Assembly (NCBI GenBank): GCA_965202585.1
Contig: OZ241830.1
Location: 18,538,001 to 18,602,000, forward strand
Direction: 5' to 3'
From: Thalia democratica
Taxonomy: Eukaryota
DNA length: 64,000 nucleotides
Made by a program: the position numbers and the translations under genes. Below, in pieces: positions 1-64,000 of the stretch. Each line of letters begins with the position of its first letter. Position 1 is the first letter of the stretch. The notes under the pieces are model-generated. The model saw only the letters and a list, made by a program, of their open reading frames with translations, was not told the origin of the DNA and did not search any database.

Positions 1-375
1 GAAGTGATCGGGTTAGAAATGATCGTGTTAGAAGTGATCGGGTTAGAAATGATCGGGTTAGAAGTGATCGTGTTAGAAGTGATCGGGTTAGAAGTGATCG
101 GGTTAGAAATGATCGGGTTAGAAGTGATCGTGTTAGAAGTGATCGGGTTAGAAATGATCAGGTTAGAAGTAATCGGGTTAGAAGTGATCGGGTTACAAGT
201 GATCGGGTTAGAAATGATCGGGTTAGAAATGATCGGGTTAGAAGTGATCGGGTTAGAAATGATCGGGTTAGAAGTGATTGGGTTAGAAATAATCGGGTTA
301 GAAATGATCGGGTTAGAAATGATCGGGTTAGAAGTGATCGGGTTAGAAATGATCGGGTTAGAAATGATAGCGAGG
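1..375 (+). repeat. 15-bp tandem satellite, unit GAA(G/A)TGATCGGGTTA, ~25 units, truncated by the window start
   Basis: Direct reading of the near-perfect 15-mer array; each unit junction contains GGGTTAG. Confidence 0.97.
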
Positions 376-1170
376 TAGAAATGATAGTAAACCGAAAATA
401 GCATTGATTAAAACACTCAAAATAATGTATTTTATTTTGATTTGTTATAATCTTACTGTAATAGAATAATATTTTGTTAGTTTTCTAAATCATCTTAGTA
501 GGTCAACAGTTTTTTTCATCACCTTGTACTTTGTCAATATACAAAAACATGTTATCAAAGTATGCAAATGTTTCTGATTATCTTATAATTTTTTTTGAAG
601 TGTTTTCGATATTTAGTCCTCAGCGAACAAAAATTAGGAATCTAAACTAAAGTACATTAAATACAATTCTAACAACTAAACCATATTACGAATCACTACT
701 TTTGAAATTTTACTACACTTGTCTTACATTGTTGTTATTTAAACAAAACAACTTTTTTTGATTTATGCGTGTAAATTGTAATGTGTAGAGTTTTTATAAA
801 AACCTGCAACAAAAGTAATAGCTGTTATGTTTCTATTTTTAATCATATAGATTTTAAAGCAAAAGTAATGCAGGTTCCTTTTGTAATTTTATAACTACGA
901 CTTTTAAAATAACTAGATACGATTAAGAAAAAGAAATTCAATAGAGAAAAAATATACTGTGCAGGAAGGAAAGATTTAAGGTAATTTTAAATTAATTTGT
1001 ATTCTGTATCATTTTTAATCACACAATTTTTATGAATTAAAAACAAATCGTTTGTTACGTCAAATAATAATTTTGGTACAAAAAAATAACTAAAACTTTG
1101 TTTAGCATCATGATTCACAACAGTTGAAAGTACAACTTAAACTGCTTCTTTCTGTTGATATTTTCAACTT

Positions 1171-1599
1171 GTGTTCACTCACAAGTCAAGAAAGGACGTA
1201 CGAAAAAGGGACAAAAGGAAATCTCCTACATGGGGCTTTTACGAAGGTTACAGGGACAGGAAGCAAAAGTGGGGGGAAGACCCTCGACAGGTAATTAGCG
1301 TGATTGGATCCAACCGGCCGTTTCGAACCACTTTGAAAGTGATAATCGGTTGGAACTGCAGAACTTCGGGTTGAGAATAAGGATTTGAGCAGTATGTGAA
1401 GCCGAATGTTTGTGGTCGATGTTCGCCTCTGTTACACATTTTTTTTTACATTGTTGTGTTTTAAACAAAACTACTTTCTTTGTAATTACAAATTTTGATC
1501 GATAGTTTGATGTGCGGGGCTATTTCGTACGGAGGTACCTACTTAAGATGCGTCTCTGTAAACTCCATGGTGTTTATGAAGATAATATTTGTAAATTAA
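1171..1599 (+). pseudogene. Single-domain trypsin-like (S1) serine protease pseudogene, internally deleted
   Basis: Remnants YEGYRDRK, C-R-T-S-G-(stop) matching the C..SGW motif, and a C-terminal AISYGG...CVSVNSMVFMKI. Homologous to 50368-51070 on the minus strand. The His57 and GDSGG regions are missing. Confidence 0.7.
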
Positions 1600-2950
1600 A
1601 CTAGTTCCTGCTTTAACACTGATCGTAGGTCTCCCAAATTCTTGTTCAGTACAAACCCGATAACTATAAAGCAACGGTATAGCACTTGGGTTTAACATGA
1701 GAGAGCTGCACCTTTTTTTATCTAAAATACCTACTTTGCTTACTTGCAGAGGATTCTCGTACTCTGCAGTTTTAGTTTCACAATTATCTTTTCATCTAAA
1801 CACTTTGCAATCTTTCACATCGCTACCAGTAATCATTGTCAACTGCTTGTCAAACTCAGCTTGAAAATCAACTTTACTGAGGAGAATTACCAACGCAATG
1901 ATGTGCTTATCATACTTGTCATTTTGATAGTCTTCGTGTTGGCACAAATCATTTGAAATTTTCACTTGCAAGCTACCCCTGTTGTGCAACCAGGCTTTAC
2001 TCAAGATTTTTCGGGTCTTCTTGGAAATTGAACAGTCCTTCTGTGTGCTGCAAAGGAAAATTGTTAAAGCAACTCGCTGCAGTTTAAACCCATCTTTTGC
2101 TGAGGATGGCGCCTTAGCAAGCTATAATATAATGTTTTTTGTTGCTGAAATAAGAAGCGTGATAAAGAGGGTCCCCCACTCCCGCGTCAAATCCTCATTT
2201 CTTAATAAAAAAGTTTGGAGAAACTGTTCTCATTTTTTCATCAATCCGCTCTACGTAGGCCGAAGTCTTAGCTGCCACGCATGAATTTCCAATGCTACCG
2301 GTAGTTTTAATTTAAAACCTCCGCATAAAACTGTGCACCAAATTATCAAACTGATCACTTTTCGACTGCCTTCAAGCCACCGGACCTCCCGAGTCGCCTT
2401 TGCAGGAGCTCTGAAACTCGAAACTGGAGTTTGTGTCGGCAGAATTTTTTTCTAATTGTCGTCATTGAACGAGTTGTAATAGACTAAAATAATTACTTCT
2501 CCTGCAAAACATTCACTTGCTGCGTTCTTCCGTTCACCATCTCAACCCGAAGTCCTGCAGTTCCAACCAATCATCACTTTCAAAATGGTTCAAAACGGCT
2601 GATTGGATACAATCACGCTATTTTCCTGTCGAGGTATTCCATCTAACTTGTTTCCTGTCCCTGTAACGTTCGTTAAAACCCCCTAGAGTAAGCAAGTTTT
2701 CCGCTAGTGTCGTTGTTTTGTTTGTGGGCATACATGCTTCCCGCTGTGATCTTGTACACGTCCACGAAAATGTTTTTTTATTTCCAAGCAGTAAGATCCG
2801 CTCAACACCCAGCGCGTGTTCATCAGTTAAGCAAATCATTTAGTGTTTTAACTCGGCTCTTCAGACTTCTTACCGTATGGCGCTTCAGGTACACCTGGTA
2901 GGGAATATCCTTTTCTCGTGCGTCCTTTCTTGACTTGCGAGTGAACACAA
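1596..2950 (-). pseudogene. Double-domain S1 protease pseudogene (protease domain plus protease-homolog domain)
   Basis: Domain 1 remnants: IPYQVYLK, RWVLSGSYC, CRTSG*DG, CKGDSGGPVA. Domain 2 remnants: C.GA.LSKRW and HEDYQ...HIIALVIL (ORF 1792-2004). Many stops and frameshifts. Confidence 0.85.
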
Positions 2951-5054
2951 GTTGAAAATATCAACATAAAGAAGCAGCTTAACTTTCAAATGTTGTTAAT
3001 CATGAAGTTAAACAAAATTTTAGTTAGTTTTTTATACAAAATTACTATTTGACGTAAGAAACGAATAGTTTTCAACTAGTAAAAATTTTGTGACTAAAAA
3101 TAAAAACATAAAAACTATCACTTTTTTGGAAAGCTTTTATTAAAGTTGTAAATATCAAAATTTAAACACATAAATCGAAAAAAGTTGTTTTGTTTAAATA
3201 ACTAAAATAAAAGACATAACACATTTATAGTAAAACTTCTTTAATAGTGATTCGTAATATGATTTAGTTGTTAGAATTGTATTTGTATGTACTTTTGTTT
3301 GGATCGTAAGTTTTTGCTCGCTGGCGACTAAGTATCGAAACACTTCGAGAAAAAAGTACATACAATCACAACTCTAACAACCAAAACATATTACACAGAT
3401 AAATAATGGCTAAGCAAAAACACTTGCATATTTTTAGAATATTTTTTTTCGAATATTGACATAGTACGAAATGTAAAATAATATTGACACACTAAGCGAA
3501 TTAAAAAATATAATTTTGGGACAGTAAGATTGTAACCAATCGAAAAAAAAAAACATTGAAGCCTTTTAAAAATGAGGGACAGTAAAAAGATATAAAGAAC
3601 ACGTAAATTGTCTTTTTGAAAAATTTTGTACTTCTTTTTCTTTACAGCTTTTAGAATAACAGAGCACACTAGTTAAAATTAACTCTTAACATTAGTATAA
3701 AATGAAGCCCTTCGAGGTAAATAATGATTGAAAATTTTTTGTTAAACACCTTCGATTGGCTGATAATGATGAAAAGTTTTCTTTATCAAATTTTGCGACT
3801 TTCGTTGTTATAAGATTTTTTTATAGTTTTTACATAGTTTTTTACAAAAAAATATTATAAACATACGTCATTTTCGATGTAGGTTTTAAAACATTAACTA
3901 AACTTTAATTGATATTAAACATTTTGAAAACAGTTATGAACTTTTAGTAAAACATCTTAAATGAAAACCATGTTAAATCGTTTTTTATTTTGTTTATTCC
4001 AGTATTTTTCGGGGTTGTACAGGAAACAGGAAACCAGTCAAAACACGCCTCTAGCCTTAAAATGTTTTTAAGACAACTTCTTTTGTAGAAAATCCTGCAT
4101 ATTTAGAATATTCTTCTAAATATTTATAAATAAATTTGTAACTCATATACTTAACTTGTTGATAAATTAGATACGAGATAAATTTTGAAAAACTTAAACT
4201 GTTTACATACACGTCTACAGCAAATTTTTATTAAAAGAAAATATTGTTTAGTGCTTAACTTGCAGACGACATAAAAAAAGTTTTAATAAATTTAAATATA
4301 GCGGGAGTGAGTTTTAGAAATTAAAGAAAATTAGACAACATTTTTTTCTACAATTATGAAACTAAAAAAATTGAACGCTGTATTCAAAAGAATGTCTGAT
4401 GGTACTTATTCCAAAAAAAAAGTTTGGATAAACAATGAGATGGCGCAAACTCTAGACCCCCCCCTTGGAACCTCGTGTAAGATCACATAAATGCTCTGAA
4501 CGGGTAATTATATAAATTTAAAATTTGTAATGACATTAGTGAAAATAATGTAATGAAAAATTTCGTTTCAAGATTTGATCAGCTTATAATGTAAACTTCG
4601 TAAAAGTTTAAACAAACAGGGAGCTATTTTTTCTTCATATCACCACACATATAAATGGACAAGTAAGACTCATGAGGTCCGTTGATTTGTAAAGTTAACC
4701 TAGAATTAGCTTTTTATAAAGTTTATAAAAGTAAACTATTAAGGTGAACAAACGAAATAAACACGACCGACTAGTTATAGTATTATTGGAGGAAAAATTT
4801 GTTTTTATTTGTCTTTTTAAATTTTTTCATTGCCTACACACAAACTATATTTGCGCATAAGCTAAAATCATTGTTCACCTTAAATTCTTTTACTTTATAT
4901 TGATAATAGTTAGGTATGATTTTAAACTAAATATTTTTTTAGATTAGTGATCTACCGGAATCGCATTAAAAAAACGTAGATAAGACTTGGTCTGCACAAT
5001 TGTAACTATTTAGATTATATTACAAATTTAAAATTATACAAAAAATTTATTTAG

Positions 5055-6285
5055 ACCTGGGATATGAGAACTACGTCCTATAGGCGGGGCTTAACAGAAA
5101 ACGTATTTTTTTAGCTTAAAACAAATCGTGAAACTAATTAAAGTCTAAAACTTTTATAGTTTTAATAGTTAAATTAATTTCCACAAGTTATTTGTATTTG
5201 TTATTTAATTTCAGTAAATATACTAAAGTTTTTTGATAAAACTTGAGTAATTTGTTTTGAGTTTAAACATAAATTGTTTGGTAAAATATGACCTTAAAAA
5301 ACAATTGGCATGCCGTTTACTTAAAAAAATATCAAATGATAAAAAACAATTGGTGCTAATTGATAATGAAAAAAAAACCTTCTTGTCAGTAAACTGCTGC
5401 CTAAATAATGTTTATTTTATTTATTATTCGCTGTTGTATTTAAAATTCATTTTAAAACTAAACTTTTCAAAACATCGTGGCCCGCGAATAGCCTTTTATA
5501 ATATATATGGTGAATTTGGTTGTTCTTCATAAAATCTCATTGACCCTGCTCTGTAAGAACAAAAGATTGATAAACAACTACTGCACTTGTCTTTTCTTTG
5601 TAAACATCAAATAGAAAAGTAAAATTAAATTTTAATAACAGCTAACAATATGCAGACAAAACAGTAACCACCATTGGTTGATTTAATTAAATAGGTCTGA
5701 TCAAACTTACTGGCTCCGTTGTTAGTTTTTTTGAAATAATGTAACTATTAAGTTTTGAATTTAGATTTTTGACCTTTAATTCAAATAACTTATTTACTAT
5801 AAAATAAATTTTAACCACTTTCTTGCTTTTATTGCATATTTTATTGTTTGATAAAAATAGTATCAATATAAATAAATCCAATTTAACGATAAAATCGAAT
5901 CTATTTTTGCAACGATGATGGCTATAACTGAAAAATGCAGAACGAAAACTAGCAACCCGCCAACATCAAGAATATCTAAATAGAATCTAGCTTGAGAGAA
6001 ATATAAGTGCGGCCCGCTAGCTTGTAAATCTGGCCCGCCAAACCAAATTTTGAAACTTATTCTTAATATTTTGATAGTTAAAATAAAGAGAATAAAAACA
6101 AGTTTAAGTAAAACTTGTAAAAAATTTAAAATTTATTTCAGATATAAAATAGAATGGTGATCTAAAATTATCATTTGTCGCTGAATAACTGAGTAATTTT
6201 TGTGAATGCAACTTAAACGCTTTAGAATATACACAAATTAATTTTTCCACACCTAGCTCGCCGACTAAAATCGTTGCCCATTATT
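5055..6285. mobile_element. Old hAT (Charlie-like) non-autonomous element remnant
   Basis: GGCCCGC subterminal motifs at ~5480 and ~6010-6040. The paralog in B has clearer ends (CAGGGGTA... and ...GTTGCCAACCCCT). Ends are approximate and no TSD is recognisable. Confidence 0.45.
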
Positions 6286-7236
6286 TACATACAGGATAGT
6301 TTTAAAGTAGTCGTAACTTGTACTATTAATATCAATCATTACGTTTCTTTTCAAGAAGTTACTGGTTTATTATATAAAAATTTGCTTTCTATTGATAAAG
6401 TTTCAAATTTTTCTCATTTTTAGTATGTAGTATGATAACTCTTAAATGAAAAGATAGTTATACTAAATGTTACACTAGAGTTTTACACAAACTATTTTTT
6501 AAGCACTAAAATAAATATATTCGCAGTAAACATATAACCAAAATTACTTGATTTAAAAATTTTTATTAATCTTTTTAACACTCAGTCAACTCAGGTGCAA
6601 ATACTTCCTTATATTATTTTTATAATGACATGTGCATTTGTTCAACTTGGAATACAAAGCACTATAAGAAATTATTTTTCTTTCAATAAATGCGGTAGGT
6701 AGTTTATTTTTTAGAAGGGTTATTTACACATACTTGGATGAAATTAAAACAAGTTGCTTGGTTTGAAATTTTAGACAGTAAAAACAAACAAAAAAAAAGA
6801 AACTAAATGAACGTACACATAGTAAAATAAACCATTAAGTCAATTTAATATGTGTAGGACATTGTAATGGAATAACACTTACTGTGTTAATTTTTAGCGT
6901 TATATGGATATTTTATTCAAAAAAGTTATTTTCATTCTAAGATAAAGGTTTTTCGTTTGAAAAAAAAATTATTGAAACAAAAATAATTGTGTTGTACACA
7001 AACACCTTTATTAAAACAAGAAAATTCTGCTTCGTCAATCACTTCAATTTGTTTATAGTTAATAAAGATAGTATACTTGCTGAAACAAAGTAATATTGCT
7101 AATTGTGAAAATAAAGTTAAAACAGTACAAACTTTTATTTAAAGCTAAAAAATTTTAAACTTTTTTGAAAACAACGTTGGAACTAAAAGTTATTAAATAG
7201 TATACAACTAGCAGATATTTATGAAATGAGCGGAAT

Positions 7237-8144
7237 TCATAAAGTTTCACAGCAAGAAAAATCAGCCAATTTTAAAGGCAAACTCGGACCTCTTCTCCAT
7301 TCATCTCTTTCAATATCGTATATCTCAACTTCATCTGTAGGAGTGTCGTAATCTAAACTACATCCCCCAATCACATACAAACTTGAATTTACAACGCAGC
7401 ATCCAAAACTAATACGTGGAATATTCATTGAAGCAACAAAACTAAACTGATTGGTTTCGTTTGAATAAACTTCAACAGAAGCTAAAAAGGAGTCTTTGTT
7501 GTCGCCACCAACAATAAAGAGTTTTCTGTGGTAAGCAACAGTGCTATGTCCAGATCGTTCAGTTAGGAGCCTCAAATTTCTTGTTTTCCATTTGTTTTGT
7601 GTAATATCGAATGTCTTGATACTGTCCAGCCATGTATCTGTGTCATTTGAATCGTTAAAACCGCCAATAGCCCAGACTTTTCCTTGAAAATAAGTCAGAG
7701 TAAATTCGCTTCTTTTAGTGTTCATACTAGAAACTTCAGTCCATTCACAAGTTTCAAAACTGTAGACTTCGCATTTGTCTAAATCTTCAGAAGAGTTTTT
7801 ATACCCTCCTCCGACAAAAACACATTCTGCTAAAGAACACATTCCAAAGCTTAGCCGTTTGTTGTGCATGAAAGGAAACGTTTTTGTAGCTAATTCCTCG
7901 TTAAGAGATATGGTCTCATTTTCAGCTGATTCAACGTAGTCTGATCCATTATATCCGCCTATCAAATACATTTGATCTCCTTTTATTGTGGATTGATGGC
8001 GACGTCTACGTGTACCGAAAGTTTTAAATTGATTTCATTTACCAATTTTTGTGTCAATTTTTAAAACACAGTTTTCGTAAGTTGTCTCATCTGATTTTCC
8101 TCCGCTAATGTATATATAATTTTTAACTTCATTGTTTTCTGCAC
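7237..8144 (-). pseudogene. Copy A exon 3: six Kelch repeats of the RING-coiled-coil-Kelch gene, with a premature TGA
   Basis: Six GG motifs (YISGG, YLIGG, FVGGG, WAIGG, FIVGG, YVIGG). Acceptor ttttttag|GTGCA at 8145/8144. TGG>TGA at 8035-8037, where B and C have Trp. Confidence 0.9.
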
Positions 8145-8455
8145 CTAAAAAATAAAATGAAGTATACAACAGTTAAGCAAGTCTTTATAAACACCGAATA
8201 AAAACCTACAATTAAAAAGAAAACATCGATATTAGACATCAGATCTAGAGCCTTGACTATAATTTATCGTAAAATACTAAAAATTAACTAAAAACAAAAT
8301 TATCAGGCGAAAGCTATTAGTAATTAAAACAAAATCTGCATCTGCTGAGAGCTTTGGTTTGATGATTAAAGTTTTAAGTTGCAACAAAAGAACACAATCT
8401 TAGGTATTAAAAAGTTGTAAAAATTCTATAAATAAAGAAAATTTTATTATTGTAC

Positions 8456-8916
8456 CATTAATTGAATAGCAGTTTGTGGTCTGAACATCGTTAATACTAT
8501 CATCTGATTTTTCGGCTGCGTTTCTTGATAACATTTTAATATTAGTTTTTATCCGTTTTGTAGTTTTTAAATCAGCCAACAAATCGTTATTTTCTGACTT
8601 TAAATTTTTGTAATCTTTTTTCAAGCACTCTGCTTTGTTTTGCGCCTGTCTGAGCGAATTTTCCAAAATTTCAATGTATTTAGTTACTACTTTGTTGTTT
8701 TCCTGCAATGCCTTGTTTTCAACTTCAAGTTCGACAGATTTCATCAATATTAAATCACTCATTTTTCATTGATTACGTGTAGTTCTTTCATATTGTTTTC
8801 AACTGTATTTGAAAGCCCTTCATGCAGTAAATTTTTATTCAACCATATTTTCATGTTGTAATCTAAAGTCTTCTTATTTCCACTAAAAACTTCATTTACT
8901 TTTTCATTGGCAGTCC
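8456..8916 (-). pseudogene. Copy A exon 2: coiled-coil region, frameshifted
   Basis: ORFs 8759-8962 and 8400-8762 join into the intact B/C exon once a 1-nt deletion in an A-run near 8760 is corrected. Splice sites ttttgaag|GG and AATG|gtacaa are phase 1. Confidence 0.85.
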
Positions 8917-9677
8917 CTTCAAAAAATTCTGATTTTAAAGATAAAATAAAACTAAAAACCATAACAAAATTAATTTAAAATATTTATACTGAAAACTATT
9001 TCTACTCGACAAAACTAATATTTAAATTTTTATAACGATTTCTAATCAATAACTACTGAACTTTAAGACTCGCTAACAAAAATAAACTTTATATATTTTA
9101 AATAAGGAATCGACAGTTTCCAGGTGTTGTTTAAATAAATTTCAACTTGTTGAAAACAATTAAGGTAATTTAAAGTATCTTATGCTATTTTCGATTAAAT
9201 ATGCGTTTAAAATACAAACTTATAATTAAAAACAAGGCGATGCATCTCAAAAAGTATGTTATAAAACAATATTCGGATGTAGGCATAATTAAATAGACTC
9301 TATTAGTAAAAAAGAAGAGAAAATTAATAAAAAAAAACATTTCAAAGTTACATATTAATTTTTTTTTTTAGTTTAAAAAAATACAATAATAAATAATTTA
9401 ACAAAAGTATTGAAAAAAACAATTACTAAATTTTGAAGAATTAGAATTAGTTTTTAGAACAAAAATTGTCAAATTACTAATTGTCAGAACTAAATAAGTA
9501 GTGCACCTATAAAATTAAATCCTAGTGCGTGTTCTATAAATATAAATTTTTAATTTATTAACAAATTAAACAAGTAATATGATTAATTAGTTTACAACTT
9601 CATAAAATTTGTTACAGAGTGTTAAATAAAGAATGTTTAAGTTAGTAGTCTTAAGAATAGAAAAAAACATAAGAATT

Positions 9678-10314
9678 TGTAACCGTCATCAATTGCGTTG
9701 ATGTTAGGTTGTTAGCTGCTCTTAAATAAGATAACAAGAAACGGTTATTTAAAGTATTACAGACGTTCGGATGGAACGCAGGCTTAATTTGATATACTAG
9801 TACTTACCATGAAAATAATAATATAAAAACTAGTTATTAGTGCACGTGATTTTATATACAACATTAATAAACACATCGTGAAATAAGTGAAAGAAAAGAA
9901 ATTAAAACCAATTACTTCTGATAAGAGCCCAGTAGGCACATATACTAACTACTAAACATTTTGTTGAAATGTACAGAAAGTAGACTGGACGATAAAGTAT
10001 TCTATCCACATTCTATCAATAAAACCCTTCTCGATTGTTCATCATACGATTCGCAATCCTGTCGTCAACACGTAGTTTTGTGCGTTCTCTCCCCCGGTAG
10101 TAATACGCCGACTCGCGTCTCTCCCGTCACTAATCCGCCTACTCGCGTCTGCAAGCTAAGTTTTAAACTCTTTCTCTCAAATTTACTTCACGCTTCTTTT
10201 TCTCATTTTCTATTCTCAATACTAGTTGTGACGTCACTGAAAACATTGAAATTCTTTAACTTTAACTCTTCTGAAATAAAACGAAACATAAAATGTAATG
10301 ATTGGTTCGTTACA
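9678..10314 (-). repeat. 3' LTR (637 bp)
   Basis: TG...CA ends; appears identical to 16469-17107 except in the first ~37 bp. Confidence 0.92.
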
Positions 10315-10335
10315 TTTTCTTTTGCTTAAATTTTT
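10315..10335 (-). other. Polypurine-tract-like sequence adjoining the 3' LTR
   Basis: Minus strand reads ...AAGCAAAAGAAAA immediately before TGTAAC. Confidence 0.55.
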
Positions 10336-11039
10336 TTTTCTTTTTTTCTTGCTTTTTTTTTTATTTTTCTAAATCTGGTCTCTTACCTTACCTCTCTATT
10401 TTGTCTTCATTTTAAGATTTTTTTTTTTCTATTTCTGTCTAGTATCAGTTTCTATCAACATTTTTATACTTAAGATTGTTATATCAACATTACCTTTTAA
10501 TGTATCAATAATCATTTACGTCTACCATTTAGTACCTGTACCCACAAACTCCTTCCGAAACCATTGGTAGAATAAAAAAAAGAAAAAAAGATAAAAATAC
10601 AAGTAAATAGAAAAAATTTTGTACATAAGTTAATTATTTAACAAGAATATGGTATTTTAATTACATGTGTATATACTTTTCTTAATTAAAATTAATTAAT
10701 TAAGTCAGTAATTCATAAAAAAAACTATAAACTTGGTGTTTTAAAAATTATAAACATAGACAATCATTGTTTAACATACATATTTACAATTATTTTTTTT
10801 ATTTGCCTGTTTGCAGAGCAGGAGTTATGTAAGTAAAAGTGTATGTAGAATTAAAAATCTTATTTTGAGCTAATTAAATCTTAAAAAAAACTGATGTTTA
10901 TGTTACTTTGAAAATTGAATGTTATTTAAAGTTAAGTAATTAAAAAAATTACATAAAAAAACTTATAACAAAACCTTAATATTGTTTTTCTTAATTTTTT
11001 TGATGCAATAAACTCAATGTAAGTTTTTTTTTTTGTGAA

Positions 11040-11815
11040 TTCCTCGTCAACTTCTTCGTTTCCACCCATCATCTTCCATATCAACTTATTCGTCCACACA
11101 TCATCTTCCATATCAACTTATTCGTCTCCACACATCTTCCATGTCAACTTATTCGTCTCCACACATCATCTTCCATGTCAACTTATTCGTCTCCACACAT
11201 CTTCCATGTCAACTTATTCGTCTCCACACATCATCTTCCATGTCAACTTATTCGTCTCCACACATCTTCCATGTCAACTTATTCGTCTCCACACATCTTC
11301 CATGTCAACTTATTCGTCTCCACACATCTTCCATATCAACTTATTCGTCTCCACACATCTTCCATGTCAACTTATTCGTCACCACACATCTTCCATGTCA
11401 ACTTATTCGTCTCCACACATCTTCCATATCAACTTATTCGTCTCCACACATCTTCCATATCAACTTATTCGTCTCCACACATCTTCCATGTCAACTTATT
11501 CGTCTCCACACATCTTCCATGTCTATTTATTCGTCTTCACACATCTTCCATGTCAACTTATTCGTCTCCACACATCTTCCATATCAACTTATTCGTCTCC
11601 ACACATCTTCCATGTCAACTTATTCGTCACCACACATCTTCCATGTCAACTTATTCGTCTCCACACATCTTCCATATCAACTTATTCGTCTCCACACATC
11701 TTCCATGTCAACTTCTTTGTCTCAACACATCATCTTCCATATCAACTTTTTCGTCTCCACACATCTTCCATGTCAACTTCTTTGTCTCCACACATCATCT
11801 TCCATCTCAACTTCT
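11040..11815. repeat. 31-bp minisatellite (TCTTCCATGTCAACTTATTCGTCTCCACACA, some units +TCA), ~25 units, inside the LTR element
   Basis: Direct reading; explains the three overlapping repetitive ORFs. Confidence 0.95.
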
Positions 11816-14800
11816 TCTTTTTTTGATTTATTTTGATTTTCAGTTAATTTAGTTTGTTGCTTGTGCCGTTTTCTTCGTGATTCTTGAATTTAAATATCTT
11901 TAAGCACTCATATTTTTAAAATATCTTTATTAGAACTTGTTTTGACTTATAACAATGATAATGAATTATTCTTAGTATATATTTATAAAAAGGGTTATTT
12001 CATTTCTATTAAATAAGATACTGTTAAGAACTTTAAAAATAAAATTGAACTTTAGCAGACAGCAGGCTATATCATTAAACTTAAGTTTAAATTTCTATAT
12101 ACAAGTTGTGCTTCTTAAAAAGTTACTTTTTTTGTGTTAGTACTTAGACATAAGTAGTTCGACTATCTTTCAGTTAATATTACTGGAGATGTTTACCCTT
12201 CCAAACTTTAAAAAAAATCTTTTCCTCACATAAAATAATAAATATTTCTGAGTTCAGCCAACGAAGTTCGTATAAAATATTGATAAATTGAGAAGTTTCA
12301 TTGTGTAGTGTCACGGGAATAGAATGCGTGAGCGTTCCACGACTTTTATGTTATGGCACAGGATTGATAAATACGTAACTTTGACGTGAACATTTCATTT
12401 TCTTTGTTTGGTGACACTGGAGTAGTAGGTGATTTCTGATCACAAAACTAATAATGTGTATCCCACAATTACTGAATAAAAAAAATTAATGAAAAGCTCT
12501 CGCAATAACAAGTTAAATATTAAAAATGCTGCTGACCCTAAAATTTGCATGTCTTTTATGCGAAAAGAAAGTACACTTATTATAGTTTTGAACAAAGTAT
12601 TTGCGATCTCCAGACTTTTTTAAAAACTGTATTAGAATAGCACTCATCTCTGGTCGTTTAATAACTTATAGTTTCTTATTTGTTTAAAGTTTAACTTATT
12701 CAATAATTTTATGAAAACAAGCCTGCTGCTGATAAATGGCTGCTTTTGAAATAATAGTACCAAAAAGTATATTATTTTACCTGATTATATTTGAAAAATT
12801 ATACACACAATTGCTTGTCATAAAACGTTAAGTTTTTTATTTGAAAATAAGAGTTTTTAAAGTTAGGAATTCAAAATAATATAGTTTCTAACTTATTACT
12901 ACTAAATTACTTGACAAATTACTACTTTTAAAACACTTCTGTATGTTTTATTAACTAATAATTAATTATTTTTTATGAGCCTTAGCGCTTGAAGTTAAAT
13001 TTTTTTGTTTAATAATTAAAGTTATATAAGACTGAATGTAGATTACAATCTTAAACTATTTATGTTTCATTAGTTGAATATTTGCAATGTTTTAGAGTAA
13101 GTTCACTTATAAATTGATATAGTAACAAAGAAATAGAGTAACTCGGATGTTAATTTACTGTTATAATATATCATATTTAACTTAATGTCATGACTTGACA
13201 ACTTTTATACACTTGATTTGTGGTTATTCTACTGGCTTAAAAAAAAAAACTATTTTTATATTATTTTTATGATATACAATGCATTAATATTAATATAATT
13301 AAATAAATACTGAAACTTTTTTATTTTTTATAGTTTTATTATATTTACTTACAAACACATTTTTTAATGTAGAAAGTGTGTTTGGCGTTCGTAAGTTAAT
13401 TTTTGTAATATAAAACATTTTTTAAGACAAAAGCAGGTAATGCTTTTAATTTAAACTATCAAAAATTTAAGGAAACTTTATATACTTATAAATTCTAAAG
13501 GAAAACTTCAAACGTAATTATGTAATTGAACTTGGCATTGACTTTAATAACAAAGATTTAAGATTCATTTTTGCCATTTTACGAGCAGTAAAAGAAACTG
13601 AAAATTCACTGTTAACATGCCATGCGAAGTTGCTTACGAGTTAAGTAGTTAAACTAGTAATTTAAAAAGGACCAGATTTTTTGCGCTTTCTTAAAAACCA
13701 AAAATATATATTATTTAATCAAATAATGTAAACAATATACATATACAAGTAAAAAGAATATAGATAATTAATACGAAAACTACAACAGACAGACTATACA
13801 TATAGTAACTATAAATCATAAAATACTTCTAAGCATGACATAATGAGAATAAACTTAATAAGTAATTTGTAATTTAAGACAACGAAAGTCCTACATCGAT
13901 GCTTAAACCCATAAAATGCCTTACGCATAATATCAACTCTACCGTTACCGCAACAAATCACAACTGCTCGTGAAACTACAATCAAAAGTTTATATACCTA
14001 TTGTTTATACACTTTTTAAGCAAACATTAGTGGACGTTTTTAGGCATTAAGTAAGATTGTTGAAAATAGATAAAGCTACTCATAATTTATGTTTTGATAT
14101 AATTTATTTTAATAGTCTAAATTAATAAGTATTTAAAGCAAAGTATTTATTTTATTATTTAAATAATTTATTTAAATTAACTAAATGATAACAGTTATTT
14201 TTAATTTATGTTCACAGAAATATGTTTGATAGTTATTGTATCATTATAGCAATTAATATTTAAAGATTAATTGTATTTTGTAACTTTTTTACTGAAAAAT
14301 TATTATAACTTTATCAATAGATATAAATCACTATAAGTAATCAAAATAGCTTTAAACCTACAGAGAAAACTAATTATTAAACTACAAGTTTGCCGTACAA
14401 TGTGACGTAATATATCAACAAATTGAGTTAAGTATTTCTTTTCAAATTATGTTACAAGAGACTAATAAGACAATTAGTTAATAAAATTAAGTGTTTTGGT
14501 AAGAAAAACTTCATAGTACTTTTAGGTTCTGTTTTGTTATCGATTTAAAGTCAAACGCCATACTAAATAAATTAAAGCCAGATGTTATGAAAATTTAACA
14601 ATTGTTATTTACTCCTAACGTTTTAGATTTTATCGATAAAAAAATAAAATCCAACTGAAATTTAAATTGATAAGAAAGTTTAACTTTTACGACAGTAACT
14701 ATAAAAAATTATCAGATGCTTGTAAAACGAAAATAGCAAGTTTTATTTTGTTATTGTTTGAAAAATTTATTTTTGACAATTTTTTATGTGAAAATTTTCA

Positions 14801-16450
14801 AAAACTGTCAACCATTACTCCTATTTGTTTATGATTAAAGTACATTTTTACTGCTAAAATTTTATCTTAAGAAAATTCGATTTTCAATACGACGGGAATT
14901 TTATCACAAACAGGTGCGGTTAAATAATTTAAACTCCTTCTGTTGTGTTAACAATCTTTAAAACATTGTTAAAAAAGATTTAAAGTTAGGCTATAAGATT
15001 GTATCGTAATAATTTAAAGTTTGAAAATAAACATTCCTAAAGTTATTAAGTATTGTGTAGTTATTATACACGAATTGTAGTTAGAATATATTAAAATATT
15101 CTAAACTTCTTATATTCTTAATGAAAACCACACTAACAAAAATAATAGCAACATAATAATACACATGACATAGTTAATTAGTTTGTAAATGTAAACAACA
15201 AAACTTTTTTTATTTTTTTATTATATAATATTTGCAATTTTTTTATGGTTTTTTGTCATATCTTTTAATTTTATGTACTTTTCATATTTATTTTTTATTT
15301 TACCAACTAAACATATGAAAATAAAATAACTTAAAATTTAGTATATGGTAGTAACATACAAAAAAAAAATCCTTTAATTGTTTCGATATTTTGAATAAAA
15401 ATAGTTTTAACAAAACTTTAAGTATAGATGCAAATTAATCCATATTAATAGTTTCCGAATTAAATAGGGAAAATTTATAACCTACACCGCAAACACTTGA
15501 ACAAATTTAATTTGCACTTAAATCAATTCTGAAAGTTATTTAACTACACATTATGTCACTTCTTATACAAAAAGTTATTTTCGAAATGTTATAACTTCAC
15601 TTGTTTAATTGTTATTATCTTAAATACTTCTCGTTTGAACTTATTGTTTTATAGTTATGATGTAAAACACATACAAAGTATCAAAAAAATCAAAAACCTG
15701 ATTTAAGTGATTGAAGTTTTAATCTTAAAACCAATAATTATTAGGTGAAGTCATTACTGTTAGTATTAGTCGAAAAATAAGATTTGTTTTAAACAAAGGA
15801 GTTACTTTAAGTGTCTTTAGAATTTGTTTTGAAAATGTTTTGTCTATTTTTAAAATCAAAGTATTTAATTTTTAACCAACTTAAATAACATAAATGAAAC
15901 CATATAAATTTTACATTTTTAATTTATAAGTTACATTTTAAGGTATTATAATATAAAATTCTAAAACATGTAAAAAATTGAATATTTGTTATTATGTAAT
16001 TATTGTAACAAGTAGTGGTGCTTGAAAAATAATAAACAAATTTTAATTAATGGCAAAAAATGTAGTTAATATGTATAAAATGTTGAAATAGTAAAGATTG
16101 ATGTACATCCGAATGAGCTGAATTATTCAAAGATCATCTTGTTATAGTTGAAAATATTTGGTCAAACCTCAAAAAAATCCCATTCACAACCTCTTCGTGG
16201 CGGTCCATTCACAATTTTGACTAGCATTCACAATCTCTTCGTCCATGAAATCGGTTGGTTTCCTGGATTCCCATGTCCAGTCCCTGGCCGGGTCGGTTGT
16301 AAATTCCTCTGAGCGGTTCCGCTGTCCATCTTTTATGTTCTAGGTTGTCAGTTTTTGCGTAATTTGATTCTCATTTGCTTGTGGTTCGATAGTTATTTGT
16401 CTTCGTGGGCGCATTCGACTGTTAATCTTAAAGGTAATAGGTTTGTAGGC

Positions 16451-16468
16451 CGTTGTGGAGTTACGCCA
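16451..16468 (-). other. Primer-binding-site-like sequence TGGCGTAACTCCACAACG
   Basis: TGG (complement of tRNA CCA) immediately follows the 5' LTR on the minus strand. The cognate tRNA was not identified. Confidence 0.65.
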
Positions 16469-17107
16469 TGTAACCGTCCTCAATTACGATGTTGTTAGAT
16501 TGGTTTAGCTGCTCTTAAATAAGATAACAAGAAACGGTTATTTAAAGTATTACAGACGTTCGGATGGAACGCAGGCTTAATTTGATATACTAGTACTTAC
16601 CATGAAAATAATAATATAAAAACTAGTTATTAGTGCACGTGATTTTATATACAACATTAATAAACACATCGTGAAATAAGTGAAAGAAAAGAAATTAAAA
16701 CCAATTACTTCTGATAAGAGCCCAGTAGGCACATATACTAACTACTAAACATTTTGTTGAAATGTACAGAAAGTAGACTGGACGATAAAGTATTCTATCC
16801 ACATTCTATCAATAAAACCCTTCTCGATTGTTCATCATACGATTCGCAATCCTGTCGTCAACACGTAGTTTTGTGCGTTCTCTCCCCCGGTAGTAATACG
16901 CCGACTCGCGTCTCTCCCGTCACTAATCCGCCTACTCGCGTCTGCAAGCTAAGTTTTAAACTCTTTCTCTCAAATTTACTTCACGCTTCTTTTTCTCATT
17001 TTCTATTCTCAATACTAGTTGTGACGTCACTGAAAACATTGAAATTCTTTAACTTTAACTCTTCTGAAATAAAACGAAACATAAAATGTAATGATTGGTT
17101 CGTTACA
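16469..17107 (-). repeat. 5' LTR (639 bp)
   Basis: Direct repeat of 9678-10314 with TGTAAC...GTTACA ends. Confidence 0.92.
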
Positions 17108-17166
17108 GCAAATAAATAAATAAAAATAAATATTTAGTTTTCATGCAAAACGACTGTATAAACATA

Positions 17167-18000
17167 CAGTACACTACCGCTTAAGTACGCAAATTGAACC
17201 CGACCAAAAAGTGCGTACTTAGCACGGGTAGTGCGTACTTTTTGACGATATAGTATAATATGAAATTTAGTTGTTTGTTTTCTTTCTTACAACTAGCCAC
17301 CAAATAATTAAGCCAAACAAACAAGTCTTTTTATTTTAAATAACATTTAATACATAATTCTAATTTGTAAATTTTTTTTATAAATCTTGAAATAATTTAA
17401 TTTTTCTATAAAAAGTTTCTACATAACTAATACGTACATTTAATATAGAAAGTCAATGTCAGTCAATGATTAGAAAAAAAAATATTAAGCTACATTTTGT
17501 TTTGTTAGAGGAAAAGTACCAAACTACATTTTGTTTACCAAACATTTTCAAAATATCGATGTATGTACATTTAAATTAATTTATGACTTAACTATTTTGT
17601 ATTTGGAGGTTTTTTTTAACTTTGTCATCTTTATTTATTTTATAGCATTACAGCTCAAATATCATTATTCTTTTTTACTTTTCTGCAACTACTACATAAG
17701 TATTTAGTTTATTAACATTTAATAACAGGACTGTCACAATCTCAGGTTACTTTAGACTACTCAGGATTACTCACCCTAGTTTAAAAGTTGTGAAAGTCTC
17801 AGGCTAACTCAGCAGGTTGGCCATTCTACCTGGAAACATAAAATAATCTGGAAAAACTTGATGATTGAAAATTTAGGCAAAAAAACTGGAATTTCTTATA
17901 AGTTCTAGTATAACATCCTTTACTTTGTCTTTCTGGATAAGTGCGTACTTAAGGCGTGATGCGTACCAAAAAAAGTGCGTACTTAAGCGGTAGTATACTG
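17167..18000. mobile_element. Tc1/mariner-superfamily (pogo-like) MITE, 834 bp
   Basis: ~25-bp TIR CAGTA(C/T)ACTACCGCTTAAGTACGCA with subterminal GTGCGTACTT repeats. TA is duplicated on both sides, and the empty site has a single TA in B (~34348) and C (~60980). Confidence 0.93.
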
Positions 18001-18403
18001 TATTTTAATAATCAGTAAAAATAATAAGATATATAACATATAAATAAAGATATATCAATTATACATTTAGGGTCATCTAAAATAAAATAATTTTTATTTT
18101 TTTAACTAGTTTTTTAAAGCTTTAAAAATAATGAGAAGATTGTCAATTTTATTTATAAAAGTATCTAAAACTGTAAACTTAAAGTGATTTATAGTTTTCT
18201 TTGGTCTATGTATTATCAGAGGTTGTTTTGCATTTGATTTAATGATAATATCTCACAACATAGAGTTTTAAACTTTGATAGATTTAAACTTATTTATCTG
18301 GACCTTATTATAAATTGATGATCCGTATGGATCCTGGTTATACTTGAAACTATAAGTTCAACATATATAATTAAGTTATTTAAACAATAGCAAAGAAACA
18401 AAC

Positions 18404-18986
18404 CTTTACTAATTACTGCTTCAATATTGTTGATAGCATCTTCACAAGTATTTACATCGATTTCGTTTTCTTTTACTTCTAACTTTTGCTCCTCAATAGT
18501 TTCTTCTTTTTCATTAAGCAATCTTCTTTTCCTTTTCAACCGGCACTTTGTTAAGTTTAACTTACTGATTTTTTCATTCAAGTTTTTAATTTCTTTCTGG
18601 AAACCTCTCAAGAACACCTTACACAAGCTGTAGCCTTTACAGTTGGTTTTGTAAGTTTCCTTTAGACGGGTTTTTTCTTTATCTAACTTCTTAATGATTT
18701 TTACCATGGTCATCCTTTTGTTTGCTTCATACTCAACAACTTTATCAAAGAAGCTCAAAGTATCATTTGAACAATCACTGTAGTCAAGTTCTTTATTCAC
18801 ATTAAAGTGAACTTTAACTATTTTTTCTTCCTGTAAATCTTGTCTACAAATTGGACATTTCTTATTCTCACCTTTTATTACGTTTGATATGCAGCCTTTG
18901 TGAAAGGTATGACCACACGGTGTGACAGATACTTCTGTGTCTACTTTGAATAATCTATCCAGGCATATACAACATTCGTACTCCAT
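18404..18986 (-). CDS. Copy A exon 1: RING-H2 finger plus coiled coil (gene disrupted downstream)
   Basis: CxxC...CGHTFHKGC...CPIC is a C3H2C3 RING, TRAIP-like in spacing. Donor AAAG|gtttgt at 18404/18403. ORF track 18294-18986. Confidence 0.88.
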
Positions 18987-19552
18987 TATTACTTTTAATT
19001 TTAATATTTTGAAACTTTAAAATATGTTCAAAATGATTATTAAATACTTTCAAGTTTACTTTTTAAGTAATAATAATACTTAAATGAAAGAAACGTAAGA
19101 AAATTTTGACTGTTTTATCTAAAAAATATAAAACAAATTAATTTTGTTAAATTTGATAACAAAACTCTCAATATCATATTTTAAGTCAAAACCTTAAGTC
19201 TAGTCTAGTTTGCATCATAGCTTAAAGCTGTAATTTACTTTGAAATAGTGTAAAAAAATGCCTAGTTTTTTAAAAATACTTTAGAATCGCTTATTTCTCT
19301 AGGTGTTTAATAGTAAAATGCTCTGCAAGATGGTTGTAATACTAGTATGCATAAAATGTTTTTTATTGTGCAAAGAAGTTTTTAATAACTTTTGTTTTTC
19401 TTATTTTACTATAAAAATTTAATCAGAACAAATATTTAAAATGTACTTAATTAGTGATATATATATTAAGCCAGTGATCTTCAAGCTAATCAGAATCTGT
19501 GTACACAAAACTGTAAAAAAAAAATTGGGTCTCTAATATACTATTTTAAAAG

Positions 19553-19667
19553 GCGCCGCTAGTGGTAGGACTACGTAAACACTTTTATTAGTATATTTCT
19601 TTTTAAAAAGATATTTTTGAAGCTTTATGTTAATGAGATATGTTTTCATGGAACCCACTAGCGGCGC
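19553..19667. promoter_or_regulatory. GC-rich 13-bp inverted repeat GCGCCGCTAGTGG / CCACTAGCGGCGC upstream of the RING exon
   Basis: Perfect IR in A, near-perfect in B (35899-36013), one half kept in C (59430-59441). Function is inferred only. Confidence 0.4.
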
Positions 19668-22600
19668 TAATATATCATTACTAAGTTTATATTTACATGA
19701 AAACCTTTAGATAACACAATTTAATATTTCATCTTAGTTTTATAGAACCTTTTTATTTGGTTTACCTTATTTTTACAGTGATATTTTAGTTATATGGCTT
19801 TGTCTTACATACTTATTAATTGAGCACATATCCGCAATCACTACAAAATCCCCAGTACAGTATTCTTAAACTATTTTATTTAATATTAAATACATACTTA
19901 AACTAATTCTTTATCTTTTACTTTGTGAGTATTATCTTCCTTAAAAATGATATTAAACTAATATAAAAATAAGAACAAAAAAAAAAAGAATTAAAAACAG
20001 CTAAATTAAAATTAATGTATATCTTTATATCTCTGTACAATTGATGCTGAATTTTTTTCTTTCATAGACTGAATTTTTGTATTTCAAAATAAGTTCTGGG
20101 TTGTAACTGATTGTCACTTCTTTCTGTTATAGAAATAAATACTTTAATTTTAACTATATTTTCTTATGAGGTTTTTTACAAATAAATACTGTATTTTAAG
20201 ATTTTAGCAAGGCTTAGTAATTTAGTTTAGAGTTTGTCACTCTTTTAAGTAAAAAAAAAAACAATATTAATTGACAAAAAAACAGTTTGTAATTCTTTAA
20301 GCTACTTTAAATAAAAAAAAATATTTATGTTTGCTAAAAATTTAATAACAAATTAAGAAAGCTTGAATGAATCTAATATCAATTAATCGAAAAATAGCCA
20401 ATATAAAAATTAGTCTAATATACAAAAAAATATCTATCTATTCTAACTTTTCAATATTATTCAAACAAACATGTGTCAGCATAAGTTTTTCAAAAATAAT
20501 TACTGTGCTTAAGTCTCCAAACTTTTAAAATAGCATTAAAGTTATCCTGAGTAGTTTGAGTGAAAACTCTGTTTTTTAAACAACTGAGTTTCATTATTGC
20601 TTTCTAATCTAGTATAATTAATATCAACAAATATCAATAATTGCGCTGTCGATTAAAATCGGTTTTGTACATTAAATCAGGATATCTTACTGTAAATATT
20701 TAAAACTTGATAATGTGTTGATTTTTGATTTTAGCTTAGTTTATTAAAAGAAGTTAGATAAAAATTAGAAATCTATTAATTAAATAATTAAAATACAAAA
20801 AAAAAAGTTAAAATGAAAATCTTATAATTTGAAATAATAATAAATCTAGTTGTACTTTCACCAAAAGAAAATGATTTTATTATTTAGTCAAACATTGAAA
20901 GTAAAGTTTATTAACAAAGTTTGACAGTGTTGTAATCCTTTTAGTCAAAACTGTTCTGATGGATTAGAAACTGTCTTGAATGACTTTGAACTTACCTGTA
21001 GTCACCCAGGACTACTTTTCTTTTAACAGTTAAAAATTTTTGAAAGCCAAGGAAAACCAAGCTCTTCAACAAAAATTACCACAAAGTAATAAAATATTGA
21101 AACTAAACCAACTATATCTCAATTTAAAGGTAGAAAGAACTGACTTGAAATTTCAAATCTATTTTGAGATAAAATAACCTCTCTGAGCAAACCAGAGTTT
21201 TGAAAACAAATTTAAAACTTATTCAGTTATCCTGTGTCATACTCAGATTTTAAAAAGTTACAAAGTATCCAGGATTATTCTTAATTAGTGGCATTCTTTT
21301 TAGTTACCTGAATTATCATAGTTATAACAGACAGATTATTTGAAACATTTATTTTAAGGCAAAAAAGGTTGTTAATTAAAATTAAAAAATAGCCTTAAAT
21401 TCAAAATAAAATATTATTAAACTAAGATGAACATTTTTTAAAATCCATATGTGTACAAGTTTTAATTAGAATATCAAAATACCTTAAGTACCTATATTTT
21501 TGCAAGTACAAAATAAAAAGTTTGGGAAACCCTGGTTTACATATAGTACTTTTTCTCTTGAAAAACTTTTTTTTGTGAATCATTGCAGAATTAATTTTCA
21601 TATTGGCTTAAATTTACAATTAATTTATTACAATTTAGTTGTTTTAACTCTTAAAGTAAATTATTCTTTACAATAAGAGCTCTAAAGGTTAAGAGCAGGT
21701 AAGTATAACAAGACATTTTTATTCCAGAGTTAACTTTTTTATACTACTAACAATTTATAAATTCTATGTTTAAAGTTGTCTTATTATGGTTTAAAATAGT
21801 TGCTCCTACCACAGAGTTGCCATTTTTTAAGGCAAAATAGAATATTTGATTTATGAAAACTAAATTAAGTGGTATTAATTTAGCCTTAGGTGTTTTCAGT
21901 TTGTACAATAATTTAAACAACTAAATAAATAAAAAGTTTGAATACCTACTTCTGATCAATTATGAATACCAAATAATTCAAAAAAGTAAGTAATTTGTTA
22001 CAATAAGAAATATAAGAGCTATAGAAACATAAATTTCAAGAAAAACATTTAAATCATAAAATAAAGCCTGATGTTTAAAAAATTTTCCAAATTATCTCAA
22101 CTTTCGCAACAAATTATTAAAAAAACTTGAGTTAGCCTGAGTTGATAAGAAATTTAATAATTTTAGACTTAAAGCACTTTATTTAAAGTTGTTATTAAAA
22201 TATCTTATTTTTTAACAAAAAAAAACTCTACTTGATTAAAAAAACTAGACAGTAGAACAGCCTCTTGATTTTATAAAATTTGAACATTTAAAATCAAAGG
22301 TAAAAAAAAATAAATAAAAAAGTACAAAATGTTAAAACAAGTTTAAAAACCTGTTTTGGTTAACAACTATACAAACTTAAAATATATTTTGCAATTTAGT
22401 TTGAGTTTTCTTTTAAAAAACTTTTAATAATTTATAAAATTAATACAACAACAAAGTCAACTTAGAACGAAAAATTTGTACTTTTAATTTGCTCCTAATA
22501 CAGGGTTGCAATTTTTTAAATAAAAAACAGCCATTATAAATAACCAAAGCTTAGAATGAGTTACATTAATCTAGTAAGAGTTAGCTTAAACTCATGAAAA

Positions 22601-25600
22601 AGTTTGAATAAATATATTTTAAGTCTTATACTTAAAAACTTCTGTTATTAAGTATAAAAAATTTAAATTGTAATTAAATTTCACAAGGTCAATGGTCTTA
22701 AAAGAAACATAAGATTCAAGGAAAACAAATACTTTAAGTCATAAACACAAATTTTATATAAAAATATCCAAACCAGCCTGAGTTTTTCAAAAACTTATCA
22801 AAAATCCTGATTTGGTCTAAACAAGCCTAAGTTACCCTAAATTAAAAAAAAAACTAGTTTGAACTATTCAATGTAACTTAAAAGTAAGACAGTCTTTTTA
22901 TTTTTTAAATGATTCTTTATACCTTGTTTACATTTTTAAAGTCAATAATCAAAAATAAAAAAACTAGTAAATAAGCACAAGTTTTAACAAGTGTAAAAGT
23001 TAAAAGTATGTAGAGTATTTATTTCTCTCTTTTTTAAAGGGCGGCACATTCACCATTAAACAGTTCTATAGTGGCTCATCTTACATGCATAAAAACTAAA
23101 ACATAAGTAGGACTATAAGTACACTAAAACAAAAATCTAAATATTAATATAATTTCTCTCATATTGAAGTTATGTTATAAACTAGAAATGTGTAAAAACA
23201 ACTTTTAAAATTATATAACCTTTAAGTTAATTGGCCCCAACATTAAATTTAAAAGTATTTGATTAAAAGCTAGTACAAAATTATTTTGCTATCTAAAGAT
23301 ATATAGGATTTACTACCCCAGTTAAAGACCCAGACTTGATACTCGCCTATACTTTTGGTGAACTAAGTGTAATAAAATTTTAAAAGTAAAAATAAAAACA
23401 GGGCAGAAAAAATAACATAACATGCTTAAAATGTGAAAACCCTTTTTAATACAGCTGATTTATAAATTATATGCAATAAAATAAACTTTCTACATATAAA
23501 TTAGTTATGAACAAAAAAAAATAATGTAACGTGATAAAACTTGAAGATAAATTAATCATTACTGAAACAAAACTAAATATCAAGATAGTGAATAGTTTAC
23601 ATCTTTAAATATTTGCTGATAGTGTTGTTTTTTATAGAAACCTTCTTTTATCAATTTTCACAGGTCTGATTTTCATTTAGGCTTTGATTTACTAAACATT
23701 TATTAAATTTTTATTATTATAACATTTAATAAAAGTTATTTTTACAAACAGAGCTCTACAGGTTAGTAAGTTTAATACTTTTTTATATCTAGAATCAATT
23801 GTTTTACTCTTTTAGTAGTTTTTAAGCTCTTTGTTAAAAATTGTCGTGTTCTTATTTAAAACAAACGTTCATACTACACTGTTGCCATTCTTTGAGGCGA
23901 AACAGTATACTTGATTTACTAAAACCAGACTGATGTTTATCAATCTAGCTTAAGTTGTCTTCAGTTTGTAAAATAATTTAAACAACTACACTGTCAAAAA
24001 GCTTTGAAAACTACTTTTATTTAAGTAAAATTACTTATAAATACAAAACAATAAGCTAAGGTTTAAATAAAAACATAGCTCTAAGCAAAAGTGTCATAAA
24101 ATAACTCAAGTGATTAATAAAAACATGTCTAAACTAATCTAAGATTTGAAATAAATATCAAATTGATATGTTCTTGAAAAAATATTATTACATATAATAA
24201 AGATTTCGTTTTCTTACCAAATTTTGTATGTTGAATGTTGAACTTATTGAAATTATACATTATATGAGAAATACTATTTCAATATGACACTTTTGTCTCA
24301 ACACAAGCTTGTTAGTATTATTTCAACATTCGAATCTTGTTTGAAATTATTTTTCATAAGTTTACTATTGTGAATATTTTTCTTATATCTAAGTATTTAT
24401 AACTAAATTGGATTTTTCTTACATCATGTTTCCAAAGTTTTTTTTTTTTACTATTTTAGTATTTTTAACTATTTACATTTTAAATTGACAATTTTTCAAA
24501 ATTTTGTCTCATACTATTTTATTTAAGTATATTACAAATCTAAGCCTACTCAGTCTAGCTAGATTTTCAATAAAGCTTTAAGTCAATAATTGTAGCTGTT
24601 TATATTGACATATGACATTTTTATATGGAAACTCTTAAATAGAAATAACTTGAAAGCACTTATTTTTGTATACTAAGTAACAATGTTCTAAAAATAAACT
24701 TTTAAATGATGATAACTGAAATGAAAAAGAAATTGAATTAATTTTGCAAACTTTTTCCAATTTTTAAATTGGCAATATCAAATTAGGTTTCAATTTTTTT
24801 AAGCGTGTTGTATTGATTTTACAATTAATTTTATTTTGTTTTAAGTTTTTTTTTTTTTAGTACACTAAAAACCAGATGTATATCTACCAGGGGCGTGTTT
24901 TGACTGGATTCCTGTTTCCTGTGAACCACCTGTGAAAAACAGAAAAGAATAAAAAACATTCTTAGAATATCAGCAATATCGTTTATTGACTTTGTTTTGG
25001 TTATTTGATAAACTTTGAACAATGAATGTTTAATTTATAACAATGACAGATTGAAAAGTTCCAGTAACAAAAATGCTCGTTTTTGACCAGCTGAAATAGA
25101 TTTAAATAAAATTTTAATTACGACGTCATAATAGGAAAAAGTGTAAAAGTAGCTATTTTTCTAGGAAACTTTTTACTAAGATGCTCTAAGTTCCCATTAT
25201 AACTTTTAATTAGGGTAAATAACTTTTAATTAAGTATTGCTTTTGAACTAGTAAGTACAATTTAACTTAAAAAATTTCCAATATAATCACTAAATTTTTA
25301 CTTTACTTAGTTTGTTGTATATAATAATGTTGTGTGAAGATTTTGTCTATTGTTGTATAATAAAGTTGTGTTTGTACTTAAACATTTATATTATTTGTTT
25401 ATGTGTCAACCAACTGGGTTTAAACATTGAAAAGTTCAATTCAGAGAGTTTGAAAATTATCATTAGACAACTAAACCACCTGGAAATGTATTCTTTTATT
25501 ATTTACTGGTACTTTAATATTTTTATTTAAGTTGTTTTATTTTTGTATATCTGTTGGCCACAAAGTTTATCTTGATTTTTAAAAAATTTAACTCAATAAG

Positions 25601-25659
25601 ACTTCAAAATCATCATTAGAATCCCTGCACCATCAGGAAAATATTTGAATAAAATTTAA

Positions 25660-26460
25660 AGAGCATCCCCCACTTTCGCGTCTAATCCTCGCTTATTAAT
25701 AAACAAGTTTGGAGAAAGTATTCTCACTTTTTCATCAATATGCTCTACGTGGGCTGAGGACTTAGCTGCCACGCACGGCTATGCTACCGGCCGTTTCAAA
25801 GTTAAAACCTCCGCATTAAACTCTGCACAAAATTATCAAACTGGACACTTTTCGACTGCCTGAAAGCCACTGGACTTCCCGAGTCGCCTTTGCAGGAGCT
25901 CTGGAACTCAAAAATGGAGTTTGTGTCGGCAGAAATTTTTGGAACTGTCGTCGTTAAACGAGTTGTGCACAGAGGCGACCATCGACAAAAATAATTTCTT
26001 CCCCTGCAAAACATTCATTTGCTGCGCTCTTCCGTTCACCATCTTAACCCGAATTCCTACAGCTCCAACCTATTATCACTTTTAAAGTGGTTCAAAACGG
26101 CCGATTAGTTCGAATCACGCTACTTCCCTGTCGAGATCTTCCACCTAATTTGTTTCCTGTCCCTATAGCCTTCGTTTTACTCCTAGAATAAGCAAATTTT
26201 CTGCGAGCGTCGTTGTTTTGTTTGTGGGGATACATGCTTCCCGCTGTGATCTTGTACACCTCCACGTAAAAGTTTTCAATTGCCAAGCAGTAGATAGCGC
26301 TCAATACCAGCGCGTTATTGTCAGTTAAGCAAAATATTTCGTGTTTGAACTCGGTTTTCCCAGACTTCTGCCCGTTTGGCTCTTCAGGTACGTGTGGCGC
26401 ACCTGGTAGGAATTTTCCTTTTCTCGTGCGTCCTTTACCGACTTCTGAGTGAACATAAGT
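25660..26460 (-). pseudogene. Truncated S1 protease pseudogene (domain 1 and linker of the double-domain type)
   Basis: VLSAIYCL, VYKITAGS, SCKGDSGSPVA (ORFs 26092-26529 and 25802-26014). Stops and frameshifts; breaks off at the A/B junction. Confidence 0.85.
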
Positions 26461-26720
26461 TGAAAATATTTCAAAAGATATCGAAAGAAAGAAGGAGATA
26501 TGTTTGTACTTCCAACTGTTGTTTATCATTATTTTTTATACCAAAATTATTATTTGACGTAACAAATTAACTTATAAAAATCGTGTGTTAAAAATAAAAA
26601 ATAACAGTTATCACTTTTATGGCAAGTTTTTATTAAAATTGTACATATCAAAACTTAAACACATAAATCAAAGAAAGTAGTTTTGTTTAAATAACTAAAA
26701 CAAAAGACATACACATTTAT

Positions 26721-27148
26721 ATTTTTTTATTAGATTTTTAGTCTAATTGTATGAAACTATAATGGCCTGCAAAATCTTCTTGCAATATTTTTTTTTCTTC
26801 TAATTGCAGTTTTTTATCTAGAAAATTGGCCGTACAACGATAAATAATAAAAAATTTTTATAGAAGTTAAAGTTTAATTTTTTATCTAGTTTTCTTGATT
26901 CGACCATGTTTTATTTGTGCCGTATGAAATAATTTCGTAGCTTTTTAAAATCATCAAAACTTATTATAAGTTAAGAACATAGACCTCTAGTCTCATTCTT
27001 TGATATATTAAAATTTTTTGATAAAATTTAAATAATTTGTTTCGGAATAAACATAAATTAACTGATAAAATATGACCCTCGAAAACTATTGGTATGCCGT
27101 TCGTTAAAAAACCAACTCAAAAAAAAATCGGTGCTAATTTATAATGAA
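26721..27148 (+). repeat. ~430-bp duplicate of 29434-29868 inserted upstream of the protease in copy B
   Basis: Colinear similarity (ttttttattagattttt...ggtgctaattt); the matching region of A (~3220) is uninterrupted. Confidence 0.8.
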
Positions 27149-27424
27149 TACAACAATTTAATTACAACAATGTAAGACATAAGACAATTATAGTAAAACT
27201 TCTTTTTTAGTGATTTTTAATACGGTTTGGTTGTTAGAATTTTATTTCTATGTACTTTTGTTGGATCGTAAATTTTTGCTCGCGGACGACTAAATATCGA
27301 AACACTTCGAAAAAAAAAAGTACATACAATCACAACTCTAACAACCAAAACATATTACAAAGATAAATAATGGCTAAGCAGAAACCCTTGCATATTTTTA
27401 GAATAACTTTTTGCGAATATTGAC

Positions 27425-27648
27425 CAGCTTTTTTCTGGTGCATAACTTACTAAAAATATATAACAGAATGCTTTTCATTTTCTTTGAGTTTATTTAAGTA
27501 CTTTCAAATAGGACTCGTCAGAAATTGTTTCCTACTGGATTGGAATGAATACAAATTGAAATAAAATTATACTGCAGTTTAAAGTTTTAAGATATAATAT
27601 GACGTAATAATCAAATGTTAAAAATTAAATAAGTGCTAATGCTAAACA
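27425..27648. mobile_element. 224-bp insertion flanked by a 9-bp direct repeat AATATTGAC
   Basis: Repeat at 27416-27424 and 27649-27657; single copy at the empty site in A (~3450). No TIR seen. Confidence 0.7.
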
Positions 27649-29249
27649 AATATTGACAAAGTACGAAATGTAAAATAATATTGACACACTGAGCGAATAA
27701 AAAAATATAAATTTGTTACAGTAAGATTATTCCCAATCAAAAAAAAACACTGAAGCCTTTCAAAAATGAGAGGACAGTAAAAAAATATAAAAAACATGTA
27801 AACTATCTTTTTGAAAAATGTTGTACTTCTTTTTCTTTATAGCTTTTAGAATAATAGAGAAAACTAGTTAAAATTAACTCTTAACATTAGTATAAAATAA
27901 AGCCCTTCGAGGTAAAAAATGATTGAAAAATTTTTGTTAAACACCTTCGATTGGCTGATATTGATGAAAAGTTTTCTTTATCTAATTTTGCGACTTTCGT
28001 TGATATAAGATTTTTATATAGCTTTCACATTATTTAAATAAAAATATATAAACATTCGTCATTTTCGATGTAGGTTTTGAAACATTAACTAAACTTTAAT
28101 TGATATTAAACATTTTGAAAACAGTTATAAACTTTTAGTATAACATCTTAAATGAAAACCATGTTAAATCGTTTTTTTATTTTGTTTATTCCAGTATTTT
28201 CCGGGGTTGCACACGAAACAGGAAACCAGTCAGAACACGCCCCTAGCCTTAAAATATTTTTAAGTCAACTTCTTTTGTAGAAAATCCTGCATATTTAGAA
28301 TATTCTCCTAAATAATCATAAATAAATTTCTAACTCATATACTTTACTTATTGAAAAATTAGATACGAGATAAATTTTGAAAAACTTAAACTGTTTACAT
28401 ACACGTCTACAACAAATTTTTATTAAAAGAAAATATTGTTTAGTGCTTAACTTGCAGACGACATAAAAACAGTTTTAATAAATTTAAATATAGCGGGAGT
28501 GAGTTTTAGAAAGAAAAAAAAAGTAGACAACATTTTTTTTCTACAATTATGAAACTAAAAAAATCGAACGCTGTATTCCAAAAGAGTGTCTGATGGTACT
28601 GTATTCCAAAAAAAGGTTTAGATAAACCATGAGATGGCGCAAACTCTAAATTTTCCTCTTGAAACCTCGTGTAAGATCACATAAATGCTCTGAACGGGTA
28701 ATTATATAAATTTAAAATTTATAATTACATTAGTGAAAATAGTGTAATGAAAAATTTTTGTTACAAGATTTTATTATCTTATAACGTAAACCTCGTAAAG
28801 GTTTAAACAAATAGGGAGCTAATTTTTCTTCATATCACTCCACACATGAATGGACAAGAAAGACTCATGAGGCCCGTTGGTTTGTAAAGTTAACCTAGAA
28901 TTAGCTGTTTATAAAGTTTATAAAAGTAAACTATTAAGGATAACAAACGAAATAAACGCGGTCGACTAGTTATATTATTATTGAACAAAAACTTGTTTTT
29001 ATGGCCTCTTTTGAATTTTTCATTGCCTACACATTAACTATATTTGTACATGAGCTAGAATCAGTGTTCAACTTAAATTCTTTTAATTTATATTGATAAT
29101 AGTTTGGTATGATTTTAAACTAAACATTTCTTTAAGTTAGTGATCTACCGCAATCGCATATAAAAAATTTAAGTCAGACTTGATCTGCACAATTTGAACT
29201 ATTTAGATTATATTACAAATTTATACTAAAACAAAGATTTTGTGAAGAC

Positions 29250-30782
29250 CAGGGGTATGAGAACTACATCCTACAGGCAGGGTACTAACAGAAAACATAA
29301 ATTAATTAATATATAGAACTTTTATATTAAATAAAGTTTTATAAATTTCTATAAATTATTTGTGTCTTTTATTTAATTTGAGTAAACTTAAAGCTTACTT
29401 AATCAAAATTAAACTTCAATTTTGTTATTAAGGATTTTTTTATTAGATTTTTCAGTCTAATGTAATGAAACTATGATGGACTGCAAAGTCTTCTTGCAAT
29501 ATATTTTTTTTCTTCTAAATGCAGTTTTTATCTTTAAAAAGTGCTGTACAATGATAAACAATAAAAATGCTTTCAGAAGTTAAAGTTTAATTTTTTATCT
29601 AGTTTTCTTGATTCGACCATGTTTTATTCGTGCCGTTAGAAATAATTTCGTAGCTTTTTAAAATCATCAAAACGTAGTATAAGGTAAGAATAAAGACCTC
29701 TAGTCTTATTATGTTGATGTACTAGAATTTGTTGATAAAATTTGAATAATTTGTTTCGGAATTCACATAAATTAACTGATGAAATATGACCCTCAACAAC
29801 TATTGGTATACCGTTCGTTTAAAAAAAATTTAAATGAAAAAAAAAAATTGGTGCTAATTTAAAATGAAAAAAAAAAACCTTCTTGTCAGTAAACTGCTGC
29901 CTAATTAATATTTATTTAATGAATTATTATTTATTGTATTTATTACTTATTTTAAAATTAAAATTTTTCAAAACGCCTGTGGCCCGCAAATAGCGTTTTA
30001 TAGTGAATTTGGTTGTTCCACATTAAACTTTACTGATCCTACTCTGTATAGACAAGAGAGTGATAAATAACTACTGCATTTGTCTTTTATTTGTAAACAT
30101 CAAATAAAAAAGTAAAATTATATTTTAATAACTGCTAAAAATATGCAGACAAAACAGTAACCACCATTGGTCGATTCAATTGGATAGTTCTTATCAAACA
30201 TACTTGATCTTTTTGCCAGTTTATTATATGAATAGATTCATTACGTTACGAATTAAATTATTTGCAGCTTTAATTTAAATATCTTATTTTCTCTGAAGTA
30301 ATTATCACCATTTATTCGATTTTATTGTATACTTTTATTATTAAATAAAAAGATTTTTCAATACAAACAAATCCAATTTAGTGACAATTTCGAATAAATG
30401 TTTGCAACGATGTGGGCTATAATTAAAAAATGTAGAGCGAAAGCTAGCAATACGCCAACATTTAGAATGTCTAAATAGGATCCAGCTTGAAAGAGATATA
30501 AGTGCGGCCCGCAAGCTTGTAAATCTGGCCCGCCAAGCTAAATAATAAAAATTATTTTTAATATAGTGAAAGTTCAAATCCGAAGAAAAAAAAACAGATT
30601 AAGTAAAACTTAATAAAATTCAAAGTTTACATTAGATATAAAATGAGAATGATCACCTAAAATTATTATTTGTCGCTGAATAACTGAGTAATTTTCGTGA
30701 ATGCAACTTAAACGCTTTAGAATATACACAAATTAATTTTTCCACACCTGGCTCGCCGACTAAAATCGTTGCCAACCCCTTA
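29250..30782. mobile_element. Old hAT (Charlie-like) non-autonomous element remnant, paralog of 5055-6285
   Basis: CAGGGGTA... left end, ...GTTGCCAACCCCT right end, internal GGCCCGC motifs. Confidence 0.5.
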
Positions 30783-31851
30783 TATACAGGATAGTTTTAA
30801 AGTTGTCGCAATTCGTACTACCAATATCAATCATTAGGTTCCTATTCAAAAAGTTACTGTTTTATTATTTAATATTTTACTTTCTATAGATAAAGTTTTC
30901 AAGCTATATATTAAAATTAACAAAAAATGAAAACATAATCTATAGAAAATCATTTATTTTAAAATAAAAGAGTAAATTCTTAAATAGCAAGCTATATACT
31001 AAAATAAACAACAAAATGTTTACTATTAAAAGAAAACATAATTATACTAAACAATACATTAGAGTTTTACATAAGCTTATATTTTAAGCGCAAAGAGTAA
31101 TAAAAACAACTGCAGTTAAGACATATATAAAAATTACTTAATTTAGAAATGTTTTATTAATGTTTTTTAACACTCTAAAAATTCTTGTGCAATTATTTCT
31201 TTGTACTACTTTATTAATGACCTGTGCATTTATTCAACTTGAAATTCAAAGGATAACAAAAAATTACTTTTCTGATAATAATTTTGATGAGCAGTTTAAT
31301 TTTTTTTAGAATTATTTACACAAATTTTGAAAAAATTAAAACAATTCTTTTTCTTTTTTGAAATTTTATGTAGAAGAAACATACTAAAAAAATGAGAAAC
31401 TAAAGGAAAATACACATAGTAAATTAAAGCAGTTTAGTGAACTTAATATGTGTAAGATATTGTAAAAAAAAACACATAATATGTTTATTTTAAACGTTAT
31501 ATAATTATTTTAATTGAAAAAAAAAAATTTCTAAGATAAAACTTTTCCGTCAAAAAGAAAATTATTGAAACAAAATCAATTGTGTTTCACACAAACAACT
31601 TTTTTCAAAACAATAAAATTCTGCTGCATCAATTAATTAAATTTGTTTATTGTATAGTTAATAAAGACATTTTACTTGTTAAAACTGTGTAATATTGCAA
31701 GTTGTAAAAATAAAATAAAAAACAAAAGTTTAAATGGTACAAACTTTTGTTTAGATCTTATAAAATTAAAATTTTTTGTAAACAACATTGGTAGTAAAAA
31801 ACTATTAAACAATATCTAACTAACAGATACTTAATAAATGAGCAGAAATCA

Positions 31852-32759
31852 TTAAGTTTCAGTGCAAGAAAAATCAGCCAATTTTAAAGGCAAACTTGGA
31901 CCTCTTCTCCATTCATCTCTTTCAATGTCGTATATCTCAACTTCATCTTTAAGAGTTGCGTAATTAAAACTATATCCCCCCATCACATACAAACTAGACT
32001 TTACAACGCAGCATCCAAATCTAATACGTGGAATATTCATTGAAGCAACGAAGCTAAACTGATTTGTTTCGCTTGAATAAACTTCAATTGAAGCTAAAAA
32101 GGAGTCTTTGTTTTCGCCACCAACAACAAAGAGTTTTTTGTCGTGAGCAACAACGCTATGCCCAGATCGTTCAGTTAGGAGTCTCAAATTGCTTGTTTTC
32201 CATTTGTTTTGAGTAATATCGAATGTCTCTATACTGTCCAGATATGTATATGTCCAGTTATTTGAGTCCTTGATACCGCCAATAGCCCAGATTTTTCCTT
32301 GAAAATAAGTCAAAGTAAGGTCGGATCTTTTAGTGTTCATACTGGAAACTTCAGTCCATTCACAAGTTTCAAAACTGTAGACTTCGCACTTGTCTAAATC
32401 TCCATAAGAGTTTTTATACCCTCCTCCGACAAAAACACTTCCTGCAAAAGAACACATTCAAAAGTCTAGCCGTTTGTTGTGCATTTTTGGAAACGTTTTG
32501 GTAGCTAATTCCTCGTTAAGAGATACGGTCTCATTTTCAGCTGAATAAGCATAGTCTGATCCATTATATCCGCCTATCAAATACATTTGATCTCCTTTTA
32601 TTATGGATTGATGCTGACGTCTACGTGTACCGAAAGTTTTAAATTGATCCCATTTACCAATGTTTGTGTCCATTTTAAAAACACAGTTTTCGTAAGTTGT
32701 CTCATCTGATTTTCCTCCGCTAATGTATATATAATTTTCAACTTCATTGTTTTCTGCAC
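31852..32759 (-). pseudogene. Copy B exon 3: six Kelch repeats with one in-frame TGA (32458-32460)
   Basis: ORFs 32458-32784 and 31852-32457 are in the same frame, separated only by TGA where A has GGA. Acceptor ttttttag|GTGCA. Confidence 0.88.
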
Positions 32760-33070
32760 CTAAAAAATAAAATGAATTATACAACAGTTAAGCAAGTCTT
32801 TATAAACACCAAATAAAAATCAACATTTAAAAAGAAAACATCGACATTAGACATCAGAGCTAGAGCCTTGACTATAATTTATCGTAAAATACTAGAAATT
32901 AACTATAAACAAAATTATCGGGCGAAAGCTTTTAGTAATTAAAACAAAACCTGCATCTGCTGAGAGCTTTGGTTTGATGATTAAAGTTTTAAGTTGCAGT
33001 AACAGAACACAATCTTAGGTATTTAAAACCTGTAAAAATTCTAGAAATAAAGAAAATTTTATTATTGTAC

Positions 33071-33538
33071 CTTTAATTGAATAGCAGTTTGTGATCTGAT
33101 CATCGTTAATATTATCATCTGATATTTCGCTTGCATTTCTTGATAATTTAACCTTACTAATATTAGTTTTTTTCCGTTTTGTAGCTTTTAAACCAGCCAA
33201 CAGATTGTTATTTTCAGACTTTAACTTTTTGTAATCTTTTTTCAAGAACTCTGCTTTGTTTTGCGCCTGTCTGAGCGAATTTTCCACAATTACAAGGTAT
33301 TTAGTTATTTCTTTGTTGTTTTCTTGCAATGCCTTGTTTTCAACTTCTAGTTCGACAGATTTCACCAATATTAAATCACTTATTTTTTCATTGTTTACGT
33401 GTAGTTCTTTCATATTGTTTTCAACTTTATTTGAAAGCCCTTCATGAAGTAAATTTTTATTCAACCATATTTTCATGTTGTAATCTAAAGCTTTCTTATT
33501 TTCACTAAAAACTTCATTTACTTTTTCATTGTCAGTCC
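33071..33538 (-). CDS. Copy B exon 2: coiled-coil region (468 nt)
   Basis: Open frame rich in E/K/L/N heptads. Acceptor ttttgaag|GG and donor AAAG|gtacaa, both phase 1. ORF track 33015-33584. Confidence 0.82.
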
Positions 33539-34749
33539 CTTCAAAAAATTCCGATTTTAAACATAAAATAAAACTATAAACCATAACAAAATTAATTAAA
33601 AATTTTATACTGAGAACTATTTCTACTCGACAAAACTAATATTAAATTTTTTATAACGATTTCTAATCAATAACTACTGAACTTCAAGACTCGCTAACAA
33701 AAAAAAACTTTGGATATTTTAAATTAAGAATTGACAGTTTCCAGCTGTTGTTTAAATAAATTTCAACTGGCTGAAAACAATTAAGGTAATTTAAAGTATC
33801 TTAGGCTATTTTCGGTTAAATATGCCTTTAAAATCTAAACTTATAATTCAAAACGAGGCGATACATCTCAAAAATAAGGACATAAAACAATATTCGGATG
33901 TCGGCATAATTAAAAAGACTATAGTAGTAAAAAAGAAGAGAAAATAAAAAAAAAGCATTTCAAAATTACATATTAATTTCTTTTTTTTAGTTTTAAAAAA
34001 TACAATAATAAATAATTCAACAAAAGTATCGAAAAAAACAATTACTAAATTTCGAAAAATGAGAATTAGTTTTCGGAACAAAAATTTTCAAATTACTAAT
34101 TGTCAGAACTAAATAAGTAGTGCACCTATAAAATTAAATCCTAGTACGTGTTTCATAAATATAAATTTTTAATTTATTAACAAATTAAACAAGTAATATG
34201 ATTAATTAGTTTACAACTTCATAAAATTTGTTACAGAGTGATTAACAAAGAATGTTCAAGTTAGTAGTCTTAAGAATAGAAAAAAACATAAAAATTTATA
34301 AGAGAAAATAAATATTAATTTTTCATGCAAAACGACTGTATATACATATTTTAATAATCAGTAATAATAATAAGGTATATAAGATATAAATAAAGATATA
34401 TTAATCATACATTTAGGGGCATGCAAAAAAAAATAGTTTTCATTTTTTTAACTAGTTTTTTAAATCTTTAAAAGTAATGAGAAGATTGTCAATTTTATTT
34501 GTAAAAGTATCGAAAACTGTAAACTTAAAGTGATTTATAGTTTTCTTTGATCTATGTATTATCAGAGGTTGTTTTGCATTTGATTTAATGATATTATCTC
34601 ATAACATAGAGTTTTAAACTTTGATAGTTTCAAACTTATTTATCTGGACCTTATTATAACTTGATGATCCGTATGGATCCTGGTTATACTTACAACTAGA
34701 AGTTCAACATATATAATTAAGTTATTTAAACTTTAGCAAATAAATAAAC

Positions 34750-35332
34750 CTTTACTAATTACTGCTTCAATATTGTTGATAGCATCTTCACAAGTATTTA
34801 CATCGATTTCGTTTTCTTTAACTTCTAACTTTTGCTCTTCAATAGTTTCTTCTTTTTCATTAAGCAATCTTCTTTTCCTTTTCAACCCATCCTTTGTTAA
34901 GTTTAATTTACTGATTTTTTCAAACAAGTTTTTAATTTCTTTCTGGAAACCTCTCAATAAAACCTTACACAAACTGTAGCCTTCACAGTTGGTTTTGTAA
35001 ATTTCCTTTAGACGGGTATTTTCTTTATCTAACTTCTTAATGATTTTTACCATGGTCATTCTTTTATTTGCCTCATACTCAACAACTTTATCGAAGAAGC
35101 TCAAAGTATCATTTGAACAATCACTGTAGTCAAGTTCTTTATTCACATTAAAGTAAACTTTAACTATATCTTCTTCCTGTAAATCTTGTCTACAAATTGG
35201 ACATGTCTTATTCTCATCTTTTATTACGTTTGATATGCAGCCTTTGTGAAAGGTATGACCACACGGTGTGACAGATACTTTAGTGTCTAATTTGAATAAC
35301 CTATCGAGGCATATACAACATTCGTACTCCAT
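34750..35332 (-). CDS. Copy B exon 1: RING-H2 finger plus coiled coil (583 nt)
   Basis: C3H2C3 RING at the N-terminus; donor AAAG|gtttat, phase 1. ORF track 34733-35332. Confidence 0.9.
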
Positions 35333-38300
35333 TATTACTTTTAATTTTAATATTATAAAACTTTAAAATCTGTTTAAAGTGATTATTAAATACTTTCAGG
35401 TTTACTTTTTAAGTAATGTTAATACTAAAATGAAAGATACGCATGAAAATTTTGACGATTTTATTTAAAAAATATAAAACAAATTAACTTTGTTAAATTT
35501 TATAACAAAATTTCCAATATCATATTTTTCGTCAAAACCTTAAGTCTAGTCTAGTTTGCTTCAGAGCTTAAAGCTGTACTTTTTTTGAAGTAATGTAAAA
35601 AAATGCCTAGTCTTTTAAAAATACTTTAGAATCTGCTTATTTCTCTAGGTGTTTAATAGTAAAATGCTGTGCAAGATGGTTGTAATACTAGTATGCATAA
35701 AATGTATCTTATTGTGCAAAGAAGTTTTCAATAACTTTTATTTTTCTTATTTTACTATGAAAATTTAATCAGAACAAATATTTAAAATGTACTTAGCTAG
35801 TGATATATATATTTAGCCAGTGATCTTCAAAATAATCAGAATCTGTGTACACAAAACTGCAAAACAAACATTGGGTTCTCAATATACTATTTTAAAATGC
35901 GCCGCTAGTGGTAGGACTACGAAAACATTTTAATCAATATATTTATTTAAAAAAAAATATTTTTGAAGCTTTATGTTAATCAGATATGTTTTCTTGGAAC
36001 CCACTAGCGGCCCTAATATATCATTACTAAGTTTAAATTTACATGAAAATCTTTTGATAACACAAGCTGAAATTTAATATTTCATCTTAGTTTTAAAGAA
36101 CCTTTTTATTTGGTTTACTTTATTTTCACAGTGATATTTTAGTTATATGGCTTTTTCTTACATACTTATTAATTGAGCACTTATCCGCAATCACTACACA
36201 ATCCCCAGTACAGTATTCTAAAAAAAGTTTATTAATATTAAATACATACTTAAACTAATTCTTTATCTTTTACTTTGTGAGTATTATCTTATTACAAATG
36301 ATATTAAACAAATAGAAAATGAGAACAAAAAAAACGAATTAAAAACAGCTAAATTCAAAATAATGTATATATTTTTATCTCTGTACAGTTGATGCTGAAA
36401 TTTTTTCTTTCATAGACTGAATTTCTGCATTTCTAGAAAAATTCAGGGTTGTAATTGATTGTCACTTCTTTCTGGTAAAAAAACTAAAAACTTAAATTTT
36501 AACTATATTTTCTTATGAAGTTAGTTACAAATAAGTACTGTATTTTAAGATTTTAGCATGGCTTAGTAATTTAGTTTTGAGTTTGTCACTCTTTTAAGTA
36601 TAAAAACAATCTTAATTGACCAAAAACTAGTTTGTAATTCTTTAAACTAGTCTAAATAAGAAGAAATATATTTATGTTTGCTAAAAACTTAATAACAAAT
36701 TAACAAAGCTTAAATGAATCTAAAATCAATTAATCAAAAAATAGTCAATATAAAAAATAGTCTAACATTCAGAAAAATATCAATCTAGTCTGTTATTTTT
36801 CAATAAATAATCAAACAAACATGTGTCAGTATTAGTTTTTCAAACAAAATTCATGTGCCTAAGTCTCCAAACTTTTAAAATAGCATTAAAGTTATTCCGA
36901 GTAGTTTGAGTGTATGAAAACTCTGTTTTTTAAACAGCTAAATGTCATTTTAGCATTATAATCTAGGTTAATCAATATCAAAAAATATCAATAATTGTGC
37001 TTACTATTAAGATTGATATTATACAGTAAATCAAATATTTTACTGTAAACATTTAATACTTGATATTGTGTTAACTTTTGATTTTAGCTTAGTTTAATAA
37101 AAGAAGTTAGATCCTTTAAAATTACTATTAATAATTTGAAATAAAAATAAACCTAGTTATAATAACACCAAAGAGTTTGATTTAAATTAAGTCAAACATT
37201 GAAAGTAAATGTTGTTAATAAAGTTTGACAGGGTTGTAATCTTTTTAGTCAAAACTGATCTGTATGATTAGAAACTGTCTTGAATGATTTTGAACTGAAC
37301 TGCAGTCACCCAGGATTTTTTTTTTTAATTTTAAAGTTTTCAAAGACAAGATAAGCCAAGCTCTTCAACAAAAATTACCACAAAGTAAAAAATATTGAAA
37401 CTTAACCAACTATATCTCAATTAAAAGGTAGAATAAACTGACATGAAATTTTAAAACTATATTGAGATAAAAAAACTATCTGAGCCAGCCGGAGTTTATA
37501 AAACTAACTTAAAATTTCTTGAGTCATCATGTGTTATAATGAGATTTTCAAAAGTTACAAAGTAACCAGGAATATTCTGAATTTGTGGCGATCTTGTTAG
37601 TTACCTTAATTAACATAGTTATAAGAAACAGATTATTTGAAACATTTATTTTAAGACAAAAAGAGTTGTTAATTTAAATTAAAATGTAGCCTTAGCTTTA
37701 GAAATAAAATTGTAAACTAACATGAAAATTTAAAAAAATCCTTTTTTGTTTAAGTTTTGATAAGAATATCAAAATACCTTTTAACTACCTTTATTTTTGT
37801 AATTATATAAAAAAAAACACTAAAAGGGATATCAATTAACATTTTTTCAAAGCTTAAGTATTGCAAAACAACTAAAGAACCCTAAAGAAAAATTTAAAAC
37901 GTCAAACTGATTTTTTTACTTGAGTCTAACTAAAACAGAAAAAATAACGTAATATTTCACAAATACTAAACGTTAAACTGTATGTAAAATTATAAATTAA
38001 CAAAACACAAAAAAACTTTTCAGCCTTTTCTAAAGTGTTTGTTAAACATGAAGTTACATCATCTTTTAAATCACATACTATAAATATTTTGATTAAACTA
38101 TTCAAATTACTGCATTTGTATATTTTTTAAATAAAAAAATCAGACCTCAAGTAAGCAGTTAAATAATAATTGTTAAGTTTGCTTTTATTTAAACTAAAAC
38201 AAAATCAGCCTGAGTAACAAGTATAAGCAGGGTTGTTACTCTTTGAGTCAAAAATCTATCATGAGCTTTAAATGTTTTTAGTTATTTATGAAAAATCATA

Positions 38301-39220
38301 AATAAATATTTGAAATAAATGAACTTTAAAATAAAAAATTTAAAATATCTAAATAAATAGGAACTTTAACGAAAAAAACATAAAATTCAAACTATAACAA
38401 AGAAACTACATTCCATGAAATAAAAAACATTGAAATAAGATTCAATTTTTTTCAAAATATCCTTGAAGCTTTAAGGAATTGATACTGTTCTGAGTTATTC
38501 TAAGTGTGTGTCACTCTGCGAGAGTTACAACAAACCAGTTTGAGTCAACTTAAGTTTAAAATAGAAAAGAGAACGCTAAAGCTAAAAAGTATGTAGCAGT
38601 ATTCTTAAAGTAACATTATGATTAAAAAAATATGATCTAAAAAAATTCATACTGTTCAAAAAAAATTTGATATAATTTATTCAGAAATTTGACAGAAATT
38701 CTAGAACTAGACTACCTTTTGCAAGAAAAAAATGCCTAGTAAGACTGTATTTTTAAGAAAAGTTTAACTAGGCTGAGTGTTTGACAACTCTAAATGATAC
38801 TGATACTTAAACTGGTTATTAAAAGGTTTGCAACTTTTTAGAGTAAAAATCTTTGTTTAGAGTAAAAAAAATCTATCCTGAGTTACATCAAATTACTCTA
38901 ATCATCCTGATTAATATAAATAATTGAAAAAAGAATTTATAAGACAAATTAAAACACGAAAATTAACAGTTAATTTTTTTTGTTAGAACAACAGAACAAA
39001 ACAGGTAGAAAATAAAGATTATTTTCAAGAGCTAACTTTTCAAATCTTAAAACTAATAAACTAAAGTAACTAGAAATCTATTAAAAACATAGCTAATTAG
39101 CCTGAGATTTACAAAAGAACCCCAGAATATAATAAGCCAGCCTGATTTTTTACAAAAAACCTTTATAAAACTCAAACTAGCCTCAGTATGTGGCAACTAA
39201 GTATTAACTAAACCCTATAA

Positions 39221-42200
39221 CAGGGGTCGGCAGGCAGTTGGTGCTCGCGGGCCAAACTTCAAGTTCCAAAAATCTTCGCAGGCCGCAGTTTTAGTTTTAG
39301 TGACATTTGAATGATATTTTGGTTTTAGTTTTAGTCACTCTACAGAAAACTTATACTTTTAATTACTTTATTTTTTTTCAATGACATTTAGCTACTTATA
39401 GTTTAAATTTAAACTATAAATACTTATTGGAATAAATTTACATTGACTAATATACTTAAGTTTTAATAAAATACTAACTTTCTTAAACACTTAACAAGCT
39501 AAACTTAACGTTTTTTTTTAATTTACTTACAACCTAACTATCTATAAAATCCGAGCTTGAAAACATTTTGGGACACTTTTAAATATTTTTATACTATGAA
39601 CCTCTTTTTCATATTTTAAAGATATAAACATTTAAAGATTATTTTTTGCGTCTAAAATTTTTACGGTTCACTCTTTAAAAAAAGTCAGTAGTTAGTTAAC
39701 TCAATAAAACTAATACCTAATTGTATTATAGAAAAGCTAAAACAAATTCTTTAATATAATTAATGGTCAAATACTTTAATAAAATACATTATTAGGAATT
39801 AATTAGTTTTTTTTTTATGGTCGCCACTTTAAATTCAAAAAATGTCTGAGTTATCTCAAACCAGCTTAAATTTATTACAGCTAAAAAATTTAAAAATTTA
39901 AAAATTTGCTGTTAATCAAGGTTAAATACCTAACTAAAATATTATCATTATAAAAAAATACACAATTTTTAAGAAGACAAAAAAATACAATTAGTGAGCT
40001 ACACTACAGACATAAAAAATGTTCTAAGAATTTCGAAAATTTATTAAAAGTGTTTGAAATAGATGCTTAACACACATCTGAGTTTAGAAAAAATAATATA
40101 TTTAATAGGTTTGAAATAGTATGAGTTTTTCAAAATTTTTTAAATAGTCTGTGTGTTTCGCAACGCTGTTTAAAATAAAGTTCAGAAAATAAAGAAATAA
40201 CAAAGTTTATAAACAGTAATTAAAATATAAAGCAAAAAAATCATTATAAGTCAGCTTGAATGGACAATCAAGTTTCTTAAATATTCAAGAAAAATATAAA
40301 ATTATATTAAGCCATTAATAAAGTAGAAAATTTTTTTAAGCATTATAGCTTTTTTTTTTCTGCAATAAAAATATTGCATCTAAAAAGAGTAAATGTGAAA
40401 TATAAAACGAGCTACAAGAATTAAAAAACGTTAGTTAGGAGTTTTCGGAAAAACAAAAAAAAATAGCTTAAGTCAGTTCCAACAAAGCACATGATTATTT
40501 TCAGTAACTACAGACTGATCAGTAATTTTTTTTAAGGTAAATTATAAAGTAGCAAAATTAATAACTATTAAGAAGTTAGCCTTTAGAATTTCAAACATTT
40601 TTAAAGAATTAGTGTTGGCGGTAGCAAAATATTTTTGTTAATTTATTCAATGACAAAGATAAGTTGTGTTTAGGAAATGCCTGAAGATTATAAAGCCGCA
40701 TAAATCAAATTAAGAATTTAATCAATCTGTTAAGATGAGAGTACTGATACAACAACAATTGTTCATTTAGTTCTAGATTTTACTAGAATACCTACGTTCT
40801 TTAAGAGGTGTTTTTACTAACTTTGACATTTTAGAAAAGTTTCTAGGTTTAGTTCAATGCAAAGCACAACAATAGGCAAAGATATTTTAAAAGCAAAGGT
40901 GCGATGCACCAATATAAAGTTCTTGAAAGTACAATTTTTTGCTTCTATTATCAGTATAAAATAAAGTTAAAAGTAAAATAATTGTAATATAACAATATTT
41001 AAAATACTGTTTAGCTACTTTAGATGTGTTTTTTGATAAAAAAATATTTGTTTAGTAGATTGTATGTGTCAAAACGAAAATTCAATTATTTACATGTATA
41101 AAATGTTTAAAATTTAAGGTTTTTAAAAAAAATTCTCAAATTCAAGGTTTTTCTAGATTTTTTAAGCATAAATTGTCAAATTTCAGGCTTTTCCAGGTTT
41201 CGAGCTTTTAGCAACACTGATTGTTCCCACTTATGTGTATACAATTATAAAACTTCTATTTTAAATTATATTAGCTGCAAGATTTTAAATTTAACATATA
41301 TTACAATGAAAACGAACACTGTACATCGATCAAAACATACATCATTAGTTTAATTTGCCACTCTAAAAAGCCAAAAAATCAGCTTGAGTGACAAAAAACT
41401 AGCCTGATATTTTAATTTACAAAAGGCAATTCAATCCAAAACTAAAAAATGATAAATTGGCCTAAGATTTAAAGTCTTCAAATAGTCATAGTGTGAGTGT
41501 TTTGCAATGTTTAGTTGTTTATTTGCTTTAATTTGAACTATTTTGGTTAACAATGTACAAACTTAATAAATTTACCATACCCAAATCTAGTTTTATTAAA
41601 TAGGTATTTCAAAAAAACAGCAACTGTGTATATCTTTATGCAACGCATAAAAATCAACTTAATTTGCCAAAAAAATAATTGTTTGTAAAATGAAAATATA
41701 CACCAGACAAAAACTATTTTAATTTATCTCTTATATATTGTTTATAATGTGGTTGTACACAATTAGATGTTACATGTAGAAACAAAAATCGTAGAAAGTT
41801 ATGCATATACTAAACCTAATCTAACTTAGTTGTTCAATAAAAGTGGCTATAAACATGAGCATCTTCGTACATTTGTGTGCATAGAAATTTATTTAAAGTG
41901 CACAGAAAACTTCTAAAAATCTAAACTTGTCAGTACTAAAATAAATAAAACTTTATTTCTTAACACTATGTAAATTTAACTGTTTTTATGCTCTCTCAAA
42001 TATTACATTTAGTAAAAAAAACATCTATAAAATAGACTTTTGAATAAAAAACTAAAATAAAATACCTAAACTGTAAATAAATGACATCGTAGTTAATTAC
42101 TTTTCATTACTTCTGTACAAAATGGAAAATATTTGCATGTAGTATATTTACTAAATACGTATTATATAAGTAATTCACTAAAACCAAGCACTCTTAACAC

Positions 42201-42556
42201 TGTTTTTTCATATAATAACTTGCTGTTTTAGAAGAAACCATTATAAAACTGAGAAAAAACCCTGATGGAATGCTAATCTGTCTTTTTTACATTTTTAAGC
42301 TAAAGTAGTAAAGTATTTTAATTCTTTTAAAATATTATAGAGGGGCTAACACGAGATTAAACAAACTAAACCAAATATCAGGTAAAAAATTGCTTTAAAA
42401 ACATTTTTGCTCAGCGGGTCACATTTAAATGCTCGCGGGCCGAAAAATTTTCCTTCGAGGGCCGCATTCCATTCAAAATAATAACTTGCTCGCGGGCGGC
42501 AGATTTATGCTTCGAGAGCCACATTTGGCCCGCGGGCCGCAGTTTGCTGACACCTG
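39221..42556 (+). mobile_element. hAT (Charlie/SPIN-like) DNA transposon, 3.3 kb, decayed and non-autonomous
   Basis: TIR CAGGGGTCGGCA / TGCTGACACCTG, exact 8-bp TSD CCCTATAA (39213-39220 and 42557-42564), GCGGGCC subterminal repeats. Absent from arm C (~57650). No intact transposase ORF. Confidence 0.92.
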
Positions 42557-42945
42557 CCCTATAATTTTTATAGAGTTTGTATGCACTATCTAATTATTGA
42601 TATATAATAATATAAAAATTGTATAATTTGAATTATTAAAAACTTAAAATTGTTACTAAAATTTATTCACCACTACTACCATGTATCTATTTAAAGAAAA
42701 TTTTTACCATATTTTAATTGTTTTTATCTCAATTAAAGTATTTTTCTATTAAATAAATGCTCTTAATTTTTTCTGTAAATATAAAAAATAGTTTTATACT
42801 TTTTGTATTACTTAACTAACATATCATTATCAAGTGAACAACCTTATATGAACAATTTTTTAATTTAAAAAGTAGGTAATAATAACAATTTTGATGAAAA
42901 AACAAAACTTTCTACATTAAGCGAAATACTATAAATTACTAATAT

Positions 42946-43293
42946 CAGGGTTGCTACTCGTTTAAAAAAAATTTTTTAAGAATATCCAAATTTCTTCCAG
43001 GTTTAAAAAAGTACACTTTTTCAGGTCTGTTTTTAGTTTAAAGTTATGTTTAAGGTAAGAAACTGTGTTAAAAAGCATAAAAAACATTAAAAACATACTG
43101 TAAAATTTATAATTTTGTTTTTAATAAAAAAAAAACTTGATGACGACAAATTTTTTAAATTTATATCATATATTTCTTAAATCAAATCAAATTCTATTAC
43201 TGAACATGTCAAAATTGTTAGTATTTAATGTGTTTTTTTTTTTTTGCGTAAAATTTCAAATTCCATGTTTTTCCAGGTAAACTGGCAACCCTG
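42946..43293. mobile_element. ~350-bp MITE with CAGGGTTGC TIRs (probably hAT)
   Basis: CAGGGTTGCTA...TGGCAACCCTG; mirrored at 56917-57267. Only a 6-bp flanking match (TAATAT). Confidence 0.7.
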
Positions 43294-43619
43294 TAATATT
43301 CATAGTTAATCAGAAAACAATAACCTATTAATTTGGTGGTAAATCATGATAGTAGCTGGATGACAGCTTCTTTCACATAAGTCAATGTACTTTGCACATT
43401 TCCATTTTTCAGCTGTAGGTTGTGACTTCAATGCATTATTTATATAAAGAATGATATTAATAATTTAATACTGAAATAGATCATGAGAGTAAAATGGACA
43501 ATACACTAAAAGCTAAATTAAACACTAGTGCTAGATTAAACTAAAACAATAAACTAAGTTGGTTTAATTATTAAATACAGTAATAAGTCTAAAATATTTT
43601 TTGTGTTATCTAAAAATTT

Positions 43620-44040
43620 CGTGAGTTTCGTGTGCCCTAAAAGTTTTGTGTTTCCAACAGTAGGTTAGAGGTAAAAGTAATAGTAAAAAGTTAAATGAGA
43701 AAAAAAAACAGTAAAAAAACTAATTAAAATCATGAAAGAAAAAAAAAAGTTACTTACTGAAAGTAAGGGTTAGAGGTAACAGTGACAAAAAAAAAATTAT
43801 TAATTATTTTAATAAAAAAAACTAGAAAATGAAAAGAGTCATATAAAATAAGTTATGAAAAAATAAAAACAAGATACTGACTAAAAGTAAGGGTTAGAGG
43901 TAGCAGTAGAAATAATCATGATTAATTAAAATTAATAAAATAAACTTGAAAAATTTTCAACCGTGCAAAGTGTCTTTATACAATAGCGTCTTCGTGCATA
44001 TTTGACCCTTCATGCAAAAGTGTCGCTCATTTTTGACACC
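43620..44040 (-). repeat. Interspersed repeat with TTACCCTAACCC-like internal units and CACTTTTGCAC-type terminal motifs
   Basis: Three AGGGTTAGAGGTA(A/G)CAG-like units followed by CCGTGCAAAGTGTC...; mirrored at ~56040-56590. Ends approximate. Confidence 0.6.
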
Positions 44041-45464
44041 TACTCTGTTCATACAACTTAAAAGGAACTTGTGCTACGCTGTCAAAATTAAGAAAAAATC
44101 TTAGCTGTTCAATTATATAGTTGTTTAACAAAACAGTAACTTATTTCACATATTTGATTGTGCTATATTACTAAATTTTAAATGTTAAAATTAACAATAT
44201 AAACAACCATGTTCAGTAACAACGATTAGATTTTCAATGCAAGCAGAAATTTCACTTTTGTGCTGTACACTAATTAAAAAGAGGTGGAACTAGTCTTAAT
44301 TAATACTTTAGAATGTGATAATAAATTTAAAACAATATTTTAAGACCCTGATTTTATAAGGAAGCTACTAACTAATTCCCATAAAATTTTCATCTGAAAA
44401 TGTTTGTGTTAATTACAAATTTAACATTCTGCATAATTTTTAAAGAACGTTGGTATAACAGTTTCACTTTAAATTAACTATGTATTTATTAGTTTACAAT
44501 CATGAAAAATAGTTATTTGTAAAGTTTAAATTAGGAACAATTTTATGTATTTATAATATATACTACTTAAAAATTAGGTTATATTTTAGCGTATATAATT
44601 TTTAGGTTTAATCAATTTATTTCAACTGAACTAAAAAACTGACTATTTCATTTAATCTACTTGATCGCGACATTAGTCTAATAAAGTTGCAATGTTGTCT
44701 TAAAATTGGCATTTTACAGGAGTGTTTTAAATTGTTTTTGATTTTGAATATATTTAATCACTATCAATAATAAAACCAGTAAACTTTTCATAGTCACATT
44801 TTATTTTTAAATTGTGAAATTTTTATTTTCCAAACTGAAAATTCTAGTTTTAATTTTTTCATCTATAAGTTATAATCTACAAATAAAGTTAACTATGTTT
44901 TTCAATTTTGTTTTAAAGCTTTTAACTTGTTTAAAGTTTTTTAATTAGAGTTCGGCAAATTATTATTTTTTTTGTAGAACTTGTTTGATTAAATTATTAT
45001 AAATGTTTAAACACTTGAGTATTTTTAAAAGTTTTATGTTAAAAGCTAGTACAAATTTACTTTGTTATTTTAAAATAAATAAGATGTACCAACTAACTTA
45101 AAAACAGAGACCGGAGCCTTTTATTTTTAATGAACTAACTAAATGAATAAAAACTTTAAACAAATAAAAAATAAAATAACCCATAATGAAAAGTTTTTTC
45201 ATACCATGAGTCTTAAAAAAATATTTTTAGCTTTTTTTTATTGATAAATGAACTTAACTATATAACATGGTATAAACCCTGTGATATACTATTTTGATAA
45301 AGCTGACTAATAAATGCTTTATACAAAATTAAGAAGAATCTTTCTGCATTTTTATTTCAAGAAATAAACAAGTGTAGTTGTACAACTTTTAGATAACATT
45401 TTACATTATTCAAACAAAATTGAAATTTTAGGGTAGAAAATAGTGAATCTACTTAATTATTTTA

Positions 45465-45892
45465 CATAAGGATTTTCTAAAGTATGCCAAGTGGCTCTCT
45501 TTTAACCATTACAGAAAGTTAGGCGGCCATAAGCAGCAAAGAGAGAAATCATAATCTAGGGTTGGGTATGAGCTGTAAAGGGGCCACAGGATAGCCATGA
45601 GGTCATAATTTGAAATTTACACAAGATATTCTGGTGTTTAAGATGAAGAGAAAAAATACAGGTTTTAAGCGGTTCAAAAGTAGTTCTGAAACTTAAACTA
45701 GTTATTATGATAGAATTTTAGTAAATCTAGTGACCACAAACTGTAAAAGGAAGAGCCAAAAGGCCATAATTAGATATTTACACTAGATGTTCTGGATTTG
45801 ATGACGAAGAACATAAAAAAGGGCCTTAAGTGTTTTCAATGGTAGTTTTAAGAGAAATCTTGTCGGAGAGGGTCATTGTTTGGGAAACCCTG
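45465..45892. mobile_element. ~430-bp hAT-like MITE
   Basis: Right end GTTTGGGAAACCCTG, decayed left end, GGGCC motifs. Mirrored at 54194-54620; only the right tip survives in A (~21520). Confidence 0.55.
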
Positions 45893-47504
45893 GTTTAAAA
45901 ATGGCTTTTTTTTTGTCAATCATTGCATATTTAATTTTCATATAGGCTAAAGTAATTTATTTTTTACAATAAGAGCTTTAAGGTTAAGAGCGAGTATATA
46001 TAAAAAGACAATTTTACTTCTAGATAAAGTGTTTTATTTACATTTAGAAATTTATAAACTCATTTAAAAAGTGTCTTGTTACGGTTTAAAAGAGTTGCCT
46101 ACCACAGAGTTGCTATTATTTGAGTAAAAATGAATTATTGATTTACGGAAACTAAACTCAGTTTTATTAACTTAGTTTTAGTTTTTTTTTCCATGTTGTA
46201 AAATAATTAAAACATCTGTATTATCCAAATTTTTAAAAAATTTCTACTGACCAAGTATAATTACTAAAAAGTTAAAAATAGTGACTAAATTATAAAAGTA
46301 AAAAAATACAACAACATATAAAAAAAAATTCAAATTAAAAACAATTATAAAATAAGACCTGATATCCAAATTTACTTAAGTTTTTAAGTTTCGCAACAAA
46401 CTATTAAAGAAACCTGAATTAGCCTGAAGTGTAAATAAGTTTAATAATTTTAGATTTATATTACTTAATTTAAAGTTGTTATAAAAAAAATTAATATTTA
46501 ACAAAAAAAGTTCTTCTTGATATAATAAGGCTAGACAGTAGAAAAGCCTCATGGTTTAAGTAAACTTTAGAAACAAAAACCAAAGAAAAATAAATAAATA
46601 CAAAAGTAAAAGATGTGAAAACAAGTGTAAAACCTGTTTTGATTATCTACTATACAAACTTAAAAAATAAATATTTGGCAAAGTAGTACACGTTTTCATT
46701 TTAATAAGTTTTAATGATTTATAAATTCATTTGACAACATAGTTAACTTGGATTAAAAGGTTAAGTACATGTACTTTTAAGGTGGTCCTAATACAGGGTT
46801 GTCATTTTTAAGAAAAAACAGCCAGCTTGAAAAACCAAAGCTTAAAATGAAAGTTTAATATATGTTTATTGAAATAAAAGTTGGTTAAAATAACTGTTTA
46901 TACTACACTGTTGCCATTCTTTCAAGTAAAACAGAATACTTGATTGACAAAGAATTAGACTGATGTTTATCAATCAAGCCTGAGTTATCTTCAGCTTGTA
47001 AAATATTTTAAATAAACATACCGTAAAAAAGCATGAAAAACTACTATCATTTAACTAAAATTACATAGAAATACAAAACAATAACCAAAGGTTTTAATAA
47101 AAACATAGTTCTTAGCAAAAGTGTCATAAAACAATTCATGTATATATAAAAACATATTTTAAGTAATCTAAGTTTTAAAATAAATATCAAACAAGCCTTG
47201 GTTAGCCATAAAAATTAAAACGTTTACTTTTATTTAATTATTTTCTTTTATTTCAAATAACTAACTAAAAATTATTGTTAAAATGCACTATTTTTAACAA
47301 GAGAATTTTTTGCTACTTTATTTAAAAATAAGTTTAAAGAGTAGAAGCACCTCTGGATCTTAGTAAACTTAAAAGAAAAAAAAAACATTTAAAACAAATA
47401 AATTAAGTGAAAGAACTTGCTTTGATATAATAAGTTTATAAATTTAAAATGTTATGAAAGGTAGTGTGAATCTAAAGTTACATGTTTAAAATATAATTTT
47501 AAGC

Positions 47505-47915
47505 ACTTTTGCTAGAAGCCACTTTTGCACGGCGTCACGCTTGCACAAGTAACTTTTGCGAGAAGTGACTTCTTTATTAATGAAGAAACTTTTGAACTGG
47601 TTCAATTTTCTTTTAAATTATTATAATATACAATTACTGTTACCCCTAACCTTTACCCTAGGCTGGTTATACTTTTCTTGTAAATATTACTAAAATTTTT
47701 TTTTATTACTGTTACCCCAAACCCTTACCCTTGGTCTTATTTTTGTTTAATTTTTCTTATTTAAATTTAATTTTCTTTTATTTAAACTGTTACCCATAAG
47801 TGTAACTTTTACCTTTGGTCGGTTTATTATTATGATTATTTTTAACTCCCTAAAAATCGACTCTTTGTGCATATTTGATCATTGTTTAAAAGTATTTTCG
47901 TTCGTGTTTGACCCA
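47505..47915 (+). repeat. Second member of the TTACCCTAACCC-containing repeat family
   Basis: CACTTTTGCACGG left end, TTACTGTTACCCCTAACC units, GTGCATATTTGA right end; mirrored at ~52185-52600. Confidence 0.6.
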
Positions 47916-48261
47916 TCTCAAATTTAAAGGGGCTTCCAATACATGGATGACATTCTTGATAACAAAACAGCCAGCCTGAATGATCAAAAACTAGGCTGAG
48001 TTATATATCTAGCCTGAGTTAGTTTGAACTTATAATATAATTCAATATGATATAGTATAAGCCAAAAACTTAAAAACTATTATTTATCAGTTTATATTTG
48101 TCTAAAAACCGAAATATTTCAAAAGGCACTTTAAAAACATAAAAATCAAGGAAAAAAAAGTAATGAAATAATGCCTGATAAAATAAAAATTAAAACTATT
48201 CCGGAGTACTCTGAGTATTAGTCTGACCAATAAAGGATAACATTTATAAATTTGTTTAGAT

Positions 48262-48410
48262 CAGAGGTCGGAAATAAACAGGTCCTCAAGTGCTAAGCTT
48301 CTGTTATTAAAACTATCGCCGGCTGCAGTTTTTATTTTAATTAATATTAATTTCATTTGGTTTTAACTACACAGAAAGTTTCTTTTTAAATGCAAATAAC
48401 TTTTTTAGTC
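48262..48410 (+). mobile_element. Isolated, decayed 5' end of the same hAT family as 39221-42556
   Basis: CAGAGGTCGG start with C(T/C)GCAGTTTT and TGGTTTTA...CAGAAA similarity to 39221-39350; mirrored at ~51680-51831. Confidence 0.5.
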
Positions 48411-48969
48411 TGAAATTAGCATTGATTAAAACATTTAAAATAATTTATTTTATTTTGATTTGTTATAATGTTACTGTAATAAATTAATATTTTGTTAGTT
48501 TTCTAAATCGTCTTAGTACTTCAACAGTTTTTTCTTCATCTTGTATTTTGTCAATATACAAAAATATGTTTTCAAAGTATGCAAATGTTTCTGATTATCT
48601 TATTTTTTTTTTTTGAAGTGTTTTCGATATATAGTTCTCTAGCGAACAAAAATTAGGATCTAAACGGAACTACATTAAATACAATTCTAAAAACCATATT
48701 ACGAATCACTACTTTAGAAATTTTACTATAATTGTGTGATGTCTTACATTGTTGTAATTTAAACGAAACTACTTTCTTTATTTTATGTGTGTAAATTGTA
48801 ATGTTACAATTTTTATAAAAGTTTGCAACAAAAGCAATAGCTGTTATGTTTTTAATCTAAATCACACAATTTATCTAAATAGCTAAAAATATATTTAGCA
48901 TCATGATTACCAACAGTTGTATATACAAATTAAGCTGCTCCTTTCCGTTGATATTTTCTACTTGCGTTT

Positions 48970-50371
48970 ACTCACAAGTCAAGAAAGGACGCACGAGAAA
49001 AGGAAGTTGTCTACCAGGTATACCTGAAAAGCTACATGGGTAGAAGTCAGTGAAAACCAAGTTCAAACACGAAATACTTTGTTTAACTGACAATTACGCG
49101 CTGGGTGTTAAGCGCTGCCCACTAGTTGGGAATTAAAATCATTTTTGTGGACGTGTAAAGGATCACAGCGGGGAGCATACATGCTCCAAAACAAAACAAG
49201 ACACTACCAGAATGTTTGATTGTTTTAGGGGTTTTACGAAGGTTATAGGGACAGGAAACAAATGTAGGTGGAAGAAAGGTCGGACTTGGGCTTAACCTCA
49301 ACAAGGAAATAGCGTGATTGAATCAAACTGGAAGTTCTTGCCCCTTTTGAAATTGATAATCGGTTAAAACTGCAGGACTTTGGGTGCGGATGGTGAACGG
49401 AGCAGTAAGAGAGGTCGGATGTTTTGCAAGGGAAGTCATGTTTGTGGTCGATGGTCGCCTCTGTTACGTGTACAACTTATTCAACTACAACAATTACAAA
49501 AAATTGTCTGCCGACACAAACTCAAGTTTCGAGTTCCAGAGCTTCTGCAAAGGCGACTCGGGCGGTCCGGTGTCTTGCAGGAAGTCGAAAAGTGATCAGT
49601 TCGATAGTTTGGTGCACAGTTTCATGCGGAGGTTTTAAATTTCAAACTACCGGTAGCATTGGACAGCCGTGCGTGGCAACTAAGCTCTTGGCCCGAGTAA
49701 AGTATATTGATGAAAACGTGAGAACAGTTTCTCCAAACTTGTTTATTAAGCAACAAGGATCGGACGCGAGAGTGGGGAACCCTATTTATCACGCTCCTTA
49801 TTCAGCAACAAAAAAGATTATACTATAGCTTGCCAAGGCGCCACCCTCAGCAAAAGATGGGTTTCAACCACATCGAGTTGCGTTGATAGTTAACTGTTGG
49901 AGCACACGGAAGGACCGTTCAATTTCCAAAAAGACCAGAAAGATTTTGAACGTCTTAACTTCAAAACGGGTTGCACCACATAGACAGCTTGAAGGTAAAA
50001 ATTTCTAGTAATTTGTGCCAACACGAAGGCAATCAAAAGCTCAATGACAAGTATGATAAACACAACATTGCGTTGGTAATTCTCCGCGATGAAATTGATC
50101 AAAAAGTTCAGTTTGACAAGCCGTTGAGAATGATTACTGGTCGCAATGACAAAGACTGCAAAGTGTTTATATGGGAAAATAAATATGACACTGAGGACGA
50201 CAATCCTCTTCAGATGTAGGTAATACTAGAAAATAGGTATTTTAGATGAAAAAAGGTGCAGCTCTCTCATTTTTAACCCAAGTTCTATGCAGTTGCTATA
50301 TGGTCATCATGTTTGTACAGAACAAGAACTTTGGAGACCTACCATCAGTGTTGAAGCAGTAACTAGTTTAA
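48970..50371 (+). pseudogene. Double-domain S1 protease pseudogene (protease plus protease homolog)
   Basis: VYQVYLK, RWVLSAAH*, FCKGDSGGPVSC, GQPCVATKL, then domain 2 CQGATLSKRWVSTTSSC and HEGNQK...HNIALVIL. Many stops and frameshifts. Confidence 0.88.
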
Positions 50372-51070
50372 TTTACAAAGATTATCTACATACCATGAAA
50401 TTCACGGAGTCGCATTTTTCAGTGGATACCTCCATACGAAACAACTCCCTTCACCAAATTATCGGCCAAAGTTTGTTATATCAAATTATCAAACTGATCA
50501 CTTTTCGACTATCTTCAAGCCACCGGACCGCCCAAGTCGCCTTTGCAGGAGCTCTGGAACTCGAAACTGGAGATTGTGTCATCAGAAAAACAATTCGTAA
50601 TTGTCGTAGTTGAACGTGTCGAACACAGAAGCGATATCGTAGATCACAAACATGTTTTGTCCAAAAAAACATCCGGCTTCACTTACTGTTTCGTTCCCCA
50701 TCCTCAACCCGAAGTTCTGCAGTTCTAACCGATTATCACATTTAAAGTGGTTAAAAACGGCAGATTAGTTCAAATCACGCTACTTCCCTGTCGAGGTCTT
50801 CCACCTAATTTGTTTCCTGTCCCTGTAACCTTCGTAAAACCCCCTAGAGTAAGCAAGTTTTCTGCGAGTGTCGTTGTTTTGTTTTGGGGCATACATGCTT
50901 CCCGCTGTGATCTTGTACACGTCCACGAAAAAGTTTTCAATTCTTCCGCCCAAACCATCCACATTTGTTTCCGATCCCCGTGACCTTCGTAAAAGCTCCT
51001 TGTAGGTTTTCTTTTCTCCTTTTCTCGTGCGTCGCGTCTTTTCTTGACTTCTGAGTGAACACATCTGAAA
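50368..51070 (-). pseudogene. Single-domain S1 protease pseudogene, rearranged
   Basis: VYKITAGS, YEGYRDRK (twice), CKGDLGGPVA with catalytic Ser>Leu, GVVSYGG. Shares a 5' deletion junction with 1171-1599. Confidence 0.82.
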
Positions 51071-52184
51071 AAATCAACAGATAAATTAAGCTCAGTTTGT
51101 ACTTGCAACTATTGTTAATCATGATGCTAAACAATTTCTTAATCATTTTTTATACCAAAATTATTTTTGTATATTTATAAAATTTATACCAAACGAATTG
51201 TTTTAAACATATAAAAATTGTGTGATTAAGATAAAAACATAACAGCTATTACTTTTATAGCAGGTTTTTATAAAAGTTTTCAAACATTACAATTGACACA
51301 CATAAAACAAAGAAAGGAGTTGTGTTTAAATTACAACAATGTAAGACATAGCACAAGTACAGTTAAATTTCTATAGTAGTGATTCGTAATATGGTTTGGT
51401 TGTTAGAATAGTATTGTATGTACTTTTGTTTACATTCCTAATTTTTGTTTGCTTAGGACTAAATATCGAAAAAACTTCAAAAATAAGATAATCAGAAGCA
51501 CTTGCATACTTTGATAACATATGTTTGTATATTGAAAAAATAAAAGATGATGAAAAAAAAAACTGTTGACGTACTAAGACGATTTAGAAAACTAACAAAA
51601 TATTAATTTATTACAGTAACTTTATAACAAATCAAAACAAAATACATTATTTTTAGTATTTTAATCAATGCTAATTTCAGATTATGAAAGTTATTTGTAT
51701 TTAATAAGACACCTTCTGTGTACAAAGTTAAAACCAAATTAAATTAATATTAATTAAAATAAAAACTGCAGCCGGCGATAATTTTAAAAACATAAGTTTA
51801 CCACTTGAGGACCTGTTTATTTCCGACCTCTGATCTAAACAAATTTATAAATGTTATCGTTTATTGGTCAAACTCAGACTAATACTCAGAGTACTCCGGA
51901 ATAGTTTTAACTTTTATTTTATCAGGCATTATTTAATTACTTTTTTTCCTTGATTTTTATGTTTTTAAAAAGGTTTTGAAATATTTCGGTTTTTAGACAA
52001 ATGTAAACTGATAAATAAAAGTTTTTAAGTTTTTGGATTATAGTATATCATATTGAATTATATTATATTTTTAAGTTCTGACCAACTCAGGCTAGATATA
52101 TAACTCAGTCTAGTTTTTGATCATTCAGGCTGGCTGTTTTGTCATCAAAATGTCATCCTATTGGAAGCTCCTTTAAATTTGAGA

Positions 52185-52600
52185 TGGGTCAAACATGAAC
52201 GAAAATACTTTTGAACAATGTTCGAATATGCACAAAGAGTCAATTTTTAGGGAGTAAATAAAATAATAATAAACCGACCAAAGGTAAAAGTTACACTTAT
52301 GGGTAACAGTTTAAATAATAGAAAAATAAGTTTAAATTATAAAAATTAAACAAAAAATAAGACCAGGGGTAGGGTTTTGGGTAATAGTAATAGTAAAAAA
52401 AAAAAATTAAAATAATATTTACAAGAAAAGTATAACCAGCCTAAGGTAAAGGTTAGGGGTAACAGTAATTGTATATAATAATAATTTAAAAGAAAATTAA
52501 ACCAGATCAAAAATTTCTTCATTAATAAAAAAGTTATATCTCGCAAAAGTTACTTGTGCAAGCGTGACGCCGTGCAAAAGTGGCTTCTAGAAAAGTGCTT
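52185..52600 (-). repeat. Mirror copy of the repeat at 47505-47915
   Basis: Reverse-complement similarity across the palindrome. Confidence 0.6.
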
Positions 52601-54193
52601 AAAATTATTTTTTAAACATGCAACTTTAAATTCACACTACCTTTCACTACTTTTCAAATTTATAAACTGATTATATCAAAGCAAGTTCTTTCACTTAATT
52701 TTTTTATTTAAATGTTTTTTTTTAAGTTTACTAAGATCTAGAGGTGCTTCTACACTTTAAATTTATTTTTAAATAAAGTAGCTAAAATTTCTCTTGTTTA
52801 AAATAGTGCATTTTAACAATAATTTTTAGTAAATTTTTTGAATAGAAAAGTAAAGTTTTTAAATTTTTTGGCTAACCAAGGCTTGTTTGATTTTTATTTC
52901 AAAACTTAGATTACTTAAAGTATGTTTTTATAAATACATTAATTGTTTTATGACACTTTTGCTAAGAACTATTTTTTTATTAAAACCTTTGGTTATTGTT
53001 TTGTATTTCTATGTAATTTAAGTTAAATAATAGTAGTATTTCATGCTTTTTACAGTATAGTAATTTAAATTATTTTACAAGCTGAAGATAACTCAGGCTT
53101 GATTTATAAACATCAGTCTAGTATGAGTAAAGCAAGTATTCTGTTTGGCCTAAAAGAATAGCAGTAGTGTAGTATGAACAATCATTTCAACCAACTTTTA
53201 TTTCAACCATCATATATTAAACTTTCATTTTAAGCTTTGTTTTTTTAAGCTGGCTGTTTTTCCTCAAAAAATGACAACCCTGTATTAGGACCAACTTAAA
53301 AGTACATGTACTTAACCTATTATTCTAAGTTAACTATGTTTTTGCAATGAGTTTATAAATCATTAAAACTTATTAAAATGAAAACGTGTACTACTTTGCC
53401 AAATATTAATTTTTTAAGTTTGTATAATAGTTAACCAAAACAGGTTTTTACACTTGTTTTCATATTTTTACTTTTGAATTTTTTTTTTCTTTGGTTTTTG
53501 TTTCTAAAGTTTACTTAAACCATGAGGCTTTTCTACTGTCTAGCCTTATTATATCAATAATTATTATATCAAGTAGAACTTTTTTTGTTAAATATTATTT
53601 TTTTTTATAACAACTATAAATTAACTAATATAAATCTAAAATTATTAAATTTATTTACACTTCAGGCTAATTCAGGTTTGTTTAATAGTTTGTTGCAAAA
53701 CTTAAGTAATTTGGATACTTTTTTAATATCAGGTCTTATTTTATAATTTATTTTTCTTATTTGAATTTTTTTTTACATGTTCTTGTATTTTTTACTTTTA
53801 TAATTTAGTCACTATTTTTAACTTTTTAGTAATCATACTTGGTCAGTAGAAATTTTCTAAATTTTTTGATAATACAGATATTTTAATTATTTTACAAAAT
53901 GGAAAAAAAAAAACTAGGACTAAGTTAATAAAACTCAGATCAGTTTTCGTAAATCAATAATTCATTTTGTCTCAAATAATAGCAACTCTTTAAAACTATA
54001 GCAAGACAATTTTAGTTAGAGTTTATAAATTTCTAAATGTTAATAAAACACTTAATCTAGAAGTAAAATGGTCTTTTTATATTTACTTGCTCTTAACCTT
54101 AAAGCTCTTGCTGTAAAATGTAAAAAATAAATTACTTTAGCCTATATGAAAATTAAATATGCAATGATTGACAACAAAAAAAAAATTTTAAAC

Positions 54194-54620
54194 CAGGGTT
54201 TCGCAAACTATGTCCCTCTCCGACAAGATTTCTCTTAAAACTACCATTGAATTTACCTAAGGCCCTTTTTTATGCTCTTCGTCATCAAATCCAGATGTGT
54301 AAATATCTAATTATGGTCTTTTGGCTCTTCCTTTTACATTTTGTGGTCCCCTAGATTTACTAAAATTTTATCATAATGTCTAGTTTACGTTTCAGAACTA
54401 CCATTGAACCGCCTAAAACCTGTTTTTTTTTTGCTCTTCATCTTAAGCATCAGAATATCTTGTGTAAAATTCAAATTATGACAGCATGGCTATCTTGTGG
54501 CCCCTTTACAGCTCATACCCAACCCTAGATTATGATTTTCCCCTTTGCTGCTTATGGCCGCCTAACTTTCTGTAATGGCCCCCAAGAGGGCCAATTGGCC
54601 CACTTTAGAAAATCCTTATG
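54194..54620. mobile_element. Mirror copy of the hAT-like MITE at 45465-45892
   Basis: CAGGGTTTCGCAAAC end; reverse-complement similarity. Confidence 0.55.
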
Positions 54621-56039
54621 TAAACCAATTAAGAATATTCACTATTTCCTATCTTAAAATTTTAACTTTATTTCAATAATGTTAAATGTTATCTTAAAGT
54701 TGTATAACTACACTTGTTTATTTGTTAAAAGAAAACGTCTTGTTTATTTTTGTATAAAGCTTATTTATTAGTCAGCTTTATTAAAATAGAGTATCACAGG
54801 GTTTTTACTATGTTATATAGTATAGTTCATTTATCACCACAAAAAAGCTCAAAGTATTTTTCTAGGACCTGAGGTATGAAAAACCATTTTATTATCGATA
54901 ATTTAATATAAATTTTTTTACAAGTTTATATTTATTTAGTTCATTAAAAAAAAAAAAAATTCTGTTTCTGTTTTCAGGTTAGGTAGCAAATCTTATTTAT
55001 TTTAAAAATAAAGTACATATGTTCCAGCTTTTAATAAAAAACTTTTAAAAATACTTAAGTGTCTACGAAAGTGTTTAAACATTTATTTCTAATTTAATCA
55101 AACAAGCTTTACTAAAAAAAGGTTTTGGCTGAAATCTAAATAAAAAACTTTAAACAAGTTAAAAGCTTTCAAACAAAATTAAAAAGTATAGTTAACTTTA
55201 TTAGTAGATTATAACTTATTATTGATATAGATATGAAATTAGAACTAAAATATTCAGTTTGGAAAATAACAATTTCACAATTTAAAATAAAATGTGACTA
55301 TGAAAAGTTTACTGGTTTTAGTATTGACAGTGATTAAATATATTCAAAATCAAAAACAATTTAAAACACTCCTGTTAAATGTCAATTTTAAGACAACATT
55401 GCAACTTTATTATACTAATGTCGCGGTCAAGTAGGTTAAATGAAATAGTCAATTTTCTTTAGTTAAGTTAAAATAACTTGATTAAACCTAAAAATAATAT
55501 ATGTTTAAATATATCCTAATTTTTAATTAGTATATATTATAAATACATAAAACTGTTCTTAATTTAAACTTTACAAATAATTATTTTTCATGATTGTTAA
55601 CTAATAAATGCATAGTTAATTTAAAGTAAAACTGTTATACCAATGTTCTTTAAAAATTATGCAGAATCTTAAATTTGTAATTAACACAAACATTTTCAGA
55701 TGAAAATTTTATGGGAATTAGTTAGTAGCTTCCTTATAAAATCAGGGTCTCAAAATATTGTTTTAAATTTTTTATCACATTTTAAAGTATTAATTAAGAT
55801 AAGTTAGTGAACAGCACAAAAGTGAAAGTTATTTCTGCTTGCATTGAATGTCTAATCTTTGTTACTGAACATAGTTGTTTACATTGTTAATTTTAATATT
55901 TAGAATTTTGTAATATAGCACAATCAAATATGTCGAATAAGTTACTTTTTTTGTTAAACAACTATATAATTGAACAGCTAAGATTTTTTCTTCATTTTTA
56001 TAGCGTAGCACAGGTTCTTTTTAGTTGTATCAACAGAGT

Positions 56040-56590
56040 AGGTGAACAAAATGATGAACACTTATGCATGAAGGGTCAAGTATGCACGAAGACGCTATTG
56101 TACAAAGACACTTTGCACGGTTGAAAATTTTTCAAGTTTTTTTTTTATTAATTTTAATTAATCATTATTATTGTTACTGTTATCCCTAACCCATAACCTA
56201 AGTCGGTGTTGTGTTTCTATTTTTTTATAACTTATTTTATATGATTCTTTTTATTTTCTAGTTTTTTTTTTATTGAAAAAGTTTTTAAGTTTATTTTTTT
56301 AGTCACTGTTACCTCTAACCCTTACTTTCAGTCAATAATGTTTTTTTATTTTTTCAAACTTATTTTATATGATTCTTTTCATTTTTTAGTTATTTTTATT
56401 ATAATAATTTATGAGATTATTTTTGTCACTGTTACCTCTAACCCTTACTTTCAGTAAGTAACTTTTTTTTTCTTTTCTGATTTTGTTAGTTTTTTACTGT
56501 TTTTTTTTCTCATTTAACTTTTTACCATTACTTTTACCTCTAACCTACTGTTGGGAACACAAAACTTTTACCGCACACGAATTTCACGAA
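56040..56590 (+). repeat. Mirror copy of the repeat at 43620-44040, with one extra internal unit
   Basis: Four TACC(C/T)(C)TAACC-type units here versus three in arm B. Confidence 0.6.
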
Positions 56591-56916
56591 ATTTTTAGAT
56601 AACACAAAAAAAGATTTCATTCTTATTACTGTATTTATTTAATTAAAGCAACTTAGTTTAATGTTAAAGTTGAATCTAGCCCTGGTGTTTAATTTAGCTT
56701 TTAGTTTATTGTCCATTTTACTCTCATGATCTATTTCAGTAGTAAACTACGGACATTATTCGTTATATAAATAATGCATAGAAGTCAAGACCTACAGCTG
56801 AAAAATGGAAATGTGCAAATTCCATTGACTTATGTGGAAGAAGCTGTCATTTAGCTATTATCATGATTTACCACCGAATTGATAGGTTATTTTTTTCTGA
56901 TTTACTATGAATATTA

Positions 56917-57267
56917 CAGCGTTGCCAGTTTACTTGGAAAAACCTGTAATTTGACAATTTAGGCAAAAAAAAAAAAGAAAAAACATTAAATACTAACAAT
57001 TTTGACATGTTCAGTAGTAGAATTTGATTTTATTTAAAAAATTCATAATATAAATTTAAAAAGTTTGTCGTCATCAAATTCTTTTATAATAAATAACAAA
57101 ATTCTAAGTTTTACAGTATGTTTTCAATGTTTTTTATGTTTTTTTACACAGTTTCTTACCTTTAACATAACTTTAAACTAAAAACAGACCTAAAAAAGTG
57201 TACTTTTTTAAACGTGGAAGAAATTTGGATAACCTGTAAAAAATTATTTAAACTATTAGCAACCCTG
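56917..57267. mobile_element. Mirror copy of the CAGGGTTGC MITE
   Basis: CAGCGTTGCCA...TAGCAACCCTG. Confidence 0.7.
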
Positions 57268-60000
57268 ATATTAGTAATTTATAGCATTTCGTTTAATGTA
57301 GAAAGTTTTGTTTTATTTTCATCAAAATTATTATTACATATTTTTAAAATACAAAATTGTTTATATAAGGTTGTCCACTTGATAATGATGTTATTAGTTA
57401 AGTAATTATTAAAAGTTTAAAACTATTTTCTATATCTACAGAAAAAATTAAGAACATTTATTTAATAAAAAAATACTTTAATTGAGAATGAACAATTTCA
57501 AATATAGTAAAAATTTCTTCAAATAGATACATGGTAGTAGTGGTGAATAAATTTTAGTAACAACTTTAAGTTTTTAATAATTCAAATTATACAATTATTA
57601 TATTATTATATATCAATAATTGAATAGTGCATAAAAACTCTATAAAAAATATAGGGTTTAGTTAATACTTAGTTGCCACACACTAAGGCTAGTTTTAATT
57701 TTATAAATGTTTTTTGAAAAACTCAGGCTGGATCATCATATTCTGGGGTTCTTTTTCTAAATCTCAGGCTAATTAGCTATGTTTTTAATAGATTTCTAGT
57801 TATTTTAATTTATTAGTTTTAAGATTTGAAAACTTAGTTCTTGAAAATTATCTTCATTTTCTACCTGTTTTGTTCTGTTGTTTTAACAAAAAAAATTAAC
57901 TGTTTATTTTCGTGTTTTAGTTTGTCTTATAAGTTCTTTTTTCATTTATTTATATTAATCAGGAGAATTAGAGTGATTTAATGTAACTCAGCATTGATTT
58001 TTTTTACTCCAAACAAAGACTTTTACTCTAAAAAGTTGCATACCTTTTAATAACCAGTTTAAGGTATCAGTATCATTTAGAGTTGTCAAACACTCAGCCT
58101 AGTTAAACTTTTCTCAAAAATACAGTCTTACTAGGCATTTTTTTTTTGCGAAAGGTAGTCTAGTTCTGCAATTTCTATTAAATTTCTAATAAAATTATGT
58201 CAAATTTTTTTTGAACAGTACGAGTGTTTTTAGATTTTACTTTTTTAATCATAATAATATTTTAAGAATACTGCTACATACTTTTTGGCTTTTACTTTCT
58301 CTTTTCTATTTTAAACTTAAGTTGACTTAAACTAGTTTGTTGTAACTCTCGCAGAGTGACACACACTTAGAATAACTTAGAATGTTTTTTCTTTCATAGA
58401 ATGTAATTTCTTTGTTATAGTTTGAATTTTATTTTTTTTTCGTTAAAGTTCCTATTTTTTTTAGATATTTTAAGTTTTTTATTTTAAAGTTCATTTATTT
58501 CAAATATTTAAGAATTATTTTCTTATAAATAACTAAAAACATTTAAGGCTTATGATAGATTTTTCACTCAAAGAGTAACAACCCTGATTATACTTGTTAC
58601 CCAGGCTGATTTTGTTTTAGTTTTAACAAAAGCAAACTTAACAATTATTATTAAACTGCTTACTCGAGGTCTAATTTTTTTATTTAAAAAATATATAAAT
58701 GCAGTAATTTCAATAGTTTAATTAAAAGATTTAAAGTATGTGACTTAAAAGATGATGTAACTTTATGTTTGACTAACACTTTAAAAAAGGCTGAAAAGTT
58801 TTTTTGTATTTTGTGTATATTTAATTTTACATACAGTTAAACGTTTAGTATTTTTGAAATATTACGTTATTATTTCTGTTTGAGTTAGACTAAAGTAAAA
58901 AATCAGTTTAACGTTTTAAATTTTTCTTTAGAGTTCTTTAGTTGTTTTGCAATACTTAAGCTTTAAAAAACTGTTAATTGAAATCCCTTTTAGTGTTTTT
59001 TTCATATAATTAGAAAAATAAAGGTAGTTAAAACGTATTTTGATATTCTTATCAAAACTTAAACAAAATAAGATTTTTAAAAATGATCATGTTAGTTTAC
59101 AATTTTATTTCTAAAGCTAAGGCTACATTTTAATTTAAATTAACAACTCTTTTTGTCTTAAAATAAATGTTTCAAATAATCTGTTTCTTATAACTATGAT
59201 ATTTAAGGTAACTAAGAAGATCGCCACAAATTAAGAATATTCAAGTTAACTTTGTAACTTTTGAAAATCTCAGTATAACACATGATAACTAAAGAAATTA
59301 TAAATTTGTTTTCTAAACTCCGGCTGGCTCAAATAGTTTTTTTTATCTCAATATAGTTTTAAATATTCAGGTAGTTTTTTCTACCTTTTTAAAATGAAAT
59401 ATACTAATAAAAGTGTTTACGTTGTCCTACCACTAGCGGCGTTTTTTAAAATAGTATATTGGGGACCCAATTTATGTTTGGGAGTTTTGTGTACACAGAT
59501 TCTGATTAACTTAAAGATCACTGGCTTAATATATATATATCACTAGCTAAGTACATTTTAAATATTTGTTCTGATTAAACTTATATAGTAAAATAAGAAA
59601 AAAAAAATTATTAAAAATTTCTTAGCACAATAAAATACATTTAATGCACACTAGTATTACAACCATCTTGCAGAGCATTTTACTATTAAACACCTATAAA
59701 AATAAGCAGATTCTAAAGTGTTTTTAAAAAACTAGGCATTTTTTACGTTACTTCAAAGAAAAGTACAGCTTTAAAATTTGAAGCAAACTAGAATAGACTT
59801 AATGCATGTATGATATTGAAAGTTTTGTTATAAAATTTAACAAAATTAATTTGTTTTATATTTTTTAAATTAAATCGTCAAAATTCTTATGCGTTTCTTT
59901 CATTTTAGTGTTATTATTACTTAAAAAGTAAACTTGAAAGTATTTAATAATCATTTTAAACAGATTTTAAAGTTTTAAGATATTAAAATTTAAAGTAATA

Positions 60001-60583
60001 ATGGAACACGAATGTTGTATATGCCTGGATAGGTTATTCAAAGTAGACACAGAAGTATCAGCCACACCGTGTGGTCATACCTTTCACAAAGGCTGCATAT
60101 CAAACGTAATAAAAGGTGAGAATAAGACATGTCCAATTTGTAGACAAGATTTACAGGAAGAAAAAATAGTTAAAGTTCACTTTAATGTGAATAAAGAACT
60201 TGACTACAGTGATTGTTCAAATGATACTTTGAGCTTCTTTGATAAAGTTGTTGAGTATGAAGCAGACAAAAGGATGACCATGGTAAAAATCATTAAGAAG
60301 TTAGATAAAGAAAACACCCGTCTAAAGGAAACTTACAAAACAAACCGTAAAGGTTACAGCTTGTGTAAGGTGTTCTTGAGAGGTTTCCAGAAAGAAATTA
60401 AAAACTTGAATGAAAAAATCAGTAAGTTAAACTTAACAAAGGGTGGGTTGAAAAGGAAAAGAAGATTGCTTAATGAAAAAGAAGAAACTATTAAAGTGCA
60501 AGAGTTTGAAGTTAAAGAAAACGAAATCGATGTAAATACTTGTGAAGATGCTATCAACAATATTGAAGCAGTAATTAGTAAAG
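60001..60583 (+). CDS. Copy C exon 1: RING-H2 finger plus coiled coil (583 nt)
   Basis: CCIC...CGHTFHKGC...CPIC; donor AAAG|gtttgt at 60583/60584. ORF track 60001-60642. Confidence 0.9.
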
Positions 60584-61789
60584 GTTTGTTAATTTGCTAT
60601 TGTTTAATTAACTTAATTATTTATGTAGAACTCACAGTTTAAAGTATAACCAGGATCCATACGGATCATCAATTTATAATAAGGTCCAGATAAATAAGTT
60701 TGAAATTATCAAAGTTTAAAACTCTATGTTGTGAGATATTATTATTAAATCAAATGCAAAACAACCTCTGATAATAGATAGATCAAAGAAAACTATAAAT
60801 CACTTTAAGTTTACAGTTTTAGATACTTCTACAAATAAAATTGACAATCTTCTAATTATTTTTAAAGCTTAATAAAACTAGTTAAAAAAGTTAAATTTTT
60901 TTTTGCATAACCCTTAATGTATGATTAATATATTTTTATTTATATCTTATATACCTTATTATCATCACTGATTATTAAAATATGTTTATACAGTCGTTTT
61001 GCATGAAAATAAATATTTATTTTCTCTTATAAATTTTTATGTTTTTTTCTATTCTTAAGACTACTAACTTAAACATTCTTTGTTTAACACTCTGTAAAAA
61101 ATTTTTTGAAGTTGTAAACTAATTAATAATATTTCTTGTTTAATTTGTTAATAAATTAAAATTCTATATTTATAAAAAACGTACTAGGATTTCATTTTAT
61201 AGGTGCACTACTTACTTAGTTCTGACAATTAGTAATTGACAATTTTTGTTCTAAAAACTAATTCTAATTCTTCAAAATTTAGTTATTGCTTTTTTCAATA
61301 CTTTTGTTAAATTATTTATTATTGTATTTTTTAAAACTGAAAAAAAGAAATTAATATGTAATTTTGAAATGTTTTTTTTTTAATTAATCTTCTTTTTTAC
61401 TACTATAGTCTTTTTAATTAGGCCTACATCCGAATATTTTTTGTATCACACTTTTTGAGATGTAGCGCCTTGTTTTCAATTATAAATTTATATTTTAAAC
61501 GCATATTTAACCGAAAATAGCCTAAGATACTTTAAATTACCTTAAATGTTTTCAACCAGTAGAAATTTAACTAAACAACACCTGGAAACTGTCAGTTCGT
61601 TATTTAAAATATCCAAAGTTTATTTTTGTTAGCGAGTCTTGAAGTTTAGTAGTTATTGATTGGAAATCGTATTAAAAAATATAAATATTAATTTTGTCGA
61701 GTAAAAATAGTTCTCAGTATAAAAATTTTAAATTAATTTTGTTATGGTTTTTAGTTTTATTTTATCTTTAAAATCGGAATTTTTTGAAG

Positions 61790-62257
61790 GTACTGACAAT
61801 GAAAAAGTAAATGAAGTTTTTGGTGGAAATAAAAAAGCTTTAGATTACAACATGAACATATGGTTGAATAAAAATTTACTTCATGAAGGGCTTTTAAATA
61901 AAGTTGAAAACAATATGAAAGAACTACACGTAAACGATGAAAAAATAAGTGATTTAATATTGATAAAATCTGTCGAATTAGAAGTTGAAAACAAGGCGTT
62001 GCAGGAAAACAACAAAGTAGTAACTAAATACCTTGAAATTTTGGAAAATTCGCTCAGACAGGCGCAAAACAAAGCAGAGTTCTTGAAAAAAGATTACAAA
62101 AAGTTAAAGTCTGAAAATAACGATCTGTTGGCTGGTTTAAAAGCTACAAAACGGAAAAAAACTAATATTATTAACGTAAAATTATCAAGAAATGCAAGCG
62201 AAAAATCAGATGATAATTTTAACGATGTTCAGATCACTAACTGCTATTCAATTAAAG
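61790..62257 (+). CDS. Copy C exon 2: coiled-coil region (468 nt)
   Basis: Acceptor ttttgaag|GT and donor AAAG|gtaaat, both phase 1. ORF track 61744-62265. Confidence 0.82.
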
Positions 62258-62565
62258 GTAAATAATAAAATTTTCTTTATTTCTAGAATTTTTACAACTT
62301 TTTAATACCTAAGGTTGTGTTCTTTTAGTGCACTTAAAACTTTAATCATCAAACCATGCTCTCAGCAGATGCAGGTTTTGTTTTCATTACTAAAAGCTTT
62401 CGCCCGATAATTTTGTTTTTAGTTAATTTCTAGTATTTTACGACAAATTATAATCAAGGCTCTAGCTCTGATGTCTAATGTAGATGTTTTCTTTTTAAAT
62501 GTTGATTTTTATTTAGTGTTTATAAAGACTTGCTTAACTGTTGTATACTTCATTTTCTTTTTTAG

Positions 62566-63468
62566 GTGCAGAAACCAATGAAGTTAAAAATTATATATAC
62601 ATTAGCGGAGGAAAATCAGATGAGACAACTTACGAAAACTGTGTTTTAAAAATGGACACAAAAAGTGGTAAATGGGATCAATTTAAAACTTTCGGTACAC
62701 GTAGACGTCGCCATCAATCTATAATAAAAGGAGATCAAATGTATTTGATAGGCGGATGTAATGGATCAGACTATGTTTATTTAGCTGAAAATGAGACCGT
62801 ATCTCTTAACGAGGAATTACCTACCAAAACGTTTCCAAAAATGCACAACAAACGGCAAGACTTTTGAATGTGTTCTTTAGCAGAATGTGTTTTTGTCGGA
62901 GGAGGGTATAAAATCTCTTATGGAGATTTAGACAAATGCGAAATCTACAGTTTTGAAACTTGTGAATGGACTGAAGTTTCTAGTATGAACACTAAAAGAA
63001 GCGAATTTACTCTGACTTATTTTCAAGGAAAAGTCTGGGCTATTGGCGGTTTTAACCACTCAAATGACACATATACATGGCTGGACACAATAGAAACATT
63101 CGATATTACAAAAAAACAAATGGAAAACAAGCAATTTGAGGCTTATAACTGAACGATGTGGACATAGCACTGTTGCTTACGACAAAAAACTCTTTGTTGT
63201 TGGCGGCGATAAAAAAGACTCATTTTTAGCTTCTGTTGAAGTTTATTCAAGCGAAACCAATCAGTTTAGCTTCGTTTCTTTAATGAATATCCCACGATGT
63301 TATTTTGGATGTTGCGTTGTAAATTCTAGTTTGTATGTGATTGGAGGTAGTTTAGATTACGCCACTCTAACAGATGAAGTTGAGATTTACGACATTGAAA
63401 AAGATGAATGGAGAAGAGGTCCGAGTTTGCCTTTAAAATTGACTGAATTTGCTTGCTCAAACACTTAA
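62566..63468 (+). pseudogene. Copy C exon 3: six Kelch repeats with a TGA (62865-62867) and a +1 frameshift (~63115)
   Basis: Acceptor cttttttag|GTGCA. ORFs 62541-62867, 62868-63152 and 63136-63468 together reconstitute the propeller. Confidence 0.88.
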
Positions 63469-64000
63469 TGACCAGTTCTCATTTTACAACTCTATAATTT
63501 TTTCTTGCTCTAAAACTTTATAGTTTCTGCTCATATTATAAGAATCTGCTAGTTATATGTTATCTAATAATATTTTTAGTTCCATGTTATTAATAAAAAA
63601 GTTTAAATTTTCTAGCTCTAAACAAAGCTTATACAGTTTTAACAAGTATAATATCTTTGTTAAGTATATACAAACTCAAGTGATTGACTCACAATGTTTT
63701 TCTTGTTTTCAATAAAGTTGTTAGTGTAAAACTTAACTATTTTTGTTTTAATAAGCTTTATCTATACAAAAAACTTTTATCTTAAAAGAAAAATTATTTT
63801 TAACAAAATATAAACTTGATAGTTAAAATTAACACCTTAAGTTTTATTTTATTACTATATCCTACACATATTGTTTTAATTTACTATGGTTATTTACCTT
63901 TACTTTCTTTTTTTTTTGTTTCGTTTGTTTTTTCTATACAAATTAAAAAAAAAAATTTTTTTTAATTCTCTCTAAGTATGTGTAAGTAGTTCTAATAAAA

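Follow-up and report, generated by a model that had tools for sequence, protein, structure and literature searches.

Three long open reading frames (ORFs)—encoding, in turn, a RING finger, a coiled coil, and a set of Kelch repeats—occur three times, as copies A, B, and C, in the 64,000-nt stretch of Thalia democratica DNA analyzed here (hereafter, the window). Their arrangement raises two questions: whether each set of ORFs is one spliced gene, as the first-pass annotation proposed, and, if so, whether its product would act as a ubiquitin ligase. We conclude that the ORFs are probably three exons of one gene belonging to a very large, tandemly amplified, lineage-specific tunicate family, likely encoding a self-contained RING E3 ligase. 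Features of the three copies are collected in Table 1.

Table 1. Exons, lesions, and an insertion in the three RING/coil/Kelch copies, in window coordinates.
Feature	Position	Strand	Description
Copy C exon 1	60001..60583	+	RING-H2 (residues 1-55) and first helical/coiled-coil segment; phase-1 GT donor at end
Copy C exon 2	61790..62257	+	Second helical/coiled-coil segment; phase 1-1 exon with AG acceptor and GT donor
Copy C exon 3	62566..63468	+	Six Kelch repeats, disrupted
Copy C in-frame TGA	62865..62867	+	Same TGA in copy B
Copy C 1-nt insertion in A-run	63110..63116	+	Frameshift leading to stop at 63150-63152
Copy B exon 1	34750..35332	-	RING-H2 and coil
Copy B exon 2	33071..33538	-	Coil
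Copy B exon 3	31852..32759	-	Kelch; TGA at 32458-32460 is the sole lesion
Copy B in-frame TGA	32458..32460	-	Codon 451
Copy A exon 1	18404..18986	-	RING-H2 and coil
Copy A exon 2	8456..8916	-	461 nt; 1-nt deletion near 8767 (frameshift), 6-nt deletion near 8532
Copy A exon 3	7237..8144	-	Kelch, with in-frame TGA at 8035-8037
LTR-like insertion in copy A intron 1	9678..17107	.	Direct repeats 9678-10314 and 16469-17107

The six splice junctions originally proposed for copies A, B, and C are all in place: every intron opens with GT, closes with AG, and interrupts the frame in phase 1, and a separate junction search guided by a reference protein arrived at the same positions. Exon sizes likewise agreed with those given, at 583 nt for exon 1, 468 nt for exon 2 in copies B and C, and 903–908 nt for exon 3. 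At the level of the family, comparison among paralogues supports reading the three ORFs as one conserved coding unit. We compared 43 paralogues, 40 of them fetched; the detailed sample draws on the contig C6 and C4 arrays and adds three copies from C1 and C4. The exons occur in one order throughout. Only one copy, itself broken, lacks the phase-1 GT-AG pair at the first junction, and two or three copies, likewise broken, lack the junction between exons 2 and 3. Intron lengths vary among paralogues, with intron 1 spanning ~190, 730, or 1200 nt and intron 2 ~134 or 300 nt. Intact copies, which the first-pass annotation had suggested seeking elsewhere in the genome, do exist: after splicing, 24 of the 40 fetched paralogues give an uninterrupted ORF of 642–653 codons.

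Two ORFs from Tara Oceans contigs between them cover both junctions—P0049 (507 aa) holds RING, coil, and Kelch within a single ORF, and in P0006 a single ORF covers the RING and both coil segments, with a Kelch ORF coming after a GT-AG intron of ~100 nt. The only public sequencing runs that contain the stretch are DNA, and contigs from three such runs and one marine metatranscriptome are genomic, with introns and exons covered alike and without exon–exon joints, a pattern that argues neither for nor against splicing; a search for a transcript-derived protein of ~650 aa in a collection of 15 billion proteins found none. A prokaryote-style reading of the ORFs as three separate genes is barely credible, for although each is long by itself, no ATG opens exon 3, the ATG ahead of exon 2 falls within intron sequence that is not conserved, ~40 paralogues share the phases and GT-AG sites and have open joined frames, and single-ORF homologues cross both junctions.

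The joined product of ~650 aa had initially been ascribed to copies A, B, and C themselves, yet none of the three retains an open frame. All are broken (Table 1) and are pseudogenes of the RING/coil/Kelch family, and the window locus therefore does not encode the ligase that it was thought to specify. Assembly error could account for the 1-nt indels in copies A and C but is a less likely source of the three TGA substitutions. Of the 43 paralogues, 41 have GGA, for a conserved Gly of the Kelch motif, at the codon replaced by TGA in copies B and C. We rejected decoding of this TGA as selenocysteine or under an alternative nuclear code, given the prevalence of GGA at the position and the TAA stop codons that close the two copies checked, B and C. 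Intron 1 of copy A reaches 9.5 kb because of the LTR-like insertion, whose direct repeats are 98.9% identical and flank a 31-nt tandem array at 11046-11817. An Rfam scan of the whole window returned no match.

Copy B, with a single lesion, might still be expressed, either through stop-codon readthrough or as a truncated product comprising the RING, the coil, and two propeller blades. Its 1956 nt contain no further stop or frameshift despite a difference of 5–9% from copy C, but this cleanliness has another potential source, as the mosaic divergence between B and C points to correction of the remainder of B through gene conversion by intact neighbours. Moreover, the lost codon is the conserved Kelch-motif Gly described above, and a propeller cannot close from a two-blade fragment. 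We therefore regard expression of copy B as very unlikely and treat it, like A and C, as a pseudogene.

The local amplification described in the first-pass annotation is real and larger than claimed. The duplicated units extend beyond the gene itself: copies A, B, and C sit within segmental duplications of 10–17 kb, and B and C, with one nonsense codon in common, lie on opposite arms of one inverted duplication. Around the window, a 1.1-Mb array contains ~50 loci, and the family as a whole numbers at least 150 scored loci. In a search with exon 1, all 150 scored of 1175 candidates were significant (119 of these 150 without a stop), and in a search with the Kelch exon, all 150 scored of 4495 candidates were significant; at least eight chromosome-scale contigs carry RING and Kelch exons in pairs separated by 1.5–5 kb. 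Subfamilies on other chromosomes, only 30–55% identical, keep the architecture and junction phases, most of them with open frames. With at least 150 scored loci and more than a thousand first-look candidates, the family ranks among this genome's larger expansions.

We show that the family is under selection for an open frame. Indel intervals occur at 0.155 per nt in intron 2 versus 0.009 in exons (~17 times rarer in the latter), and 15 of the 18 in exons have lengths divisible by three. Under neutrality, the tree length for intron 2 (2.29 substitutions per site) predicts ~273 nonsense changes; most broken copies have a single one. Purifying selection is nonetheless weak, with a 0-fold to 4-fold divergence ratio of 0.69 overall and 0.95 for exon 1, and much of the family may be decaying.

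Carried to its limit, such decay would make the entire family a dead, passively amplified pseudogene array in which open frames are simply left over from recent duplication. The proportion of broken copies (16/43), the similar divergence of exons and introns in some close pairs, and the ratio of 0.95 in exon 1 all point in this direction. However, nonsense codons and frameshifts fall far below the intron-based neutral expectation, exon indels are almost all multiples of three, and architecture and phases persist, mostly in open frames, in the divergent subfamilies elsewhere in the genome. On this balance, an array that is dead throughout seems distinctly improbable.

Intact members of this family would be proteins of ~650 aa, comprising an N-terminal RING-H2 (residues 1–55), a helical part of ~290 residues, and a six-blade Kelch propeller lying wholly in exon 3. 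The RING-H2 scored above the cut-off in a domain profile search of exon 1 (zf-RING_2, E 1.4e-11), and its zinc ligands follow the spacing C-x2-C-x15-C-x-H-x2-H-x2-C-x11-C-x2-C, with the C3-H2-C3 order of a cross-brace. All eight (CCCHHCCC) are present in 40 of the 43 copies; of the exceptions, L055 is otherwise intact and has lost one zinc ligand (Cys47 to Tyr), and the apparent mismatches in L069 and L070 arise from a 1-residue offset. An Ile after the first Cys, the Pro of CPxC, and an Arg right after the last Cys are all present, features that fit an active RING given established RING–E2 contacts. At the central-helix position, where RING-H2 fingers usually have Trp, there is a Val. A structural model of exon 1 predicts the RING (pLDDT 78–88) and a single helix over residues 74–160, beginning ~20 residues after the RING. 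The helical part, mostly long helix, is divided between exons 1 and 2, with exon 2 giving weak coiled-coil-type matches only in the domain search.

Exon 3 encodes Kelch repeats (Kelch_1, E 1e-42) with six GG doublets spaced 48–52 residues apart. The window copies being broken, the Kelch exon of an intact paralogue, L036, was folded with AlphaFold2; the resulting model (pLDDT 89.7, pTM 0.89) is a six-blade propeller of the KLHL type, with TM scores of 0.87–0.89 to the propellers of KLHL2, KLHL3, KLHL12, KLHL17, and KEAP1, in keeping with the Kelch module first proposed. A mixed alignment of full-length relatives and exon pieces placed exon 2 on the propeller and was left out of the folding. The loops after each GG doublet, which lie on the top face of the propeller, are the parts most variable between paralogues. 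For these loops, the Nei-Gojobori method gave an omega of 0.73 versus 0.51 elsewhere (permutation p 0.22), whereas the 0-fold to 4-fold ratio was 1.65 versus 0.57 elsewhere; as the two results disagree, we make no claim of positive selection.

The two halves of the protein resemble different known systems. TRAIP-like character was suggested at the outset for the RING-H2, and insect TRAIP proteins are indeed the nearest named relatives of the RING and coiled-coil part, as well as the best named matches to exon 1 in the whole library, at a modest E of ~1e-8; by BLASTP, exon 1 is 41% identical to TRAIP over residues 1–81, and the alignment extends to ~residue 154. In both, a RING-H2 at the extreme N-terminus leads directly into a long coiled coil, here a predicted one. 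TRAIP is without a propeller, however, and its C-terminal half bears other motifs, whereas here a Kelch propeller follows the coil; TRAIP is also a single-copy gene, in contrast to a family of hundreds here. The propeller is instead closest, in both sequence and fold, to the six-blade propellers of BTB-BACK-Kelch (KLHL) CUL3 adaptors such as KLHL2, KLHL3, KLHL12, KLHL20, and KEAP1 (E 1.6e-42 to KLHL2 by sequence; ESM Atlas and AFDB neighbours are also BTB-Kelch proteins). Unlike these adaptors, the present family lacks BTB and BACK and has the propeller joined to its own RING, so that cullin/RBX1 would not be needed. In domain order and logic, the family corresponds to COP1 and RFWD3 (WD40) and to the TRIM-NHL proteins (TRIM2, 3, 32, 71), in which an N-terminal RING and an oligomerising coiled coil precede a C-terminal beta-propeller substrate receptor, except that the propeller here is Kelch instead of WD40 or NHL.

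Domain searches set the family apart from each of these established classes. In exons 1 and 2, no BTB or BACK match was found at E up to 0.1, unlike in KLHL proteins, and no F-box match at the same threshold, unlike in the F-box/Kelch CUL1 adaptors (FBXO42, plant FBK). Despite the RING and long helix typical of TRIM/RBCC proteins, the domain search detected no B-box, and the family is therefore not a TRIM. WD40 likewise gave no match, the propeller being Kelch, which separates the family from COP1 and RFWD3, and the domain search matched neither the zf-TRAF nor the MATH domain of TRAF proteins; TRAF6 RINGs were distant matches only (E ~3e-5) in a search of solved structures.

Taken together, these features suggest a mechanism in which the RING would recruit E2~ubiquitin, the chain would oligomerise through its helical part, as TRAIP, TRAF, and TRIM proteins do, and the top face of the propeller would bind substrate; in the absence of a cullin adaptor domain, such a protein would be a self-contained RING E3 ligase. 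Gene structure, domain folds, family size, and selection for an open frame are demonstrated by the analyses above, whereas ligase activity and cullin independence are inferred from domain content, and oligomerisation and substrate binding are likewise inferred. Alternatively, intact members may be genuine proteins that do not act as ligases by themselves: the RING may be structural or regulatory and the protein a scaffold or cytoskeletal adaptor, a role that some Kelch proteins have, or the protein may work only inside a larger complex. The Val in place of the usual Trp lends some weight to this alternative, and a homodimer prediction for two copies of the exon 1 product reached 0.08 against a mark of 0.32, although this score is not evidence either way. 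Against it, the eight zinc ligands, the Ile, the CPxC Pro, and the terminal Arg are kept, as fits an active RING, and TRAIP proteins, the closest of the named relatives, have E3 activity. We consider this alternative unlikely, although it is the most probable of those discussed, and prefer a self-contained ligase.

The textbook role of Kelch propellers is that of substrate receptors linked to ubiquitin via BTB-CUL3 or F-box-CUL1; a KLHL-type propeller tethered by a coiled coil to a RING of the same chain would be a compact, cullin-free design. The host, a tunicate by its mitochondrial genetic code, belongs to a chordate group with poorly known innate recognition systems, and the organization of the family recalls the expanded TRIM families—fish finTRIM and the primate TRIM5/TRIM22 cluster—which show tandem amplification, birth-and-death, pseudogenes, and variable loops in the C-terminal recognition domain. 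Tandem copies, many pseudogenes, and variability in recognition-domain loops are found here too; in the TRIM families the recognition domain is PRY-SPRY rather than Kelch. Rapidly evolving defence, as suggested in the first-pass annotation, had as its basis only the amplification and the variable loops, and the tests for positive selection disagreed. It is conceivable, if rather doubtful, that hundreds of RING/coil/Kelch ligases in megabase-scale birth-and-death arrays, most variable on the propeller face that would bind substrate, form a diversified intracellular recognition system of one pelagic-tunicate lineage, serving virus restriction, innate immunity, or self/non-self discrimination. 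If so, the repertoire would have arisen convergently with the TRIM-SPRY expansions of vertebrates, using a Kelch propeller no longer tied to CUL3. The paralogues, which share one scaffold but differ in their top-face loops, would also be useful natural material for studying the evolution of Kelch specificity. Annotation of such loci calls for spliced gene models of the eukaryotic type, with a pseudogene flag on many copies, all three in the window among them.

The architecture had been thought unfamiliar, a view that holds in part. BTB, BACK, F-box, and B-box are absent, and full-text literature searches (RING-Kelch, and Kelch with RING, tunicate, expansion, or TRAIP) returned no description of this arrangement; the true relatives are Tara Oceans ORFs only (P0049, P0163, P0006, P0001, and ~60 Kelch ORFs). 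The combination of RING and Kelch as such is not unique, however. ESM Atlas clusters of 86 (mostly ciliates), 63, 75, and 134 members have both Pfam families in 75–100% of members, a cnidarian cluster of 303 members, automatically named 'TRAF6 family', has Kelch repeats, and two unrelated database proteins combine the domains (P0250, with RING, zf-TRAF, and Kelch, and P0263, with a C3HC4 RING and Kelch). These represent separate, uncharacterised families that are 27–29% identical to ours in the Kelch part only and have other RING types or extra TRAF fingers.

Sequence comparison argues strongly that the RING, coiled-coil and Kelch ORFs are exons of a single gene, as the first-pass annotation had proposed. 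Every junction claimed for the three window copies (A, B, and C) has a GT donor, an AG acceptor and phase 1, and an independent search—in which all GT/AG pairs near the ends of tblastn hits were tried and the joined peptide was scored against a reference—recovered the same positions exactly. We compared 43 copies, comprising 40 from the genome and the three in the window; the public sequencing runs containing the window stretch are genomic, and their contigs span introns and exons alike, none joining one exon directly to the next. Exons 1, 2 and 3 occur in that order in all 43; only one broken copy lacks a phase-1 GT-AG pair at the exon 1-exon 2 junction, and only two or three broken copies lack the exon 2-exon 3 junction. 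Three lengths of intron 1 (about 190, 730 or 1200 nt) and two of intron 2 (about 134 or 300 nt) occur; exons vary in length only by multiples of three. The claimed product of about 650 aa is borne out by 24 of the 40 fetched copies, in which splicing yields an uninterrupted ORF of 642-653 codons, but not by A, B or C, all of which are interrupted.

Disruptive changes are also scarcer in the coding exons than intron 2 would predict. In a tree-wide test with an intron-2 tree length of 2.29 substitutions per site, and with 6.1% of single-base coding changes creating a stop, neutrality predicts about 273 nonsense events, whereas broken copies mostly carry one each. Likewise, intron 2 contains 0.155 indel intervals per nt and the exons 0.009 per nt, with 15 of 18 exon indels being multiples of three. 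Among database sequences, P0049 (507 aa, from a Tara Oceans metagenome) encodes RING, coil and Kelch in a single ORF that spans the exon 2-exon 3 junction, without most of the exon 2 coil; the P0006 ORF spans the exon 1-exon 2 junction, and a GT-AG intron, about 100 nt long, separates it from a Kelch ORF downstream. The relatives on the Tara Oceans contigs L071 and L072 have fewer introns; in L072, exons 1 and 2 are fused and the second intron, of about 100 nt, is the only one left.

Taken as a family, these genes are real and numerous. In the 802-Mb assembly, where the window occupies 18538001-18602000 of contig C6, the RING exon gave 1175 first-look candidates and the Kelch exon 4495; for each exon, all 150 candidates scored were significant, and 119 of the 150 RING candidates were free of stops. 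About 50 copies, at least 84% identical, form a local array at 17.57-18.66 Mb of contig C6, with further arrays on C1, C2, C4, C5, C7, C8, C9 and unplaced contigs. Even at identities as low as about 30%, RING and Kelch exons remain co-oriented pairs separated by 1.5-5 kb. Because all nearer relatives of exon 1 are unnamed marine metagenome ORFs, the annotated proteomes of the collections searched do not contain this family. The Kelch exon has about 60 further unnamed matches among marine ORFs, at 45-77% identity.

Positions of gene copies, duplications and repeats in the window
Feature	Position	Strand	Description
Copy A	7237-18986	minus	three-ORF unit
Copy B	31852-35332	minus	three-ORF unit
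Copy C	60001-63468	plus	three-ORF unit
Inverted duplication	31301-48872 vs 64000-51215		87-89% identical; arms carry B and C
Direct duplication	3452-21519 vs 27649-37816		contains A and B
LTR-like element	9678-17107		in intron 1 of copy A
Direct repeats of LTR-like element	9678-10314 and 16469-17107		639 nt, 98.9% identical
Tandem array	11046-11817		31-nt unit, 24 copies; between the direct repeats
Higher-G+C block	~48.6-51.2 kb		33-34% G+C; centre of inverted duplication
Repeats of this block	388-3355 and 25657-26721		
Short ORF in repeated block	49384-49638	+	GDSGGP- or GDSGSP-like motif
Short ORF in repeated block	25802-26014	-	GDSGGP- or GDSGSP-like motif
Tandem repeat, window left edge	1-385		15-nt unit, 25 copies, 90% matches; mimics a 124-aa ORF

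Within the window itself, the only representatives of the family are three pseudogenes: the junctions of the first reading were exact, but an open frame exists in none of the three copies. When spliced, copy B has 652 codons with a TGA at 32458-32460 as its sole interruption. Copy C carries a TGA at the same codon (62865-62867) and a second lesion, a 1-nt insertion in an A-run (63110-63116) that shifts the frame to a stop at 63150-63152. In copy A, exon 2 is missing 1 nt near 8767 and, in frame, a further 6 nt, and exon 3 is interrupted by a TGA at 8035-8037. Where B and C have TGA, the remaining 41 of the 43 paralogues have GGA, which encodes a conserved Kelch-motif Gly. Since B and C sit on the arms of the inverted duplication, the shared TGA was most simply inherited or transferred from one arm to the other by gene conversion. 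Along exon 3 the two copies diverge in a mosaic fashion, and they are not sisters in the exon 3 tree.

The window is AT-rich eukaryotic DNA (21-34% G+C in 2-kb windows). Intron 1 of copy A reaches 9.5 kb, swollen by the LTR-like element, which looks like a young insertion; each of its direct repeats holds an ORF of about 121 aa, identical in the two, without a Pfam match. The short ORFs in the higher-G+C blocks, one with a weak, sub-threshold Trypsin match (E 0.006), may be serine-protease gene fragments carried by the repeat.

In Pfam searches, exon 1 contains a RING-H2 finger (zf-RING_2, E 1.4e-11), the rest of exon 1 and exon 2 give only weak coiled-coil-type matches, and exon 3 consists of Kelch repeats (Kelch_1, E about 1e-42); BTB, BACK, F-box, B-box, zf-TRAF and MATH were not found in the three exons. 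All eight zinc ligands are intact in 40 of 43 copies, and apparent mismatches in paralogues L069 and L070 reflect a 1-residue offset. The RING also keeps Ile after the first Cys, Pro of CPxC, and Arg directly after the last Cys, which we take, from known RING-E2~ubiquitin contacts, to fit an active RING. One paralogue with a full open frame, L055 (G000:C6:18261886-18265350), has lost the last zinc ligand (Cys47 to Tyr); it may encode an inactive ligase or have become a pseudogene very recently. In the exon 1 model, the RING is followed by a helix (74-160) and a second helix continuing into exon 2. The Kelch exon, with six GG doublets spaced 48-52 residues apart, was modeled from L036, an intact paralogue that the exon 3 tree places among copy C's closest relatives (pLDDT 89.7, pTM 0.89); the model matches the KLHL2, KLHL3, KLHL12, KLHL17 and KEAP1 propellers at TM 0.87-0.89, and KLHL2 is the best natural solved relative by sequence (E 1.6e-42).

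This putative ligase shares its RING, coiled-coil and propeller design with COP1, RFWD3 and TRIM-NHL proteins but falls outside all of them, having a Kelch propeller and no B-box; it differs from KLHL adaptors in lacking BTB and BACK, and from F-box/Kelch adaptors in lacking an F-box. Among named proteins, insect TRAIP proteins are the best matches to exon 1, with alignment extending beyond the RING into the coil. The family may have originated through fusion of a TRAIP-like RING and coil with a KLHL-type propeller exon, an exon-shuffling event to which the phase-1 boundaries would be suited. The pairing of RING with Kelch is not unique: several ESM Atlas clusters from ciliates, cnidarians and unrecorded taxa carry both, as do P0250 (RING, zf-TRAF, Kelch) and P0263 (RING and Kelch). 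A literature search found no description of any of these proteins. Gene model and architecture stand for the family, while ligase activity, cullin-independence, oligomerisation and a defence role stay putative.

Constraint on the family is moderate: the overall 0-fold to 4-fold divergence ratio is 0.69, with exon 2 at 0.48 and the propeller at 0.76. Exon 1 divergence between copies is 0.050 at 0-fold and 0.053 at 4-fold sites, versus 0.165 in intron 2; 4-fold divergence in exon 2 is 0.18 (array L031-L067, G000:C6 17.57-18.66 Mb). Because both site classes of exon 1 are unusually similar between copies, the comparison suggests that gene conversion homogenises the RING exon. Intron 1 falls into two length classes here, about 730 nt and about 1200 nt, whose members are interspersed along the same array. 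In the propeller, differences between copies are concentrated in the eight residues that follow each GG doublet and immediately behind each blade's conserved Arg. If KEAP1 and other KLHL propellers are a guide, these positions probably belong to the B-C and D-A loops on the top face, where substrate would bind. Two measures bear on whether diversifying selection underlies this variability: the 0-fold to 4-fold ratio reaches 1.65 in post-GG loops versus 0.57 elsewhere, and the Nei-Gojobori ratios are 0.73 versus 0.51 (permutation p 0.22). Pseudogenes make up about 37% of sampled copies, and the family follows a birth-and-death pattern.

The nearest public-data relatives of the genome are Tara Oceans plankton contigs. 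Its mitochondrial COX1 (contig C1833; L074 1465-2997) is open under the ascidian mitochondrial code (AGA/AGG = Gly, TGA = Trp), with 33 AGR codons and the canonical motifs GGFGN, HLAG, GGGDP and FGHPEV; under the bacterial code, TGA stops break the frame and Arg falls at conserved Gly positions. This code usage identifies the genome as that of a tunicate. Fragments of COX1 also occur in nuclear copies of mitochondrial DNA, at 56.84-56.94 Mb of C4 and on C757.
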